A stretch of DNA of 51,401 nucleotides from Candidatus Binatia bacterium (GTDB taxonomy: Bacteria; Desulfobacterota; Binatia; UBA9968), in NCBI GenBank assembly GCA_040877705.1, contig JBBDNJ010000332.1:1-51401 (forward strand), in the 5' to 3' direction. The position numbers were made by a program, and so were the translations under genes. Positions within the stretch are counted from its first letter, which is position 1. Each line of letters starts with the position of its first letter. The notes below the pieces were generated by a model, which saw nothing but the letters and a program-made list of their open reading frames with translations, had not been told where the DNA came from and did not search any database. This document shows, one piece after another, positions 1-51,401 of the stretch.

Positions 1-189
1 GACGAAGCGAGAAAAACCGTTGCTCGCCTCCGAGAGAAGTACAAGCAAAGCATTAGCGCACGGCCGTCGCAGGGACCAACCGATACCGTGTACGAAGAGT
101 TCGTTTCGAAGCTCGAAGAGGAGGATTTGGAAACGGGACTTCAGGGCACCGCCGAACTGGAAGACCTAGAGTCAGGTCGGAAGCCATGA
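1..189 (+). CDS. 3' end of an unidentified protein-coding gene (partial, runs off left edge)
   Basis: Frame 1 is open from base 1 to TGA at 187-189 (62 codons ending ...EEFVSKLEEEDLETGLQGTAELEDLESGRKP). No recognisable family. Confidence 0.3.
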   Translation, partial: DEARKTVARLREKYKQSISARPSQGPTDTVYEEFVSKLEEEDLETGLQGTAELEDLESGRKP

Positions 190-306
190 CATGGGAATTA
201 CCCAAATCTTGATTCCTTTTACCAGCCCGTAGACTTGAAAGCGACGCGAAGTCCTATCAGATCGTCGAGGGCTCGACGCCAGCGTGAAACTGCCGAGGAA
301 AACGAT

Positions 307-672
307 CTAAGAAATCGGCAATGAACGGCGTCGAATCCGGTTGTCTTCGATCGTGACGATCATCCCTAACAGCACATCTGCTTCAAGGGTCGGGAGCACA
401 TTCTGCAGGACTGTATTCACGTATTCGACACGGGACGAGGAAAGACGCAAAGTAATCAGCGACGGTGTTTTGCTTCCGGCCAGAGCCACAATGGTCGAAA
501 AATCCAAGTCTTGGGTAAGAACAACTCGCTGCTCATCGGCTGCCCGTACAACAATAGTTTCGTCGTCGGCGGTTAGAGGAAGGATTTGACTGGATCGGAC
601 TACGTCATGCCCCAAGGAGTTTAGAAATTGAACTGTTCGAGGCGAGATGTGCAAGTCGGCTAGAAGTCTCAT
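307..672 (-). CDS. DUF5615-family PIN-like protein (putative toxin of a DUF433/DUF5615 pair)
   Basis: MRLLADLHISPRTVQFLNSLGHDV... resembles DUF5615 N-termini. The internal ATG at 672 overlaps the upstream gene's stop by 4 nt (ATGA at 669-672). The tracked ORF start at 705 is probably an over-extension. Confidence 0.7.
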   Translation of the reverse strand: MRLLADLHISPRTVQFLNSLGHDVVRSSQILPLTADDETIVVRAADEQRVVLTQDLDFSTIVALAGSKTPSLITLRLSSSRVEYVNTVLQNVLPTLEADVLLGMIVTIEDNRIRRRSLPIS

Positions 673-887
673 CCAACCGTCGAAGTTCTCTCGCTCGCAA
701 GCCACGCGCCATACTTGGCAGCCTGATACACGTCATCTTTTTCCAGTTCGGGATATTCGCGAATAATATCGTCAGCCGTGTACCCATCACCGAGAAGTTT
801 GAGGACAAAATCCACCGTGATGCGGAGCCCGCGAATAGTCGGTTTTCCTTCGCACACTTTAGGGTCGACTTTGATACGGTCAAGCAT
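669..887 (-). CDS. DUF433-domain protein (putative antitoxin)
   Basis: 72 aa, MLDRIKVDPKVCEGKPTIRGLRITVDFVL..., the typical DUF433 signature (cxGkP.i.GtRi.V). Translationally coupled to the DUF5615 gene. Confidence 0.75.
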   Translation of the reverse strand: MLDRIKVDPKVCEGKPTIRGLRITVDFVLKLLGDGYTADDIIREYPELEKDDVYQAAKYGAWLASERTSTVG

Positions 888-995
888 GCAGTAAGCCTAG
901 GAAAATTAGACGAACTTTGCAACATGAACGCTGGAGGCTTATCCACTCCCAGGGCGCGGCTGGGTATCGGAAGGCGAATAGGTAGTTGCCTCGGT

Positions 996-1778
996 TTACA
1001 AAGAAGGGCAAAGGAACAGTTGCGGCTTCTCGCCGGACGGATCTTGTTCGACGCGAACGCGAATACCGTACACCTCATCGATGGTCTTCTCGGTCAGCAC
1101 TTCCGCGGGCGATCCGTCGCGGTAGATTTTCCCTTCGCGCAACATCACCAGGCGCGGGAAGAACAAAGCCGCGAAATTGAGATCGTGCAGTGCGGCAACG
1201 ATGGTCAAACCCCGCTCGCGATTTAGCTGGCGCAACAGCTCGAAGACTTGGACCTGATGTCTGAGATCGAGAAAGGCGGAGGGCTCGTCGAGCAGAAGAA
1301 TTTCCGGTTCCTGCGCCAACGCGCGCGCCATCATCACGCGTTGTTTTTCTCCGCCGCTCAACTCGTGGAGATAGCGATTTGACAGCGATAGGGAGTCGGT
1401 AAGCGCCAAACTCGCGCGGGCGACTTCGAGGTCTTTTTCCCCCTCCAGGGCAAACGCGCTGTGATAACTGGCTCTGCCCATCAAGACGATTTCGGCCACG
1501 GTGTAGGGAAAATTGACGCGGCTTTCTTGCGGCACGACGGCAAAAAGCCTGCTCAGCTCCCGCCTGTCATAGGCTTCGATCCCCTTACCGTTTAGCTTGA
1601 CCTCGCCGCGTCCGCGTAAGATTCCCGAAAGAACTTTAAGGAGAGTGGTTTTTCCCGAGCCGTTGGGACCGAGAATGCCCAGCATCTCGCCTCTCCCGAC
1701 CGCGATCGAGACATCATGAAGCACGGCTCGATCTTTGTAGGCGAATGAAAGATCGCGAGTCTGGATTGCCGGATTCAT
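996..1778 (-). CDS. btuD: ABC transporter ATP-binding protein, iron-siderophore/cobalamin type (BtuD/FepC-like)
   Basis: Walker A GPNGSGKTT, signature LSGGEKQRV, Walker B ILLLDEP. ATG at 1778 overlaps the permease stop (ATGA). The tracked 387-aa ORF has an Arg-rich non-homologous N-terminal extension. Confidence 0.9.
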   Translation of the reverse strand: MNPAIQTRDLSFAYKDRAVLHDVSIAVGRGEMLGILGPNGSGKTTLLKVLSGILRGRGEVKLNGKGIEAYDRRELSRLFAVVPQESRVNFPYTVAEIVLMGRASYHSAFALEGEKDLEVARASLALTDSLSLSNRYLHELSGGEKQRVMMARALAQEPEILLLDEPSAFLDLRHQVQVFELLRQLNRERGLTIVAALHDLNFAALFFPRLVMLREGKIYRDGSPAEVLTEKTIDEVYGIRVRVEQDPSGEKPQLFLCPSL

Positions 1779-2812
1779 AAGGCCATTTTCTTTCCGCCCT
1801 CGCGGTAAAGAAGAAACAGGAAAAACGGTCCGCCGAAGAAGGCTGTGATGATACCCACCGGCAGCTCCGCTGGGGCGAGTAGAATGCGAGCCAGCGTGTC
1901 TGCCCAGCATAAGAAAATCCCACCGGCGAGAAAGGAAGCCGGCAGCAAAAGCCGGTGATCGCTGCCGACGAGCAGTCGCATGACGTGGGGAATCATCAGT
2001 CCGATGAAGCCGATCATGCCGCTTACCGAAACCATGGCGCCGATCATCAACGAGGAAGCGATAAAAACCTGCCGTTGGAGGGCTCCGGTTTCGACGCCCA
2101 ATTGCATGGCTGCCTCTTCTCCCAGAGTGATTAAATTCAATGAAAGGCCTTTTGCCCATAGCCAGAAAAAACCGATAAGGATGTAACCCCAGATGAAAGC
2201 GACTGTGACGTAAGCCCGGCTCGACAAGCTGCCCATGAGCCAGAAGAGCAGCCCCTGCGCCTGATAAAAATCGACGATGGAATTCAGAAACATGATCACC
2301 GCGGCGATGAAAGAATTGAAAATCACGCCGGAGAGCAGCAGATGATAGGGATGAAGCCGCCCGTGAAACAATGAAAATCGATAGACCAACATCATGCTCA
2401 AGAGCGCGCCGGCAAACGCCGCCAGCGGCACCCAGGAGATTTCACCGAAAAGCCCGCCGGCGACGGGCACCAGCCAGTAGGGAAAAAAGATCAGTCCCAA
2501 GATGCCGCCTAAAGAAGCGCCCCCAGACACTCCTAGCATCTGCGGGCAGGCAAGCGGATTGCCGAGTAAAGCCTGAAGCACGACGCCGCAGGTTGCCATG
2601 CCGCCGCCGATGGCGATGCCCAGGAGTACGCGGGGTAGGCGCGTGCGGAACAAAATCTCCGCGTTCGGGTCCGCTGAAAAGATATTCTCGAGGGCCCGCG
2701 AAAGATCGATGGGAACCGGCCCCAGCAAAGAGCAGACGATCATGGAAACGATTAGAAAAAGGCACAGGACTCCATTAACCTGGATCATCTTTTTACGATT
2801 AAGGACTTTCAC
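1775..2812 (-). CDS. btuC: FecCD-family ABC permease (BtuC-like)
   Basis: 345 aa, polytopic and hydrophobic, with FecCD-like motifs (RLPRVLLGIAIGGGMATCGVVLQALLGNPLA...; ELPVGIITAFFGGPFFLFLL). Confidence 0.9.
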   Translation of the reverse strand: MKVLNRKKMIQVNGVLCLFLIVSMIVCSLLGPVPIDLSRALENIFSADPNAEILFRTRLPRVLLGIAIGGGMATCGVVLQALLGNPLACPQMLGVSGGASLGGILGLIFFPYWLVPVAGGLFGEISWVPLAAFAGALLSMMLVYRFSLFHGRLHPYHLLLSGVIFNSFIAAVIMFLNSIVDFYQAQGLLFWLMGSLSSRAYVTVAFIWGYILIGFFWLWAKGLSLNLITLGEEAAMQLGVETGALQRQVFIASSLMIGAMVSVSGMIGFIGLMIPHVMRLLVGSDHRLLLPASFLAGGIFLCWADTLARILLAPAELPVGIITAFFGGPFFLFLLYREGGKKMAL

Positions 2813-3713
2813 AGCGACTCTCCACGTTGCGTTTGCCGCTCAAAAAATTCGCGAAACACTCCGGATGAATGAGACGGGCCAATTCCGCTATAGCCTCGCC
2901 GAACCGGGGACCCGGCCGTAAAATTTTGTCGGATCGATAGTAATAGATGCGCCGCTCTTTCACCGCGGGAATGGACTTGAGATCTTCCCAGCGCTTGCCG
3001 GATTGTTCCCGCTCCGATCCCATGCCGGCTTCGATAATGACTTGAGGCGCCTTGGCCACCACGTACTCCGTGGGCAAATTGAGCCAAGGTTGAGCAGCGT
3101 TGCCGGCGATGTTTTTGCCTCCCGCGAGAGTAATCATCTCGTCGATAAAATTCTTTCCACCCACTGCAACTAAGGGACGAATGCCGACCACCAACAGCAC
3201 CGGGCGACGCGGCGCCGCCGCAATTCCGTGCTTTACATCTTGAACCTGAGCGCCGATCTTAGTTACCAGCCTTTCCCCTGCTTCTGGGCTTCCCAACAAG
3301 CGGGCGATGGACTTGATCGAATTCAAGATGTCGTTGAGGCTCGCCACCGAAATCAAAGTCACTTTGAGACCGAGGCGTTCCAGCTCCCTCGCCTTCACCG
3401 GATCGGTGGCGCCGTTGACGCCGATAACGAGGTCCGGCCGTTTGGCGATAATCGCTTCAAGACTGGGACTCAGAAAGTCGCCGATCTTGGGAAGCCTCCG
3501 CGCTTCGGCAGGGTAGTCGCAATAGGTCGTAACGCCGACCAAGCGATCACCGAAACCGAGAGCAAATAGGGTCTCGGTTACGCTAGGCGCAAGGGAAACG
3601 ATTCTTTGCGGCCGCGGTGCGGGAGGTCCCTGAGCGAAGGCAGCGGGCCTGCACAAGAGGATCAGGGTTGCAATAAATAAATAAACCGTAATTATCCGCC
3701 GTGAAGAATTCAT
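2799..3713 (-). CDS. btuF: periplasmic cobalamin/siderophore-binding protein (BtuF-like) with signal peptide
   Basis: Start MNSSRRIITVYLFIATLILLCRPAAFAQ (signal peptide), then RIVSLAPSVTETLFALG...TTYCDYP, typical of BtuF. ATG at 3713 overlaps the cobS stop (ATGA). Confidence 0.8.
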   Translation of the reverse strand: MNSSRRIITVYLFIATLILLCRPAAFAQGPPAPRPQRIVSLAPSVTETLFALGFGDRLVGVTTYCDYPAEARRLPKIGDFLSPSLEAIIAKRPDLVIGVNGATDPVKARELERLGLKVTLISVASLNDILNSIKSIARLLGSPEAGERLVTKIGAQVQDVKHGIAAAPRRPVLLVVGIRPLVAVGGKNFIDEMITLAGGKNIAGNAAQPWLNLPTEYVVAKAPQVIIEAGMGSEREQSGKRWEDLKSIPAVKERRIYYYRSDKILRPGPRFGEAIAELARLIHPECFANFLSGKRNVESRCESP

Positions 3714-4441
3714 CGCGCTCCCAGAGTCAAGAAAACCAGCACCGAGGCCTCGCTCAATTCTCCAACAGCGCCGAAAGTATCGCCGGTCACGCCATCCAAG
3801 CGGCGGTGAAAATATTTCTTGCTCGCCAGGCTGAAGACGGCGATCCAGATCATCAAAGCGATGCCGCGGCCGTGCAATATCCCTGCAACCAAAAGTAGTG
3901 TGATGAACGTGGCGAAAACAACATGCTTGGTTTCCATGTGATCGATTAAATTCGAACCCAGTCCTGGCTTTGCCGCTTTGGACCGATAGCCGAGCAGCAC
4001 CATCGCCCAACGGCCGAGGATTGGGGCGGCCAGCAATGCACGCCAGCGGTCGCTGTCGATGCTCTCGATGGCGTGAATTTTAAAAAACAGCAACAAGACA
4101 ATCGCGATCAGACCAAAAGCGCCGGTGTGGCTGTCATCCATGACGCGGAGAATGCGCTCGCGATCGCCGCCGGCGCCCAAGCCGTCGAATGTATCGCCAA
4201 GGCCGTCCAGGTGCAGGCCGCGCGTCAGCAGGGCCAGGATGGTCACGAGCACCACGCTCGACAATCCTGCGGTCGCCAACGGTTCCAACACGCCGTTCAC
4301 CAGCACTAGGATCAATCCTAGTAAAAAGCCGATGACCGGAAAGAAAATCGCAGACCGTCCCACTTCATCAGCCGAATATTCCGCGCGCTTGGGCCAGGGA
4401 AAAAGCGTCAAGAACTGGAGCGCCGCGAAAAAAGAGCTCAC
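3710..4441 (-). CDS. cobS: adenosylcobinamide-GDP ribazoletransferase (cobalamin synthase)
   Basis: FLTLFP..., LHLDGLGDTFDGLG, MDDSHTGAFG and LDGVTGDTFGA motifs. GTG start overlaps the cobT stop. Confidence 0.9.
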   Translation of the reverse strand: MSSFFAALQFLTLFPWPKRAEYSADEVGRSAIFFPVIGFLLGLILVLVNGVLEPLATAGLSSVVLVTILALLTRGLHLDGLGDTFDGLGAGGDRERILRVMDDSHTGAFGLIAIVLLLFFKIHAIESIDSDRWRALLAAPILGRWAMVLLGYRSKAAKPGLGSNLIDHMETKHVVFATFITLLLVAGILHGRGIALMIWIAVFSLASKKYFHRRLDGVTGDTFGAVGELSEASVLVFLTLGAR

Positions 4442-5493
4442 GGAAGTTTCTCTTTCACGCCTGCCGATTCAAAAGTCGCCATCTCGCCCATTATTCTTGC
4501 CGCCGCTTCGATCAAGCCCATGAGCAGACAGGCACCGGTTCCCTCGCCAAGCCGCATCTGCAAATCCAAAACAGGCGCGAGCTTGAGCTCATCGAGCATC
4601 AAGCCATGGCCTCTTTCGGTGGAAAGGTGCGAGGCGAAGAGAACATCTCGCACATGAGGACAAAGTCTTTGGGCGAGCAGCGCAGCAACACCGGATATGA
4701 AGCCGTCGAGCACCATCGGCAAGCGAAACTCCGCCGCGCCTAAAATCACCCCCGTCATGGCGCCGATTTCCAAGCCGCCAACTTTGCTAAGAACGTCGAC
4801 GGGCTCACCGGCGTCGGGCCGGTTGAGAGCGAGACCTTTTTCGATGGCCGCGATTTTTCTTCTCAGCGCCGCGTCGTCGATGCCCGTGCCCCGGCCGACA
4901 GCGGCGTCGGGCGCGGCGCCTGTCAAAGCGCAGAGAATGGCCGCCGCGCTGCTGGTGTTGCCTATGCCCATGTCGCCGGCGGCGAGAAGAAAGACGTTTT
5001 CAGCAGCGGCTTCTCGGGCGAGCTGAATACCCAACTCCACGGAGCGCATGGCCTCATCACGCGTCATCGCCGGTCCGCGGGCGAAATTTGCCGTGCCGCG
5101 ACGCACCTTGCAGTTGCGCAAACCGCGCGGGGCGGCGAATTCGTGGTCGACGCCGACATCGACGACTTCGGTATCGACGCCGTGATGGCGCGCTAAAACG
5201 TTGATGGCGGCGCCGCCGCGCAGGAAATTGTAAGTCATCTGCGCCGTGACGTCTTTGGGGTATGCGCTCACGTCTTCCTCGGTAATCCCGTGGTCCGCCG
5301 CAAAGACAAACAGAAGCTTGCGCCCGAGCCGCGGCGGGACTTTTCCCTGGATGACGGCGATGCGGCGCGCCATCTCTTCCAATTTTCCCAGGCTTCCATG
5401 CGGCTTGGTCAGGGAATCGAGGCGCTTCTGCGCTTCAACCTCGACGGCGCGATTCAGAGGGCGGATCTTTTCAAGCGTCTCGTCTAGCGGCAT
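4438..5493 (-). CDS. cobT: nicotinate-nucleotide--dimethylbenzimidazole phosphoribosyltransferase
   Basis: LDSLTKPHGSLGKLEE..., AADHGI, MGIGNTSSAAA and GEGTGA motifs. Internal ATG at 5493 (MPLDETLEKIRPLN...); the tracked upstream extension is Arg/Gly-rich junk that overlaps cobU. Confidence 0.9.
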   Translation of the reverse strand: MPLDETLEKIRPLNRAVEVEAQKRLDSLTKPHGSLGKLEEMARRIAVIQGKVPPRLGRKLLFVFAADHGITEEDVSAYPKDVTAQMTYNFLRGGAAINVLARHHGVDTEVVDVGVDHEFAAPRGLRNCKVRRGTANFARGPAMTRDEAMRSVELGIQLAREAAAENVFLLAAGDMGIGNTSSAAAILCALTGAAPDAAVGRGTGIDDAALRRKIAAIEKGLALNRPDAGEPVDVLSKVGGLEIGAMTGVILGAAEFRLPMVLDGFISGVAALLAQRLCPHVRDVLFASHLSTERGHGLMLDELKLAPVLDLQMRLGEGTGACLLMGLIEAAARIMGEMATFESAGVKEKLP

Positions 5494-6020
5494 ACCGTTC
5501 CCTTCTTCACGATCATTGGAATACCGGCCACGGTGAGAACGACTTCGTTTGCCGTCGCGGCCATGCGCTGGTTGGCCCAACCCGCGAGATCGCGAAATTG
5601 CCGCGCCAGTTGGTTGTCGGGAACGATGCCCCAGCCGACCTCGTTGGTGACGAAAACGACGTGGAAATCCAAGCGCGGCATTATTTTTACTAATTTTTCG
5701 ACCTTCTCCTCGGCGTATTGGCCATCGCGCCGGAGCAAAAGATTGCTCAGCCAAAGGGTCAGGCAATCCACCAGGGCGCAGTCTATGGCGCCGCGCCGCG
5801 CCAAAAGCGCCTGCACCAATTCCACCGGCTCTTCAATTGTGTTCCACTCGTTGCCGCGCTGTTTCTGATGCGCGGCGATGCGTTGCGCCATTTCTTCGTC
5901 TTTTGGTTCGGCGGTGGCGATGTAGAGTCGTCGAGGCCCCAACTCTCCGGCGCGTTGTTCGGCGTATTTGCTCTTTCCCGACCGTGCGCCGCCGGTAATC
6001 AAAATAATTTGTTTGGCCAT
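5484..6020 (-). CDS. cobU: bifunctional adenosylcobinamide kinase / adenosylcobinamide-phosphate guanylyltransferase
   Basis: MAKQIILITGGARSGKSKYAE (P-loop), about 178 aa, typical CobU/CobP size and N-terminus. Confidence 0.9.
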   Translation of the reverse strand: MAKQIILITGGARSGKSKYAEQRAGELGPRRLYIATAEPKDEEMAQRIAAHQKQRGNEWNTIEEPVELVQALLARRGAIDCALVDCLTLWLSNLLLRRDGQYAEEKVEKLVKIMPRLDFHVVFVTNEVGWGIVPDNQLARQFRDLAGWANQRMAATANEVVLTVAGIPMIVKKGTVCR

Positions 6021-6023
6021 AAG

Positions 6024-7181
6024 CTACCCAATCGAAGGCGCCGTCCATTCTTTGAGCGATGCAAGTAGTTGCAGGTTATCTTTTCTTCGTTTCACGGCGA
6101 TACGGAAATAATCGCCGCTGAGTCCCGCGAAGGAATCGCAGGCGCGGATGAGTATTTTCCTGCCCAAAAGAAAAGAGCGGAGCTGAAGCGCGTGGCCAAC
6201 GTGCTTTTCAATTTTGACCAGCAAAAAGTTGGCTCGCGATGGAAACGGATGAAGTCCTTCGATTGCTGTCAGGCGCTCTGATAAAAATTTTCTCTCCTCC
6301 TGTAACCAGCGCTCCGTCTTGGTGGTGAAGCTCGCGTCCTTGAGACAAGCCAGAGCCACGTTAAGGGCCGGAGCGTTGACGGACCAGGGTTCCTGATAAG
6401 TAGCGAGCTGTGCGACTCTGGAGGCTTCGGCCAGAAGATAGCCGAGTCGAAGTCCCGGCAAAGCGTAGTACTTGGTCAGCGAGCGTAACACGATCACATA
6501 GGGATTTTGCCGCACGAGAGTCTTAACCGATTCTGCTTCGACAAAGTCAATGAAAGCTTCATCGACGACGACAAAGCTCTTTCTCGTCGAAGCCACGTGC
6601 GCGATTTTTTCTATTTCAGTCCTGGGAATCAATTGTCCAGTCACGCTGTTGGGCGTGGCGATAAAGGCGATGTCGCAATCTTTGTCCCATGTCTCCATCA
6701 GCCGCGCCGTTGAGAACTGGAAGCGGTCGTCGGCGAGCAGCGGCAGCGTGCGGCAGTCCGCGCCGTCGAGCGCGAGAGCATTGGCGTACTCGGAAAATGC
6801 TGGGCAGACAATTAGTGCCTTGCGCGGCCGCAGTGCGGCGCACAAGAGATAAATAAGCTGGGTCGAGCCGTTGCCGACCAGCACTTCCGTGGGTTTCATC
6901 CCATGGTGATTAGCCAAAGCTTCCTTGAGTTTTTCTCCATAGGAATCGGGATAGCGCGAGATTTCGCCATAGCTTTTGGAGAAAGCTTTGCGCGCTGAAG
7001 GCGGCGGTCCCAACGGGTTGATGCTGGCGCTGAAATCCAGAATATCGTCCGCTTCGATGCCTGCGCTACGCGCCCACGCATCGATATCGCCGCCGTGTTT
7101 CCTGTCGAGCGGCCGCTCTAGCCGCGCGTTGCCAACACCAGCGCGAACGTCGCGAGCGAGAGAATAGCCGTGACCAGACAT
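6024..7181 (-). CDS. cobD: L-threonine-O-3-phosphate decarboxylase (class I/II aminotransferase fold)
   Basis: HGGDIDAWA...ILDFSASINPLGPP...YPD...NGSTQLIYL...TPNSVTG...SLTKYYALPGLRLGY align with Salmonella CobD. First in-frame ATG is at 7181, which overlaps the cbiB 3' end by 64 nt. Start is uncertain. Confidence 0.8.
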   Translation of the reverse strand: MSGHGYSLARDVRAGVGNARLERPLDRKHGGDIDAWARSAGIEADDILDFSASINPLGPPPSARKAFSKSYGEISRYPDSYGEKLKEALANHHGMKPTEVLVGNGSTQLIYLLCAALRPRKALIVCPAFSEYANALALDGADCRTLPLLADDRFQFSTARLMETWDKDCDIAFIATPNSVTGQLIPRTEIEKIAHVASTRKSFVVVDEAFIDFVEAESVKTLVRQNPYVIVLRSLTKYYALPGLRLGYLLAEASRVAQLATYQEPWSVNAPALNVALACLKDASFTTKTERWLQEERKFLSERLTAIEGLHPFPSRANFLLVKIEKHVGHALQLRSFLLGRKILIRACDSFAGLSGDYFRIAVKRRKDNLQLLASLKEWTAPSIG

Positions 7182-8086
7182 AAGACACGTCCCTCCTTTA
7201 ACATTTTGATTCTGACCGGCGTCAAGTCGTCGCCTATATAAGGCTTGTGGATTTCTTTGCCGAAGTAAATGCTCGGACCGCCGAGACGGACGCCGAAGGC
7301 GCCCGCCAGCGCCGCTTCGGGATAGCCCGCGTTGGGACTCAGATGATTGGCATGGTCGCGCCATACGATGCGCAATGCGCGCACTGGATTCAGACGCACC
7401 GCCAGTGACGCGATGACGATAAAGAAAGCGGTCATGCGCGCCGGAAGGAAATTAAACACGTCGTCCAGGCGCGCGGCGAATTTACCAAAATAAAAATACC
7501 GTTCGGTGCGGTAGCCGATCATGGAATCCAGTGTACTGACTGCTTTGTATGCCATGGCCAACGGGACGCCGCCGAGGGAAAGATAAAAAAGCGGCGCCAC
7601 GATACCGTCGCAGGTGCTCTCAGACAAAGATTCCAGGCTGGCGCGCAGCATTTTGTCCTGGTTCAAATCGGCTGTCTCGCGGCCGACGATATGGCCAAGC
7701 TTTTCTCGCGCCACTGCGAGGTTCCCGGCGCGCAGCGGCGCTTCGATGAGTTTTACGGAGTCGAGCAATCCGCGAGTCGCCAGAGTCGTGGAGGCCAAGG
7801 CCGCGGTGGCGATGAATGAGAGCCAGTGAGGGAGCGAGTGAAAAAGAGCAACCAACGCCCACCCCGCTCCGGCAGAGAGCGCGATCAGTAGAAGTGATAA
7901 CGCCATACCGGCGAGAAAGTCGCGGCGCGCGTTGCCGCTTCGCAACGATCGTTCGCCATGCGAGATAACTTTGCCCATCAAGACCACCGGATGAAGCAGC
8001 CAGGGCGGATCGCCGACGGCGAGATCCAAAAGGAAGGCGCCGATCAAGAGCGCCGCCGAGGAGTTTAAGAAAAATTGCCAATCCAT
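7118..8086 (-). CDS. cbiB: adenosylcobinamide-phosphate synthase
   Basis: 322 aa membrane protein. LLDLAVGDPPWLLHPVVLMGK and SPNAGYPEAALAGA motifs are typical of CbiB/CobD. Confidence 0.9.
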   Translation of the reverse strand: MDWQFFLNSSAALLIGAFLLDLAVGDPPWLLHPVVLMGKVISHGERSLRSGNARRDFLAGMALSLLLIALSAGAGWALVALFHSLPHWLSFIATAALASTTLATRGLLDSVKLIEAPLRAGNLAVAREKLGHIVGRETADLNQDKMLRASLESLSESTCDGIVAPLFYLSLGGVPLAMAYKAVSTLDSMIGYRTERYFYFGKFAARLDDVFNFLPARMTAFFIVIASLAVRLNPVRALRIVWRDHANHLSPNAGYPEAALAGAFGVRLGGPSIYFGKEIHKPYIGDDLTPVRIKMLKEGRVLCLVTAILSLATFALVLATRG

Positions 8087-8094
8087 GGAGATGT

Positions 8095-8778
8095 TTAATC
8101 CTCACCAACGTTGCCGTCCCACACTTCGTCGAAGACCACGTCGCGGAGCGGCAGGCGGTCGAGCCAGCCGACGGTTTCGAGTTCCGGCTTGGGTTCGAAG
8201 CGCTCCGGGTAACCCATGCACAGGTAGCCGACCACGGTGACGTGCGAAGGGATGCGCAAGATCTCTTTCACGTGTTTCTCCGAAAGAATGCTCACCCATC
8301 CGACGCCCAACCCTTCGGCTCTCGCCGCCAGCCAGAGATTCTGAATCGCGCAGCACGTCGAATAGAGATCGGTTTGGGGGATGAGGCTCCGGCCCAGAAC
8401 CGCCGGACCGTGGCGCGTCGAGTCGCAGGTCACACAGATATTCAGCGGCGCTTCTTCGATCCCTTCGAGCTTTAGGCTCAGATAAAGTTTTTTCCTTTCC
8501 CCGGAAAACCGCTCCGCTTCCTGACTGCGCGCCAGGAGAAACGCTTCTTTGATCAGTTTTTTCGTGTCCGGCTCGCGGATCACGATAAAATTCCAAGGCT
8601 GCATGAAGCCCACGGACGGCGCGTGATGCGCGGCAAGCAAGATACGCTCGACAGCTTCGGCTGGAATCGGCGAAGAAAGAAAGCGCCGGACGTCCCGGCG
8701 CGCGAAGATAGCCTTGTAAACCGCTTCACGCTCAGAGGGCGTAAACGTTGCTTCCGCGGACAATTTTTCATGCGTCAT
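8095..8778 (-). CDS. bluB: 5,6-dimethylbenzimidazole synthase (nitroreductase-fold BluB)
   Basis: IFARRDVRRF...AAHHAPSVGFMQPWNFIVI...GVGWVSIL, a BluB-like pattern within the nitroreductase fold. Start taken at MTHEKL (8778); 8817 is the alternative. Confidence 0.8.
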   Translation of the reverse strand: MTHEKLSAEATFTPSEREAVYKAIFARRDVRRFLSSPIPAEAVERILLAAHHAPSVGFMQPWNFIVIREPDTKKLIKEAFLLARSQEAERFSGERKKLYLSLKLEGIEEAPLNICVTCDSTRHGPAVLGRSLIPQTDLYSTCCAIQNLWLAARAEGLGVGWVSILSEKHVKEILRIPSHVTVVGYLCMGYPERFEPKPELETVGWLDRLPLRDVVFDEVWDGNVGED

Positions 8779-9490
8779 GAGAATTTTCTCCCGGCGCGGC
8801 TCCGTTTGTTGTTGCACCTTGCGCCAGTCCGTTTTTCACCGCGGTGTATGCCGTCCGGCCGATCAGCTCGCCGAGCTGAGTGTGCTTGCCGCAATAGGGC
8901 GAGCGATTGCCGCCGAGAGAAACAACGGCAATACAATCGGTGCCCGTGCCGGTGGCGACAAGACTCGATACCGAGCTCGAAATTCCCGCTTCGTAAAGCG
9001 CGCGCACACGCCCTTCCGTCGCGATCTGCATCGCTTCCACCATCGCTTCGTCGGTGAGACCCGGTTGAACAGCCAGTATCATATTGATCGTGTGAAGAGG
9101 CGCCGGCGCTGGCTCCGCCATCGCCACGGACGCCGGATCTCCGACCGAAAGAGCGTTGCCGCAGCCAACGGTCGCAAAGCATATTACTTCGGCGCCGCCG
9201 CTGGACATTGACACTCGGACCAGGTTTTTCATCTCGACGGCAGTCGCCATGGCGACGACTTTTCCCTCAAGTCCCAATTCTAAAGCCGCTCGCTCCAGCC
9301 ATCGGCCAGGTTGGGCGCAGAACCATGGATCGTTGCCCCTTACGCGGTGATTGATGACGTGATGAGCGTGACAAAAGCCGCCGTTAACAACCGCCCAACT
9401 CAAGGCGCGCGCCGGCGCGGGAAAACTTATGATCAAGGCATCCTGCTCCGCGCGAACGACAAACGTTGAAATCATAGTTGACGCGTCCAT
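8768..9490 (-). CDS. cbiZ: adenosylcobinamide amidohydrolase (CbiZ-like)
   Basis: TVGCGNA..., TINMILAVQPGLTDEAMVEAMQIATEGRVRAL and ATGTGTDCIAVV resemble the CbiZ family. Start taken at MDAST (9490), 13 nt after the cbiA stop. Confidence 0.65.
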   Translation of the reverse strand: MDASTMISTFVVRAEQDALIISFPAPARALSWAVVNGGFCHAHHVINHRVRGNDPWFCAQPGRWLERAALELGLEGKVVAMATAVEMKNLVRVSMSSGGAEVICFATVGCGNALSVGDPASVAMAEPAPAPLHTINMILAVQPGLTDEAMVEAMQIATEGRVRALYEAGISSSVSSLVATGTGTDCIAVVSLGGNRSPYCGKHTQLGELIGRTAYTAVKNGLAQGATTNGAAPGENSHDA

Positions 9491-9503
9491 AGCTGCGTTA
9501 TCA

Positions 9504-10877
9504 TTATTTAGGACCGCGACAGGCGGCGACGAAACTTCGGGCAAACTCGGGATTCGATCCGAAATGCAAATGCACGTAACTGCCGAGGCACTTCTTATAG
9601 CGATAGCCCTCGCGTAGTTTTGTTTTACCCGGCCCTTCAATTAAATAAGCGGTTTCAATCGCCTTTGTGCCTTGGGAGCGGTATATCTCGGAATAGTGAA
9701 ACTCGTGGCCTCTGATCTTTGCTCCCTGTGCAACAAATGTTTTCTTTGCGGCCACGACTTCACGATAACCCAGGGCTTTTAACCGCGGCAGCATTCTCGT
9801 CTGAAATGGATAGACGCCGACCATCGGATATTGCCGCTTCCCGCAATCCGTCAACGCCTCGGTGAGATACATGAGGCCGCCGCACTCCGCGTAGACGGGA
9901 CCCCCTGTTTCGATGAAATCTTTGATCGCCGCGCGCATCGGCCGGTTGCGCGAGAGTTCCTTGGCGTAAAGCTCCGGATAACCGCCACCCAAGTAAATGC
10001 CTTTCACTCCCTCAGGAAGGCCGCGATCACGGATCGGACTGAAGTTTTTGATTTTCGCACCAGCGCTTCTCAGAAGCTCCAGGTTATCCGGATAATAAAA
10101 ACAAAACGCTCGATCGTTTGCGACCGCAATCGGCACGTCGTCATCCGGCAGTTTTTTCAGCGGAGCTTCGGCTGGCGCGGCAATTTTGGTTCGCGCGCTC
10201 GCAAGTAAACGATTCAACTCGACATGCGTTTCGATCAGCCGGGCAAGGCGCTCGACGAAGCGCTGGTTGAGCAAACCTTCCTTGGCGACGGTCAAGCCGA
10301 GATGGCGCTCCGGGATCGTTACGCGATCGTCAATCGGGATGCCGCCGAAACACTTGAGACCCGGCAATGATCGGAGAGCCTCTTTGAGATATTGGAGATG
10401 GCCTTGTCCAGCAACGCGGTTGAAGATGACTCCAATTAGACGAATTTTCGGATCGAATCGGCAATAACCCAGAATCATGGCGGCCGCGCTGCGGGCCATC
10501 GCCGCGGCGTCAACGACCAGAATTACCGGCAGGCCGAGCTGCTTTGCCATTTCCGCCGTGCTCCCTTCTTCGGTCGCACCGCTCCGGCCGTCGTAGAGTC
10601 CCATCATACCCTCGACGACGGCGACGTCTTTGTTTTGCACGTTTTTCTGAAAGGAGCGGCGATTGTAGTCTCCGGTCAACATCCAACTGTCAAGGTTGTA
10701 TGACGGCACCCGGCAAATTTTCGCGTGCAACCCGGGATCAATAAAATCCGGCCCGATCTTGAACGGCTGCACTTTCATACCGCGGTGCTGCAATGCCGCC
10801 ATGATACCGAGGGAGACGGTGGTCTTGCCGACACCGCTATGGGTGCCGGCGATGACGAATGTAGGTATAGATCGCAT
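9504..10877 (-). CDS. cbiA: cobyrinic acid a,c-diamide synthase
   Basis: N-terminal AGTHSGVGKTTVSLG, KIGPDFIDP, and a C-terminal glutamine amidotransferase part (ECGGLMYL, HEFHYS). Confidence 0.9.
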   Translation of the reverse strand: MRSIPTFVIAGTHSGVGKTTVSLGIMAALQHRGMKVQPFKIGPDFIDPGLHAKICRVPSYNLDSWMLTGDYNRRSFQKNVQNKDVAVVEGMMGLYDGRSGATEEGSTAEMAKQLGLPVILVVDAAAMARSAAAMILGYCRFDPKIRLIGVIFNRVAGQGHLQYLKEALRSLPGLKCFGGIPIDDRVTIPERHLGLTVAKEGLLNQRFVERLARLIETHVELNRLLASARTKIAAPAEAPLKKLPDDDVPIAVANDRAFCFYYPDNLELLRSAGAKIKNFSPIRDRGLPEGVKGIYLGGGYPELYAKELSRNRPMRAAIKDFIETGGPVYAECGGLMYLTEALTDCGKRQYPMVGVYPFQTRMLPRLKALGYREVVAAKKTFVAQGAKIRGHEFHYSEIYRSQGTKAIETAYLIEGPGKTKLREGYRYKKCLGSYVHLHFGSNPEFARSFVAACRGPK

Positions 10878-10905
10878 GACGGTTGTTGTCTCTGATCGAG
10901 CCTTT

Positions 10906-12471
10906 CTATTGTCCCGGCGGAGCGACGAGCCAACTCTTGATGAGATTCATGTCCAATGATTTCCTGAGATGGCACGCCAGGCGATCGATACGCGCTTCGC
11001 GTTCAGCGCCGACATGCGTCCACTTGTCCGCTGGAGAGAGATCGACTGCTTTGCGTGCGTCTTTAATAAATGAATGCCGGAAATCATCGTTGTCGAAAAA
11101 GCCATGCACGTAGGTGCCGAACACGCGGCCTGATTCACTGATGGCGCCGTCCTCAAACGATCCCTCCAGTCCCTGTCGCGCGATGTCGGCTAGAGGGAGT
11201 GCTCTGTTTTCATACAAAGTTTCACCCACATGGATCTCGTAACCGTCAAAATGAGTTTCCGGACAGAGATCCCGGCCGAAAAGACCGGAGCGGAGGCAAC
11301 CTTGAACGCGCCGCACGGTTTTTTCCGCAGCGAGTATGGTTCGCACCGGCAGAAGACCCAGTCCTGTTCGGCTCGCTCGCTTGCCTTGATTCTCGATGCC
11401 TTCGGGATCTTCAAGGGAAATGCCAAGCATCTGAAAGCCGCCGCAGATGCCGAGGATAGGAACGCCGCTTCCGCAGAGCCGGCGAAGCTCACCGGCAAAA
11501 CCTCGATGCTCGAGCCACTGCAGATCGTCGAGCGTCTGCTTGCTGCCGGGCAAGATGAGTAAATCGGCCGCGGCCATTTCTTCGGGTCTCTCCAAATAAA
11601 CTAACGACACCGCGGGCTCCGGAGCCAACGGGTCGAAGTCGGTAAAATTGGCCATGTGCGGCAAAGCGATGACGCCAACTCGTAACGGTCGCGACGTTTC
11701 CGTTTCCAGCTGTTTCCACTGACGCGCCGCTGAAGGACGATCTTCCAAAGCCACGCCATCTTCTTCGTCGAGGCCGAGATCCCGAAGATAGGGCACGACG
11801 CCAGCGCACGGCAAACCAAGGCGGCGCTCGATCATCGCGACGCCTGGACGCAACAGCGATTCGTCGCCGCGAAACTTATTGATGACGAAGCCGTGAATGC
11901 GCGCACGATCTTCAGGTTCAAGCAGCTCGAGGGTGCCCAACAGCGCGGCGAAAACTCCGCCGCGGTCGATGTCACCGACCAGCAGGCAGGCGGCATCGGC
12001 CGCGTGCGCCATGCGCATGTTGACGATGTCGTGTTCCCTGAGATTGATCTCAGCCGGCGAGCCGGCGCCTTCGAGCAGCATGACATCATGACGCGCCGAC
12101 AGACGTTTATACGCGTCCAGCACCTCTGGGAAAAGCTGCTCGACTCGCTTAGTATGATAGTCGGACGCGGTGACTTGGCCCCAAATCTTTCCCAATAAGA
12201 CTACCTGTGCGCCGGTGTCCGTGCATGGTTTGAGCAGAACAGGATTCATTTCGACGCATGCTGGGACGCGGCAGGCTTCGGCTTGCAGCGCCTGGGCACG
12301 GCCGATCTCGCCGCCGTCCGGCGTCGCCGCGGAATTAAGCGACATATTCTGCGCCTTGAAAGGCGCGACGCGATAACCATCGTCGGCGAAGATGCGCCCT
12401 AAGCCCGCCGTGAGAATCGATTTCCCCACGTGCGAAGCCGTCCCCAAAATCATCAACGCACTTTTTCTCAT
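10906..12471 (-). CDS. cobQ: cobyric acid synthase
   Basis: GTASHVGKS..., FKAQNMSLNS, IGRAQALQAEA, and a C-terminal GATase (ICGGFQMLG, YEIHVG). Confidence 0.9.
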   Translation of the reverse strand: MRKSALMILGTASHVGKSILTAGLGRIFADDGYRVAPFKAQNMSLNSAATPDGGEIGRAQALQAEACRVPACVEMNPVLLKPCTDTGAQVVLLGKIWGQVTASDYHTKRVEQLFPEVLDAYKRLSARHDVMLLEGAGSPAEINLREHDIVNMRMAHAADAACLLVGDIDRGGVFAALLGTLELLEPEDRARIHGFVINKFRGDESLLRPGVAMIERRLGLPCAGVVPYLRDLGLDEEDGVALEDRPSAARQWKQLETETSRPLRVGVIALPHMANFTDFDPLAPEPAVSLVYLERPEEMAAADLLILPGSKQTLDDLQWLEHRGFAGELRRLCGSGVPILGICGGFQMLGISLEDPEGIENQGKRASRTGLGLLPVRTILAAEKTVRRVQGCLRSGLFGRDLCPETHFDGYEIHVGETLYENRALPLADIARQGLEGSFEDGAISESGRVFGTYVHGFFDNDDFRHSFIKDARKAVDLSPADKWTHVGAEREARIDRLACHLRKSLDMNLIKSWLVAPPGQ

Positions 12472-12498
12472 CAGGTCTTCCAGTTCGGCATCGATGCG

Positions 12499-13074
12499 TT
12501 ACCACGCCCTGGACCACCGCGGACCCGCAGTGTCAGGGGTGCGAAGTGAAGAATCGATGCCATGGCGCGTCTCCAGCAATCGACCCAAGAGCCACAACAA
12601 ATCAGACAGACGGTTCAGATACGCCAGAATCGCGGGGTTGATGATCTGACCTTCATCCATGAGGCCTGCGGTTAGTCGTTCAGCGCGGCGGCATACGGTG
12701 CGCGCGACATCGAGGGCCGCGGCATCCGGAAGCTCCCCAGGCAACGACCAATCGGCGAGAACTCCAGGCAGGCTCTCGATCCGGTGTACTTCCGCCTCTA
12801 AGGCATCCACCATGTCTGACGTGATTTCTGGACCCGGCTTCCTGCTATGGGGTGGTGTCCCGATGGCAGACCCTACCTTATAGAGCTCACGTTGCAGGGT
12901 TTTGATTTGCTCCCGTACTTCCGCGTCCGTGCAAACGGAGCGGGCGAAGCCCATTTGCGAAATCAACTCGTCGATAGTGCCGTAACACTCGACGCGTGGA
13001 TGAGTTTTAGAGACGCGGAGTCCTCCAGGCAGGCTTGTCTTACCATTATCACCGCGTTTTGTACTTATACTCAT
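12499..13074 (-). CDS. pduO: ATP:cob(I)alamin adenosyltransferase, PduO type
   Basis: TKRGDNGKTSL...VECYGTIDEL... is the canonical PduO-type N-terminus; 191 aa. Confidence 0.85.
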   Translation of the reverse strand: MSISTKRGDNGKTSLPGGLRVSKTHPRVECYGTIDELISQMGFARSVCTDAEVREQIKTLQRELYKVGSAIGTPPHSRKPGPEITSDMVDALEAEVHRIESLPGVLADWSLPGELPDAAALDVARTVCRRAERLTAGLMDEGQIINPAILAYLNRLSDLLWLLGRLLETRHGIDSSLRTPDTAGPRWSRAW

Positions 13075-13145
13075 GTGCCTTCTCCTAGCGATTTTGTCAG
13101 CGCGGCGGAATACCGGAAAACAACTTCAGCGGCGCCTGCACTTTT

Positions 13146-14036
13146 TCATCGCAGTTTCTTACTGAATGAAAGATCCGGATCCATGCGCTCGCTGGGGCGC
13201 AAGCCCTCCACCGGTTCATCACCTGCCACGTGCGCCAGTATGGCGTGCAGTTGAAGCACGCCTTCCGTCAACGCGGCGGGACCCGGCTGCAAAATATAAG
13301 TGGACTTCACTTCATAGATGTGACCGTTGCGCACGGCGGGGATCGTCTCCCAGCCCGCACGCGCGCGAATCAACGCTTTGTTTACTTTTCTGCCGCACCA
13401 GGAAGCGATGATGACATCCGGCTCCGCCGTCGCCACCTCGCGCGGATCGACGATGCGCCGCGCGGCGTCGTGCTCGTACCGCAATTGCGGGAAGATGGGC
13501 TCGCCTCCGGCTATCTCGATAAGTTCTTCCACCCAGCGGATGCCGGCGATGAGCGGCTCCATCCACTCTTCGAAAAACACGCGCGGACGGCGCGGACAAC
13601 GGCGCGCCGATTCGGCGACCCGCTCCAATCCGTTTCGCAGCTGTTGCGTGAGATCCAGGCCCGCCTTTTCCGCACCGACGATGCGCGCGAGAGTGAGAAT
13701 CATTTGAAAAATCTCTGGCACTGACCGCTGATTGAACACCAGCGTGTTGACGCCGGCACGGATCAGATCGCGCGCGATATCGGCCTGCAGGTTTGAAAAG
13801 CCGATGACGAGGTCGGGTTTGAGATCAAGGATCTTGTCGATCTTGGCGGAGGTGAAAGCCGAAACCCGCGGCTTATTGCGCACCTCCTTCGGCCGGCAGG
13901 CGAACCCCGAGACCCCCACCACCCGATCCTCTTCACCCAGGAGATATAGCACCTCTACGGTTTCATCGGTCAAACAGATAATCCGCTTTGGCGGCGCGGC
14001 GAGTTCGGAAGTCTGTGGAAGTGTGTTGTCGTTCAT
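13146..14036 (-). CDS. BtuF-like class III substrate-binding protein without a recognisable signal peptide
   Basis: RIICLTDETVEVLYLLG...VVGVSGF...KPDLVIGF... is the periplasmic-binding-protein fold of the cobalamin/siderophore type. The N-terminus MNDNTLPQTSELAAPPK is hydrophilic. Confidence 0.75.
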   Translation of the reverse strand: MNDNTLPQTSELAAPPKRIICLTDETVEVLYLLGEEDRVVGVSGFACRPKEVRNKPRVSAFTSAKIDKILDLKPDLVIGFSNLQADIARDLIRAGVNTLVFNQRSVPEIFQMILTLARIVGAEKAGLDLTQQLRNGLERVAESARRCPRRPRVFFEEWMEPLIAGIRWVEELIEIAGGEPIFPQLRYEHDAARRIVDPREVATAEPDVIIASWCGRKVNKALIRARAGWETIPAVRNGHIYEVKSTYILQPGPAALTEGVLQLHAILAHVAGDEPVEGLRPSERMDPDLSFSKKLR

Positions 14037-14080
14037 CGCTTTATCCTTGCGCTACCTTGCCCAGCGCCATCAACGGTCGC

Positions 14081-14380
14081 TCAGGGCGCGGCAAGATACA
14101 GCCACTTTATCCAATCTCCGTTTTTTACGAGATATCGTTCCGCAGCAACATTGGAGCGATAGCCGTTGACCTCGAAGTGCCAGCCACGGTCGCTCGCAAA
14201 GTCATTTCTGAGTCCGTCTATCTCCTCGACAAAATGATCCATGCCGAACTTATGCGAGGTGACCACAGGAACGGTGAGACTTAGGGCTTCAAATACGGTG
14301 TTTTTGTCCGTGACCACAAGCGTTTTCTCAATTGTTGGCTTGCCCGCTGATCCAAAATCGACTGTGACTGTTACTTCCAT
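14081..14380 (-). CDS. DUF4430-domain protein (transcobalamin beta-domain-like, likely corrinoid binding)
   Basis: 99 aa. ...GWHFEVNGYRSNVAAERYLVKNGDWIKWLY matches the DUF4430 C-terminal pattern (W.y.VNG....ga..y.l.dGD.i.w.Y). B12 gene context. Confidence 0.65.
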   Translation of the reverse strand: MEVTVTVDFGSAGKPTIEKTLVVTDKNTVFEALSLTVPVVTSHKFGMDHFVEEIDGLRNDFASDRGWHFEVNGYRSNVAAERYLVKNGDWIKWLYLAAP

Positions 14381-14487
14381 CGTTTTCTCAATGTCTGAAG
14401 GCGACGAACAATAGCGCTTAGGGCTGATTGATTTAACATAATCATCAGGCTCTAGACTTATGCTTTCATGTTTATCCTGAACGAACG

Positions 14488-16386
14488 CTATTTACTTCCA
14501 AAAGTCGCACGGATACCGAGTAGGAAATTTAGCGGTCGTGCGCGAAAGCCGTCCGCTTCCTCATATTTCTTATTGAATAAATTTTCGATCTTGCCAAATA
14601 ACGCTACGTTCTTTACTCCCGGTGTTTGCCACGGCAGCGTATAGGAAGAGGCAAGATCAACCCTAACGTAAGCCGGATCTTTGATGTTGGCGCCAGTTTG
14701 AACGTCGAAGTCGTCTCTTCTGCCAACGATGTTGGCGTTGAGATTGGCGTGAAAAGCTTCTTGCCGGTAGTTGAGTTGAACATTGCCGCGATGCCGAGGG
14801 CGGCGCGCTAGGACGCCTGTGGAAGTCTCGCTTTCCAGAAAAGTGTAACCGGCTCGTAGGGTAAAGCCGCGGCTTAGATCCAGGTCGCCAAAGACCTCGA
14901 TACCATCGAGTATGACTTTGCCGATATTTATTGGCTGAAAAGTAGGAGGGGTGAATTCTATGAGATCTTTCACTTCCCGGTGAAAATAGGTGAGTCCGAC
15001 AAGCAGTCTCTGCATGAACTTTTGTTCGACGCCGGCGTTGATCTCCCAACTTGTCTCCGGTCCGAGATTGGGGTTGCTAAAACCCGGGAAGAAAAGTTCA
15101 TTCAACATCGGTGCTCTAAATCCTTCAGCGTAACTTACCTTGAATTTGGTTCCAGTCTCCGGGATCGAATAGGCGCCGGAAGCCGAAGGGCTCCATTCGG
15201 TGCCGAAAACTTTATTGTCATCTAGTCGTACTCCGCCGACGAGAACCAGCCGGTCGCCGAAGAACCGTAATTGTTCCTGAAGGTAAGAGGCCATGCTGTC
15301 CTGTTCTTTAGTAAAACTGTCCGTACGCGCTTGCCTGGTTTTGTATTCCAGGCCGAACGTGGTCGTGCTCCACTCTTGCCAGCGATAGTTGGTTTGAAAC
15401 TCTCCGGTCCAGATCTTCGGGCGAAAGCGGTTCCGGGTTCTAAAATCACAGAAGAACAAGTTCGGTCCAGCACAAAGATTGGATGGGTCCGGGTCGGGGT
15501 CGTCACTGAACTTCTCGTGTTCCTTGAAGAGCGAGCCTGCAAGCCGATATTCCCAGGCTTGAGTTAACTTCTGCTGCCATTCGAGCTTGGCCAGGTAGTC
15601 GGTGACGTTATCACGGGCATTGGGATCAGGCACGGGCACCGGGAAAAAATTATTACTGTTGAATAAACCCACTTCCGTTTTTCGGAAGTGAAAAATTCCT
15701 CGTAGCAAAGTATTGTCCGTCGGCCGGAAGTCCAGGCGGCTCGATGTCGCCAGGTTCCGATAGTCATCGTTGACGCTACGAAAGCCGTCGGTTTCGAAGC
15801 GGGACAAAGAAAAGGAGTATCCCAGCTTTTCTATTCCCCCATTCAAAGAAAAGACTTGGCGATGGGTGTAGCCGTTGCCGCCTTCCACCGAGAGAGTACC
15901 CTCGGGTTTTCCCTTTCCGGCTTTTGTGATGATCTGGATCACTCCCCCGATGGCTTGAGATCCGTAGAGCGTGCCTCCGGAACCGCGGAGAATTTCAATG
16001 CGCTCGACATTTTCCGTCGTGAGATGAGCGAAGTTAAACGCTCCGGTGGTTGTGCTGTTGGCCTCTATACCGTCGATCAGGACGAGCACGTGATCCGATT
16101 CGGAGCCGCGAATGAATACCGAAGTCGTATTGCCCCGTGAGCCCGATTGAACGACGTCCACACTTGGCACTTCACGCAGTAGTTCCAGAACCGTTTCTGC
16201 TTGCCGGTTTTTGATGTCTTCCGCGGTGATGACGGTTAGGGAAGTCGTCAATTGCTCGGGTGAAATTTCCGTCCGTGTCGCCGTCACGACAACACCGGGC
16301 AGAGTAGGTTCCGCCGAGCTCTGGGCGAGGCCAAGTTCTGGCAGAACAAAAAGGATACCGATCAATGAGAGAATAAACCTATACAT
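14488..16386 (-). CDS. btuB: TonB-dependent outer-membrane receptor, vitamin B12 type
   Basis: Signal peptide, TonB box region (PGVVVTATR), plug (SVDVVQSGSRGNTTSVFIRGSESDHVLVLIDG), long beta-barrel. Preceded by a cobalamin riboswitch. Confidence 0.9.
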   Translation of the reverse strand: MYRFILSLIGILFVLPELGLAQSSAEPTLPGVVVTATRTEISPEQLTTSLTVITAEDIKNRQAETVLELLREVPSVDVVQSGSRGNTTSVFIRGSESDHVLVLIDGIEANSTTTGAFNFAHLTTENVERIEILRGSGGTLYGSQAIGGVIQIITKAGKGKPEGTLSVEGGNGYTHRQVFSLNGGIEKLGYSFSLSRFETDGFRSVNDDYRNLATSSRLDFRPTDNTLLRGIFHFRKTEVGLFNSNNFFPVPVPDPNARDNVTDYLAKLEWQQKLTQAWEYRLAGSLFKEHEKFSDDPDPDPSNLCAGPNLFFCDFRTRNRFRPKIWTGEFQTNYRWQEWSTTTFGLEYKTRQARTDSFTKEQDSMASYLQEQLRFFGDRLVLVGGVRLDDNKVFGTEWSPSASGAYSIPETGTKFKVSYAEGFRAPMLNELFFPGFSNPNLGPETSWEINAGVEQKFMQRLLVGLTYFHREVKDLIEFTPPTFQPINIGKVILDGIEVFGDLDLSRGFTLRAGYTFLESETSTGVLARRPRHRGNVQLNYRQEAFHANLNANIVGRRDDFDVQTGANIKDPAYVRVDLASSYTLPWQTPGVKNVALFGKIENLFNKKYEEADGFRARPLNFLLGIRATFGSK

Positions 16387-16419
16387 ATAAATCTCCTTTT
16401 CCCGCGAAAGGGGAGTTGT

Positions 16420-16600
16420 TGGGGCAGAACGGATCGGTCTCCTGGCTTGAGCTTCAAACCTACTTGCCGCGCCTTCCCATCCTTGGACACGGTTCAGGAC
16501 AGTGGCTAGTGCGTGCGGCGTTCGTAGCTCTTACAGTTGCGGGGCAGCAGAGGATTTTTCACCTCTTTCCCGTAATCCGACTGCGGTTAATCGATTATTT
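16420..16600 (-). promoter_or_regulatory. cobalamin riboswitch (upstream of btuB)
   Basis: Minus strand reads ...GGGAAAGAGGTGAAAAATCCTCTGCTGCCCCGCAACTGTAAG...GCCACTGTCC...GGGAAGGCG...AAGCCAGGAGACC. B12 box is at 16436-16448 and GCCACTG at about 16499-16505. Boundaries approximate. Confidence 0.85.
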
Positions 16601-16621
16601 TTATTGCCCTCCTTAAGCCGA

Positions 16622-17449
16622 CTAGTTTTTAGCGTCGACCAGCCTGAACACTATGGGGATCTGGACTGTGCTGGGGATCTGGCGATCGCCAGCGTGAGCT
16701 GGATGAAAGCGCCACTTTTTCACACTTTCCCTTGCTGCTTGATCCAGTATGACAAAGCCGGAACTACGATTGATGTCAACATTGTCAGGCGTTCCGTAAG
16801 AATCGATCCTGACTTGCAGCAGCACGGTTCCTTCCCACCCCTCTCTCTTTGCTCGTTCGGGGTATTCGGGTGCGGGATTGTATGCGTACCGCGCTTTAGA
16901 GGGGGCTTCACTCGCTGAGGATGCGCCGGTGTCCGATGCCGGCACGGTGGCTTTACTAGCAGGAGAAACGCTACTCGACGTAGTGGGTGCAGTTAAGGGT
17001 GCCGTCAATATTCTTAAAAGACCATCGGTAGGTTTTGGCGCGCTCGGGACTGGTTCGATAGCAGTCTCAACCGGGGGGGCCGGTGCAGTGGGTGATGGGA
17101 CAGCTTCATCGGCTTGTCGAATATCGCTATCTTTACGGGGTGTGGTTTGGCTGGCCGGCCGCTGATTAGAATCGGTTGGATTGAATGGATGCTTGGTATT
17201 ATCAAATTTAGGGGTCCGTTCTCGACGGGTCGGCTTTAGAATTTTCGAAGCCGGCGTTGTTCTGGTCGGTTTGATCGCCGGGCGATGAGCTATCGGTTCA
17301 GTTTCAATGACGGTCCTAATTTCATCACTTGCGAGCTGAAGCGTGACCGGCCGGACCTCTTCTTCCGCGTCGAACGAGGAGCGGATCGGCAACGCAATGA
17401 GCGCCCCGTGCAACGCCAGGGAGGCAATGAAAAACGAGAACAGATTCAT
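16622..17449 (-). CDS. tonB: TonB-family energy transducer
   Basis: N-terminal TM helix (LFSFFIASLALHGALIAL), Pro-rich spacer, C-terminal TonB domain (YPERAKREGWEGTVLLQVRIDSYG...). ATG at 17449 is preceded by GGGAG; the tracked start at 17464 is TTG. Confidence 0.8.
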   Translation of the reverse strand: MNLFSFFIASLALHGALIALPIRSSFDAEEEVRPVTLQLASDEIRTVIETEPIAHRPAIKPTRTTPASKILKPTRRERTPKFDNTKHPFNPTDSNQRPASQTTPRKDSDIRQADEAVPSPTAPAPPVETAIEPVPSAPKPTDGLLRILTAPLTAPTTSSSVSPASKATVPASDTGASSASEAPSKARYAYNPAPEYPERAKREGWEGTVLLQVRIDSYGTPDNVDINRSSGFVILDQAARESVKKWRFHPAHAGDRQIPSTVQIPIVFRLVDAKN

Positions 17450-17524
17450 CCGCTCTGCTCCCAAGCTACATGAGAATTAGGAATCGACGACACTGGAAAC
17501 CTTTCTCTCTCCTCCGGAGAGGTC

Positions 17525-17730
17525 GGTCTATGGCTCTAAGGAGGTCTCCTGGCTTACGAGTAGGGAGGCTTTCCTCCTGCCTTTCACCGCCTTCCCATCG
17601 GCCTGAGGCTGACAGTGGCTGACTAGTGAAAGATCTTACCCGATCACAGTGGCGGGACCGCGCCGGATTTGCACCGGTCTTCCCTTTGACCTTAGAGCAC
17701 CGAAGAGCACCGAGCTGATGTCGCGGAACG
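17525..17730 (-). promoter_or_regulatory. cobalamin riboswitch (upstream of tonB)
   Basis: Minus strand reads AAGGGAAGACCGGTGCAAATCCGGCGCGGTCCCGCCACTGTGA...GCCACTGTCAG...GGGAAGGCGGTGAAAGG...AAGCCAGGAGACC. B12 box at 17543-17555. Boundaries approximate. Confidence 0.85.
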
Positions 17731-17755
17731 TACAACGGGGGAAAAAACTTGTCAA
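17727..17755 (-). promoter_or_regulatory. candidate sigma70-type promoter for the riboswitch-tonB transcript
   Basis: Minus strand TTGACA (17750-17755), 17-nt spacer, TACGTT (17727-17732), just 5' of the riboswitch. The -10 is weak. Confidence 0.3.
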
Positions 17756-17940
17756 GCAAACCTTCCATCGTACACCGAAAATGAGGAAGCTTAGCAAGAA
17801 AAACCGCTGGACTGCGGTATAATTACGTATCCCTGGACTAGATAGCATCAAAATTCTTCGCCAAAACGTTGGGAGTTCCTCGGTGATCTTGTCGCGGGCT
17901 CCACTTCTGAGGTAAACAGGATGTTCAACAAGAGCTGACC

Positions 17941-18201
17941 ATGAAAAAGCAAAAGGCAAGTATCGAACGAGTCGAGCGACAATCGGCCGCATTTGTTGCC
18001 GAGCAGGTTGCGAAACTGAAAGAGTCTTTCCCGGAAGCTGTTATAGAGGGCAAGGTCGATTACGAGAAGCTGCGCGCGACCTTGGGCGATGAAGTCGACG
18101 ACCGGCCGGAGCGATACTCGTTTAATTGGGCCGGAAAACGCGACGCGATCCGGCTTCTTCAGACCCCTAGCCGAGCGACGTTGGTTCCAGCAGCATCATA
18201 G
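17941..18201 (+). pseudogene. N-terminal fragment of a type III-like DNA methyltransferase (Mod)
   Basis: 86 aa. ...LKESFPEAVIEGKVDYEKLRATLGDEVDDRPERYSFNWAGKRDAIRLLQTPSRATLVP resembles Mod N-termini. It stops before any catalytic DPPY / AdoMet motif. Confidence 0.6.
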
Positions 18202-18249
18202 TATCGGTCAAAGACGATCGAATTATATTGACCAGGCAGAGAACGTCAG

Positions 18250-18546
18250 ATGAGCCGCATTGCTATTGATCAAGAAGAGATCGCCGGGTTTTGCCGGAAG
18301 CACCATATCAGCAAGCTCGCCTTCTTTGGCTCGGTCCTTCGAGATGATTTTCGCCCCGACAGCGATGTGGATGTACTCGTTGAGTTTGAACCGGGGCACG
18401 TGCCTGGATTGACATTCTTCGCTATGGAAGCGGAGCTTTCAGAAATCTTGGGCCGCAAGGTGGATCTGAATACCCCAAACTTCCTGAGTCGTTACTTTCG
18501 CGATCAAGTCGTGGCCGAGGCCGAGGTTCAATATGTCTCGCCGTGA
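18250..18546 (+). CDS. mntA: MNT-type nucleotidyltransferase (antitoxin of HepT/MNT systems)
   Basis: [21 protein letters not shown] is the GS-x-D-x-D minimal nucleotidyltransferase motif; 98 aa. Confidence 0.8.
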
Positions 18547-18625
18547 CACGACCGTTCCTCTGCGGCACATGCTGGATCATGCCAAAGAGGCGGTCAGCAT
18601 GGCTCGGGATAAAACTCAGGCTTAG
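18533..18625 (+). pseudogene. truncated HepT (DUF86) toxin remnant
   Basis: ATG at 18533 overlaps the MNT 3' end as in HepT/MNT operons. It encodes only [30 protein letters not shown] then TAG at 18623-18625, against more than 110 aa for intact HepT. The R-x4-HxY region is absent. Confidence 0.55.
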
Positions 18626-18716
18626 ACTCTGTCAAAATCTCGTGCGCAAAGTATTTTTTTGACGCTTTCCCACGGGGAAACGCCTCCTGTTAGCCGTTGG
18701 TTTGCTGATTCGAGAA

Positions 18717-19499
18717 TCAAAGTACCAGGCAACCAGCCGCAAGCCCGGTGTAAGGATCGCGGAGAAACAGGATGACAGGAAGGTCGGCTCTGTACTTCAA
18801 TGATCGGATTTGGGAATTGAATCCTTTGCCAAGAGAGTTGGTTACCATACCTGCAAGAATCTTAATAACTGGGTCGTAGTAGAGTGAAATATCAATTGCT
18901 ATAGCAGCCTGCCGCGTTTTTCCCAATTGTTTAGCCTTTGATCTAAAAGCTCGGCGTAATCTTAGCGCAGGTTTGTCATCAAGGAGAAATGATTCAAATC
19001 GAGAGTTTAAGAATTCGCCGTCATTACCATGAATGATCGCTTTTACTTCAATTCGGTACTGTGTATCACCTTGCGTTACAACTATATCAAATCGCCGCTT
19101 TCCTAGATTTGGCTCAGATGTGATTCCCTGAGAAGTAAAGTAATCTAGCAAAATAAGTTCGCTCCACAGTCCTTCAAAATCATCCTGTCTTTTCCAAAAG
19201 AACCGCTTATTGACATCATGGTCGAATGTTAAATTTTTGTATTGGTTCCGTAGCATTTGATAGATTTTGTTGACACCTTGACCAAAATTAGCGGGCAAGA
19301 TCTTAGAGGTAACGAAGCCCTGCCAAAACAACCGAGTGAACAGGTAAGACACTTTATCGTCCTTTCGATTCTTAACCGCATCAGCTTGTTCTTTGAGCCA
19401 GTCCCGGCCTAGGAAATCTTGTTGCAACCCCACAGTAGATATCAGATAGTTCTGATAATCATGTATATGCTCAACTATCCTATTTAACTCTTCTGCCAT
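18717..19499 (-). CDS. PD-(D/E)xK nuclease-like protein, second gene of the candidate defence operon
   Basis: 260 aa. E114 (LWSELILL), D138 (RRFDIVV) and E151-V-K153 (YRIEVKA, nt 19041-19049) have the spacing of a restriction-endonuclease-like core. 11-nt gap to the upstream gene with AGGAAG before the ATG. Confidence 0.6.
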   Translation of the reverse strand: MAEELNRIVEHIHDYQNYLISTVGLQQDFLGRDWLKEQADAVKNRKDDKVSYLFTRLFWQGFVTSKILPANFGQGVNKIYQMLRNQYKNLTFDHDVNKRFFWKRQDDFEGLWSELILLDYFTSQGITSEPNLGKRRFDIVVTQGDTQYRIEVKAIIHGNDGEFLNSRFESFLLDDKPALRLRRAFRSKAKQLGKTRQAAIAIDISLYYDPVIKILAGMVTNSLGKGFNSQIRSLKYRADLPVILFLRDPYTGLAAGCLVL

Positions 19500-19510
19500 T
19501 GTGTCGCTTC

Positions 19511-21598
19511 CTAACGTTTAGAATTCACTAGATTTATCAGTGCGTCTAAATCAACGAGTTGAATCGGCTTATCTTGCACGAAGGAGTACGCTTGAGAAGT
19601 GAACGCGCCCGTCGTAATTATGTAGCCAGATTGTGCTCCCGCGCCCATAAGTGAACCGTAAAACTCTCGAATTACAGGTTCTCCGATTGAAGCATTCCAA
19701 CGTTTGCATTGAACAACAACAAGCTGATGATCTTTACGCATCAACAAGTCTATTCCGTGATCCCCACTTATCGGCGTGATCTCAACCGAGTAGCCCATCT
19801 CGCGAAAGGCCCGTGCAACAAACTCTTCGAAGTCTAAGCGGCTCATGGCGCAGAGCTTGTTAGCGAGGTCTAACGACGTTGCTGATGTAGCGAGGTAGCC
19901 AAATGAAACGAGTGCTTCTCTTGTAAGATTAAGGCTTACGCGTTCTGTCTCATTGGTACGAGTATATTCCAGCAACCTCTTCATCAGAACTCTGGCGTTC
20001 CCCGGAGATCCTTCGCAGTACTTGGCCAGCAAGTCGGCAGCCTCGGGTTCAACAGAGATGTTTTCCTGTTTCGCTATTAACTGCAGCATTTGTCCAATCT
20101 CATGCACGCTGTATGGCGCGAAATCATACACAATCATCCAGCGGCGTAGCCGTTTGTTTACTTGTGAGGGCCTGGATGTTGTACCAATTAGGGTGAAATA
20201 TTTCAGTTCTACATTCGGACCGACGTTGCGGACACTTGAACCCTCTCCCATCGTAATGGCAACGGAAGGATTCTCAAGCACTTGGACCAAAGCCTCGACG
20301 ATCGGTTCTTTGAGCAGGTCGATTCGCTCAACAATAGACAAACCGCCCGCTTGCAATGATATCAGCAAGTCTTCGAGATCTTCAGGCCTGTCGAGTGAAG
20401 CTGCATCGCTGGATTGAATGCTTGTTTGCATTTCATTCGCGATGGCGCCCGCTAAGGTGGCTTTTCCGATCTCGCGTGGTCCGCAGAGTAGCAGGTGAGG
20501 CAAGCGCTGCGAGTTTCGTCTAGCCGTGTCGATCCGTGCCCTTAGATCTTTCTTAATTGCTTCTTGGCCCACATAGTCAAGAAGACATCCAAGGACAGGT
20601 TTGGCGTCAGTAAAGTTATAGACGGCCATCAACCTGCGAAGGCTCCTGTCCACGCGTGCGGAATTTCTGGTTGTTCCAATTAAAGTGAACAGTTTAACGG
20701 GAAGTTGTATGCTCCGCGCAGCAGGTCCCTGTCCAATCATGATATCGATCTGAAAATCTGCAAGCGCAGAAAGCAGACCCTGCAAAACCACTTTATTCAT
20801 CAACTCGATCTGCTCAATGAGGATTATGTGTCCCTCGTCAAGATTAGTAAGTAAGGCCGCTAAATCGCCAGACCCCTCTATAACGGCAGCGCTGGTATAC
20901 CGGATGTTAACTCCCATCTCCCTAGAGATCTCGCGTGCCAACGAAGCTGTCCCAGGTTCGAATGAACCGCAAAGCAGCAGATGAGGCAGTGGCTCGTTTT
21001 TACCCTTTGCTGCCGCGATCAGTCTCTGCAGATCCTGTATAGGATGTTTCAGCTCTGCGTATGTTAGCAGCGCTGAAAAAGTGGACAATTCACGAATGAA
21101 GTTCTCAAGTTCTCTTTCAAGGTCCGTAAGGACTTCCGACCCGCTAACCTGATTCTTGTAGGTTCTCACTTCCGCGAGCGCCGCAGAAATTAGGACAAAC
21201 TTTTCTTTGTAATTGCTAGCGAAACCAGCTTTGGACCGTGCCTCCTTCGCTTTTGACTTTAGTGATTCTAAAATCAAGTTATCTTTCTTCTTTTGATCCT
21301 CAAACCCATTCTTCTTCGCGCTGTATTCGAGCAATAGTGCACTGGGCAACGGCTTACCGGTTGGAATCTCATTTTTTTCGTATTTGAGTAGCGCCTCTGC
21401 CACCTTAATGATCGCGTGACATGCTGAAATTTTATTATTGAGACTCGTATTAGCTTCGAGATTCTTCTTCGACTCGTCAACTGTTTGAGTTCGCTCCGCG
21501 ATGTCCTTTGATATCACGGGATCACATTCGCGGCAGAGACCCTGGATCGAAACCCGCAGAAACCATCCAGCGCGTCCGCAAGTTTTACATGTGGCCAT
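19511..21598 (-). CDS. multidomain protein: CxxC-x14-CxxC zinc ribbon, helical region, two degenerate RuvB-like AAA+ modules, C-terminal Mrr-type restriction endonuclease domain
   Basis: 695 aa. C4/C7/C22/C25 zinc ribbon. aa 185-330 and 345-547 each align to the RuvB core (GVNIRYTSAAVIEGSGDLAALLTNL...DFQIDIMIGQGPAARSIQLPVKLFTLIGTTR versus RuvB [25 protein letters not shown]...[32 protein letters not shown]). aa 586-690 are Mrr_cat-like (FEEFVARAFREMGY...GDHGIDLL...VVVQCKR). Confidence 0.8.
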   Translation of the reverse strand: MATCKTCGRAGWFLRVSIQGLCRECDPVISKDIAERTQTVDESKKNLEANTSLNNKISACHAIIKVAEALLKYEKNEIPTGKPLPSALLLEYSAKKNGFEDQKKKDNLILESLKSKAKEARSKAGFASNYKEKFVLISAALAEVRTYKNQVSGSEVLTDLERELENFIRELSTFSALLTYAELKHPIQDLQRLIAAAKGKNEPLPHLLLCGSFEPGTASLAREISREMGVNIRYTSAAVIEGSGDLAALLTNLDEGHIILIEQIELMNKVVLQGLLSALADFQIDIMIGQGPAARSIQLPVKLFTLIGTTRNSARVDRSLRRLMAVYNFTDAKPVLGCLLDYVGQEAIKKDLRARIDTARRNSQRLPHLLLCGPREIGKATLAGAIANEMQTSIQSSDAASLDRPEDLEDLLISLQAGGLSIVERIDLLKEPIVEALVQVLENPSVAITMGEGSSVRNVGPNVELKYFTLIGTTSRPSQVNKRLRRWMIVYDFAPYSVHEIGQMLQLIAKQENISVEPEAADLLAKYCEGSPGNARVLMKRLLEYTRTNETERVSLNLTREALVSFGYLATSATSLDLANKLCAMSRLDFEEFVARAFREMGYSVEITPISGDHGIDLLMRKDHQLVVVQCKRWNASIGEPVIREFYGSLMGAGAQSGYIITTGAFTSQAYSFVQDKPIQLVDLDALINLVNSKR

Positions 21599-21657
21599 AT
21601 TTTAAAAAAAATTTCGGCAAAGACTGCAGAAATGACGCCGACCCTGCACTAAAAGCG

Positions 21658-21699
21658 TTATGATTCTGCCTTATTATGATTCTCTTGAAATAACGTCAA
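21658..21699 (-). promoter_or_regulatory. candidate promoter/operator region of the defence-like operon
   Basis: Minus strand TTGACG (21694-21699), then CATAAT/TAATAA 15-17 nt downstream. A 10-bp direct repeat TTATGATTCT lies at 21658-21667 and 21674-21683 (plus-strand reading), 60-85 nt upstream of the ATG. Confidence 0.3.
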
Positions 21700-21760
21700 G
21701 AGAAATTGAAAACGAACTAGGATCGGATTGTCTCCACGTTTGGCCATCGCTCTCCGGAAT

Positions 21761-21788
21761 TTTCAACGCCCTGACAATAATTCGTTGA
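21761..21788 (+). repeat. copy A of a 20-nt motif TTTCAACGCCCTGACAATAA with hairpin (TCAACG/CGTTGA)
   Basis: Motif at 21761-21780; stem arms at 21763-21768 and 21783-21788. Confidence 0.6.
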
Positions 21789-22337
21789 GACATAACACCC
21801 AACGTGTAACCCTGACCGTCAGGCCGCGTAGAGAACCCATCCGATCTCCCCGGTCCGTAACCTTTGAGACTATCCGACGCTACCGGAATAAATCCGCAAA
21901 GACGTCCGTATGCCCCGGCGAAGAACGAAACCGACGGTGGTGTCAAAGATCCCGGAGCGCTTTACGCAGGGGACGAGAGGGACTTGCAAATTGTGCAGTC
22001 TGGAGAAGCTGATATGATTTTTTATTCTTCTAATACTGGAATGGCTCCGCTCTCCGATTTGAATATAAGCTTGAACCGAGCGGATTTGGAAAAGGGAACT
22101 GCAAAACGAGCTTGATGAAAAGTTTGCCGACGCGCTTTTAAGTCAGACCGAGAATATTTCAGAGCAAGAATCGCAAGCAACGATGGAACGTGCTTGGTGA
22201 GTGCCTCGATCTTACAAGCCCCGAGAGATCCGATGACCGATAATTTCGATTAGGACAAAGATCTCATGTTCGTTGGAGACAGAAGAACTCTCCACCGTAA
22301 CGCGGTGAGATTAGCGCGTGAATAACTTCCATCTCGT

Positions 22338-22545
22338 TCACATGATCAGCCAAAAAACCAGCGGGATCTTAAAAATGGAAATAAAAGTATTGAGCACGAC
22401 GATGGACGCGGCCAGGCCGGGATCTTGGCGGTAGTTTCCGGTCAGGATGAAATTGATGACCGCAGTCGGCAGCGCGCCGTAGAGAAGCAGCACCTGACGG
22501 TTGACGTCTTCGGCGCCGATCAAGTTCACGGCGAGCCTAGGGGCA
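22338..22545 (-). pseudogene. 3' fragment of an AEC-family (auxin efflux carrier-like) transporter gene
   Basis: ...NLIGAEDVNRQVLLLYGALPTAVINFILTGNYRQDPGLAASIVVLNTFISIFKIPLVFWLIM parallels the last ~70 aa of the intact gene at 24951-25826. About the first 220 codons are missing. Confidence 0.65.
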
Positions 22546-22720
22546 AACCTTTCCTCTACCTGGTTCGCGAGGCAAAGGAGCTTCTGCAACTAAAAAAACT
22601 TCGCCCCAACGAAACCTGAAAGACTATATGCGGCCAAAAGCATTTCAAAGATGCCCCTAGACGTTGACTCAAGATCGTTAGTACTATCGATGAAATACGA
22701 TAGCGGACGAATTTTTTTGT

Positions 22721-22741
22721 TCGGAATTATCAGTTTAACAA
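22721..22741 (+). repeat. left terminal inverted repeat
   Basis: TCGGAATTATCAGTTTAACAA; perfect 21/21 match to the reverse complement of 23656-23676. Confidence 0.85.
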
Positions 22742-22762
22742 AGCAGTACCCCGTGGTATAGG
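22735..22762 (+). promoter_or_regulatory. candidate promoter partly inside the left inverted repeat, implying a leaderless mRNA
   Basis: TTAACA (22735-22740), 16-nt spacer ending in TGG (extended -10 TGn), TATAGG (22757-22762). The ATG at 22769 is 7 nt after the -10 and has no Shine-Dalgarno sequence. Confidence 0.3.
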
Positions 22763-22768
22763 CGCGGC

Positions 22769-23587
22769 ATGGAACAATATCGTAAAGCTTTCATCTATCG
22801 GTTTTGGCAGGAAACAAAACCTTGGTTTACGCCGAAGTCGAAATTGTGGGTTACGATCTCCTTGGCTGTTATTGGCTTTGGCCTCCGTTGGTTTTCGGCT
22901 GGGAGGAGCGAGGCCATAAGTTGGTTTTGGTTTGTCATTGCACCCGTCCTCGTCCTTTTAGTCATGGTATGTTTAATCAATCTTTTTCGCACTTCATCTC
23001 TTTTGCATAAAAAGGCGGAGGACGATCATTCAAAAGAGATCGCTCAAGCAAAAGAAGAGATCTACCGTCTACAAAACGCGGTTGATGAGTTGCAAGCCCT
23101 TATTGCCCCAAAACTCGACATTTTATTCGAAGATCAGCCCAAATACGTCATTGTCGATATGAATCCATTGAATGGGATTTCTCACAGAACTTTTAGAATA
23201 GGCGTAAAAAACCGCAGCATGATTAGCATAGACGCCACGCTTCAATTAACGGAAATATCACCCGATCATGAAAGATTTCACAGTTTGGAGATGGAAGATA
23301 TGACATTCAGTCATCTAAGGCTCCCAAAAGAGTTTTGCAGCTTTAATCTTGCGCCTCAAGACGAAAGGCTAATAGAGATCGTATCAAAACGGGACGGGCA
23401 AGATTACTCAACCAAGATCCGATTACATCTTCCAGCGCCAGACGTTATGGCTCAGGGTTCCTATGTATTTAAGCTCTGCGCGACTGGGTCTAACACGCCA
23501 CCATGCGTGAAACACTTTCAAGTTTCTATAGATAATGGGCACCTTAAATTTGAACTGATCAGATCAAGGCCATCCGTAGTGCGTTGA
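22769..23587 (+). CDS. membrane-anchored protein of unknown function (two N-terminal TM helices, coiled coil, beta-rich C-terminal domain)
   Basis: 272 aa. TM segments LWVTISLAVIGFGLRWF and FWFVIAPVLVLLVMVCLINLF, then EIAQAKEEIYRLQNAVDELQALI. No DDE, HUH or recombinase motifs seen. Confidence 0.7.
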   Translation: MEQYRKAFIYRFWQETKPWFTPKSKLWVTISLAVIGFGLRWFSAGRSEAISWFWFVIAPVLVLLVMVCLINLFRTSSLLHKKAEDDHSKEIAQAKEEIYRLQNAVDELQALIAPKLDILFEDQPKYVIVDMNPLNGISHRTFRIGVKNRSMISIDATLQLTEISPDHERFHSLEMEDMTFSHLRLPKEFCSFNLAPQDERLIEIVSKRDGQDYSTKIRLHLPAPDVMAQGSYVFKLCATGSNTPPCVKHFQVSIDNGHLKFELIRSRPSVVR

Positions 23588-23608
23588 GCGCTGCTTTCCC
23601 GGGGAAAC

Positions 23609-23638
23609 TTTCAACACCCTGACAATTAGGGTGGTTGA
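23609..23638 (+). repeat. copy B of the 20-nt motif (TTTCAACACCCTGACAATTA) with hairpin
   Basis: Motif at 23609-23628. TCAACACCCT / AGGGT-G-GTTGA forms a 10-bp stem with a one-base bulge (23611-23638). Confidence 0.6.
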
Positions 23639-23655
23639 TTGGGATTTTATCATCC

Positions 23656-23676
23656 TTGTTAAACTGATAATTCCGA
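23656..23676 (-). repeat. right terminal inverted repeat
   Basis: TTGTTAAACTGATAATTCCGA; reverse complement identical to 22721-22741. Confidence 0.85.
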
Positions 23677-23754
23677 TTTTGTTTCTTCCAATTCCCAAAA
23701 CCTTTCGAGGCTAAGTCTTTACTTTTTAGCTAAATTCGTTTTTTAACCAAAAAT

Positions 23755-23787
23755 TTTCAACGCGACGACAATAAACAGTGTGTCGCG
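23755..23787 (+). repeat. copy C of the 20-nt motif (TTTCAACGCGACGACAATAA) with hairpin (CGCGAC/GTCGCG)
   Basis: Motif at 23755-23774; stem arms at 23761-23766 and 23782-23787. About 75 nt upstream of the ATG at 23850. Confidence 0.6.
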
Positions 23788-23849
23788 ATAAACTACCGAG
23801 CGGTGTGCCCTTAGCTTACCCGTCGAACAGCGAAAGGAGGTTGTTTGGC

Positions 23850-24158
23850 ATGAAATACTCTTTACCTATTTTGAAGTTGTACTTATCAAAGTTCGGTGAT
23901 CAAGACAGCCGGGAGGACGGCAATGCGATTCTCTCCAAAGCTAACACGGTCCCTCTTAACCCGCAAAAATTTAGCAAAAAAGCAGCCCAAGAGGGTGTAC
24001 CTTGGGCTACGTGGCTCGGACTTAAACAGTTGAGTGGGTTTGCCGAAGGAAGCGAGCGGAGATCCGTATTCGTTTATTATCGGCTGCTGCAAGGCGTCAT
24101 CGAAACCTATGTGCTTGTTCGGCCAATCGAAACTCTGGACGCTGTTATAAGCTGCTAA
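23850..24158 (+). CDS. hypothetical protein
   Basis: ATG at 23850 is preceded by GAAAGGAGG (strong RBS). 102 aa, MKYSLPILKLYLSKFGDQDS...; no recognisable family. Confidence 0.45.
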   Translation: MKYSLPILKLYLSKFGDQDSREDGNAILSKANTVPLNPQKFSKKAAQEGVPWATWLGLKQLSGFAEGSERRSVFVYYRLLQGVIETYVLVRPIETLDAVISC

Positions 24159-24547
24159 AGAATCTCACAGATAACGGCACGGGAACGGACACTGCACTCT
24201 CAAATATAAGGCCACTGGCTTTATGGGATGGTCCGAACCAGACTGCCTATCGGCTTTTTCCTCTCCCAGCGCAAACAAAGAAACGGCGCGGCACTGTTAT
24301 TCATGTTGATCACTGCAACCAAGTGGCGTTTTTTTCCTCTTATGTTGATTCGATCTGGCCGCGGATCTGGAAAAATAATTTGCTGGAATACACGGACTAC
24401 GAACTTCTACCGCAGGAGAGAGAAGCCCCTGCTGCTCTGAAAGATAAGAGAATCATTTACCGGAATGTGTTTGTCATGTTGGAAACAGGCTGAGCGCGGA
24501 TCCATAATTTGTGGGTTTCTGTCGTAAACACTTTGGAGGAGAACGAA

Positions 24548-24895
24548 ATGGAACAGTTCGAGGCAAGAATAGAACGGATCGAGTACTCTGAACCAGGAGT
24601 CTTCATTCTGACGATCGTCGTCTCTCCTTTACCTTTGGAAGCACCGGGCCAAGGTAAACCAGTCTACTACAGCATGGAGCTGGACCCAGCAGAACGATCG
24701 ATGAAACCCGTCGGCGATCTCCAGGAAGTATTTGATGTGTATCACCGGTTTGAGTACGACAATAACCTCAACCCTACGCTCAGGAGGCAGTGGAGAACCG
24801 CAGCTCTTGCTGATCAGATAGTTAGCTGCCTCTTTGAATCTCGTGCCTTTAGTTGGTGGCACTTGGATGGCGACGAATCGCAAACCCTGCACTGA
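24548..24895 (+). CDS. hypothetical protein
   Basis: ATG at 24548 is preceded by GGAGGAG. 115 aa, MEQFEARIERIEYSEPGVFILTIVV...; no recognisable family. Confidence 0.5.
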   Translation: MEQFEARIERIEYSEPGVFILTIVVSPLPLEAPGQGKPVYYSMELDPAERSMKPVGDLQEVFDVYHRFEYDNNLNPTLRRQWRTAALADQIVSCLFESRAFSWWHLDGDESQTLH

Positions 24896-24950
24896 GAAGA
24901 GGCCCCTGCCGTTGATTTAGAAGTCATATCGTGAGGAACTTGTGCCTTGG

Positions 24951-25826
24951 TCACAAAATCAACCAGAACACGAAGGGAATAGTCAGCACTGAGATAAAAG
25001 TACTCAAGACCACAATTGAGGCGGCGAGTTCTGGATCTTGGCGATATTTCTCCGTGAGGACGAAATTAATCACCGCGGCGGGGAGCGCGCCGTAGAGAAG
25101 CAAGACCTGGCGATTGACGCCTTCGGCGCCGATCAGATTCACCACAATCGATGCGACCAAAAATCCGCCAAAAATTCGCACCAGGGCGCCGCCGACGGCA
25201 TGGCGCCATTGGAACGACTGAAAATCATGGAGCCGGTAGCCGAGGCTGACGAGCATGATTGGAATGGTCGACTGGCCGAGCATGGAAATGGGCTGGAAGA
25301 GCAACTCCGGAATGCTAATCCGATTTAAACTGAACGTCAGACCGGCAAGGGTTGCATAGATCAACGGCAGGCGAAAACTTTCGGCCCAGTTTCCTCGCCC
25401 GTTCAACAGGTAAAGGCCAAGCGAATACTGGAGAAAGGTAATCATCACAAACATCAAGGTTGCGCGTTGTAAGCCGGCTTCGCCGAAAGCAAACAGCGCC
25501 AATGGGATTCCCATGTTTCCGGCGTTCATGAATAACGCAGGGAGCGCAAACCCGCGCGAACTGAAGCGAAACGCGGAGAAGTAGATTCGGACCAGCAAAC
25601 CAACCCCGGCGAAGATCAACAGCACGCCGCTTAACAAGACCGCGATATCCGCGGCGGACAGGGGCTTTCTCGCGAGGGAAGTAAACACCAGCGACGGAGT
25701 TCCCAAGTAGACGATCAGTTCCGTCACTGGCACGAGACTGATCTTTTTCCAACGGGCAAAGACAAATCCGGTGGCAATGAGTAAAAAAACCGGAACGACG
25801 GGAGAAAGTGGTTCGAATAGTTCCAT
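24951..25826 (-). CDS. AEC-family (auxin efflux carrier-like) membrane transporter
   Basis: 291 aa, polytopic. The C-terminal ...LLLYGALPAAVINFVLTEKYRQDPELAASIVVLSTFISVLTIPFVFWLIL is typical of the membrane transport protein (Mem_trans) family. Confidence 0.85.
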   Translation of the reverse strand: MELFEPLSPVVPVFLLIATGFVFARWKKISLVPVTELIVYLGTPSLVFTSLARKPLSAADIAVLLSGVLLIFAGVGLLVRIYFSAFRFSSRGFALPALFMNAGNMGIPLALFAFGEAGLQRATLMFVMITFLQYSLGLYLLNGRGNWAESFRLPLIYATLAGLTFSLNRISIPELLFQPISMLGQSTIPIMLVSLGYRLHDFQSFQWRHAVGGALVRIFGGFLVASIVVNLIGAEGVNRQVLLLYGALPAAVINFVLTEKYRQDPELAASIVVLSTFISVLTIPFVFWLIL

Positions 25827-25851
25827 CGTGCGGTAATAGATGAAGTCAATT

Positions 25852-26562
25852 TCAGAGTGAAGCGAGTAGAGTGAAACTTAAGGCTTCGCTGAGTTCGATC
25901 ATCGCACCGAAGTTGTCGCGGGTCAGCACGCCGTTTCGTTTTTGCAACAGAATGCGCCAAACCAAAGCAAAGACGGAAAGACAAAGGCCGATCCATAGGC
26001 CAGTGCGGCCTAGCAGATAGGTGGTAAGAGCAAGTGTCCCAAAGGTGGTCAACAAGAGATGCCAGAAACTGACGTTTTGAGCAATGAGCCTCGCCTCTCC
26101 CTCAGCGTGCCGCTGTGAGCCATAAATGAAAACAATCAGCGCCCAACGCGCCAAAACGGGTGTCAGCAACAATCCCGGCGTGAGTTTCACTTCAAGAATA
26201 TCTATCGATTTTATCTTAAAGAGCAGCACTAAGAGAATCGCAATGATGCCCATGGCGCCGCTCGATTGCCCGGTTGTCGTTGGTATTCGGCCCGCCGGGA
26301 CGGCATCGAAAGTTTTTTGCAATGCTTCGAGGTGAAGCCCGCCGGTTACGAAGACCAAGAGTGCAGTCAGAACAATGCTTAGAATTTCCGTGTCCAAATA
26401 GTTTCCCAATGCCCGAGGTAGCAGCGCCAACATTAGGCCGAGGAATAATCCCACTAAAGGAAAATAGGGAACGGACGTTCCCACCAAACCCGAATCGGGT
26501 TGAGAACGCGTGTATCGGTTCCAAATGGTTAAAAATTTGAAAGCGGCGGCGATGCTTTTCAT
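25852..26562 (-). CDS. divergent CobS-family paralogue (adenosylcobinamide-GDP ribazoletransferase-like)
   Basis: MKSIAAAFKFLTIW..., GGLHLEALQKTFDAV and NGVLTRDNFGAMIELSE are collinear with cobS at 3710-4441 (LHLDGLGDTFDGL; LDGVTGDTFGAVGELSE), but several acidic/Gly positions are substituted. Confidence 0.7.
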   Translation of the reverse strand: MKSIAAAFKFLTIWNRYTRSQPDSGLVGTSVPYFPLVGLFLGLMLALLPRALGNYLDTEILSIVLTALLVFVTGGLHLEALQKTFDAVPAGRIPTTTGQSSGAMGIIAILLVLLFKIKSIDILEVKLTPGLLLTPVLARWALIVFIYGSQRHAEGEARLIAQNVSFWHLLLTTFGTLALTTYLLGRTGLWIGLCLSVFALVWRILLQKRNGVLTRDNFGAMIELSEALSFTLLASL

Positions 26563-26793
26563 GGCTTCTCTTTTCTCGCTTAGACACCTTAATCTGTCAA
26601 TCGGATAGCGGCTTTTGTCGGTCACTCGGTTGGATCTCCGCGGGTTCCGAGGAAAAATAAAATATTTTCTTAAAAATCAGTCATTTATCGACGCTTTGAT
26701 GCTTTACTTTTAAGCGGATTTTTGCTACTCTCCTGGCAGTTGTAATCCGTTCTAACCTCATAACTTTTCAAGCAATATTCCGCTCGACGTTAG

Positions 26794-29229
<2,436 letters not shown>

Positions 29230-29316
29230 GTAGTCAATGCGTTCAAACGTTCAATCAGTTCAAAATCGGCTCGAACGGATCGCAACGAGTTCAGCAGTGA
29301 ATCTCTCGGTTAAGTT

Positions 29317-31767
29317 ATGGAAGCAACATTAAAGTCGCAGAAAGTACCTGTCTATATCGAAGACGAGATGCGTCAGTCCTATATGGACTACGCCATGAGT
29401 GTCATCGTCGGTCGCGCCCTGCCCGATGTGCGTGACGGACTCAAGCCGGTGCATCGGCGAGTGTTGTACGCCATGTATGACATGGGCAATACCTGGGATA
29501 ACCCCTACAAGAAGTCCGCCCGTCTGGTCGGAGATATCATCGGTAAGTATCATCCTCATGGCGACACCGCCGTTTATGATACCATCGTGCGCATGGCTCA
29601 GAATTTCGTCATGCGCTATCCGTTTATCGACGGGCAAGGCAACTTCGGATCCGTCGACGGCGACTCTCCGGCCGCCATGCGCTACACCGAAATCCGCATG
29701 GCTCGTCTGGCCGAAGAGATTCTTGCCGACCTTGAGAAAGAGACCGTCGATTTTGTCCCCAATTATGATGATTCTTTAAAGGAACCGGCGGTTCTGCCGT
29801 CGCGCATTCCCAATCTCCTCGTCAACGGCTCCTCGGGAATCGCCGTCGGAATGGCGACCAACATTCCGCCGCACAATCTGGGAGAGGTCATGGATGGACT
29901 GGTCGCCATGGTGGCCAACCCGGATATCACGGTCAAAGAGCTGATGAAGCATATCCCCGGGCCGGATTTTCCCACCGCCGGGTTTATTCATGGCAAGGAA
30001 CCCATCGTCCAGGCCTACAACGAAGGTAAAGGCATCATTCAGGTGCGTGGTAAGGCTTTTACGGAGACGGTCAAACGCACGGGAAAAGAACAGATCGTCA
30101 TCAATGAAATACCTTTCCTGGTGAACAAAGTGCGGCTCATCGAACAGATTGCCGCCTTGGTCCAGGAGAAAAAAGTCGAAGGCATCTCCGATTTGCGCGA
30201 CGAATCGGACCGCGACGGCATGCGCATCGTTATCGAGCTCAAGCGCGACGCGGTGGCCGAGATCATTATCAACCAGCTCTATAAACACACTTCTCTGCAA
30301 GAATCTTTCGGCATCAACATGCTGGCCATTGTCGAGGGCCGGCCAAGGCTGCTCAATCTAAGAGACGCGCTCAGGGCGTTTTTGGATCACCGCAAAGAGG
30401 TCGTTACCCGGCGCACCGCCTACGATCTTCGCAAGGCCGAAGAACGCCTGCATATTTTGGCAGGTTTACGGATCGCTCTGGACAACCTTGATGCGGTTAT
30501 TACCCTGATTCGCAATGCCAAGGATCCGAAGGCCGCCAAAGACGGCTTGACGGCGACCTTCGGACTCTCGGAAATTCAGGCGCAGGCGATTTTGGACATG
30601 CGCTTGCAGAGACTGACCGGCCTTGAGCGCGACAAGATCCTGCAAGAGCACAAGGAGACGGTGGAGCTCATCGCCCGATTGCGCGCTATTTTGGCAGATG
30701 AAAAGGAAATCTATAAGATAATCGTCACAGAACTCAATGAGATCAAGGAGAAGTTCGGCGACCAACGGCGGACGCAAATCGTTGCCCGCTCCGAGGAGAT
30801 CTCCATTGAGGACATGATCGTCGATGAGGACATGGCCGTGACGATTTCGCACGAGGGTTACATCAAACGTAACCCGGTCACTCTGTACCGGGCGCAGCGG
30901 CGCGGCGGCAAGGGGAAGATCGGCACGACGACGAGAGAAGAAGATTTTGTCGAGTATCTCTTCATTGCGTCGATGCACTCCTACATCCTGTTTTTTACGA
31001 CCATCGGTAAGGTCTATTGGATTAAGGTTCACGAACTTCCGCAGGCCAGCCGGGCGGCGAAAGGGAAGCCCATTGTCAATCTGCTCAACTTGGAGCCCGG
31101 CGAGCGAGTTTCGGCGTTTCTTTCCGTTCGCGAATTCGTCGACGGACGGTTTGTTATTTTCGCTACCAGGAAAGGACTGATCAAAAAAACCGACTTGATG
31201 TTGTATTCCAATCCGCGTCCCTCGGGGATACGGGCCATCGGCCTCGAAGATGGCGATGAGGTGATTGGTGTGCGGCTTACCGATGGCCAACAGGAGCTGA
31301 TTCTGTCGACCCTGGAGGGCCAGTCCATTCGTTTCAAGGAAGAGCAGGTCAGGCCCACCGGACGGGGAACCTATGGCGTGGTGGCGATGCGGCTCGATAA
31401 AGCGGATGCCGTGGTCAGTATGGAAATGCTCAACCGTGGCGCCAGTATCTTGACCGTCTCGGAAAACGGTTACGGCAAGCGCACCGAAATGGAAGAGTAT
31501 CGTCTCCAATTTCGCGGCGGCAAGGGCATTATTACGATGAAGGCCACGGACAAAACAGGTCGCGTCGTGGGCGGCCAGCAAGTGACCGACGACGATCAGC
31601 TGATGCTGGTCACCACTAACGGCAAAATTATTCGTCTGCGCATGAAAGATATTCGCGTTATTGGCCGAAACACGCAAGGGGTACGTCTGATCGATCTTGA
31701 AGATGGCGAACGGGTAGTCTCGCTGGCCCGGCTGGCCGAAAAGGAAGACGAGGACGAGACGGAATAG
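29317..31767 (+). CDS. gyrA: DNA gyrase subunit A
   Basis: [47 protein letters not shown] (catalytic Tyr region), C-terminal beta-pinwheel repeats and acidic tail. Confidence 0.95.
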
Positions 31768-31845
31768 GACTCCACGGATCATGGCGAAACTTCCATCTCG
31801 CTTCTCACCGCTTGGCCGTCTGCCTGTAATTCCCATTAGTGACCG

Positions 31846-32856
31846 ATGATGGCAGAACCAATCGGAATTATTGGAGCCGGTGGTTGGGGGACCGCGCTCG
31901 CCAGCGTGCTCGGGCAAAAGGGTTTAGCGGTAACTCTTTGGTGCCACGGCGCCCAGAGTTATGAGGAATTGCAACAAACCAGAGAAAACCGCAGCTACTT
32001 GCCCGGCATCGTTCTACCCGACACGGTCGAAGTGACCCGCTCGCTGGAGAAGACGGTAGCGGAAAAGCCACTTGTCTTGTGTGTTGTGCCGTCGCACACG
32101 GTGCGGCAAGTCATGACTCGCGCGGCACCTGGAGTAGCCCCATCGACTGTCGTCGTTTGCGGCACCAAGGGCTTGGAAGAAGAGACTTTGAAAACCATGG
32201 GAGAGGTGTTGGTGGAGATTTTCGGCGCCCAGAACCGCGAAAGGCAGGCTTTCCTGTCCGGGCCAACGTTTGCTCTGGAGGTAGCCCAGGGATTTCCCGC
32301 TGCGGTGACTGTGGCTGCATACTCCGAAAGCATTGCGCGAGACATTCAAGCAGTGTTGAGCACGCAAAGCCTTAGAGCTTACACCTCGAAAGATGTCATC
32401 GGGGTGCAGATGGGTGGCGTCATCAAAAACGTCATCGCCATAGCCGCCGGTATCAGCGATGGGCTCGGTTTGGGACAAAACGCTCGCGCGGCATTGATTA
32501 CGCGCGGGCTAGCGGAACTGACTCGATTAGCGGTCCAAATGGGAGCCGATCCGTTAACGCTCGCCGGCTTGCCAGGAGTTGGCGATTTGATCCTGACTTG
32601 CACGGGAGGTTTGAGTCGCAACCGGCAGGTCGGAATGCAGATCGCCGGCGGCAAGAGCGTCGCAGAGATCATCCAAGGTTCGCGGATGGTCGCGGAAGGC
32701 ATTCGCAATGCCCGTTCAGTCTATTTGTTGGCTCAACGGCTTGGCATCGAGATGCCCATTGTCGAACAGATGTATCGGATCATTCACGAAGGCCGAAGGC
32801 CTTCCGAAGGGGTACGGGATCTGATGCAGCGCTCGCTCAAAGCCGAGCGTACTTAA
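31846..32856 (+). CDS. gpsA: NAD(P)H-dependent glycerol-3-phosphate dehydrogenase
   Basis: IGIIGAGGWGTALA..., GPTFALEVA, NVIAIAAGISDGLGLG..NARAALITRGLAE. Confidence 0.9.
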   Translation: MMAEPIGIIGAGGWGTALASVLGQKGLAVTLWCHGAQSYEELQQTRENRSYLPGIVLPDTVEVTRSLEKTVAEKPLVLCVVPSHTVRQVMTRAAPGVAPSTVVVCGTKGLEEETLKTMGEVLVEIFGAQNRERQAFLSGPTFALEVAQGFPAAVTVAAYSESIARDIQAVLSTQSLRAYTSKDVIGVQMGGVIKNVIAIAAGISDGLGLGQNARAALITRGLAELTRLAVQMGADPLTLAGLPGVGDLILTCTGGLSRNRQVGMQIAGGKSVAEIIQGSRMVAEGIRNARSVYLLAQRLGIEMPIVEQMYRIIHEGRRPSEGVRDLMQRSLKAERT

Positions 32857-33072
32857 ATTGACAATACCGGGACTCTATGATTCAAATAGTCAGACTGCGA
32901 AAAAAGCCCACTCTGGTTCGTAGCGCCCGATGGTGTGTTGCTAATGTCTCGCGCATGTATGTATCCGCCCGTCGATCTTTCGCGCGCCTCGCATCCGGGA
33001 TCTCTTTGACGCATCAAAGCCAGAGGGTCATCTTAATTTGGCCGGATGTATGGCCAATGGAGCAAAATCACC

Positions 33073-33234
33073 ATGAAAAGAACCTATCAACCCAGCAACG
33101 TGAGACGAAAACGGACGCACGGATTTCTCACCCGAATGGAAACCCCAGGGGGGCGCAACGTGATCCGACGCCGGCGGGCTAAAGGACGGAAGAAACTTAC
33201 GGTTATCGTGCCGCCGAAACGGGCCAGAACCTAG
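33073..33234 (+). CDS. rpmH: 50S ribosomal protein L34
   Basis: [44 protein letters not shown]... ATG at 33073 taken instead of the tracked upstream start. Confidence 0.85.
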
Positions 33235-33239
33235 GAAGG

Positions 33240-33602
33240 ATGGCGACAGCGGTCGGAGCCGGCTTTCCAAAGAAGGCTCGTCTAAGAAAACGACCGGAGT
33301 TTGTCAATCTCTCGCGCTCGGGCAAAAAGCTACACACAACCCATTTTGTGGTCATCACGAAAGAGACCGATCAACGTGAGGCCCGTTTGGGAATTACCGT
33401 TAGTTCGAAGGTCGGCAACGCGGTGGTGCGTAACCAGGTTAAGCGGTTTCTCCGCGAATGCTTTCGCCAGTTGAGGCATGAGATTGTCCCGGCACAGGAC
33501 GTACTCATCATTGCCAGAAAGGGAGCGGCTAGCCTATCGCTTCCAAAGCTGGCGAGCGAGATCCGAGAATGCCTGACCCACAGCCGGGGTCGCAAAAAAT
33601 AA
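33240..33602 (+). CDS. rnpA: ribonuclease P protein component
   Basis: Immediately after rpmH. LRKRPEFVNLSRSGKK...RLGITVSSKVGNAVVRNQVKRFLRE is typical of RnpA. Confidence 0.85.
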   Translation: MATAVGAGFPKKARLRKRPEFVNLSRSGKKLHTTHFVVITKETDQREARLGITVSSKVGNAVVRNQVKRFLRECFRQLRHEIVPAQDVLIIARKGAASLSLPKLASEIRECLTHSRGRKK

Positions 33603-33823
33603 TGGAAAGGTTTCTTCGACAGATCGTCACCGGCGTCCTGGGCGCTTACCATCAATTTCTTTCCCCGCTCTTGCCAAGGGCATGTCGTTTTTTCCCGAGT
33701 TGCTCTATTTATACTTCGAAAGCGATTCACAAATACGGACTGTGTAAGGGAGCATTGTTGGGGTTAAAGCGGCTCGGTCGCTGTCATCCATGGCACCCCG
33801 GCGGCTACGACCCTGTTATTTAG
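33602..33823 (+). CDS. yidD: membrane protein insertion efficiency factor YidD
   Basis: YHQFLSPLLPRACRFFPSCSIY...HPWHPGGYDPV. ATG overlaps the rnpA stop (TAATG). Confidence 0.85.
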   Translation: MERFLRQIVTGVLGAYHQFLSPLLPRACRFFPSCSIYTSKAIHKYGLCKGALLGLKRLGRCHPWHPGGYDPVI

Positions 33824-33846
33824 AAAATTAGATTGTTAGTTACATA

Positions 33847-35481
33847 ATGGAAAAACGCGCATTTTTAGCCATAGCTCTCTCTTTATTGGTGTTGGTGCTT
33901 TACCAGGAGTGGATCACACGACAATACGGGACGACTCCGCCTCCACCGCAGCAAGTGGAGAAAACAGAACCAGGCAAACCTCAAACTGCTGAATCGGTAC
34001 CGCCATCGGTATCGTCTCCGTCGGCTGCGGCGGAGATCAAGCCTGTGCAAACACCGGCTGGACAACCGGCCAAAGATATTCGCATCGAGACTGACAACTA
34101 TGTCGCGGTGTTGACTAGCCAGGGCGCGCGTCTCAAAAGCTTTAAGTTTAAACACTATCGCGCCACCGGAGATCCCAAGAGTCCGCCGTTTGAGATGATT
34201 CCGACTGTGCCGGGAGTACCGTATCCCCTGGGAGTGAAGTGGAATAACGCCGCCTCGGTGGATGATTCGGACATCGTTTACCGTGTCGACGCGGAGGATC
34301 TTAAGCTCAGCGGCGACACCCAGGGAACTTTGATCTTCCAAGGAATCGCTCAGGGTGGGGCGACCATCACAAAAAAGTTGACCTTCTCCGGCGCGCGTTA
34401 TCCCATCGATCTGCAGGTTACTGCGAAGGCGGCAGATGGCAGCGCCTTAGCCCCTGCGCTTATGCTCACCGCTCCGAGCAATCATCAGAATCCCAGCCCC
34501 GATGCGCCATTCGAAGGGCTCATCGCCGTGGTCGACAATAAGATTAAGCGAGAACACGTCAGCGACGAGCTCAAGCAAGGTAAAGAATTTACCGGTGATC
34601 TTTCCTGGGCCGGATTCGGCTATACCTATTTTTTCATGGGGCTCGTTCCGGCCGATGGCGCGGGTTATAAATTGACTCTACAAGAGTTCGGTCCAGCGCT
34701 GATCTTGACCGTCGCTGAACCATCGGGCAAGTCCGAGACCCGTGGGCGCTATACCCTCTTCGCCGGTCCGAAAGAATTGAGTGTTCTGGAATCTGTCGGT
34801 AAAGGGATGGAGCGCGCCATCGACTTTGGCTACTTTGGATTCATCTCGATACCCTTCCTATACGTCCTTCATTTTTTTCATCGCTTTACGGGCAGCTATG
34901 GCATCGACATTATTCTCCTGACAGTGGTCCTCAAGCTTCTGACGGCGCCGCTCACGCACAAGAGTTATGTGTCAATGAAGCAGATGCAAAAGCTTCAGCC
35001 GCAGATGGAAAAGCTCAAAGAGAAGTATAAGGATGATCGGGAAAAACTGAACAAAGAGATCATGGAGATGTACCGACGCAACGGCGTCAACCCCCTTGGC
35101 GGGTGTCTTCCCATGGTGGTGCAGTTCCCTGTTTTTATCGGTCTGTACAACGCGCTCTACATCCCCATCGAGTTGCGCCATGCGTCGTTTCTCTGGATCC
35201 AAGATCTTTCTCGGCCCGATTGGGAGTCGCTGCCGTTTACTTTGGCCGGTTGGCATCTGGGCGTTCCCGTGCTTACGATACTTATGGGCGCTAGCATGTT
35301 CCTTCAGCAGTGGATGACCCCTACCGCTGGCGATCCCAATCAGCGAAAATTGATGCTGATGATGCCGCTCATATTTACTTTTATGTTTGTCACGTTTCCG
35401 GCTGGCCTCACCATCTATTGGCTGGTTAACAATGTTCTTTCGATCGCGCAACAGTATTGGATTAACCGCAGAGTGAAGTAG
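33847..35481 (+). CDS. yidC: membrane protein insertase YidC
   Basis: 544 aa. N-terminal TM helix, large periplasmic domain, conserved C-terminal core (ILLTVVLKLLTAPLTHKSY.SM.KMQKLQP...GCLPMVVQFPVFIGLY). Confidence 0.9.
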   Translation: MEKRAFLAIALSLLVLVLYQEWITRQYGTTPPPPQQVEKTEPGKPQTAESVPPSVSSPSAAAEIKPVQTPAGQPAKDIRIETDNYVAVLTSQGARLKSFKFKHYRATGDPKSPPFEMIPTVPGVPYPLGVKWNNAASVDDSDIVYRVDAEDLKLSGDTQGTLIFQGIAQGGATITKKLTFSGARYPIDLQVTAKAADGSALAPALMLTAPSNHQNPSPDAPFEGLIAVVDNKIKREHVSDELKQGKEFTGDLSWAGFGYTYFFMGLVPADGAGYKLTLQEFGPALILTVAEPSGKSETRGRYTLFAGPKELSVLESVGKGMERAIDFGYFGFISIPFLYVLHFFHRFTGSYGIDIILLTVVLKLLTAPLTHKSYVSMKQMQKLQPQMEKLKEKYKDDREKLNKEIMEMYRRNGVNPLGGCLPMVVQFPVFIGLYNALYIPIELRHASFLWIQDLSRPDWESLPFTLAGWHLGVPVLTILMGASMFLQQWMTPTAGDPNQRKLMLMMPLIFTFMFVTFPAGLTIYWLVNNVLSIAQQYWINRRVK

Positions 35482-35507
35482 GTCTATGTTGTGAGCGAGG
35501 TGTGTGT

Positions 35508-36338
35508 ATGGATTACGTGGAAACCGAAGGCGATACTATTGACCAAGCTATCGAAACCGCGCTGGTACGTCTCGGAGTCGTGCGCGACAAGATTACCGTC
35601 GATATACTTTCGGAGGGAAAACGAGGAATTCTCGGTTTCGGCGCGCAGAAAGCGCGCATCCGCGCTGCGCTCAGAAAACCTGTTATTGAATTAACGACTC
35701 CTGAACCGGCGCCCGAAATGACCGTGGTCATCGCTGCTGCTCCGAAACCTATAACCGATGCGGAAACAACTGCGGCGGGAGAGAAGGCCAAGGGCGTGCT
35801 CGATGAAATTTTGAAATTGATGGGTGTTAAAGCGTCTGTGCAAGCAAAAGCGGGGAACAAAACTGACGAGGTCGTACTCGAAGTCAGCTCCGATAACGGC
35901 GGCCTGCTGATTGGCCGTAAGGGCCAGACTTTGGAGGCGTTACAGTACCTGGTGACCCGGATCGTCGGCGAGCGCCAGGGAAGCGAAGGGCCGCACATCG
36001 TCGTTGACATCGAAAACTACCGGGATCGACGGCAAAAATCACTCGAGGACATGGCCTTGCGTTTGGGGGAAAAGGCCAAGCGGCAGAGAAAAACGGTGAC
36101 GGTGGATGCGCTGAGCGCCGCCGATCGCCGCATTGTTCACGCTGCGCTTCAGGACGATCCGTGGATCACAACCAGGAGTCTCGGGCAAGGATCTTATCGG
36201 CGACTTCTGATCATTCCGGAAGGCGATAGGAAGGGGAAAGAGGAAGCCAAAGCCGCTTTACTGGACCAACAGGAATCAAAGTCTCAAGACAAGGGTGCCA
36301 GGCCCAGCCCTGCGCGAGCGTCTCGGAACGACGGCTGA
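35508..36338 (+). CDS. jag: Jag/SpoIIIJ-associated RNA-binding protein (Jag_N, KH, R3H)
   Basis: Follows yidC. N-terminal EGDTIDQAIETAL, KH-like GLLIGRKGQTLEALQYL, R3H-like ADRRIVHAAL. Confidence 0.8.
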   Translation: MDYVETEGDTIDQAIETALVRLGVVRDKITVDILSEGKRGILGFGAQKARIRAALRKPVIELTTPEPAPEMTVVIAAAPKPITDAETTAAGEKAKGVLDEILKLMGVKASVQAKAGNKTDEVVLEVSSDNGGLLIGRKGQTLEALQYLVTRIVGERQGSEGPHIVVDIENYRDRRQKSLEDMALRLGEKAKRQRKTVTVDALSAADRRIVHAALQDDPWITTRSLGQGSYRRLLIIPEGDRKGKEEAKAALLDQQESKSQDKGARPSPARASRNDG

Positions 36339-36418
36339 AATCAACTTTGAGCCTCACCTTTACTCCGGCTCCGTGACCTTTGGTTGACCGTTTCAGATCA
36401 GTTTCTTATGCTGTAACC

Positions 36419-37516
36419 ATGATCAAACGACGCAAAACAAGACAGATCCAGATAGGTAAGGTGCTGGTAGGCGGAGATGCGCCGATTACCGTCCAATCCA
36501 TGACCAAGACCGATACCCGTGATGTCCGCGCCACCGTCAATCAGATATGGGCATTGGAGGCGGCGGGGTGCGAGATTGTGCGCGTTGCCGTGCCGGTGCG
36601 TGAAGCGGCCGAACAGCTCGGCGAAATTAAAAAGAAAATTCGTATACCGCTGGTTGCCGACATTCATTTCAATTACAAGTTAGCGCTGATTGCTTTGGCG
36701 CAGGGGGTTGACGGTTTGCGCCTCAATCCGGGTAATATCGGCGCGCGCCGGTATGTCGAGGAGGTCGTCAAGGCAGCCGCCGAGCGCAGGATTCCGATTC
36801 GCATCGGCGTCAATGCCGGCTCTTTGGAAAAGGATTTGCTGCAAAAGTACGGTGCACCCACGGTTGACGGCATGGTCGAGAGCGGCCTGCGCCACATCCG
36901 TATCTTGGAGGATTTGAATTATCCCGAGATCAAAATTTCTCTTAAGGCTTCCGACCCCCTGATGATGATCGAAGCTTACCGGATGCTCGCCGATAAAGTC
37001 GAATATCCATTTCACTTGGGCGTGACCGAAGCCGGTACGCCGAACGTCGGCACGATCAAATCCGCGGTGGGGCTGGGGACTTTACTCGCTGAAGGCATCG
37101 GTGACACCATTCGCGTTTCATTGGCCGCCGATCCGGTTGAGGAAGTGCGCGTAGGCACCGAGATCCTGAAATCACTGGGTATCAGAAAGGAAGGCCTGAC
37201 CTTCGTCGCTTGTCCGTCCTGTGGACGAGCTGACGTTGATCTGGTGAGTCTTGCCAAAGCGGTCGAAGAACGGATGATCCCCTACAACAACTTGAACATC
37301 CATGTCGCGGTCATGGGCTGCGAGGTCAATGGACCGGGAGAAGCGCGGGCTGCCGATCTTGGTGTGGCCGGCGGTAAGGGCATCGGTTTGATTTTTAAAA
37401 AGGGCGAAGTCATCCGCAAGGTGCCGGAAGCTCAGATCGTCGACGCTCTCATGGAAGAAGTGCACAAGCTTGCCCAAGAGCAGAAGACAGAGCCGGCTCC
37501 TGCCGCGAACGACTAG
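36419..37516 (+). CDS. ispG: 4-hydroxy-3-methylbut-2-en-1-yl diphosphate synthase
   Basis: RRKTRQIQIGKVLVGGDAPITVQSMT, RVAVP, GVNAGSLEKDLL, ACPSCGR, VMGCEVNGPGEA. Confidence 0.9.
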   Translation: MIKRRKTRQIQIGKVLVGGDAPITVQSMTKTDTRDVRATVNQIWALEAAGCEIVRVAVPVREAAEQLGEIKKKIRIPLVADIHFNYKLALIALAQGVDGLRLNPGNIGARRYVEEVVKAAAERRIPIRIGVNAGSLEKDLLQKYGAPTVDGMVESGLRHIRILEDLNYPEIKISLKASDPLMMIEAYRMLADKVEYPFHLGVTEAGTPNVGTIKSAVGLGTLLAEGIGDTIRVSLAADPVEEVRVGTEILKSLGIRKEGLTFVACPSCGRADVDLVSLAKAVEERMIPYNNLNIHVAVMGCEVNGPGEARAADLGVAGGKGIGLIFKKGEVIRKVPEAQIVDALMEEVHKLAQEQKTEPAPAAND

Positions 37517-37558
37517 CCGGTCCATCCAACAACCTCATTTTTTGTCCAGGGGAAGATC

Positions 37559-39277
37559 ATGCGCTGGAGTAAAACACTTATCCCCACACTCAAGGAAGAC
37601 CCGGCCGACGCCGAGGTGGTGAGTCACAAGCTACTCGTGCGCGCCGGCTTTATCCGACAAATCAGCCGCGGCATCTACGACTATTTTCCGTTGGCTCTAA
37701 AGGTCATACGCAAGATCGAAAGCATCGTCCGAGAAGAAATGGATCGGGCCGGCGCGCAAGAACTCCTCCTCCCCATCGCTTCTCCCGCCGAACTATGGCA
37801 AGAGAGCGGCCGCTGGGAGGTTTACGGCAAGGAATTAGTCAGGTTCAAAGACCGTCACGCTAGAGACTTTTGCTTGGGCCCGACCCATGAAGAGATCGTC
37901 ACCGACCTGGTGCGCAGCGCCGTGCGCTCCTACCGGGAGCTGCCCTTTAATCTTTACCAGATTCAAACCAAATTTCGGGATGAAGTGCGGCCACGCTTCG
38001 GCCTCATGCGGGGACGAGAGTTCATTATGAAGGACGCCTACAGCTTTCACACCGATGTGGAAGATTGCCGCCGTGAGTACGATAACATGTACGAGACGTA
38101 CAAAAGAATCTTTACTCGCTATGGTCTGCAATACCGGCCGGTGGAGGCCGATACCGGGGCAATCGGCGGCAGTCTGTCGCATGAGTTCCAAGTTCTCGCC
38201 GAATCCGGCGAAGATGCCATCGTCAGTTGTAACCTTTGCGATTATGCGGCCAACGTGGAAAAGGCCGAAGTCAAAGCCAGCCGGCCGGCGGCGCGGGACT
38301 TGACAGAAGAGTCACCCCAACTGGAAAAAGTCTCGACCCCCGGCAAAAGGAGCGTCGCCGAGGTTGCCGAATATCTTAAACTACCGCCGGAAAAATTTGT
38401 CAAAACATTGGTTTACAGGATCGACAACGGCGAGCTTGTAGCGGCGCTGGTGCGCGGCGATCACGAGATCAACGAGGTCAAACTGCAAACCGCTCTGGGT
38501 TGCCGGGAAGTAGCGCTCGCCGATGAAGCAGCGGTCGCCGCTACCACCGGGGTGACGCCGGGATACCTTGGACCCATCGGGTTGAACTTGCGCACGATTG
38601 CCGATCTCTCGGTCCAGTCCATGCGCGGCGCGGTTACCGGCGCCAACGAAGCCAACGCCCATTATATTGAAGTCGATCAGGAGCGTGATTTTACGCTGTC
38701 GGCCTTCGCCGATCTCAGGCTGGCGATGGCCGGAGATCATTGTCCTCGATGCGATCATGGCTTGCTCGAAGCTCACCGCGGCATCGAAGTGGGCCAGGTG
38801 TTTTATCTTGGCAAAAAATATAGTGAAGCACTGGGCGCAACTTATCTCGATGCCGAAGGCAGGGAGCGGCCCATGGAAATGGGCTGCTACGGTATTGGTA
38901 TCAGCCGCTTGGTTGCGGCCGCAGTGGAGCAGAATCACGATGCCAACGGAATTATCTGGCCGTTATCGATTGCGCCGTTTCAGGTATTGCTGTTGCCGAT
39001 CAATTACAATGACAAAGCAACTCGCGAGGCGGCCGATCGGCTTTATGACGAATTGCGGCGGCGCGGCGTTGAAGTCTTATTTGACGATCGGGATGAACGC
39101 CCGGGAGTGAAATTCAAAGACGGCGATCTGATCGGTATCCCTCTGCGTATAACCGTCGGCGCCAAGGGATTGGCAAAGAGTTGTCTCGAGCTGCGCTGGC
39201 GGCGCGACGGCAAGACCGTGGAGATAGCGCTGGCCGGCGCCGCGCAGACGATCCACAGTCACCTGGCGCAGGCGTAA
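37559..39277 (+). CDS. proS: proline--tRNA ligase (bacterial type with insertion/editing domain)
   Basis: MRWSKTLIPTLKEDPADAEVVSHKLLVRAGFIRQ..., FRDEVRPRFGLMRGREF.MKDAYSF, GCYGIG.SR. Confidence 0.95.
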   Translation: MRWSKTLIPTLKEDPADAEVVSHKLLVRAGFIRQISRGIYDYFPLALKVIRKIESIVREEMDRAGAQELLLPIASPAELWQESGRWEVYGKELVRFKDRHARDFCLGPTHEEIVTDLVRSAVRSYRELPFNLYQIQTKFRDEVRPRFGLMRGREFIMKDAYSFHTDVEDCRREYDNMYETYKRIFTRYGLQYRPVEADTGAIGGSLSHEFQVLAESGEDAIVSCNLCDYAANVEKAEVKASRPAARDLTEESPQLEKVSTPGKRSVAEVAEYLKLPPEKFVKTLVYRIDNGELVAALVRGDHEINEVKLQTALGCREVALADEAAVAATTGVTPGYLGPIGLNLRTIADLSVQSMRGAVTGANEANAHYIEVDQERDFTLSAFADLRLAMAGDHCPRCDHGLLEAHRGIEVGQVFYLGKKYSEALGATYLDAEGRERPMEMGCYGIGISRLVAAAVEQNHDANGIIWPLSIAPFQVLLLPINYNDKATREAADRLYDELRRRGVEVLFDDRDERPGVKFKDGDLIGIPLRITVGAKGLAKSCLELRWRRDGKTVEIALAGAAQTIHSHLAQA

Positions 39278-39280
39278 ACT

Positions 39281-40063
39281 ATGACCTCTAAATTGGAACT
39301 GCTTCGCACCCGGCATTCCATGCGCGAGCGCCTGATCGTCGCTCTCGACGTCGATGATCTGAATCATGCGAAAGAATTAGTTCAACGCCTCGCCGGTGAA
39401 GTGGGAATGTTCAAGATCGGCAAGCAGTTGTTCACCCATGCAGGGCCGCAGGCGGTGCGTTTGATCCAAGAGGTCGGCGGCGAAATCTTTCTCGACCTCA
39501 AATTCCACGACATTCCCAACACCGTTGCCAAAGCAGCCGTTGAAGCCACTCGCATGGGTGTCAAGATGTTCAACGTGCATGCCTCGGGGAGTCTCGAGAT
39601 GATGCGTACTACGGTCAAAGAAGTGCGGCGGGTATGCCGGCAAGAGAAACGGCGCAAGCCGATCATGCTGGCGGTCACCGTGTTGACGAGCTTGAATCAA
39701 GATGACCTCAAGCGGGTCGGCGTCGACGGGCGAGTGGCCGCCCAAGTCGTGCGCCTAGCGCTATTGACCAAAGAAGCGGGGATGGACGGTGTCGTCGCTT
39801 CGCCTCATGAAGTGGCTGACATTCGCGAACATTGCGGCCGGCGTTTCGTCATCGTCACTCCCGGAATTCGCCCGCTAGCTGCCCCGCGCAACGATCAGCA
39901 GCGCGTTATGACTCCGGCCGAGGCGGTTAAAGCCGGCATCGATTACATCGTCGTCGGACGTCCCATTGTCGAGGCCAAAGATCCGGTTGCCGCCGCCCGG
40001 GCAATGATCGCCGAGATGAATCCCGCGGCAGAAAAAGCTATTTTGCCTTCGGCATCGTTCTAG
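39281..40063 (+). CDS. pyrF: orotidine 5'-phosphate decarboxylase
   Basis: LIVALDV..., MFKIG, IFLDLKFHDIPNT, IVVGRPI. Confidence 0.9.
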   Translation: MTSKLELLRTRHSMRERLIVALDVDDLNHAKELVQRLAGEVGMFKIGKQLFTHAGPQAVRLIQEVGGEIFLDLKFHDIPNTVAKAAVEATRMGVKMFNVHASGSLEMMRTTVKEVRRVCRQEKRRKPIMLAVTVLTSLNQDDLKRVGVDGRVAAQVVRLALLTKEAGMDGVVASPHEVADIREHCGRRFVIVTPGIRPLAAPRNDQQRVMTPAEAVKAGIDYIVVGRPIVEAKDPVAAARAMIAEMNPAAEKAILPSASF

Positions 40064-40145
40064 CTCTGATGAGCAGTTCCGAGTGACGCAACGATTTAGC
40101 GGCAAGCTTTTGACCGCGACTGCGTGTTCGTCGCCTCTATTTTGC

Positions 40146-40940
40146 CTATTTGCCCCATTGACGAAAGAAATGATGCACCGGGCCGTGGCCGCTGCCAACG
40201 GCAAAACCTTTGCGGATCGCCGCCGTAACGTAAGTCTTGGCGTGCATCACCGCGCTCTCTAACTTCTCGCCCTTGGCCAGATATGCAGCGATGGCGGCCG
40301 ACAGCGTGCAGCCGGTGCCGTGGGTATGGACAGTGCGGATGCGTTGAGCGCGCAGCTCGCGGAACTTTTTGCCGTCGAAAAATAAATCCGTAGCCGGCCC
40401 GCGCCGGTGACCGCCCTTTATCATCACGCTCTGCGCTCCCATGTCGACGATTCGCTGCGCCGCCCGGCGAATGTCTCTGGCGTTGGCAATTGTCAAGCCG
40501 GTTAATTCGTTTGCCTCGGGGATATTGGGTGTGACCAGAGTCGCCAGTGGAATGAGATGCGCGCGCAGCGCAGCGATGGCATTTTTATTGATCAGCAAGT
40601 CTCCCGAGGCCGCTACCATCACCGGATCGACAACGATGTTTCCCAGATGATGTTGGTGGATTTTTTCAGCCACGGCTTTGACAATCGGCGCATTGGCCAG
40701 CATGCCCGTTTTCACGGCATGGGCGCCGATATCGACCACGACGGCTTCGATTTGTGACGCCACCAGCTTGGGCGGCAGTTCGAAAACCTCGGTTACCCCG
40801 ACCGTGTTTTGCGCTGTAATTGCCGTGATTGCCGATGTTCCATAAACGCCCAGCGCCGCGAATGTCTTCAGATCGGCTTGGATACCCGCGCCGGCGCCGG
40901 AGTCCGAACCGGCAATCGTCAATACTTTGCAAATTTTCAT
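40146..40940 (-). CDS. thiD: hydroxymethylpyrimidine/phosphomethylpyrimidine kinase
   Basis: [34 protein letters not shown]...TAQNT matches ThiD N-termini. An alternative ATG lies 9 nt upstream (40949). Confidence 0.9.
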
Positions 40941-41696
40941 AGGCCACATCGTAGCAAAGCCGGCATGGAGTTACGACTGAAGAATTTTCAGTTGCGCAGG
41001 TCCCGTGCTCCTGATCCGGCATCAAAGTCCGCCATTGTAAGCCGGTCCTGTACGACCAATGTCCCGATACGGGTTTTAGCTTGATCTTTATTCTTCATTC
41101 CAGCCGAACATTAACGTGCAGGGGCTGGATACTTTTTACTACAGCTCGGGCCTGCTTCTCTGTGCGAGTTGCTCCGAGAGAAAAAATCGTCTGGGTTTAC
41201 GCCGTAGATCTGCACCGCCTCCGGTACAATCGTTGTTGGCACATGGGTTGCGTTAGGATTGGAGTGATAGAGTTACGAGAAGCAACTACGATTTACGAGA
41301 ACGAAACGAAAGAGGCGGGTGTCTTATGTACGAGTTTTTATTTTTGGCGCTCATTGCGGTCTATCTCACAATCTCCTATCGCCCCAGCTCAAAAGAGCCT
41401 AATAGAAGCGGTCGGGGTGAATGGAATAAGCGATTTCTCGGCATGATCCGGAGAAACAACGGATAATTTTAGTCGTTGTGAGCCAAAGCAGATGACAAAA
41501 ACCTGTCGAGATTGTGACAAAGACGCATCTTTCGTTGACACACTCCGTTGACAGGGCAAGGAGATTTGAATTCGATATTCTTCGCAGTAAAACCACTCTC
41601 AGTTCATTGGATCTAGCGTTTAAGAGATCATCGAGATCAGATCCGCGTTTTCTTTGAAATTCGTTTATATTAAAGTCATATCATTATTCTTTTTGG

Positions 41697-43460
41697 ATGT
41701 TGACCCGAAAACAGGAGAGCCTGCGTCAAAGAGGGCGCCAATCCTATGAATCCCGAAACAAGAAAGGCCCTGTGGCTACGTTTCTCAATTACGCGCCAGT
41801 GCCGCTAACTTTTGGCACCAGTGGGCTGCGCGGCCTGGTCAAAGACATCACCGACCTCGAGGCATACATCAATGTCAAGGGGGCGCTGCGATATTTTTTT
41901 AGCATCGGCGATATCCGTGCGGGCAGCGCAGTTGTCCTGGCAGGCGACCTGCGGCCGAGTACTGACCGCATCATGAAAGCTTGCGTGCAAGCAGTCGTCG
42001 ACACGGATTGCGTGGTAGAGAATGCCGGCAAGATTCCGACTCCCGCGTTAGTCGCACATGCCCTATCAACCAAACGTGCCGGCGTGATGGTGAGCGGCAG
42101 CCATATTCCATTCGATCGTAACGGCATCAAGCTCAACAAGAGCGTTGGCGAAGTATTGAAAGCGGACGAACCGGGCATCATCCGCGAAGTCGAGAAGGTA
42201 CGCGCCGAAGAGTATCGCCGGTCCGCCACCGCATCGGCGTTTGAGGGTGCGGGAATGCTCAAGCGCTCGCCGGAATTGCCACCACTCGAGCGGGCCGCCG
42301 AAGAAGCGTACGTCGGCCGCTATCTGAGCAGCTTTACCAGCGGCGGTCTGTCCGGCTTGCGCGTTCTCGTGTATCAGCATTCGGCGGTAGGCCGCGATAT
42401 TTTGGCGCGCATTCTGAACGAATTGGGCGCCGAGGTGATCACCGCAGGACGCAGCGACACCTTCATTCCCATCGACACCGAGAATGTCACCGCCGAACAG
42501 TTGGATCGTCTGGAGGAGTTCGCCGTCGCCGGCGAAACCAGCGGCCCGCTTCATGCCATCGTTTCCAGTGACGGAGATTCCGATCGGCCGCTGGTAACGG
42601 CCGTGCTGCCTGTTAGCGAACTTTATCCTGGCCAAAGACGCGTGCGTTTCTTGCCCGGTGACCTTCTGGGGATCGTGGTTGCCGAATACCTGCGCGCGGA
42701 TGCCGCCGCCGTTCCCATCAGCGCCAACGATGCGGTCGAGCGGCGTATGAGCGAGCGTGGGGTTTTGCTCGAAATGACTAAGATTGGATCGCCATACGTC
42801 GTCGCCGCCCTGGACCAGTTAGCCGGCGCTGGGAATCGCCAACGCATCGTCGGCTGGGAAGCCAATGGCGGATTTTTGACCGGCAGCGATATCGTTTTAA
42901 GTGCCGGCACCCTGGCCGCGCTGCCGACGCGCGATTCGGTCTTGCCAATCCTGGCAAATCTGTTCGCTGCGGCAGAGCAGAAGATCGCTTTGGCCGCTTT
43001 ATGGGACCGGTTGCCGGCGCGCTTCGGATGCGCCGGTTTACTCGACGACTTCCCGATGGCGGCGAGCCGGGCCATCCTCGCGCAACTGATTCCGCCCGGC
43101 GATTTAAGTGAGGTGGAGTTCGATGGCGCGGGACGCGTGCTCGATCGCAGTCGTGCCGGCGTCCCGCCTACGCCGCTCCCGGAAGCGGCAACCCAAGATT
43201 GGCAGCGAATCAAGGCGGTGTTAAGCCGTTTCTTCACGCCCGCGTTGGGCTTCGCCGGCATCGCGCGCATCAATGTGCTCGACGGCGTGCGCATCTATTT
43301 TCACAACGGCGACGTCGCCCATGTCCGGCCTTCGGGCAACGCGCCGCAGTTGCGGCTTTATGCTAACGGCGATTCGCAATTGCGCGCCGATCAAATTGTC
43401 GCGCTCGCACTGCGCCAACCCGATGGGATCTTGCGTCAACTGGAGCGGGCGTTTGTATAA
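41697..43460 (+). CDS. alpha-D-phosphohexomutase-family enzyme (phosphomannomutase/phosphoglucomutase-like)
   Basis: FGTSGLRG, active-site loop SGSHIPFDRNGIK, metal loop SSDGDSDRP, sugar loop GWEANGG, phosphate loop RPSGNAPQLRLY. Start is ambiguous (ATG 41697 without RBS; GTG 41772 after AGAAAGG). Confidence 0.8.
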   Translation: MLTRKQESLRQRGRQSYESRNKKGPVATFLNYAPVPLTFGTSGLRGLVKDITDLEAYINVKGALRYFFSIGDIRAGSAVVLAGDLRPSTDRIMKACVQAVVDTDCVVENAGKIPTPALVAHALSTKRAGVMVSGSHIPFDRNGIKLNKSVGEVLKADEPGIIREVEKVRAEEYRRSATASAFEGAGMLKRSPELPPLERAAEEAYVGRYLSSFTSGGLSGLRVLVYQHSAVGRDILARILNELGAEVITAGRSDTFIPIDTENVTAEQLDRLEEFAVAGETSGPLHAIVSSDGDSDRPLVTAVLPVSELYPGQRRVRFLPGDLLGIVVAEYLRADAAAVPISANDAVERRMSERGVLLEMTKIGSPYVVAALDQLAGAGNRQRIVGWEANGGFLTGSDIVLSAGTLAALPTRDSVLPILANLFAAAEQKIALAALWDRLPARFGCAGLLDDFPMAASRAILAQLIPPGDLSEVEFDGAGRVLDRSRAGVPPTPLPEAATQDWQRIKAVLSRFFTPALGFAGIARINVLDGVRIYFHNGDVAHVRPSGNAPQLRLYANGDSQLRADQIVALALRQPDGILRQLERAFV

Positions 43461-43500
43461 GCAAGATATTTAACGTCGGGTGCTTTTGGGGCTTCCGCTA

Positions 43501-44121
43501 TTATTTCGCGTGCGGGTCGCTGGCGCGCGATAGTGTTGAGGTGAGGATCTTCAGATGCTCGCTTTCCTCGATGTAGCGCACGAACCGGTATTTGTTTTCT
43601 TGCGAGTCTAAAGCAGCCGCCGGAACATCGCCCGCTCCCGCCTCGACCTTGGCTAGGATGAAGTAGAGATCGTTGCTTTTTAAAGCGCGTTGGAACCCTT
43701 CTTCAAATTCAGCCAGTGTTTTTGCGGTCACGACATGGGTAAAACCGCAGCCGCGCGCAACCGCCGCCAGGTCGGCCTGCCCAGCGGTTGCCGTGGGCGC
43801 GCCGCGGGAGGATTCGTAGCATTCGTTATCGAAGACGATATGAATAAGGTTCGCCGGATGCTGATTCGCCATGGTTGCCAGGCTGCCGAGATTGAGCAGC
43901 AAAGATCCGTCGCCGTCGAACGCCACAACCTTTCGGTGCGGCAGCGCCAAAGCCAAACCGAGGGCCATGGAAGAAGTAAGTCCAAGGTTCTGCAGATGGT
44001 AATTACCCGGGTGAGGCCTCAGAGCTTGCCATTCGTGGCGCACGGCGCCGAGGTTGGTGACCACCAGTTCATCGCCGAAGCGCGGCGCGACCGCGCGCAG
44101 ACAGTCGTATCTTTTCATCAA
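43501..44121 (-). CDS. thiamine-diphosphate enzyme, beta subunit (sulfopyruvate decarboxylase ComE-like)
   Basis: TPP-binding motif GDGSLLLNLGSLATMA...N; about 206 aa, split-subunit architecture. Confidence 0.7.
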   Translation of the reverse strand: MMKRYDCLRAVAPRFGDELVVTNLGAVRHEWQALRPHPGNYHLQNLGLTSSMALGLALALPHRKVVAFDGDGSLLLNLGSLATMANQHPANLIHIVFDNECYESSRGAPTATAGQADLAAVARGCGFTHVVTAKTLAEFEEGFQRALKSNDLYFILAKVEAGAGDVPAAALDSQENKYRFVRYIEESEHLKILTSTLSRASDPHAK

Positions 44122-44122
44122 A

Positions 44123-44623
44123 CTACCTCAGGGCTTGTTTGTTAAGGACGATGGCCGTGGGCCGGCGCGAGGAACGCGCCAGCATCTGACTATCGCGTAT
44201 CGTAGGACGAATATCCTCAAAGCGGCCGACTTTCTCGTAGACAATATGCATGGCTTGCAACACCGGCTCGGTCAGAGCACCGACGGTGGCATGCCCGGCG
44301 TTTTCTTCGCCGACGCCGCCACTGTGACCGATCAACATTAAGACCGGTATACCCGGGTGAATACAGACTGTCGCTAACGCGTTGGCTGACAGGAGGAAGC
44401 CGGCGTTCATCATCACCATCGCCGGTTTTTTACCGCCCAGGTAGGCGCCGGCGCAGATGCCGATTCCTTCTTCCTCACGAGTGACGGGCACGTGGTGAAT
44501 GGCCGTATCTTCACCTATCGCCATCACCAAGTCATGCAGATTCGCTTCCGTCAAGGTCGCGACGAAATCAACTCCGGCCTCTTTAAGAGAATCGACGATT
44601 TCCGCCGCCACTTCCCTTTTCAT
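44123..44623 (-). CDS. thiamine-diphosphate enzyme, alpha subunit (sulfopyruvate decarboxylase ComD-like)
   Basis: 166 aa pyrimidine-binding domain (VDFVATLTEANL...REEEGIGICAGAYLGGKKPAMVMMNAG). Stop is 1 nt before the start of the beta subunit; RBS AGGAGG. Confidence 0.7.
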   Translation of the reverse strand: MKREVAAEIVDSLKEAGVDFVATLTEANLHDLVMAIGEDTAIHHVPVTREEEGIGICAGAYLGGKKPAMVMMNAGFLLSANALATVCIHPGIPVLMLIGHSGGVGEENAGHATVGALTEPVLQAMHIVYEKVGRFEDIRPTIRDSQMLARSSRRPTAIVLNKQALR

Positions 44624-44872
44624 GGTTCCTCCTACTGCCGCGGTCTCAGTTGCGTAGTTCGAATCCGAAATGATTTATCGGTAACCCAGTGCCACGCTGC
44701 CGAGTCGGCTAAACCCGATAGCCGCGCAAAATCGGCGCCCCGCGCGACAACGCAACCTAGGCCGCTGAACTTTCGCAATTCCACCCTTCTATAGCGAAGC
44801 TACCGTGATTATTCAAGTTAGGATGAGGCTGAATCAATTCATCACGCCGCGGATCAGTTGTGACGAGCGGCA

Positions 44873-45091
44873 CTAGCGCTTCGGCGCGTGGTCTCTCGCT
44901 CTCATACACTTAGCAAAAGCTTGCGCTTTGTCGCCGGCGCCGGCCAGGGCTGCCTCGCGTTCGCAGTCGGTGGTGTCACGACTATAGCTAGCTGCGCCGG
45001 AGGTTGTGCTACCCCTGTCGCTCGGTGGAGATGGGCGCGTGTTAACGCAGCCCGCCAGAAGCAGCGCCACAACGAGTACTGCTATTTTCAT
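44873..45091 (-). CDS. small lipoprotein
   Basis: MKIAVLVVALLLAGC with lipobox LAGC; 72 aa. Confidence 0.6.
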   Translation of the reverse strand: MKIAVLVVALLLAGCVNTRPSPPSDRGSTTSGAASYSRDTTDCEREAALAGAGDKAQAFAKCMRARDHAPKR

Positions 45092-45585
45092 TCATCTTCT
45101 CCTTCCTGCAAAGCTGGTTTCACCCAGCTATTGGCCTGCCCCATCATCTCGATCGCCGTCGTAAAGATCGGCTCATCCCATTCAACTTTCCTGCGCAGGC
45201 GAAATTTGTAGTTCTTTCTTGACCTTAACACTCTTGGCCGTCTGCGCTAAGTAGCAGCAAACCATGTCCGAAGACCTGAAAAGGGAGACGGACCGTTTGA
45301 AACACTTTTCCAGATGAATCACAGGCAGCCTTGAGAGATTAAAAAATAAACAACGGCGGAAGACGGATTTAAGAAATTGCACAAGCACGTTTGGTGAAAG
45401 AAACCGCTCTATTGAATTGATCGCCTTTATCCGGTCATGTTAAGAAATAGGGCAACTCGCGAACGGAGCATGGCGGGTGGCATGCTTACAAGGTGAGAAT
45501 TCGTGAAACCGTTTGGCGCGGACTGACCGTAGCAAGCGAGCGACTCCAAGTTGGCTTGGCCGACGTTACCCCGAAGGAGGATTCG

Positions 45586-46647
45586 ATGGGAGCGATTGAC
45601 GCTGATGCTCATGTGATCGAGACGGTGCAGACTTGGAGCTATCTGCAAGATGATGAGCGACGTTTCACGCCGCAATTGATGACGCAGACCTTCGGCGAGA
45701 AACTTCTTAGTAATGAAGGAATCGCCGTACCGGAATTTTGGGTGATCGAGAGCCGAGCGTTCGGCAAAGACCGCAACGTCGGCACCGATACATCAAAGGA
45801 ATCGCGCGAGATGCTAAGCGTCCAGGCGCGACTGGCTCACATGGACGAGCTCGGCATCGAGACCCAGGTGCTTTATCCGACGCTGTTTCTCCGGCCGATT
45901 GTACAGGACGTTGAGCGCGAGAGCGCCCTGTGCAAGTCCTATAACCGCTGGATGGCCGATCTTTGGCGCCAGGGCAAGGGCCGGTTGGGTTGGGTGGCCA
46001 AGCCGCCTCTGCGCCTCCTTGAAAAAACGCCGGCCGCGGTAAGCGATGAACTCGAGTGGGCTAAGAACAACGGCGCTTGCGGGATCTTCATGCGCGGGTT
46101 GGAATGCGAGCGGGCGCTCGGCTCACCCTATTTCTACCGGCTCTGGGAGATGTCGGGGGATCTGGATCTACCCGTTTGCATCCATTCGGCCAACGGCAGC
46201 TTTTTCCATCATGACTTCTTTGCCGAAGACACGAGTTTTACCAAGTTCAAGCTGGCTGTCGTCGGCGCGTTTCATACGCTTCTTGAAAAGGAGATCCCAA
46301 AAAAATTTCCGAAAGTCCGTTGGGGCTTCGTTGAGGTCGGCGCGCAGTGGGTGCCTTACGTTCTGAACGATCTGGCCGATCGCTATCGGCGCCAGGGCAA
46401 GTCGTTTCCGGCGGACGCGCTCGCCGCCAACAACATGTGGGTGGCCTGCGAGAACACCGATGATCTGCCCTACGTTTTAAGCCATGCGGGTGAGGATTGT
46501 CTGATGATCGGGACCGACTACGGTCACCATGATCCTTCAACCGAACTCAATGCCATTCATCTGCTGCGTAACGACAAGCGGATCGCACCCTCGGTGGTCA
46601 GCAAAATCCTCGAGATAAATCCGCGAAAATTTTATAGCCTTAATTGA
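45586..46647 (+). CDS. amidohydrolase-2-family metal-dependent hydrolase
   Basis: MGAIDADAHVIE (HxH-like start of the TIM-barrel hydrolases), ...IHSANG..., GTDYGHHD. Strong RBS GAAGGAGG before the ATG at 45586. Confidence 0.75.
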   Translation: MGAIDADAHVIETVQTWSYLQDDERRFTPQLMTQTFGEKLLSNEGIAVPEFWVIESRAFGKDRNVGTDTSKESREMLSVQARLAHMDELGIETQVLYPTLFLRPIVQDVERESALCKSYNRWMADLWRQGKGRLGWVAKPPLRLLEKTPAAVSDELEWAKNNGACGIFMRGLECERALGSPYFYRLWEMSGDLDLPVCIHSANGSFFHHDFFAEDTSFTKFKLAVVGAFHTLLEKEIPKKFPKVRWGFVEVGAQWVPYVLNDLADRYRRQGKSFPADALAANNMWVACENTDDLPYVLSHAGEDCLMIGTDYGHHDPSTELNAIHLLRNDKRIAPSVVSKILEINPRKFYSLN

Positions 46648-46759
46648 CGCGGGGTAGAGAGGAGAGCGTCGAGGGTCTCGAAAGGATTTTACTGAAAAAC
46701 TCCAACCCCGAGTGCCTGGCAAGTTCGACACGCGCTCCCGTGCGCCAAAGGAGTCGACG

Positions 46760-47524
46760 ATGGCTTTAAACCATTCAATTCACGCGCTGATGGTTGGGAT
46801 GAGTGAAAACTGGTGGCGCGCGGGCATCATGCCTTGCCTGCGCAGCGATTTGGAACGCGACAAACCGGTTGCCTATATCATGTGGCTCGTCGAGGGACCC
46901 CAGGGACCCGTGGTCGTCGATACCGGATACCATCCCGATTATGTCGCACCGCAGTGGGCTCAAGGGAAGAATTTTATCGAGCCACCGACTCTGCTCTGGG
47001 ATTTAGGGGTCAAAGCGGATGACGTAAAGACCGTCATCGTCACGCATTTTCATCAAGACCATTTCACCGGCTTCGATTATTTTCCCAACGCCAGATTCGT
47101 CATGCAGCGTACCGAATTGGACTTCTGGACAGGACCGCTCATGCGCCATGAGATATTAGACAGGCAAATTCGCCCAAGAGTGCGCCCGGCGCTGGAAAGA
47201 CTAAGGCAGGAGGGGCGGATCGAACTGATCGACGGAGATTTCGAGCTTTACCCGGGGCTGGAGTTTATCAAGGCCGGGGGCCACACGCCGGGATCGCAGA
47301 TGGTGGCGCTCCAAACGGCAGCCGGCAAGGCCGTCCTTTGCGGCGACATAGCATATACTTACAAAAATATTCGCGATCATATCCCTGTCGGCTGGTACTA
47401 TCACCTGGGAGACACCGTCGTAGCGCTCGAGCGTGCTCTGTCTACCGCCGCGCGACCTGATCTCGCTTTTCCTAACCATGATACGGAAGTCATGCAAGGC
47501 AAGCGCGTGGCCCGCGTCATTTAA
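46760..47524 (+). CDS. metallo-beta-lactamase-fold hydrolase (N-acyl-homoserine-lactonase-like)
   Basis: VIVTHFHQDHFTG (HxHxDH), ...GGHTPGS...; ATG at 46760 after AAAGGAG. Confidence 0.75.
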   Translation: MALNHSIHALMVGMSENWWRAGIMPCLRSDLERDKPVAYIMWLVEGPQGPVVVDTGYHPDYVAPQWAQGKNFIEPPTLLWDLGVKADDVKTVIVTHFHQDHFTGFDYFPNARFVMQRTELDFWTGPLMRHEILDRQIRPRVRPALERLRQEGRIELIDGDFELYPGLEFIKAGGHTPGSQMVALQTAAGKAVLCGDIAYTYKNIRDHIPVGWYYHLGDTVVALERALSTAARPDLAFPNHDTEVMQGKRVARVI

Positions 47525-47675
47525 GGGCTCGGCGCCGCGCCTTGTTTGACGAGATACCAGCGCCTGAACATGCTTCGGCGATAAGATTGACAAGTCTCCG
47601 GAGATTGGACTAGAGAGGAACCGCAGCGGTCGCTACCAAACGATGCAGGAGATTTTGCAGGAGGAGATGAGAAAT

Positions 47676-47894
47676 ATGAACGCACTTAAGATCGTGGGAG
47701 TGGTTCTGATCGTGGCCGGTATTCTCGGGCTGGTGTATGGCAGTTTCAGTTTCACCAAAGAGACTCACGAAGCCAAGATCGGCCCACTCGAATTGTCGGT
47801 CAAAGATAAGGAGACGGTCAATGTTCCCGTTTGGGCTGGTGTGGGAGCGATAGTCGTTGGAGCAGTCCTTCTTATCGTACCCGGTAAGAGGTAG
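47676..47894 (+). CDS. small two-TM membrane protein
   Basis: MNALKIVGVVLIVAGILGLVYG...VWAGVGAIVVGAVLLIVPGKR; AGGAGG lies 11 nt upstream of the ATG at 47676. Confidence 0.55.
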   Translation: MNALKIVGVVLIVAGILGLVYGSFSFTKETHEAKIGPLELSVKDKETVNVPVWAGVGAIVVGAVLLIVPGKR

Positions 47895-47994
47895 TTTAGT
47901 TCGTTCAGCGTCGGACGAGTGAACGCCTTGGCGTGGTACGGATAGCTGCGTTCGACGGACGAAGACTGTGAAAGCGCTAAGAAGGAGGAGTATC

Positions 47995-48819
47995 ATGGCG
48001 CAGCACATTCACGGACCGCTTTACTACGAACGAATGGGACGCACCGGGCCGGTGATCGCCTTTATCCATCCCAACCCGATGGACCAGTCGTGCTGGATTT
48101 TTCAGATGGCGCACCTGTCAACCTGGTACCGGTGCATCGCCATCGACATCCCGGGATATGGCCGCTCGCCCAAGGCCGGCGCCGATCTGACAATGACCGA
48201 CATGGCCGATGGCTGTTGGGAAGCGATCGACGATGCGCTCCCCGGCGAGACCGCGATCCTGGTCGGCTGTTCGGTCGGATCGGCGCTCGTTCCCTACATG
48301 TACCACCAACGACCGGACAAGACGGCGGCAATCGTGCTGTCGGGCACCGGTTACAACCCCACCAAAGAATTTACCAAGCGGCGGATCGATAACTACACGG
48401 CCAATGGCATCGACTATCGCTGGGCCTACACGTTCGAGGATCTGAGCCCGGCGTTTCGCGCCACGCCGCTGGCGCATTTCTTCGCCAACCTCTTTACCGA
48501 ACGCAACGAGCAGGCCGATGTGCAGACGATCATCCACCAGTTCAAAGCACTCCAGCAGCCCTATCCGGATGGCCATCATGAGCGCATCGCCTGTCCGACA
48601 ATAATCCTGACCGGGAGCGAGGACAGCGCACATCAGAGCGCCTTCGCGCTTAAGGCGCATATCCCTAATTGCGAATTGAAGGTTTTGCCGGGAGCCGGCC
48701 ATGCTTGCCAGATGGAGCAGCCTTGGCTTTTTGATCGCTTTATGATCGAATTTCTCACCAAGTACGGCCTGTTCCCCGGAGCATCCAAGGCGGTGGCCAA
48801 GTCTGATCTGGGCATATGA
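47995..48819 (+). CDS. alpha/beta-fold hydrolase
   Basis: VIAFIHPNPMDQSCW, nucleophile elbow GCSVGS, C-terminal GAGHACQMEQP. RBS GAAGGAGG before the ATG at 47995. Confidence 0.8.
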   Translation: MAQHIHGPLYYERMGRTGPVIAFIHPNPMDQSCWIFQMAHLSTWYRCIAIDIPGYGRSPKAGADLTMTDMADGCWEAIDDALPGETAILVGCSVGSALVPYMYHQRPDKTAAIVLSGTGYNPTKEFTKRRIDNYTANGIDYRWAYTFEDLSPAFRATPLAHFFANLFTERNEQADVQTIIHQFKALQQPYPDGHHERIACPTIILTGSEDSAHQSAFALKAHIPNCELKVLPGAGHACQMEQPWLFDRFMIEFLTKYGLFPGASKAVAKSDLGI

Positions 48820-48839
48820 TTGTGTGATAAGGAGAAAGA

Positions 48840-49442
48840 ATGCGCGAGGTCCTAACAAATATCTTTACCTGGCCCTGGTTTTCCGAACCGCACGGTTACA
48901 ACTTTAATGGCCACTTCATTCGCCACTCTGACGGCAATCTGTGCATCGATCCTGTGACGCCGAGTGAAGAGGATCTGGCGGAGCTTGAGCGGCAAGGCGT
49001 CGCTTCTATTGTGATCACCAATCGCAACCACGGGCGTGCCGCCAATGCGATCCGCGCGCGCACCGGCGCGCGGGCGGCGATCCATGCAGCCGATGCGCCC
49101 CATGCGCGCACAGAGGGAACGGTGCTGGATGACGAATTGGAGTTGGGCGCTAGGGTCGGCCCATTCGTTGTGGTTGGCGCGCCGGGTAAATCACCGGGAG
49201 AAGTCGTCCTGCACTGGCCGGAACGGAAACTTTTGCTCGTCGGAGATGCGGTCGTGGGCCACCCTTCGGGGCGGTGCAAGCTTTTGCCGGACAAGGTTGT
49301 GGACGATCCCGCGCTCCTGCGCGAAAGCGTGCGTGGGCTACTCGCGCTCGATTTCGATACTCTTCTGGTTGGCGACGGAGATCCGATTATACGATCAGCC
49401 AAGGATCCGCTTCGGGAACTCGTGGCTGGTTTTTCTAAATGA
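48840..49442 (+). CDS. metallo-beta-lactamase-fold protein with atypical first motif
   Basis: 200 aa. IVITNRNHGRAA stands in place of HxHxDH, and GKSPGEVVL...VGDAV follows, as in a subfamily of small MBL-fold proteins. Confidence 0.65.
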   Translation: MREVLTNIFTWPWFSEPHGYNFNGHFIRHSDGNLCIDPVTPSEEDLAELERQGVASIVITNRNHGRAANAIRARTGARAAIHAADAPHARTEGTVLDDELELGARVGPFVVVGAPGKSPGEVVLHWPERKLLLVGDAVVGHPSGRCKLLPDKVVDDPALLRESVRGLLALDFDTLLVGDGDPIIRSAKDPLRELVAGFSK

Positions 49443-49608
49443 CCGTTTCCAAGTTAAGGTCACGAGTTGCTGGCAAAGGCATGCAACGCACTATCTAACA
49501 ACCAAAGACTTGATTCCTTCGGCATTCCCAGGCGTGGGTAACGACTACGGCGCGCGCCAGATAACCATTTCCATAGCTAAGTCCGACAATAAGTGAAATA
49601 GTGAAACC

Positions 49609-49953
49609 ATGGGAAACAGAATCTCTGATATTGGAAGCATGAAAAGCAATGTTGATGCGGGTAACAGGATAAAAACGTTCGGTACTAAAAAGACCGCCAG
49701 ATTAGCTACCCAAAAGAACCCTGCGGTTGTTAGCGTGCAATCCGAAGCCCGACTCAAAGAAGTGACATCGATATTTGAAGCGCATGGTTGGAAATGTCGG
49801 ATTGCATTGGAACCAGAAAAACCAGAGGACGTTAGCGATCTAACTCGATTATTGAATCCCCTAAAGCCAACGATAGCCGAGAAGAAAATCGGCCGTAATG
49901 AAACCTGCCCGTGTGGAAGCGGGAGGAAGTCTAAAAACTGCTGTGGTCATTAA
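49609..49953 (+). CDS. SEC-C metal-binding-motif protein
   Basis: The C-terminus [19 protein letters not shown] is the SEC-C zinc motif. Confidence 0.6.
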
Positions 49954-50048
49954 CGAGGCGGTGTAGGCGCTTGAGGCGGCAACGATCGATAGGCGAATGC
50001 GTTGTTTTCCGCGCAGCCTATCAAAACCAGACATAAGGAGCGGCGAAC

Positions 50049-50171
50049 ATGAGTAAAGGCAAAGACAGTAAAACCCAGAACAAAAAGAAACCACTCAAAA
50101 CGTTGATGGAGAAAAGGGCCGCAAAAAGGGCCAAGAAAGAGAACAAAGGGGTTTCACTTGTTATCAAATGA
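50049..50171 (+). CDS. small lysine-rich protein (40 aa)
   Basis: MSKGKDSKTQNKKKPLKTLMEKRAAKRAKKENKGVSLVIK. Below the ORF-track size cutoff. Followed by a 12-bp hairpin. Confidence 0.35.
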   Translation: MSKGKDSKTQNKKKPLKTLMEKRAAKRAKKENKGVSLVIK

Positions 50172-50189
50172 GCCGGCCTCTGTGAGATG

Positions 50190-50220
50190 AGTGCAGGATA
50201 ACATCGGTTTATCCTGCACT
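50190..50220 (+). terminator. perfect 12-bp stem / 7-nt loop hairpin, possible terminator
   Basis: AGTGCAGGATAA-catcggt-TTATCCTGCACT, 19 nt after the small ORF stop. No U-tract follows, so intrinsic-terminator status is doubtful. Confidence 0.3.
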
Positions 50221-50593
50221 CCTTCGATCGAGTATCGTTGCAGCGGAGCCGCTGTGAGCTTACCGCATTGTTGCACCGCAAGATCTGATCCTCACAACTT
50301 TGGCGTCTAACACCACCCGGGCAGTCCAGAAGCCGCGAAGTTAGTCAACTTGGGCAAGTCTGACACCGGTCTTTCGCTTTAAAGGTCCGCCTTGCTGGAG
50401 GAACAGGCTGGGGGTACAGACCCTACGGGTCCTGGCGCTGGTTGACATAATTTCCCGTACTCGGGTACGCTCTATTCAACATGCGAGATAGTTGTCCCAT
50501 TTATCCCTCCGGCAGCCTCTTTGGTTTTCGAAGGGGCGGTGACACACAGCTGTTTCAAAAATTCTTGAGTTTTTTCTGGCTGCGAACCGGGCT

Positions 50594-51401
50594 ATGAAGA
50601 CTGACGATATACGGATCGTCAAAACCCGGCCACTGCTCTCGCCGGCCATCCTCGCCGAGGAGATCCCCCTCACCGACACCGCGTCAACAAGAGTATACGA
50701 GGCGCGCCGAGCGATCGAGGCGATTCTCGACGGCAAAGATGCGCGTCTCCTCGTGGTAGTCGGGCCTTGCTCCGTACACGACACCAAGGCCGCGCTCGAG
50801 TACGCAACCAAACTCAAGCCGATCGCGGACGCGCTATCCGATGCGCTTGTCGTTGTCATGCGCGTCTACTTTGAAAAGCCGCGAACGGTCGTGGGCTGGA
50901 AGGGACTCATCAACGATCCAGACCTGGATGAGTCCTACCACATTAACAAGGGCTTACGCCTGGCTCGGCAATTGCTCGCCGATGTTCTGGAGCTGGGGGT
51001 TCCCGCTGGGACCGAGTTTCTCGATACGACCTTTGGCCAGTTCTATACCGACCTCATCAGCTGGGGTGCGATCGGAGCTCGCACCGCGGAGAGCCAAATA
51101 CACCGAGAGCTGGCGTCGGGTTTGTCGATGCCGGTCGGCATCAAGAACCGCACAGACGGTAATGTCCAAGTGGCCGTGGACGCGATACAGGCCGCGCGCA
51201 GCCGACACCTGTTCCCGTCTCTCACCAAGGAAGGCGCACCGGCCATCCTGGAAACCACCGGCAATCCCTACGCGCATCTCGTGCTTCGTGGAGGTAGTGA
51301 GACCGGACCCAACTTCGATGCTGCCTCCATCGAAAGCGCGGTTCGACTGCTTCGCGCCGCCGAGCTTCCCGAGGCCCTCATGGTGGACTGCAGCCACGGC
51401 A
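50594..51401 (+). CDS. aroG: 3-deoxy-7-phosphoheptulonate (DAHP) synthase, class I (partial, runs off right edge)
   Basis: My own translation from the ATG at 50594: MKTDDIRIVKTRPLLSPAILAEE...LLVVVGPCSVHD...VMRVYFEKPRTVVGWKGLINDP...WGAIGARTAESQIHRELASGLSMPVGIKNRTDG...MVDCSHG. It is collinear with E. coli AroG. Absent from the ORF track because it has no stop in the window. Confidence 0.9.
   Translation, partial: MKTDDIRIVKTRPLLSPAILAEEIPLTDTASTRVYEARRAIEAILDGKDARLLVVVGPCSVHDTKAALEYATKLKPIADALSDALVVVMRVYFEKPRTVVGWKGLINDPDLDESYHINKGLRLARQLLADVLELGVPAGTEFLDTTFGQFYTDLISWGAIGARTAESQIHRELASGLSMPVGIKNRTDGNVQVAVDAIQAARSRHLFPSLTKEGAPAILETTGNPYAHLVLRGGSETGPNFDAASIESAVRLLRAAELPEALMVDCSHG

Follow-up and report, generated by a model that had tools for sequence, protein, structure and literature searches.

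McrBC couples an oligomeric AAA+ NTPase ring to a PD-(D/E)xK nuclease that cuts double-stranded DNA. In the DUF4297-HerA system the assembly itself switches the nuclease on (PMC11291478), and STAND proteins combine a nucleotide-dependent oligomerisation switch with a swappable nuclease effector, Mrr_cat among them (Rousset 2022, PMC9122126). RuvB grips DNA through its C-terminal head domain, junction targeting is supplied by RuvA, and the presensor-1 hairpin of RuvB is the docking element for RuvA-D3 (PMC9477746). Here we analyzed a 51,401-nucleotide stretch of DNA from a Candidatus Binatia bacterium (GCA_040877705.1, JBBDNJ010000332.1:1-51401; hereafter the window) carrying a gene in which RuvB-like AAA+ modules are fused to an Mrr nuclease. 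This gene probably encodes a DNA-cutting defence or mobile-element protein, and the RuvB-like/Mrr fusion family to which it belongs is rare and undescribed in PADLOC and in the literature searched.

The fusion is encoded by gene 1 (695 aa; minus strand, 19511..21598), which is followed on the same strand by gene 2 (260 aa; 18717..19499); both start with ATG. The gene 1 stop codon (TAG, 19513-19511) is separated by 11 nt from the gene 2 ATG. This coupling region (minus strand, 19500..19516), read directly from the sequence, also contains the Shine-Dalgarno sequence AGGAAG, which overlaps the gene 1 stop codon and lies 7 nt ahead of the gene 2 ATG. ORFs and sequence over 18717-21598 thus agree with an earlier note on this DNA, which had described two coupled minus-strand genes with this gap and ribosome-binding site. 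Its placement of the pair in an AT-rich patch beside restriction-modification and toxin-antitoxin debris was also borne out. GC content is 0.47 in the cassette and 0.42 in gene 2, against 0.55-0.56 in the flanks. An 86-aa ORF at 17941-18201 corresponds to the N-terminal stub of a site-specific DNA methyltransferase and is 46-57% identical to annotated methyltransferases. After an ORF for an MNT-type nucleotidyltransferase (18250-18546) comes a HepT-like remnant of 30 codons, closed by a stop. A 212-aa ORF near the cassette is frameshifted.

The gene 1 product is composed of six parts, all encoded on the minus strand: a CxxC…CxxC zinc ribbon (aa 1-27, C4/C7/C22/C25; 21518..21598), a helical region (aa 28-183; 21050..21517), AAA+ module 1, which is a RuvB-type large subdomain without a lid (aa 184-338; 20585..21049), the large subdomain of AAA+ module 2, which aligns with the single module of the family (aa 339-495; 20114..20584), a RuvB-type lid or small ATPase subdomain (aa 496-575; 19874..20113; Pfam AAA_lid_4 at 496-565) and a Mrr-type PD-(D/E)xK nuclease domain (aa 576-695; 19514..19873). 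In Pfam searches RuvB_N matched over two stretches (E=1.1e-63) and Mrr_cat matched at 584-690 (E=4.9e-33; 114 bits against a gathering cut-off of 21), and the NACHT-associated NA-iREase1 also matched the Mrr domain. Every top Foldseek match was RuvB (E=1e-14). Pfam and Foldseek therefore support the architecture read previously, namely a zinc ribbon, a helical region of ~160 aa (about 155 aa as computed), two RuvB-like modules and Mrr. A later start proposed by the gene caller would give 668 aa; we placed the start at the ATG at 21598 because the zinc ribbon recurs in relatives, opening P0004, P0009, P0010 and L014 and being present upstream, in another reading frame, in the related locus L001. 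AlphaFold2 predicted helices at 25-49, 53-75, 85-126, 130-150 and 155-199, mostly with pLDDT 70-86, and the helical region is a candidate sensor or regulatory part. A homologue search with aa 1-183 returned nothing, missing even the obvious relative P0002, and so says nothing on absence. Module 1 shares 38% identity with module 2 and 36-47% with the single-module family; it appears to have arisen within the RuvB-like/Mrr family itself, module 2 being the orthologue of the family's single module. The Mrr core includes GDHGIDLL, beginning at G612 and containing D613 and D617, and VVVQCKR with Q630 and K632. Its D…D…QxK residues are invariant across the family except in P0009/P0010, and judged by these residues the gene 1 domain would be catalytically intact. 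The numbering given earlier for D613/D617/K632 in gene 1 and for E151/K153 in gene 2 matches ours.

Among the known systems, RuvB (PDB 8efv, 7pbl, 1in5) has a large ATPase subdomain and a lid homologous to those of gene 1, which retains the sensor-1 Thr, the Arg finger and, in module 1, the presensor-1 hairpin. Unlike RuvB, the gene 1 family has neither the Walker B DE nor the sensor-2 Arg, and a nuclease takes the place of the head; gene 1 also adds an N-terminal zinc ribbon and helices, and is sporadic and island-borne. With Mrr and Type IV enzymes gene 1 shares an Mrr_cat domain with intact D…D…QxK, matched by the PADLOC models mREase_IV and PDC-S02, and a solitary state with no cognate methyltransferase. 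However, gene 1 lacks the N-terminal part with which classical Mrr recognises DNA, and has a RuvB-derived AAA+ domain there instead. The combination of an oligomeric P-loop NTPase with a restriction-fold nuclease would be common to gene 1, McrBC and DUF4297-HerA, the gene 1 oligomer being our proposal. Yet the gene 1 ATPase is of RuvB type and not a McrB-type AAA+ GTPase or HerA/FtsK, its motifs are degenerate, and its nuclease is fused whereas theirs is a separate subunit; the PADLOC McrB, McrC and HerA models did not match gene 1. As in STAND/Avs proteins, a proposed switch carries an exchangeable nuclease (Mrr_cat; HNH in the relative P0015), but the AAA+ of gene 1 is of RuvB lineage, the nuclease is C-terminal and there is no C-terminal repeat sensor; no Pfam match to a NACHT or NB-ARC core was obtained for gene 1. 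ZorD of Zorya is also a DNA-motor-family ATPase with a C-terminal Mrr-like nuclease, and the PADLOC ZorD model matches gene 1 at 550-694. This match covers only the nuclease end, however, and gene 1 has no SNF2 domain and no ZorA, ZorB or ZorC neighbours. Overall, PADLOC matches to gene 1 were confined to the Mrr domain (about 577-692), with only marginal P-loop matches in the rest (E at least 0.004), and in the gene 2 family no PADLOC model was common to more than one of the nine members (best E 0.006). The statement that this is no named defence family holds, as PADLOC has no whole-protein model for either gene, and literature searches on RuvB-like together with Mrr, anti-phage or fusion found nothing relevant. 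The gene 1 family may be regarded as a variant of the NTPase–nuclease conflict-system theme, with a putative function.

The recurring unit in the family is a single gene with one RuvB-like module, a lid and Mrr, and these single-module relatives are 385-450 aa long (631 aa in L020). The family consists of about 11 protein clusters and is present in 7 of 185,579 species genomes, scattered over unrelated phyla. A second AAA+ module is found only in the window and in L001, all other members having one, so that the duplicated scaffold proposed earlier as the organising feature is confined to the window lineage. Recombinases, integrases, prophage or toxin/Abi genes accompany the family gene in 7 of 10 distinct contexts, the defence association being one of about 10 distinct loci and not a statistical enrichment. 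These contexts include an integrase with an HI1420-type antitoxin at one locus, a resolvase with ParE at another, and large serine recombinases, a HEPN_AbiU2-like gene and an integrase at further ones. At L010-L012 and L014 the gene is solitary and flanked by metabolic genes, and markers of mobility or defence are missing. In a Gemmatales prophage (L019) its place is upstream of a lambda-type portal gene, at a distance of two ORFs; a head protease is also encoded, and none of the tested ORFs was recognised as a large terminase. A role as a terminase substitute, suggested by this prophage, was set aside in view of the non-phage setting of other loci and the degenerate ATPase motifs. Searches of 50,697 phage genomes, 72,556 plasmids and IMG/VR viral contigs gave RuvB-only or Mrr-only matches and no full-length relative. 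In P0015 the nuclease is HNH in place of Mrr and in L057 the RuvB-like and Mrr parts form a split gene pair, both arrangements being typical of modular conflict systems.

We compared the ATPase motifs of the family with those of RuvB, which are canonically GPPGLGKT(T) at Walker A and hhhhDE at Walker B. Module 1 has a Walker A GSFEPGTAS, in which the Lys is lost, and a Walker B IEQ, and would be a pseudo-ATPase. Module 2 has GPREIGKAT and VER at these positions and keeps the sensor-1 T473 and the Arg finger R486, and in the lid the sensor-2 Arg position is occupied by Gly, within GSPGNAR. The Walker B DE is absent in every family member, the Walker A Thr/Ser is lost in most and the sensor-2 Arg is lost family-wide; the P-loop Lys is retained in all modules but window module 1, and the sensor-1 Thr and most Arg fingers are retained. 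Some members show the Walker B variants EE and ED. These could still hydrolyse ATP, in which case a reading of the AAA+ part as a switch and not a motor may not cover the whole family. Gene 1 scored 263.1 against the cut-off of 282 of the NCBIfam RuvB equivalog NF000868 and 255.4 against 299 of TIGR00635, both bit scores being sums over the two modules. Neither gene 1 nor any of the fusion relatives has the RuvB_C head domain (PF05491); in these proteins Mrr_cat comes after the lid. From these comparisons it seems unlikely that the family represents a branch-migration-type motor. The presensor-1 hairpin of module 1 is identical to that of RuvB in 14 of 19 positions, with 44% identity for the domain outside the hairpin, and is retained at 58-68% in the single-module P0003, P0005 and P0006; it is lost in module 2 (7/19) and in P0004, P0007, P0009 and P0010. 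In helix α3, which together with the hairpin makes up the RuvA-D3 interface, only 6 of 16 positions are identical. The branched-DNA sensor suggested in the earlier note is left without basis because in RuvB targeting and grip are the tasks of RuvA and the head domain, and here Mrr stands in place of the head and the whole family has degenerate ATPase motifs.

Gene 2 is a member of an orphan family and has a helical N-terminal half followed by a putative PD-(D/E)xK core. The motif residues are E114, D138 and E151-x-K153, and the predicted order is α-βββ-α-β (helix 105-123; strands 127-130, 139-143 and 146-155; helix 175-191; strand 199-205). Its family comprises 8 clusters among 1.84 billion representatives. 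All nine family members keep E114 and D138, whereas two have another residue in place of E151 and a further two in place of K153. Pfam gave the sub-threshold matches SfsA RE domain (E=0.027) and NOV_C (0.063), each in two of the nine members, PHROGs gave phrog_5018 (0.005, sub-threshold), and nothing usable came from NCBIfam and PHROGs. When the gene 2 profile was compared with PDB, the best nuclease was the Holliday-junction resolvase Hje, with its catalytic motifs aligned and a non-significant E=0.45; the AlphaFold2 model of gene 2 was poor (pLDDT 46.7) and gave a best Foldseek match of E=0.31. With hhalign there was no sign of a relationship between the gene 2 family and Mrr (probability 0.14%). 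The motif order and predicted core thus agree with the E…D…ExK nuclease claimed earlier, but no profile or structural match is significant, and the PD-(D/E)xK fold of gene 2 is plausible but putative, its role as a nuclease being only weakly supported. With respect to the pairing, gene 1 and gene 2 occur together only in the window and in L001. No gene 2 relative was found beside single-module family members (up to 10 kb on each side) or in viral contigs, and no gene 1 relative near the gene 2 relatives elsewhere, whose neighbours are unrelated to each other and include no conserved partner. The two-gene system of the earlier note is contradicted by this absence of the partner at all other loci, and the partnership appears to be a peculiarity of one lineage.

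L001 is a strain-level variant of the window, with 86% identity in gene 1 and 77% in gene 2. Between the two loci, at a protein divergence of 14-23%, dN/dS was 0.31 for the whole of gene 1 and 0.22 for gene 2; within gene 1 it was 0.20 for the helical/N-terminal region, 0.20 for module 2, 0.19 for the Mrr domain and a relaxed 0.58 for module 1. Purifying selection acts on both genes. In L001, gene 1 is frameshifted downstream of the zinc ribbon, which may mean that this lineage is starting to decay or that the zinc ribbon is dispensable.

Several explanations of the cassette were weighed against each other. It could be a non-functional relic of a decaying island, debris of duplication and fusion, as might be expected from the truncated neighbours (methyltransferase stub, HepT remnant and frameshifted 212-aa ORF), the relaxed module 1 with its lost P-loop Lys and the L001 frameshift. 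We consider this very improbable, as both window ORFs and all catalytic residues are intact and the dN/dS values of the Mrr domain, module 2, N-terminal region and gene 2 (0.19-0.22) have been maintained over 14-23% divergence. A housekeeping RuvB paralogue for recombination or repair with a built-in resolvase-like nuclease is effectively excluded. RuvB is indeed the nearest relative by sequence and fold, but gene 1 falls below both RuvB equivalog cut-offs, lacks the head domain, has degenerate ATPase motifs and comes from a family with 7 occurrences among 185,579 species representatives of scattered phyla, in low-GC island and mobile-element settings.

An obligate pair of proteins, whose duplicated RuvB-like scaffold senses branched or recombining foreign DNA in the form of Holliday-junction-like intermediates and steers Mrr and gene 2 to it, with RuvA maybe recruiting the scaffold through the retained presensor-1 hairpin, would fit the translational coupling of two genes that are both under selection in two diverged copies. 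The conservation of the hairpin in module 1 and in three single-module relatives, and Hje as the best nuclease for gene 2, would also fit, the Hje match not being significant. Against it stand a gene 2 that is nowhere else co-conserved with the family, a duplication limited to one lineage, the missing DNA-binding head domain, the poorly conserved α3, the loss of the hairpin in module 2 and four relatives, and the degenerate ATPase motifs, and we hold this explanation to be distinctly unlikely. Unlikely, though with somewhat more to recommend it, is that the family works for its carrier mobile elements and not for host defence, whether as a phage or integrative-element nuclease that degrades DNA of the host or of competitors, as an addiction module or as an ATPase-nuclease with a part in packaging. 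Most loci adjoin recombinases or integrases, and the L019 gene lies near the portal of a prophage with no large terminase recognised in the tested ORFs. However, the phage, plasmid and IMG/VR collections contain no full-length relative, no phage structural genes surround the solitary chromosomal copies or occur in the window island, and degenerate ATPase motifs fit a packaging motor poorly. Defence genes commonly ride such elements, and context cannot separate the two readings.

The explanation to which we give a slightly better than even chance is that gene 1 represents the RuvB/Mrr family in a form expanded internally in a single lineage, its AAA+ part acting as an ATP-binding switch in a single-gene defence or conflict system. 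A RuvB-derived AAA+ (large subdomain and lid) would have lost its head domain and taken in an Mrr nuclease in its place. No longer a translocating motor, it would serve as a nucleotide-binding oligomerisation switch that forms a ring or partial ring and gathers the Mrr domains where the RuvB heads would line DNA, thereby licensing double-strand cleavage. The trigger or target could be set by the N-terminal parts, which vary (zinc ribbon, helical region), and the role would most likely be restriction-like or abortive defence or inter-element conflict. To this unit the window lineage would have added an ATP-blind second large subdomain derived from the family (module 1) and gene 2, which comes from an orphan family of no relation and is coupled to gene 1 in translation. 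Gene 2 is probably an accessory nuclease-fold protein, either a second effector or a regulator. If functional, this would be the first case found of a RuvB branch-migration motor exapted into a nuclease-bearing conflict protein, and it would bring a new ATPase lineage into the design shared by McrBC, Avs and HerA-nuclease systems, in which an oligomerising NTPase is joined to a restriction-fold effector. The single-module, double-module and split-gene forms and the Mrr/HNH swap could provide a natural series for studying how AAA+ pseudo-enzymes license nucleases. The value of the family is mechanistic and evolutionary; its ecological weight is limited because it is extremely rare.

A long shot is that the module docks on host RuvA via the presensor-1 hairpin, Mrr being sent in this way to RuvA-bound Holliday junctions or reversed forks. 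If this were true, an immune or conflict nuclease would read the recombination and replication intermediates of invading DNA through a hijacked housekeeping junction sensor and, in the window lineage, duplication would have divided the tasks, module 1 serving as adaptor to RuvA and module 2 as the nuclease-bearing nucleotide switch.

A scan upstream of gene 1 found no consensus promoter, and no tRNA genes that could offer an attachment site were present anywhere in the window. In a BLASTn comparison, L001 positions 1272-4870 aligned with window positions 21824-18250 at 87% identity. The aligned block extends beyond gene 1 into a non-coding leader that is common to both loci (minus strand, 21599..21824), and one copy of a 23-nt repeat lies within this leader at 21758-21780.

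Gene 1 belongs to a very rare family of fusion proteins in which a RuvB-like module and its lid are followed by an Mrr nuclease domain. Pfam searches identified RuvB_N in two stretches of gene 1 (E=1.1e-63), AAA_lid_4 at residues 496-565 and Mrr_cat at residues 584-690 (E=4.9e-33). The best NCBIfam matches were two RuvB equivalog models, both below cut-off, and the top matches in a PDB sequence search and in a Foldseek search with the AF2 model were all RuvB. The zinc ribbon has the form CxxC…CxxC (C4, C7, C22 and C25), and the Mrr domain contains D613, D617, Q630 and K632. The gene caller placed the start later, giving 668 aa. However, a zinc ribbon also opens the relatives P0004, P0009, P0010 and that of locus L014, and lies upstream in L001, the contig carrying a strain-level variant of the window locus; because of this recurrence the ATG at 21598 is the better start.

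Among 5.8 billion proteins one close full-length relative was found, P0002, encoded on L001 and 86% identical to gene 1. The same search returned about ten further clusters of 385-451 aa with one RuvB-like module, the lid and Mrr_cat; these share 39-52% identity with the C-terminal half of gene 1. Alignment places module 2 of the window protein as the counterpart of this single module, whereas module 1 (aa 184-338) is an additional large subdomain that lacks a lid. Its identity is 38% with module 2 and 36-47% with the single-module proteins, which points to an origin inside the fusion family and not from a housekeeping ruvB. When one genome per species was scanned by pattern, the lid-plus-Mrr arrangement turned up in 7 of 185,579 species, a lower bound since the patterns are short: a 'delta proteobacterium' MAG, Binatia, Anaerolineales, Saccharibacteria, an unclassified bacterium, Gemmatales and Pirellulales. 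All seven matches have a single module, and the duplicated scaffold that the earlier note described is confined to one lineage. Architectures vary at the family's margins. The L020 member (631 aa) differs in its zinc ribbon and is preceded by a long extension at the N-terminus; P0015 (L058, 502-1701) combines several zinc ribbons and a RuvB-like module with HNH in place of Mrr; and in L057 (814-2748) the RuvB-like part (P0013) and the Mrr part are separate adjoining ORFs.

The RuvB-derived part appears to be a degenerate ATPase. We aligned every family module with four genuine RuvBs. In the family Walker A the residue after GPxExGK is A, V, K or R and rarely S or T, and the Lys of the motif is retained throughout except in window module 1 (GSFEPGTAS); module 1 of P0002 retains it. 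No member has the Walker B DE, which is replaced by EE, EQ, EH, TN, KD, SE or ED; the window protein has EQ in module 1 and ER in module 2. The trans-acting ED pair of RuvB (PMC9477746) survives in many single-module members but is replaced by AD in window module 1 and by EN in module 2. Sensor-1 Thr is retained, the Arg finger is present in most members but missing from P0011, P0015 and the L019 and L020 proteins, and the sensor-2 Arg position is occupied by Gly, Glu or Ser. In the Mrr domain the core sequence GDHGIDL…VQCKRW does not vary except in P0009 and P0010, which have lost part of the catalytic set (SDSGTG…VQCQR).

In RuvB the C-terminal head domain binds DNA with Arg291, Arg310, Arg312 and Arg315, and RuvA domain III brings the protein to junctions by docking on its presensor-1 hairpin and helix α3 (PMC9477746). 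None of the fusion proteins has this head domain (PF05491); their lid is followed by Mrr instead. Judged by sequence, the fusion proteins are probably not branch-migration motors. The RuvB-derived part may rather serve as a nucleotide-binding scaffold or switch, which would place nuclease domains where the DNA-contacting domains of RuvB would be. Recruitment to junctions by RuvA seems improbable, and the evidence for it is mixed. The presensor-1 hairpin of module 1 (QIDIMIGQGPAARSIQLPV) is identical to RuvB at 14 of 19 positions, against 44% for the remainder of the domain, but helix α3, the second half of the RuvA domain III interface, matches at just 6 of 16. Hairpin identity is 7/19 in module 2, 11-13/19 in P0003, P0005 and P0006, and 4-6/19 in P0004, P0007, P0009 and P0010.

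PADLOC matched gene 1 to PDC-S02, mREase_IV and ZorD through the Mrr domain only, and no PADLOC model spans its AAA+ part. No account of a RuvB-like-Mrr fusion turned up in full-text literature searches. In design gene 1 resembles several known systems that join an NTPase to a restriction-fold nuclease. McrBC couples an NTPase ring to such a nuclease. HerA-nuclease complexes are similar, and in DUF4297-HerA the nuclease is activated by assembly (PMC11291478). STAND/Avs proteins, with their swappable Mrr_cat effectors (PMC9122126), and ZorD are also alike in design. Gene 1 belongs to none of these, since the defining NTPase core differs in each. What seems unusual is the apparent exaptation of RuvB, together with a putative pseudo-ATPase state throughout the family.

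Both window ORFs, gene 1 (19511-21598, minus strand, 695 aa) and gene 2 (18717-19499, minus strand, 260 aa), lie where the earlier note placed them, and the CxxC…CxxC ribbon and the numbering of the Mrr residues agree with it. Gene 1 ends in …AAA CGT TAG, 11 nt separate this stop from the gene 2 ATG, and an AGGAAG overlaps the stop, 7 nt ahead of that ATG. L001 is a strain-level variant of this locus: synteny runs from 21824 to 18250 of the window at 87% DNA identity, and gene 1, gene 2 (77% identity) and the same MNT gene follow in the same order. Beyond this lineage the pairing is absent. No gene 2 relative was found at any single-module locus by tblastn with all gene 2 family members up to 10 kb per side, and no gene 1 relative at the loci of gene 2 relatives, whose neighbours (β-helix, PDDEXK_3, NYN and fn3 proteins and unannotated ORFs) are mutually unrelated. 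The conserved two-gene system that had been proposed is thus not borne out, the two families lacking the co-conservation whose absence the earlier note had itself named as contrary evidence; nor is a two-nuclease operon around a duplicated scaffold general beyond one lineage. Within the window lineage the coupling of the two genes nevertheless looks real, given the translational coupling and the dN/dS values between window and L001 (gene 1, 0.31; gene 2, 0.22). Within gene 1 the ratio is 0.20 for the N-terminal helices, 0.58 for module 1, 0.20 for module 2 and 0.19 for Mrr; the lid value of 1.16 comes from only 80 codons with few changes.

A word-indexed search with gene 2 gave one relative, P0069 (35% identity), and when a profile of two sequences was run exhaustively with HMMER against 1.84 billion representatives, the family came to eight clusters in all. 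The nine-sequence alignment shows complete or almost complete conservation of E114, D138, D203, R247 and a DFEGxWSEL motif; two sequences have V or Q in place of E151, and two others have S or A in place of K153. The AF2 model is of low confidence (pLDDT 46.7). It predicts a helical N-terminal half followed by α-βββ-α-β, in which E114 falls on the helix, D138 opens β2 and β3 carries E151-x-K153, a predicted order that fits the PD-(D/E)xK core. Every match by sequence or structure is below significance, though they lean toward nucleases: SfsA RE domain, NOV_C and phrog_5018 by sequence, the Hje resolvase (E=0.45, motifs aligned) and, as weak Foldseek hits among others, HindIII, I-Ssp6803I, Hjc, PspGI and Card1. 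Comparison of the gene 2 family with the Mrr alignment by hhalign gave nothing. The chances that gene 2 has a nuclease fold are about even or slightly better.

Mobile-element, toxin or Abi markers accompany the fusion family in 7 of 10 distinct contexts. The window and L001 genes lie in an island with a methyltransferase stub and an MNT/HepT remnant; three Binatia loci (L007-L009) carry a tyrosine integrase, an HI1420-type antitoxin partner and a SWIM protein; L013 has a resolvase and ParE, with a TPR protein downstream; and L017 and L018 have large serine recombinases, L018 also a Cas4-like PDDEXK_1 protein. The gene for P0007 immediately follows a HEPN_AbiU2-like gene, an integrase adjoins the split ORFs of L057, and the member in a Gemmatales MAG (L019) lies in a prophage with a lambda-type portal and head protease. 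There, over 9512-12718, the order is the single-module gene, a 139-aa ORF, the portal and the head protease; the ORFs tested in this prophage-like region included no recognisable large terminase. The L020 context is uninformative, and in L010-L012 and L014 the gene stands alone between prpD-like and acyl-CoA synthetase genes, a solitary insertion among metabolic genes that occupies the same slot in at least two Binatia-like MAGs.

Read qualitatively and not as a statistical test, these 7 of 10 contexts favour a role in defence or inter-element conflict. Together with the intact Mrr domain, the swapping of nucleases and the sporadic phyletic spread, they make this the best reading, which on balance we consider somewhat probable. 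Its main rival, that the family serves the life cycle of its carrying elements, can draw on the same integrases, recombinases and prophage genes; it has to be set against the solitary copies among metabolic genes, and no full-length relatives were found in phage, plasmid and IMG/VR collections. The likeness to RuvB could suggest that gene 1 is a housekeeping RuvB paralogue, which is unlikely in view of the missing head domain and the altered ATPase motifs, and the truncated genes nearby could suggest that the cassette of genes 1 and 2 is a decaying relic, which is also unlikely given the low dN/dS of both genes.

The cassette has a GC content of 0.47 (gene 2, 0.42) against 0.55-0.56 in the flanks. 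Its neighbours are those described in the earlier note: a site-specific DNA methyltransferase reduced to an 86-aa N-terminal stub, an MNT nucleotidyltransferase gene and, overlapping the end of the latter, a stop-terminated HepT-like N-terminal remnant of 30 codons (18533-18625, plus strand). The remnant terminates about 90 nt short of the 3' end of gene 2, and the toxin half of an MNT-HepT pair may have given way to the cassette. On the other side, a 213-nt direct repeat of 73% identity (22317-22529 and 24930-25142) copies the 3' end of a Mem_trans/AEC transporter gene (24951-25826, minus strand) as an 83-aa fragment ORF (22338-22589), as though an integration or rearrangement had left a scar at that end. 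A 23-nt repeat, AATTTTCAACGCCCTGACAATAA, occurs three times (21758-21780, 23606-23628 and 23752-23774; 0 copies expected by chance). Its outer copies flank a segment of about 2 kb (about 21825-23795) absent from L001, which suggests repeat-mediated insertion or deletion; one copy lies about 160 nt upstream of gene 1, adjoining a terminator-like hairpin. A perfect 21-nt inverted repeat (22721-22741 and 23656-23676) flanks an orphan ORF of 272 aa (22769-23587) without a Pfam match, and together they may form a small cassette that is mobile or invertible. Decay of the island takes a different course in the two strains: another orphan ORF, of 212 aa (23850-24490, plus strand), is whole in L001 (534-1172) and split over two reading frames in the window, and L001 gene 1 is frameshifted directly after the zinc ribbon. 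Two full-length cobalamin riboswitches on the minus strand (16415-16617 and 17522-17710; scores of 87 and 85 bits) precede TonB-dependent receptor and TonB genes and mark the left border of the low-GC island with the core genome.

Follow-up and report, generated by a model that had tools for sequence, protein, structure and literature searches.

A RuvB-like protein with degenerate catalytic motifs and a fused Mrr-type nuclease in a Candidatus Binatia bacterium

The window analysed here, the whole stretch of 51,401 nt of contig JBBDNJ010000332.1 (assembly GCA_040877705.1) of a Candidatus Binatia bacterium, harbours an intact ORF of 695 aa at positions 19511..21598. The coordinates of this gene, its domains, its upstream stretch and its downstream neighbour all refer to the reverse strand. 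The gene is located in a low-GC island and not in a ruvAB operon. The predicted protein comprises, in this order, a zinc ribbon, a helical linker, a first RuvB-like module (module 1), a second RuvB-like module followed by a lid (module 2), and an Mrr nuclease domain. A preliminary description of this DNA recognised the RuvB-like modules, and all motif strings that it quoted are found in the ORF translation at the positions it gave, but the span it described left out the C-terminal Mrr_cat nuclease and the N-terminal zinc ribbon. For comparison, a family sample of 93 cluster representatives possessing the RuvB-like core, the lid and Mrr_cat was assembled by profile search.

The zinc ribbon was read from the sequence at aa 4-26 (CKTCGR...CRECD; 21521..21589); it has no Pfam match, and its pLDDT is below 50 in the AF2 model. 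The motif is also N-terminal in representatives P0004, P0009, P0010, P0066 and P0067. The start at 21598 is backed by the CxxC..CxxC N-terminus present in 12 of the 93 representatives, and by identical DNA in the orthologue L004. The ribbon is followed by a helical linker or bundle (aa 40-183; 21050..21481), for which the AF2 model predicts long helices at aa 40-76, 86-126, 130-150 and 155-199, with pLDDT of about 68-89.

Module 1 (aa 184-335; 20594..21049) corresponds to a lid-less RuvB-like alpha/beta core, as delimited by Pfam RuvB_N and by alignments. In a residue-level alignment to RuvB, its Walker A CGSFEPGTA (aa 210-218, nt 20945-20971) carries T217 at the position of the P-loop Lys and A218 at that of the Mg-binding Thr, and its Walker B ILIEQI (aa 259-264) carries E262 for Asp and Q263 for the catalytic Glu. 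This agrees with the loss of the P-loop Lys-Thr and the Gln at the Walker B Glu described previously. The YVGQ motif and the lid are both absent from module 1 in the alignment to RuvB, and the Arg-finger position, R322 (SLRRLM), aligns only when a deletion of one residue is introduced. Module 1 was poorly modelled in the full-length AF2 run because its alignment was shallow, and the full-length model (pTM 0.48) is not enough to read the packing of module 1 against module 2. Modelled alone with a deep alignment, module 1 reached pLDDT 89.5 and pTM 0.82, a confident AAA+ core fold. We infer that module 1 is a nucleotide-blind structural pseudo-module.

The core of module 2 (aa 339-492; 20123..20584) lies in the region aa 339-565 to which the NCBIfam RuvB models align, and shows pLDDT above 90 in the AF2 model. 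Its Walker A CGPREIGKA (aa 372-380, nt 20459-20485) keeps GK, including K379, with Thr replaced by A380 as previously noted, and module 2 also retains the YVGQ motif. The Walker B SIVERI (aa 421-426) does stand in place of FIDEI, and the alignment resolves the substitutions as Asp to E424 and Glu to R425. The Arg-finger position R486 (RLRRWM) again aligns only with a one-residue deletion. Two features that the preliminary description regarded as kept are so only in part. The FTLIGTT strand of the sensor-1 region is present in both modules (aa 304-310 and aa 468-474), but the sensor-1 residue itself is not, its position being taken by Arg311 in module 1, where the orthologue has Gly, and by Ser475 in module 2. 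Likewise, module 2 retains the RuvB-like lid (aa 496-565; 19904..20113; model helices 498-566), including the string SPGNARVLMKRLLEY at aa 531-545, but the sensor-2 Arg (GTPR) is replaced by G533 (GSPG), with an Arg three residues on (R536). The lid aligns to that of T. maritima RuvB, and its Pfam AAA_lid_4 match (E=2.9e-5, 24.2 bits) is under the 27-bit cut-off.

The C-terminal PD-(D/E)xK nuclease domain (aa 584-690; 19529..19849) matches Pfam Mrr_cat with E=4.9e-33 and 114.1 bits, against a cut-off of 21. The nuclease residues D613, D617, Q630 and K632 are intact. Mrr_cat is present in 93/93 representatives, and the D, D, Q and K columns are conserved in 91-92 of them, at about 4.2 of 4.32 bits; the nuclease residues are lost in P0009 and P0010. 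The Mrr nuclease is the most conserved part of the protein and probably its effector. The only part of the protein matched by PADLOC is the Mrr part (PDC-S02, mREase_IV and the ZorD C-terminus; aa 550-694), the mREase_IV and PDC-S02 models matching aa 577-692 alone, and PADLOC-DB v2 contains no model spanning the whole protein; the neighbouring genes give no recurrent system.

Both modules find their closest relatives in RuvB. The Pfam RuvB_N match, far beyond chance at E=1.1e-63, is split between aa 184-322 and about aa 339-490, the phmmer search against PDB RuvB chains gives E of about 1e-34, and the best 47 Foldseek matches are all RuvB, with E of about 1e-19. Over the core, identity to RuvB is 45-50% for module 1 and about 35% for module 2. 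The protein shares with RuvB (PDB 1IN4, 6BLB, 7PBL, 8EFV) the same large alpha/beta fold with the presensor-1 beta-hairpin, whose strands are predicted in both modules, as well as the lid in module 2, and falls within the presensor-1 insert group of the AAA+ superfamily. The alternative of another AAA+ clade with intact motifs in shifted positions was rejected, as RuvB ranks first in Pfam, NCBIfam, PDB phmmer and Foldseek and the alignment runs column for column. RuvB is the nearest relative by sequence and fold, and the motifs are therefore degenerate and not shifted. Unlike RuvB, the protein possesses an Mrr nuclease in place of the RuvB_C head and two cores per chain, and has lost the Walker A Thr, the Walker B DE, the sensor-2 Arg and the cis Arg of the N-terminus (LRP); module 1 is additionally without the P-loop Lys, the GQ motif and the lid. 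The RuvB_C head domain (PF05491) was detected neither in the protein nor in any of the 93 members. The scores also miss the cut-offs of the NCBIfam RuvB equivalogs NF000868 and TIGR00635 (263.1 bits vs 282, and 255.4 vs 299.05). Even these sub-cut-off scores are reached with two modules contributing.

An internal tandem duplication of a RuvB core was proposed in the preliminary description, which the comparison of the modules does not bear out. Modules 1 and 2 are 37% identical, each is nearer to single-module family members than to its partner module, and they are sisters in 0/200 and 0/300 bootstrapped NJ trees; a recent tandem duplication was rejected on these grounds. The sequence comparisons suggest that two diverged members of the family were fused, or that an old, asymmetric duplication took place. 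The best non-orthologous match of module 1 is P0067 (53% identity), with a bootstrap support of just 0.24. The two-module form otherwise occurs in one sequence only, the 86% identical orthologue L004, which has a frameshift after the zinc ribbon.

Downstream, 11 nt past the stop codon, lies a gene for a 260-aa product (18717..19499), which is probably co-transcribed with the RuvB-Mrr gene. It is 77% identical to the gene at the same position in L004, and one further homologue was found, with 35% identity and in unrelated contexts. Searches of PDB, Pfam, NCBIfam, PADLOC and PHROG gave the 260-aa product no substantial match, the weak matches being to PD-(D/E)xK-like families only (SfsA, E=0.027; NOV_C, E=0.063). 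A conserved partner gene was rejected: no neighbour recurs in about 17 loci, and the 260-aa gene is common only to the orthologue and missing beside single-module homologues. An exception is a lineage-specific synteny with MmgE/PrpD and CoA-transferase genes. Upstream, the non-coding stretch 21599..21826, a possible promoter or leader, is conserved in the DNA alignment with L004 and holds one of the three copies of a 23-nt repeat found in the island. Neither a structured RNA nor a tRNA was found where the island begins or ends; the only Rfam matches, two cobalamin riboswitches, are both outside the island. For an 86-aa ORF at 17941-18201, an identity as a methylase fragment was discarded, as Pfam gave it no support. 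Mobile-element or defence markers are present at several of the about 17 loci, and one lineage is placed among metabolic genes, with nuclease residues lost in some of its members. A role in defence or another genetic conflict is modestly suggested, and by the gene neighbourhoods only. Within the search patterns used, the IMG/VR scan of phage sources contained no full-length member.

The protein belongs to an uncharacterised family, and full-text searches found no literature on RuvB-Mrr fusions or RuvB-lineage NTPase-nuclease fusions. The motif erosion seen in the window protein recurs in its homologues: GK[S/T] plus DE occur together in 0/93 representatives, while the true RuvBs of the same alignment, as a control, show the canonical motifs. 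The P-loop Lys is present in 80/93, and the Mg-binding Thr/Ser in 19/93. The first acid of Walker B is Glu in 34 and Asp in 15 of the 93, and the second position is variable (N25/D21/E18). Arg occupies the Arg-finger column in 34/93, and the sensor-2 position in seven. The P-loop G, G and K and the GQ motif columns are at or above the 95th percentile of information content; the catalytic, sensor and finger columns lie at the 31st-57th percentile, no better than an average column.

The reading we lean towards is that the protein binds a nucleotide without hydrolysing it and serves as a scaffold or switch by which the fused nuclease is controlled. This is close to the pseudo-ATPase or non-hydrolysing scaffold, and not motor, suggested in the preliminary description, and it fits all computational tests, including RuvB as best match, the family-wide erosion and the missing head domain. 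The RuvB-derived front end would no longer be a RuvB motor, and the effector would be the intact Mrr-type PD-(D/E)xK domain. Module 2, core and lid, keeps the parts for holding a nucleotide (P-loop GxxxxGK, YVGQ) without those for hydrolysis (Mg-binding Thr, Walker B Asp-Glu, sensor-2 Arg). Its binding of ATP or a similar nucleotide may act as a switch of conformation or of oligomerisation. Module 1, with neither P-loop Lys, GQ motif nor lid, would be nucleotide-blind; it could stand in for an adjacent protomer, so that three two-module chains would build the ring that otherwise takes six single-module chains, and may supply the Arg322 and the beta-hairpin that it has retained. The nuclease occupies the chain position of the DNA-gripping head domain of RuvB; therefore, assembly on DNA would put the nuclease domains at the DNA.

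A McrBC-like motor with variant catalytic residues, which would translocate DNA and cut on stalling, appears unlikely, although some observations favour it and count against a non-hydrolysing switch. Here Walker B Glu424 and Asp428, the Arg486 finger, and Arg536 in place of sensor 2 would form the active site. A Walker B Glu and a frequent acid three positions on (D34/E24, 58/93) could indeed make a non-canonical catalytic site, and an Arg three residues past the lost sensor-2 position is found in 19/93. Module 2 retains the P-loop GK, as does most of the family, and the RLRRW Arg-finger motif is well kept in the close subgroup of the window protein, which would be hard to explain if sensing of nucleotide across subunits did not matter. 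However, the putative catalytic positions are not conserved family-wide, the Mg-binding Thr/Ser is rare, GK[S/T] and DE never coincide, and even the P-loop Lys is missing in some members, such as P0067 (GN). The head domain, which in RuvB binds DNA and forms the DNA staircase (PMC9477746), is absent.

RuvA domain III binds exactly the presensor-1 hairpin and helix alpha3 of RuvB (PMC9477746), and a RuvB mimic may be imagined that attaches by its hairpin to this domain in the RuvA of the host, delivering the nuclease to Holliday junctions or branched phage intermediates with no need of a motor. The hairpin GxGxxAR lies at the 88th-93rd percentile, among the better conserved AAA+ columns, and the hairpin of module 1 is nearly identical to that of RuvB (DFQIDIMIGQGPAARSI). 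Nevertheless, the conservation may be structural alone, the hairpin of module 2 has diverged (ENPSVAITMGEGSSVRNVGPN), and ruvA is linked at no locus examined, and we regard such a mimic as improbable. A bolder version, and a very unlikely one, would make the whole family a RuvB decoy: a catalytically silent shell whose hairpin docks host RuvA on branched phage DNA or at Holliday junctions, so that the Mrr nuclease is placed at the RuvB loading site, as an immune or suicide nuclease triggered by recombination intermediates, with the two-module form as a pre-assembled half-dead ring.

That the gene is a decaying relic, a RuvB-nuclease losing its function by neutral motif decay, seems highly improbable, even if single features resemble decay. 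The P-loop Lys of module 1 was lost very recently, being still present in the orthologue (codon change AAA to ACA), and dN/dS against the orthologue is relaxed in module 1 (0.45); the frameshift in L004 and the loss of nuclease residues in P0009 and P0010 point in the same direction. In contrast, the ORF is intact, module 1 is predicted to fold, dN/dS is 0.19 for both the module 2 core and the Mrr domain, and at least 93 diverged representatives share a near-invariant nuclease site and the P-loop glycines. The linker has a dN/dS of 0.24. The values of the module 2 core, the Mrr domain and module 1 indicate purifying selection and favour the switch or scaffold. For the lid, dN/dS is about 1.0, a noisy value from one pairwise comparison of 83 codons, which counts against the preferred switch or scaffold. 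A genuine RuvB paralogue driving Holliday-junction branch migration is contradicted by the data despite RuvB being the best sequence and fold match, as the scores fall under both NCBIfam cut-offs, the Walker A, Walker B and sensor-2 motifs have degenerated, the head domain is missing, and trees set the fused clade apart from true RuvBs (bootstrap support 200/200 and 0.91).

A nucleotide-dependent scaffold or switch has relatives in design among known systems. Mrr-family Type IV restriction endonucleases, which are modification-dependent, share the C-terminal catalytic D..D..QxK and the single-gene organisation; unlike in Mrr, the winged-helix DNA reader is replaced by RuvB-like modules, and no such Pfam match occurs in the N-terminal 580 aa. 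Bacterial conflict systems repeatedly join an NTPase to a nuclease. In STAND/Avs proteins with Mrr-like REase domains, nucleotide-bound oligomerisation activates the fused nuclease, and McrBC is an AAA+-driven nuclease. Similar to these, the protein combines a P-loop NTPase with a PD-(D/E)xK nuclease, and assembly-dependent activation is proposed. In contrast to STAND and McrB proteins, the NTPase is of RuvB lineage, no sensor domain is recognisable, and the hydrolysis residues are eroded across the family; the hydrolysis-competent AAA+ motifs of McrBC are degenerate in this protein and its family, as judged from sequence. Degenerate AAA+ scaffolds include the clamp-loader delta and delta' subunits and the inactive AAA modules of dynein. 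As in these, AAA+ folds would be kept for structure or regulation after catalytic loss, with active-like and dead modules mixed, but the AAA+ lineage and the function are different, and the output here is a nuclease.

The family may be seen as a natural experiment in which a ring motor gave up catalysis and became a sensor of nucleotide or a scaffold. The residues holding phosphate and base are strongly constrained, all those for hydrolysis or inter-subunit sensing drift, and the nuclease is near-invariant. In the two-module form, the same chain also carries a lid-less module that is dead throughout, so that how the modules share the work can be tested directly. Should nucleotide or DNA structure prove to control the nuclease, the family would represent a new single-gene restriction-like system and a candidate for a compact tool.

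The RuvB-Mrr gene is a single ORF at 19511-21598 on the reverse strand, encoding 695 amino acids. It contains the whole span covered by the preliminary description, and all peptides quoted there were found in it at the nucleotides given. The protein starts with a zinc ribbon (CxxC..CxxC, aa 4-26), followed by about 150 residues predicted to form long helices. Pfam assigned RuvB_N to two separate stretches, aa 184-322 (module 1) and about aa 339-490 (module 2; E=1.1e-63), and the RuvB lid AAA_lid_4 to aa 496-565, with 24 bits, slightly below the cut-off. A C-terminal Mrr_cat restriction-endonuclease domain, missing from the preliminary description, gave a strong match (aa 584-690, E=4.9e-33). 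NCBIfam RuvB equivalogs align to aa 339-565 and score under their cut-offs (263 vs 282 bits and 255 vs 299 bits), and matches to PADLOC models are confined to the nuclease part.

The full-length AF2 model (pLDDT 76, pTM 0.48) was confident for module 2, the lid and Mrr, and poor for module 1, because a single sequence covered that module. When only module 1 was predicted, from a deep alignment, it formed an AAA+ core with the hairpin (pLDDT 89.5, pTM 0.82). The top 47 Foldseek matches of the AF2 model were all RuvB (E about 1e-19), with clamp loaders next; therefore the relationship to RuvB proposed earlier stands, rather than one to another AAA+ clade with intact motifs in shifted positions.

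Motifs were assigned using phmmer alignments to solved RuvB structures and a MAFFT alignment of 14 true RuvBs and the family. In RuvB, cryo-EM showed that Lys65 contacts the gamma-phosphate and Thr66 coordinates Mg2+, with Arg21 as cis contact, Arg218 as sensor 2, and Arg171 and Glu128/Asp129 as trans-acting residues (PMC9477746). The P-loop of module 1, GSFEPGTA, has T217 for the Lys and A218 for the Mg-binding Thr, and its Walker B, ILIEQ, has E262 for Asp and Q263 for Glu. Module 1 also lacks the YVGQ motif and the lid, and Arg311 occupies its sensor-1 position in a gapless alignment. Module 2 possesses YVGQ and GK (K379), the residue after Lys being A380. Its SIVERI had been read as a replacement of FIDEI; the site is degenerate, the exact changes being Asp to E424 and Glu to R425. 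Ser475 occupies the sensor-1 position, and R486 aligns to the Arg finger only with one residue deleted. The RuvB-like lid described for module 2 is present, but its sensor-2 Arg is now Gly533 (GSPG vs GTPR in RuvB), with an Arg three residues beyond.

A word-based homologue search revealed one further two-module protein, P0002, 86% identical to the window protein, and about nine proteins (385-451 aa) that have a single core, the lid and Mrr_cat and show about 50% identity to module 2 plus Mrr. A profile search over 1.84 billion cluster representatives followed; among the best 150 listed and the earlier family matches, the architecture of core, lid and Mrr was complete in 93 proteins. Pfam detected Mrr_cat in 93/93 and RuvB_N in 92/93; RuvB_C, the head domain, was absent from the families matched.

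These 93 members were aligned with hmmalign for a motif census. The P-loop Lys was present in 80/93, and the following Mg-binding position was Ser/Thr in only 19/93 (R 27, A 17). The first Walker B acid was E in 34/93 and D in 15/93, and the second was N in 25, D in 21, E in 18 and Q in 8. Sensor 1 was S in 39/93 and T in 10/93, the Arg finger R in 34/93, and sensor 2 R in 7/93 and G in 47/93. The N-terminal cis Arg of RuvB (LRP) was absent. Motif erosion is common to the family, with GK[S/T] and DE occurring together in 0/93 members, and true RuvBs from the same search and alignment, as positive control, show GPPGLGKTT, FIDEIHRL and GTPRIANR. Ranked by information content among AAA+ and lid columns, the P-loop glycines, Lys and GQ motif lie at or above the 95th percentile and the hairpin GxGxxAR at the 88th-93rd. 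Constraint at the 31st-57th percentiles, no stronger than at an average column, was found for sensor 1, sensor 2, the Arg finger, the Mg-Thr, both Walker B acids and the trans signature E/D. In the nuclease, D, D, Q and K hardly vary (91-92/93). Selection has thus maintained the nuclease and a pocket that holds phosphate and base, but neither hydrolysis nor inter-subunit communication. We lean towards a single-gene nuclease whose RuvB-derived part would be a nucleotide-binding, non-hydrolysing scaffold or switch. A motor with non-canonical motifs that is still active seems unlikely beside this conservation pattern.

Among the homologues found, only the window protein and P0002 carry two modules plus Mrr. 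Identity between the two modules is 37%. Module 1 shares 45-50% identity with true RuvB and 47-53% with family members, its best match being P0067, a single-module zinc-ribbon member with P-loop GN; module 2 shares about 35% with RuvB and 44-51% with family members. In a first NJ tree the nuclease-fused clade was apart from RuvB in 200/200 bootstraps, and in a larger one the RuvB clade, separate from the fused clade, had 0.91 support. The modules were sisters in 0/200 and 0/300 bootstraps, and the NJ trees give module 1 no settled position. The internal tandem duplication suggested previously is therefore not borne out, and the two-module form is better read as either an old duplication that was asymmetric or a fusion joining two diverged cores of the family.

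A division of labour between the modules is visible in their sequences: module 1 has an almost RuvB-identical hairpin (DFQIDIMIGQGPAARSI) and has lost P-loop, GQ motif and lid, while module 2 keeps these three and has a diverged hairpin. In RuvB, the presensor-1 hairpin is the binding site for RuvA domain III (PMC9477746). A RuvB decoy that docks on RuvA and targets junctions is a less probable reading than the active motor. The Lys loss in module 1 (AAA to ACA) is recent, because the orthologue retains GSFEPGKA. In pairwise comparison with the orthologue, the module 2 core and Mrr each had a dN/dS of 0.19, the linker 0.24 and module 1 0.45; the lid reached about 1.0, a noisy value from 83 codons. 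Selection on module 1 is relaxed, not neutral, and a decaying relic is more doubtful still than a decoy. At locus L004 (1522-1690), that of the 86% identical orthologue, the same zinc-ribbon start codon is present, and the gene call starts later because the frame shifts after about 55 codons, which could be an error of assembly or a genuine loss of the N-terminus.

The gene lies in a lower-GC stretch at roughly 17.9-24.5 kb (45-49% vs 53-60% GC), flanked on one side by cobalamin and TonB genes and on the other by cobS, gyrB and gyrA. Two cobalamin riboswitches adjoin this island on the reverse strand (16415-16617, 87 bits; 17522-17710, 85 bits), directly upstream of the TonB-dependent receptor gene and the TonB gene. 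A 260-aa gene 11 nt downstream of the RuvB-Mrr gene is without family assignment, with weak PD-(D/E)xK-like hints only. It has a 77% identical counterpart beside the L004 orthologue and is absent at all single-module loci. Also conserved in L004 are about 230 nt upstream of the RuvB-Mrr start codon and an MNT-type nucleotidyltransferase (18250-18546, forward strand; NTP_transf_2 E=4e-13), directly downstream of which only a 30-aa ORF (18533-18625, forward strand) and no intact partner ORF was found. A perfect 21-nt inverted repeat (TCGGAATTATCAGTTTAACAA; 22721-22741 and 23656-23676) flanks a 272-aa ORF (22769-23587, forward strand) with no weighty Pfam, PADLOC or PHROG match and NCBIfam matches far under cut-offs; together they could form a small cassette that is mobile or invertible. 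The island contains three copies of a 23-nt direct repeat (AATTTTCAACGCCCTGACAATAA), at 21758-21780, within the L004-conserved upstream region, and at 23606-23628 and 23752-23774, the other two copies being 87% identical.

Single-module homologues had no recurrent neighbour at the loci examined. One lineage lies between MmgE/PrpD and CoA-ligase/CoA-transferase genes; some of its members, P0009/P0010 (e.g. locus L005, 1344-2663), have altered nuclease residues (QCK to QCQ, and GIDL to GTGL in P0010), which suggests nuclease-dead derivatives. Other loci variously harbour an integrase, resolvases, ParE/BrnA/HicA-type toxin-antitoxin genes, HEPN_AbiU2, AbiTii, PD-T7-4, Dcm+Vsr or a type II restriction-modification pair. 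At locus L014 (3089-4656) of an Acidobacteriota MAG, the homologue adjoins a C-5 cytosine methyltransferase, a Vsr endonuclease and a HicA-like gene. In P0015 the same degenerate core is joined to an HNH nuclease (precomputed Pfam PF01844) in place of Mrr, with motif variants shared by P0113. P0105 (1230 aa) also uses this core, with two complete RuvB-like modules ahead of a long C-terminal region, and the core seems to be exchangeable between architectures. P0105 is one of a few unrelated matches with two RuvB-like cores but no Mrr; another, P0116, resembles an assembly artefact with exact repeats. Three scans, each limited to the peptide patterns used, detected only four full-length members in one-genome-per-species GTDB contigs (a delta-proteobacterial MAG, Binatia, Tepidisphaeraceae and Acidobacteriota), about 30 more in metagenome contigs and none in IMG/VR. 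Sources label family proteins only 'restriction endonuclease' or 'RuvB', and a full-text literature search found no publication on a RuvB-Mrr fusion.

For the non-hydrolysing scaffold or switch, the data show the architecture, motif states and conservation pattern, and from there we infer that the protein binds nucleotide, assembles and controls its nuclease. Nucleotide would be bound by module 2, with module 1 as a nucleotide-blind pseudo-protomer. The C-terminal head domain of RuvB holds DNA (PMC9477746); the Mrr domain takes its position in the chain, so assembly on DNA would bring the nuclease to DNA. Closest in working are NTPase-nuclease effectors switched by assembly. Unlike Mrr enzymes, the window protein combines a bona fide Mrr_cat with no Mrr-type reader domain. 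A true RuvB paralogue is hardly credible, since the protein scores below the RuvB cut-offs, its Walker A, Walker B and sensor 2 are degenerate, and the head domain is missing.

Follow-up and report, generated by a model that had tools for sequence, protein, structure and literature searches.

Mobile insertion cassettes (MICs) are derivatives of insertion sequences (IS) which, unlike MITEs, carry coding sequence (PMC5444012, PMC3129680). The cognate transposase can move MICs in trans (PMC3129680). The qnrS2 cassette, an MIC, has 22-bp repeats, and MITEs are non-autonomous elements with terminal inverted repeats and short target duplications (PMC5444012). Cassettes without a transposase are rarely annotated since gene-based IS finders need this gene.

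In this study we analyzed a contig of 51,401 nucleotides from an uncultured Candidatus Binatia bacterium (JBBDNJ010000332.1), which is called the window throughout. A first-pass annotation had described positions 22721-23676 as a non-autonomous, cargo-carrying cassette with a target duplication and had named an invertible gene segment as the alternative. The first of these readings is now supported by an empty site in relatives and by an open reading frame (ORF) without transposase features. Accordingly, we consider it probable that 22721-23676 is a non-autonomous, MIC-like transposable cassette which was moved in trans by a transposase encoded elsewhere.

Results

Terminal repeats and flanking duplication

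The cassette measures 956 bp (22721-23676) and has perfect 21-bp terminal inverted repeats and a 6-bp flanking direct repeat. Direct reading and a repeat finder located the left terminal inverted repeat, IR-L (TCGGAATTATCAGTTTAACAA), at 22721-22741 on the plus strand and its exact reverse complement, IR-R, at 23656-23676 on the minus strand. The two arms of 21 nt are 100% complementary (21/21) and lie 914 nt apart; re-reading both of them reproduced the exact complementarity reported in the first-pass annotation. The motif TTTTGT, which had also been noticed at both outer ends, adjoins these ends directly. Its left copy, a putative target-site duplication, was read at 22715-22720, which is 12-17 nt past the stop codon of a res pseudogene, and the right copy of this 6-bp direct repeat at 23677-23682 (neither with an assigned strand). 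Beyond these arms the inverted repeat does not continue, as the flanks are direct repeats of each other and not inverted ones.

A perfect inverted repeat of 21 nt is far beyond chance, as had been estimated before. The longest perfect inverted repeat in each of 100 block shuffles had 12-16 nt, and the second-longest in the window, with the arms within 5 kb, had 15 nt. Moreover, with up to three mismatches allowed the 21-mer was present at two sites only in the window, and none of 100 shuffles contained any (0/100). For the duplication, the chance that two given 6-mers are identical is about 2.6e-4 at the local base composition. As TTTTGT is rich in T, we give the target duplication somewhat less weight, in line with the earlier view that it is weaker evidence than the inverted repeats.

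The G+C content of the cassette is 43.8%, compared to 47% in the surrounding island and 55-56% in the core genome. A single gene of 819 bp fills 86% of the 956 bp. In the 3' untranslated part of the cassette a hairpin coincides with a copy of a short motif (TTTCAAC-N-C-NNN-GACAAT, copy D1b, 23606-23628, plus strand), and this hairpin may be a weak terminator.

An empty site in relatives

Two metagenome contigs with flanks of 76-83% identity, L013 and L014, contain the same locus without the cassette. They were reached via homologues of a small ORF on the right-hand side (23850-24158) on short metagenome contigs. Positions 643-772 of L013 match window 22527-22656 (76%) and positions 866-2271 match window 23704-25102 (83%), and in between 94 nt in L013 replace 1048 nt of the window. 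When window 22600-23800 was aligned with L013 and L014 in MAFFT, which was run without any information on the repeats, a single gap of 955 nt appeared at 22723-23677 and equalled the repeat-bounded unit to within 2 nt. The homology on the left passes the res stop codon and reaches IR-L, the shared left flank being 22527-22720. On the right, the 27 nt from the end of the cassette to 23704 align poorly with L013 and L014 (12/29, counted by hand); therefore, this edge of the indel is set by the repeat and the duplication and not by the comparison.

The first-pass annotation had proposed to look for an empty site in relatives; L013 and L014 lack the cassette, and the indel coincides with the repeat-bounded unit. 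The cassette appears to be an insertion bounded by its repeats. We read it as an insertion because relatives are without the segment, the gap lies at the repeats and the G+C content is foreign. The empty site is known from relatives of only 76-83% identity, and there was no second copy in the collections searched. To judge from further contigs, the spacer that took up the insertion is variable in any case: L043 and L044 have a different filling of 345 nt in the same spacer, including an extra copy of the short motif, and in L016 and L017 a gene for an MNT-like nucleotidyltransferase is joined directly to 23708.

Genomic surroundings

On the left, 17 nt separate the cassette from the stop codon of a pseudogene for a type III restriction enzyme (res). 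What is left of this gene is a 3' remnant on the plus strand with the last 60 codons and two in-frame stops (22527-22703, stop codon 22701-22703), which aligns to an ORF of L013 with the RE_endonuc domain (PF19778). On the other side of the cassette, homology to relatives delimits a conserved right module on the plus strand (23704-25142) which comprises three ORFs (23850-24158, 24228-24440 and 24548-24895) and the 3' end of an AEC gene. This module is 83-89% identical to L013, L014, L016, L017, L043 and L044.

Cassette, res remnant and small ORFs belong to an island of about 7.2 kb (17766-24950), which has the AEC transporter on one side and a riboswitch-TonB unit on the other; the relative L003 lacks this island. 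The AEC protein of L003 is 88% identical, and within about 20 nt of the stop codon of its gene comes sequence homologous to window 17765, and then TonB. The left neighbour of the island is a cobalamin salvage and transport cluster with two cobalamin riboswitches and TonB. Both riboswitches are full-length, lie on the minus strand and score 87 and 85 bits; one (16415-16617) is located upstream of a TonB-dependent receptor gene (14488-16386) and the other (17522-17710) upstream of the TonB gene (16622-17464). To the right follow the AEC-family transporter (24951-25826, minus strand) and then cobS, gyrB and gyrA; the gyrB, gyrA, gpsA, rnpA, yidC, jag region was identified as housekeeping by synteny with L001.

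Judged by its gene content, the island is a mosaic of decayed defence genes. Besides the parts already described it comprises an N-terminal fragment of a type III methyltransferase (Mod, 17941-18201), the MNT-like nucleotidyltransferase (18250-18546), a 260-aa protein without known function, a minus-strand gene (19511-21598) in which two RuvB-like AAA+ modules are fused to an Mrr nuclease, and a diverged copy of the AEC gene end (last ~200 bp, 73%, 22317-22529).

Several further observations concern the island as a whole. L013, L016/L017 and L043/L044 each have a different island arrangement. The 3' end of the AEC gene (~200 bp) is present twice in the same orientation with 73% identity (22317-22529 and 24930-25142), and the fragment copy together with the downstream 400 bp resembles the AEC 3' end and downstream sequence of L002 (71%). 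A duplicated AEC 3' end is the pattern expected when an island inserts at the end of a gene and supplies its own copy of that end; at the duplication we saw no integrase and no identical core of more than 18 nt. The contigs of the closest relatives, L001 and L002 (AEC proteins 97% and 94% identical), end 200-420 bp past the AEC gene at the island edge (L001 10877-11076, L002 9316-9736), which suggests that strain-level variation at this edge breaks assemblies.

None of the three small ORFs of the right module could be assigned to a family. The ORF 23850-24158 codes for 102 aa in the window and 154 aa in L013 (P0140), so the window copy may be truncated. Window 24131-24349 is missing in L016 and L017. 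In addition, the short motif (AAxTTTCAACxCxxxGACAAT) occurs three times, always on the plus strand, with one copy inside the cassette (23606-23628) and two outside (21758-21780 and 23752-23774). At least three matches were found in 3 of 100 shuffles; each copy overlaps a small hairpin, the fold z-scores of which are not significant. The copy upstream of ORF 23850-24158 is kept in L013, L014, L043 and L044, and the extra copy in L043/L044 resembles the one at 21758. The small ORFs of the island could have the motif in common as a promoter or operator.

The cargo protein

The sole long ORF inside the cassette (22769-23587, plus strand) encodes a membrane protein of 272 aa. A HMMER scan of 1.84 billion representative proteins revealed 17 remote homologues (E 3e-15 to 6e-4, 196-291 aa, 23-45% identity, full-length alignment), the closest of which is P0122. 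We count the ORF as a real gene because these 17 homologues align along its whole length; on the available sequences its family appears sparse and fast-evolving, and it is uncharacterised.

A single-sequence AlphaFold model of the protein was poor (pLDDT 51). Instead we used a model built on 18 aligned sequences with a mean pLDDT of 84.6, which predicts an N-terminal hairpin formed by two hydrophobic helices; a long helix follows at residues 46-112 and, towards the C-terminus, a beta-sandwich at 116-264. The first-pass annotation had described one ORF of 272 aa with two transmembrane helices, a helix and a beta-rich domain and had recommended a structure prediction; the model matches this description, and the folds found with it were generic. 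A Foldseek search against the PDB and viral models returned only generic Ig-like or beta-sandwich domains at E ~1e-3 to 1e-4 with low TM-scores. Sequence searches of Pfam, PADLOC, PHROGs and PDB gave no consistent assignment. In domain scans and in the predicted fold the protein is without DDE, HUH, serine or tyrosine recombinase features, and with the Foldseek result these agree with what had been concluded from the translation. Basic residues are located on both sides of the two-helix hairpin; by the positive-inside rule the cargo would therefore probably sit in the inner membrane, and both termini as well as the beta-sandwich would be cytoplasmic.

A putative promoter in the left repeat

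Upstream of the cargo gene we read a putative promoter on the plus strand (22735-22762). It consists of a -35 element TTAACA (22735-22740) within IR-L, a 16-nt spacer and TGG plus TATAGG (22754-22762). A consensus promoter scan did not call it because the -10 element lacks the final T. The ATG of the cargo gene follows 7 nt past the putative -10, which suggests that the mRNA is leaderless. IR-L thus appears to hold the -35 of the cargo gene's own promoter, and with this element supplied by the repeat the cassette would be a self-contained expression unit. Many insertion sequences carry the promoter of the transposase gene partly within the left end.

Between the window and L012, a contig with a cargo homologue, conservation extends from GTTTAACAAAG to the start codon, and none of 2000 shuffles reached the score (0/2000). 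GTGGTATAGG is also present upstream of the cargo homologue in L010. A -10-like element 6-13 nt before the start codon, with no Shine-Dalgarno sequence, was observed in three family members (window 22754-22771, L010 113-137, L042 200-222); it reads TGGTATAGG in the window and in L010 and TATGAT in L042. This suggests that the cargo family may be expressed from leaderless or nearly leaderless mRNAs.

Flanks of the cargo homologues

No flanking inverted repeats were detected around the cargo homologues in L010, L011 and L042, which is consistent with the cargo gene being a captured passenger. The L012 homologue, whose protein is 27% identical to the cargo, is preceded by TCCGAATCAAACGTTTAACAA (positions 51-71), a 16/21 match to IR-L that ends 28 nt before the start codon, and this offset is the same in the window. 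The outer 12 nt of IR-L are matched only 7/12 in L012, and the conserved part coincides with the promoter-like stretch. On the other side, TCCTTGATAAAC (L012 1041-1052) matches the inner end of IR-R at 11/12 positions and lies 66 nt past the L012 stop codon; its counterpart in the window, TCCTTGTTAAAC, lies 65 nt past the cargo stop codon. L012 showed no complementary outer right end, no flanking duplication and no intact right end. It could be a decayed sister cassette or a case of promoter conservation, and a part of IR-L may be conserved as a promoter and not as a transposon end. L012 gives a hint that the cargo gene family and its flanking sequences travel together.

A further similarity concerns L010. 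The 21 nt outside the right duplication, TTCTTCCAATTCCCAAAACCT (23683-23703), match L010 939-959 at 17 of 21 positions, right after the stop codon of the homologue. This score is reached by 14 of 2000 shuffles, and 23683-23703 is unaligned to the empty-site relatives. The match may be due to chance, or the inserted DNA may once have extended further.

Search for further copies and a transposase

Further copies of the 21-bp repeat, for which the first-pass annotation had suggested a search, were found in none of the genome, metagenome or plasmid collections searched. Neither 185,579 species-representative genomes nor the JGI metagenome contigs contain the exact 21-mer. An exact-sequence contig look-up for the cargo protein gave no match, and in a word-indexed protein search the query alone matched; the cassette occurs in no other assembly searched. 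Against plasmids, BLASTN of the repeat yielded one 22/23 match inside a kinase gene (E = 0.3) and nothing meaningful, and neither BLASTN of 22530-24950 nor TBLASTN of the cargo protein gave matches. The repeat sequence did not turn up in a literature search either, and Rfam has no match in 21400-25000.

Two pattern searches returned candidates that were discarded. A degenerate repeat pattern had 20 single, unpaired matches in viral contigs with no cargo-family member at these loci, and we take them as chance. The pattern GTTTAACAA-N10-CGTGGTATA, which represents the promoter and inner repeat, had four matches in species-representative genome contigs; the one inspected, in L021, belongs to an unrelated gene, for which it is an ordinary promoter.

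With respect to a possible partner, no related IS end (ends like TCGGAATTATCAG...), second copy or transposase was found in the window or the public collections searched. Domain scans detected no transposase, integrase, invertase or recombinase domain in any window ORF scanned, which agrees with the earlier remark that there is no invertase nearby. The sequence ATCAGTT(T)AA may resemble IS4/IS231-like ends; the 6-bp duplication, as we take it, does not fit that family. The length of the duplication narrows the field of transposases only loosely.

Discussion

The cassette combines terminal inverted repeats, an abutting direct repeat, the lack of a transposase and one coding sequence unrelated to transposition, as MICs do. 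We infer that a transposase made the insertion, acting in trans. A DDE-type transposase from elsewhere would bind both terminal inverted repeats and carry out a cut-and-paste or copy-in transposition into the spacer just past the res pseudogene stop codon. Staggered cuts 6 bp apart at TTTTGT would then be repaired into the flanking duplication, and the passenger gene would be expressed from its own promoter with the -35 within IR-L. An autonomous insertion sequence was ruled out, as the element has no DDE, HUH, serine or tyrosine transposase of its own. A MITE was ruled out as well, since the 956 bp contain an 819-bp gene with 17 remote homologues.

Four other explanations were considered, all of which we regard as weaker than the MIC reading. 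The invertible segment named in the first-pass annotation would use the 21-bp repeats as crossover sites of an invertase encoded elsewhere, and flipping would switch the expression of the cargo or a neighbour. Known invertible segments, for example the Hin system, are built in this way, with perfect inverted repeats around ~1 kb, and the lack of a transposase would fit as well. However, inversion explains neither the absence of the whole unit in L013 and L014 nor the 6-bp direct repeat, and the window ORFs scanned contain no invertase or recombinase domain. By eye, the 21-mer is also without the two-arm-plus-spacer layout of tyrosine recombinase core sites. Moreover, the likely -35 is situated in the repeat and the -10 inside the segment; therefore a flip would rebuild the same promoter and leave cargo expression unchanged, so that there would be no switch. 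With the presence/absence polymorphism, the direct repeat and a putative promoter that flipping would leave unaffected, this alternative did not hold up and we consider it very improbable. Movement by a route other than a DDE transposase, either site-specific recombination at the repeats (Xer pdif-like) or an undescribed mechanism linked to the family, is unlikely too, albeit less so. It draws on L012, in which a homologue of only 27% identity keeps both the IR-L-like sequence (16/21) and the inner IR-R end (11/12) at the same offsets. Yet conservation in L012 falls on the promoter-like stretch, with just 7/12 matches in the outer 12 nt, the repeats are missing in L010, L011 and L042, and site-specific recombination makes no target duplication. 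A dif/Xer-like reading of the 21-bp repeat was dropped since the repeats, set informally and by eye beside the dif consensus of E. coli, are unlike the 11-6-11 layout of XerC/XerD sites.

The two remaining explanations dispense with transposition. According to one of them, a chance or a regulatory or structural palindrome surrounds a resident gene which the relatives have deleted. The single copy in the collections searched, the variable spacer among relatives and the overlap of the inner half of IR-L with a conserved promoter-like element are all compatible with an immobile gene. Nevertheless, a perfect 21-nt repeat is far beyond chance, the relatives' deletion would need the exact repeat ends together with the loss of one TTTTGT copy, and the G+C content is 11-12 points under that of the core. 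In addition, transcription probably starts downstream of IR-L, and the arms would then not be expected to pair within the mRNA. We judge this reading to be about as unlikely as the other route of movement. Least credible of all is an assembly artefact in which a foreign fragment was spliced in at shared 21-mers. A k of 21 is the default smallest k-mer of MEGAHIT and SPAdes and equals the arm length, the base composition is foreign and the cassette is in no other assembly searched. An assembly path that enters at a sequence and leaves at its reverse complement would, however, run into the reverse-complemented left flank, whereas the flanks are collinear with L013 and L014; graph errors also produce no target duplication. 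As the flanks are collinear and the 6-mers direct instead of inverted, the hairpin or assembly-artefact reading was rejected.

Returning to the MIC-like cassette, the locus would be a clear-cut case, from an uncultured lineage, of how a gene moves in a cassette without a transposase. It points to a sparse, uncharacterised membrane protein family as probable mobile cargo. It also shows the AEC-TonB spacer of this lineage to be a hot spot where sequence is gained and lost and where decayed restriction-modification genes are found. The cassette opens no new mechanism and represents an ordinary kind of non-autonomous mobile element. The sole part that could raise its interest is the hint from L012. 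In a far-reaching version, the cassette would be the first to be recognised from a family of single-gene cassettes that express themselves, with IR-L as -35 of a leaderless gene for a membrane-anchored beta-sandwich protein. Gene and flanks would travel together and settle in defence islands, and the protein might exclude phages or protect against a system next to it; we regard this version as speculative and rather unlikely.

Among described elements, MITEs resemble the cassette in being non-autonomous with terminal inverted repeats and short target duplications. However, they are non-coding, and the example in PMC5444012 has a 75-bp core, whereas the window cassette has 956 bp of which 86% are one gene. 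Hin/Gin-type segments and the invertons of Bacteroides also have a pair of inverted repeats around ~1 kb, but the cassette is without an invertase and shows a flanking direct repeat and a presence/absence polymorphism. The pdif (Xer) modules of Acinetobacter plasmids and the gene cassettes of integrons are likewise small one-gene units without a recombinase of their own. Their ends are different, as pdif modules are bounded by 28-bp XerC/D sites and integron cassettes have attC at one end only, and by eye neither layout is visible in the window cassette; moreover, they make no target duplication, in contrast to the TTTTGT repeat found here.

For the known MICs, such as MIC231 of Bacillus cereus and the qnrS2 cassette of Aeromonas IncU plasmids, the parent IS has generally been identified, whereas no IS with related ends was found for the window cassette. 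The parent of MIC231 is IS231. MIC passengers are a resistance or an enzyme gene, while the cassette described here carries an uncharacterised membrane protein and is known in only one copy. Nonetheless, the known MICs share with it inverted repeats of ~20 bp, the lack of a transposase and one or few passenger genes unrelated to transposition.
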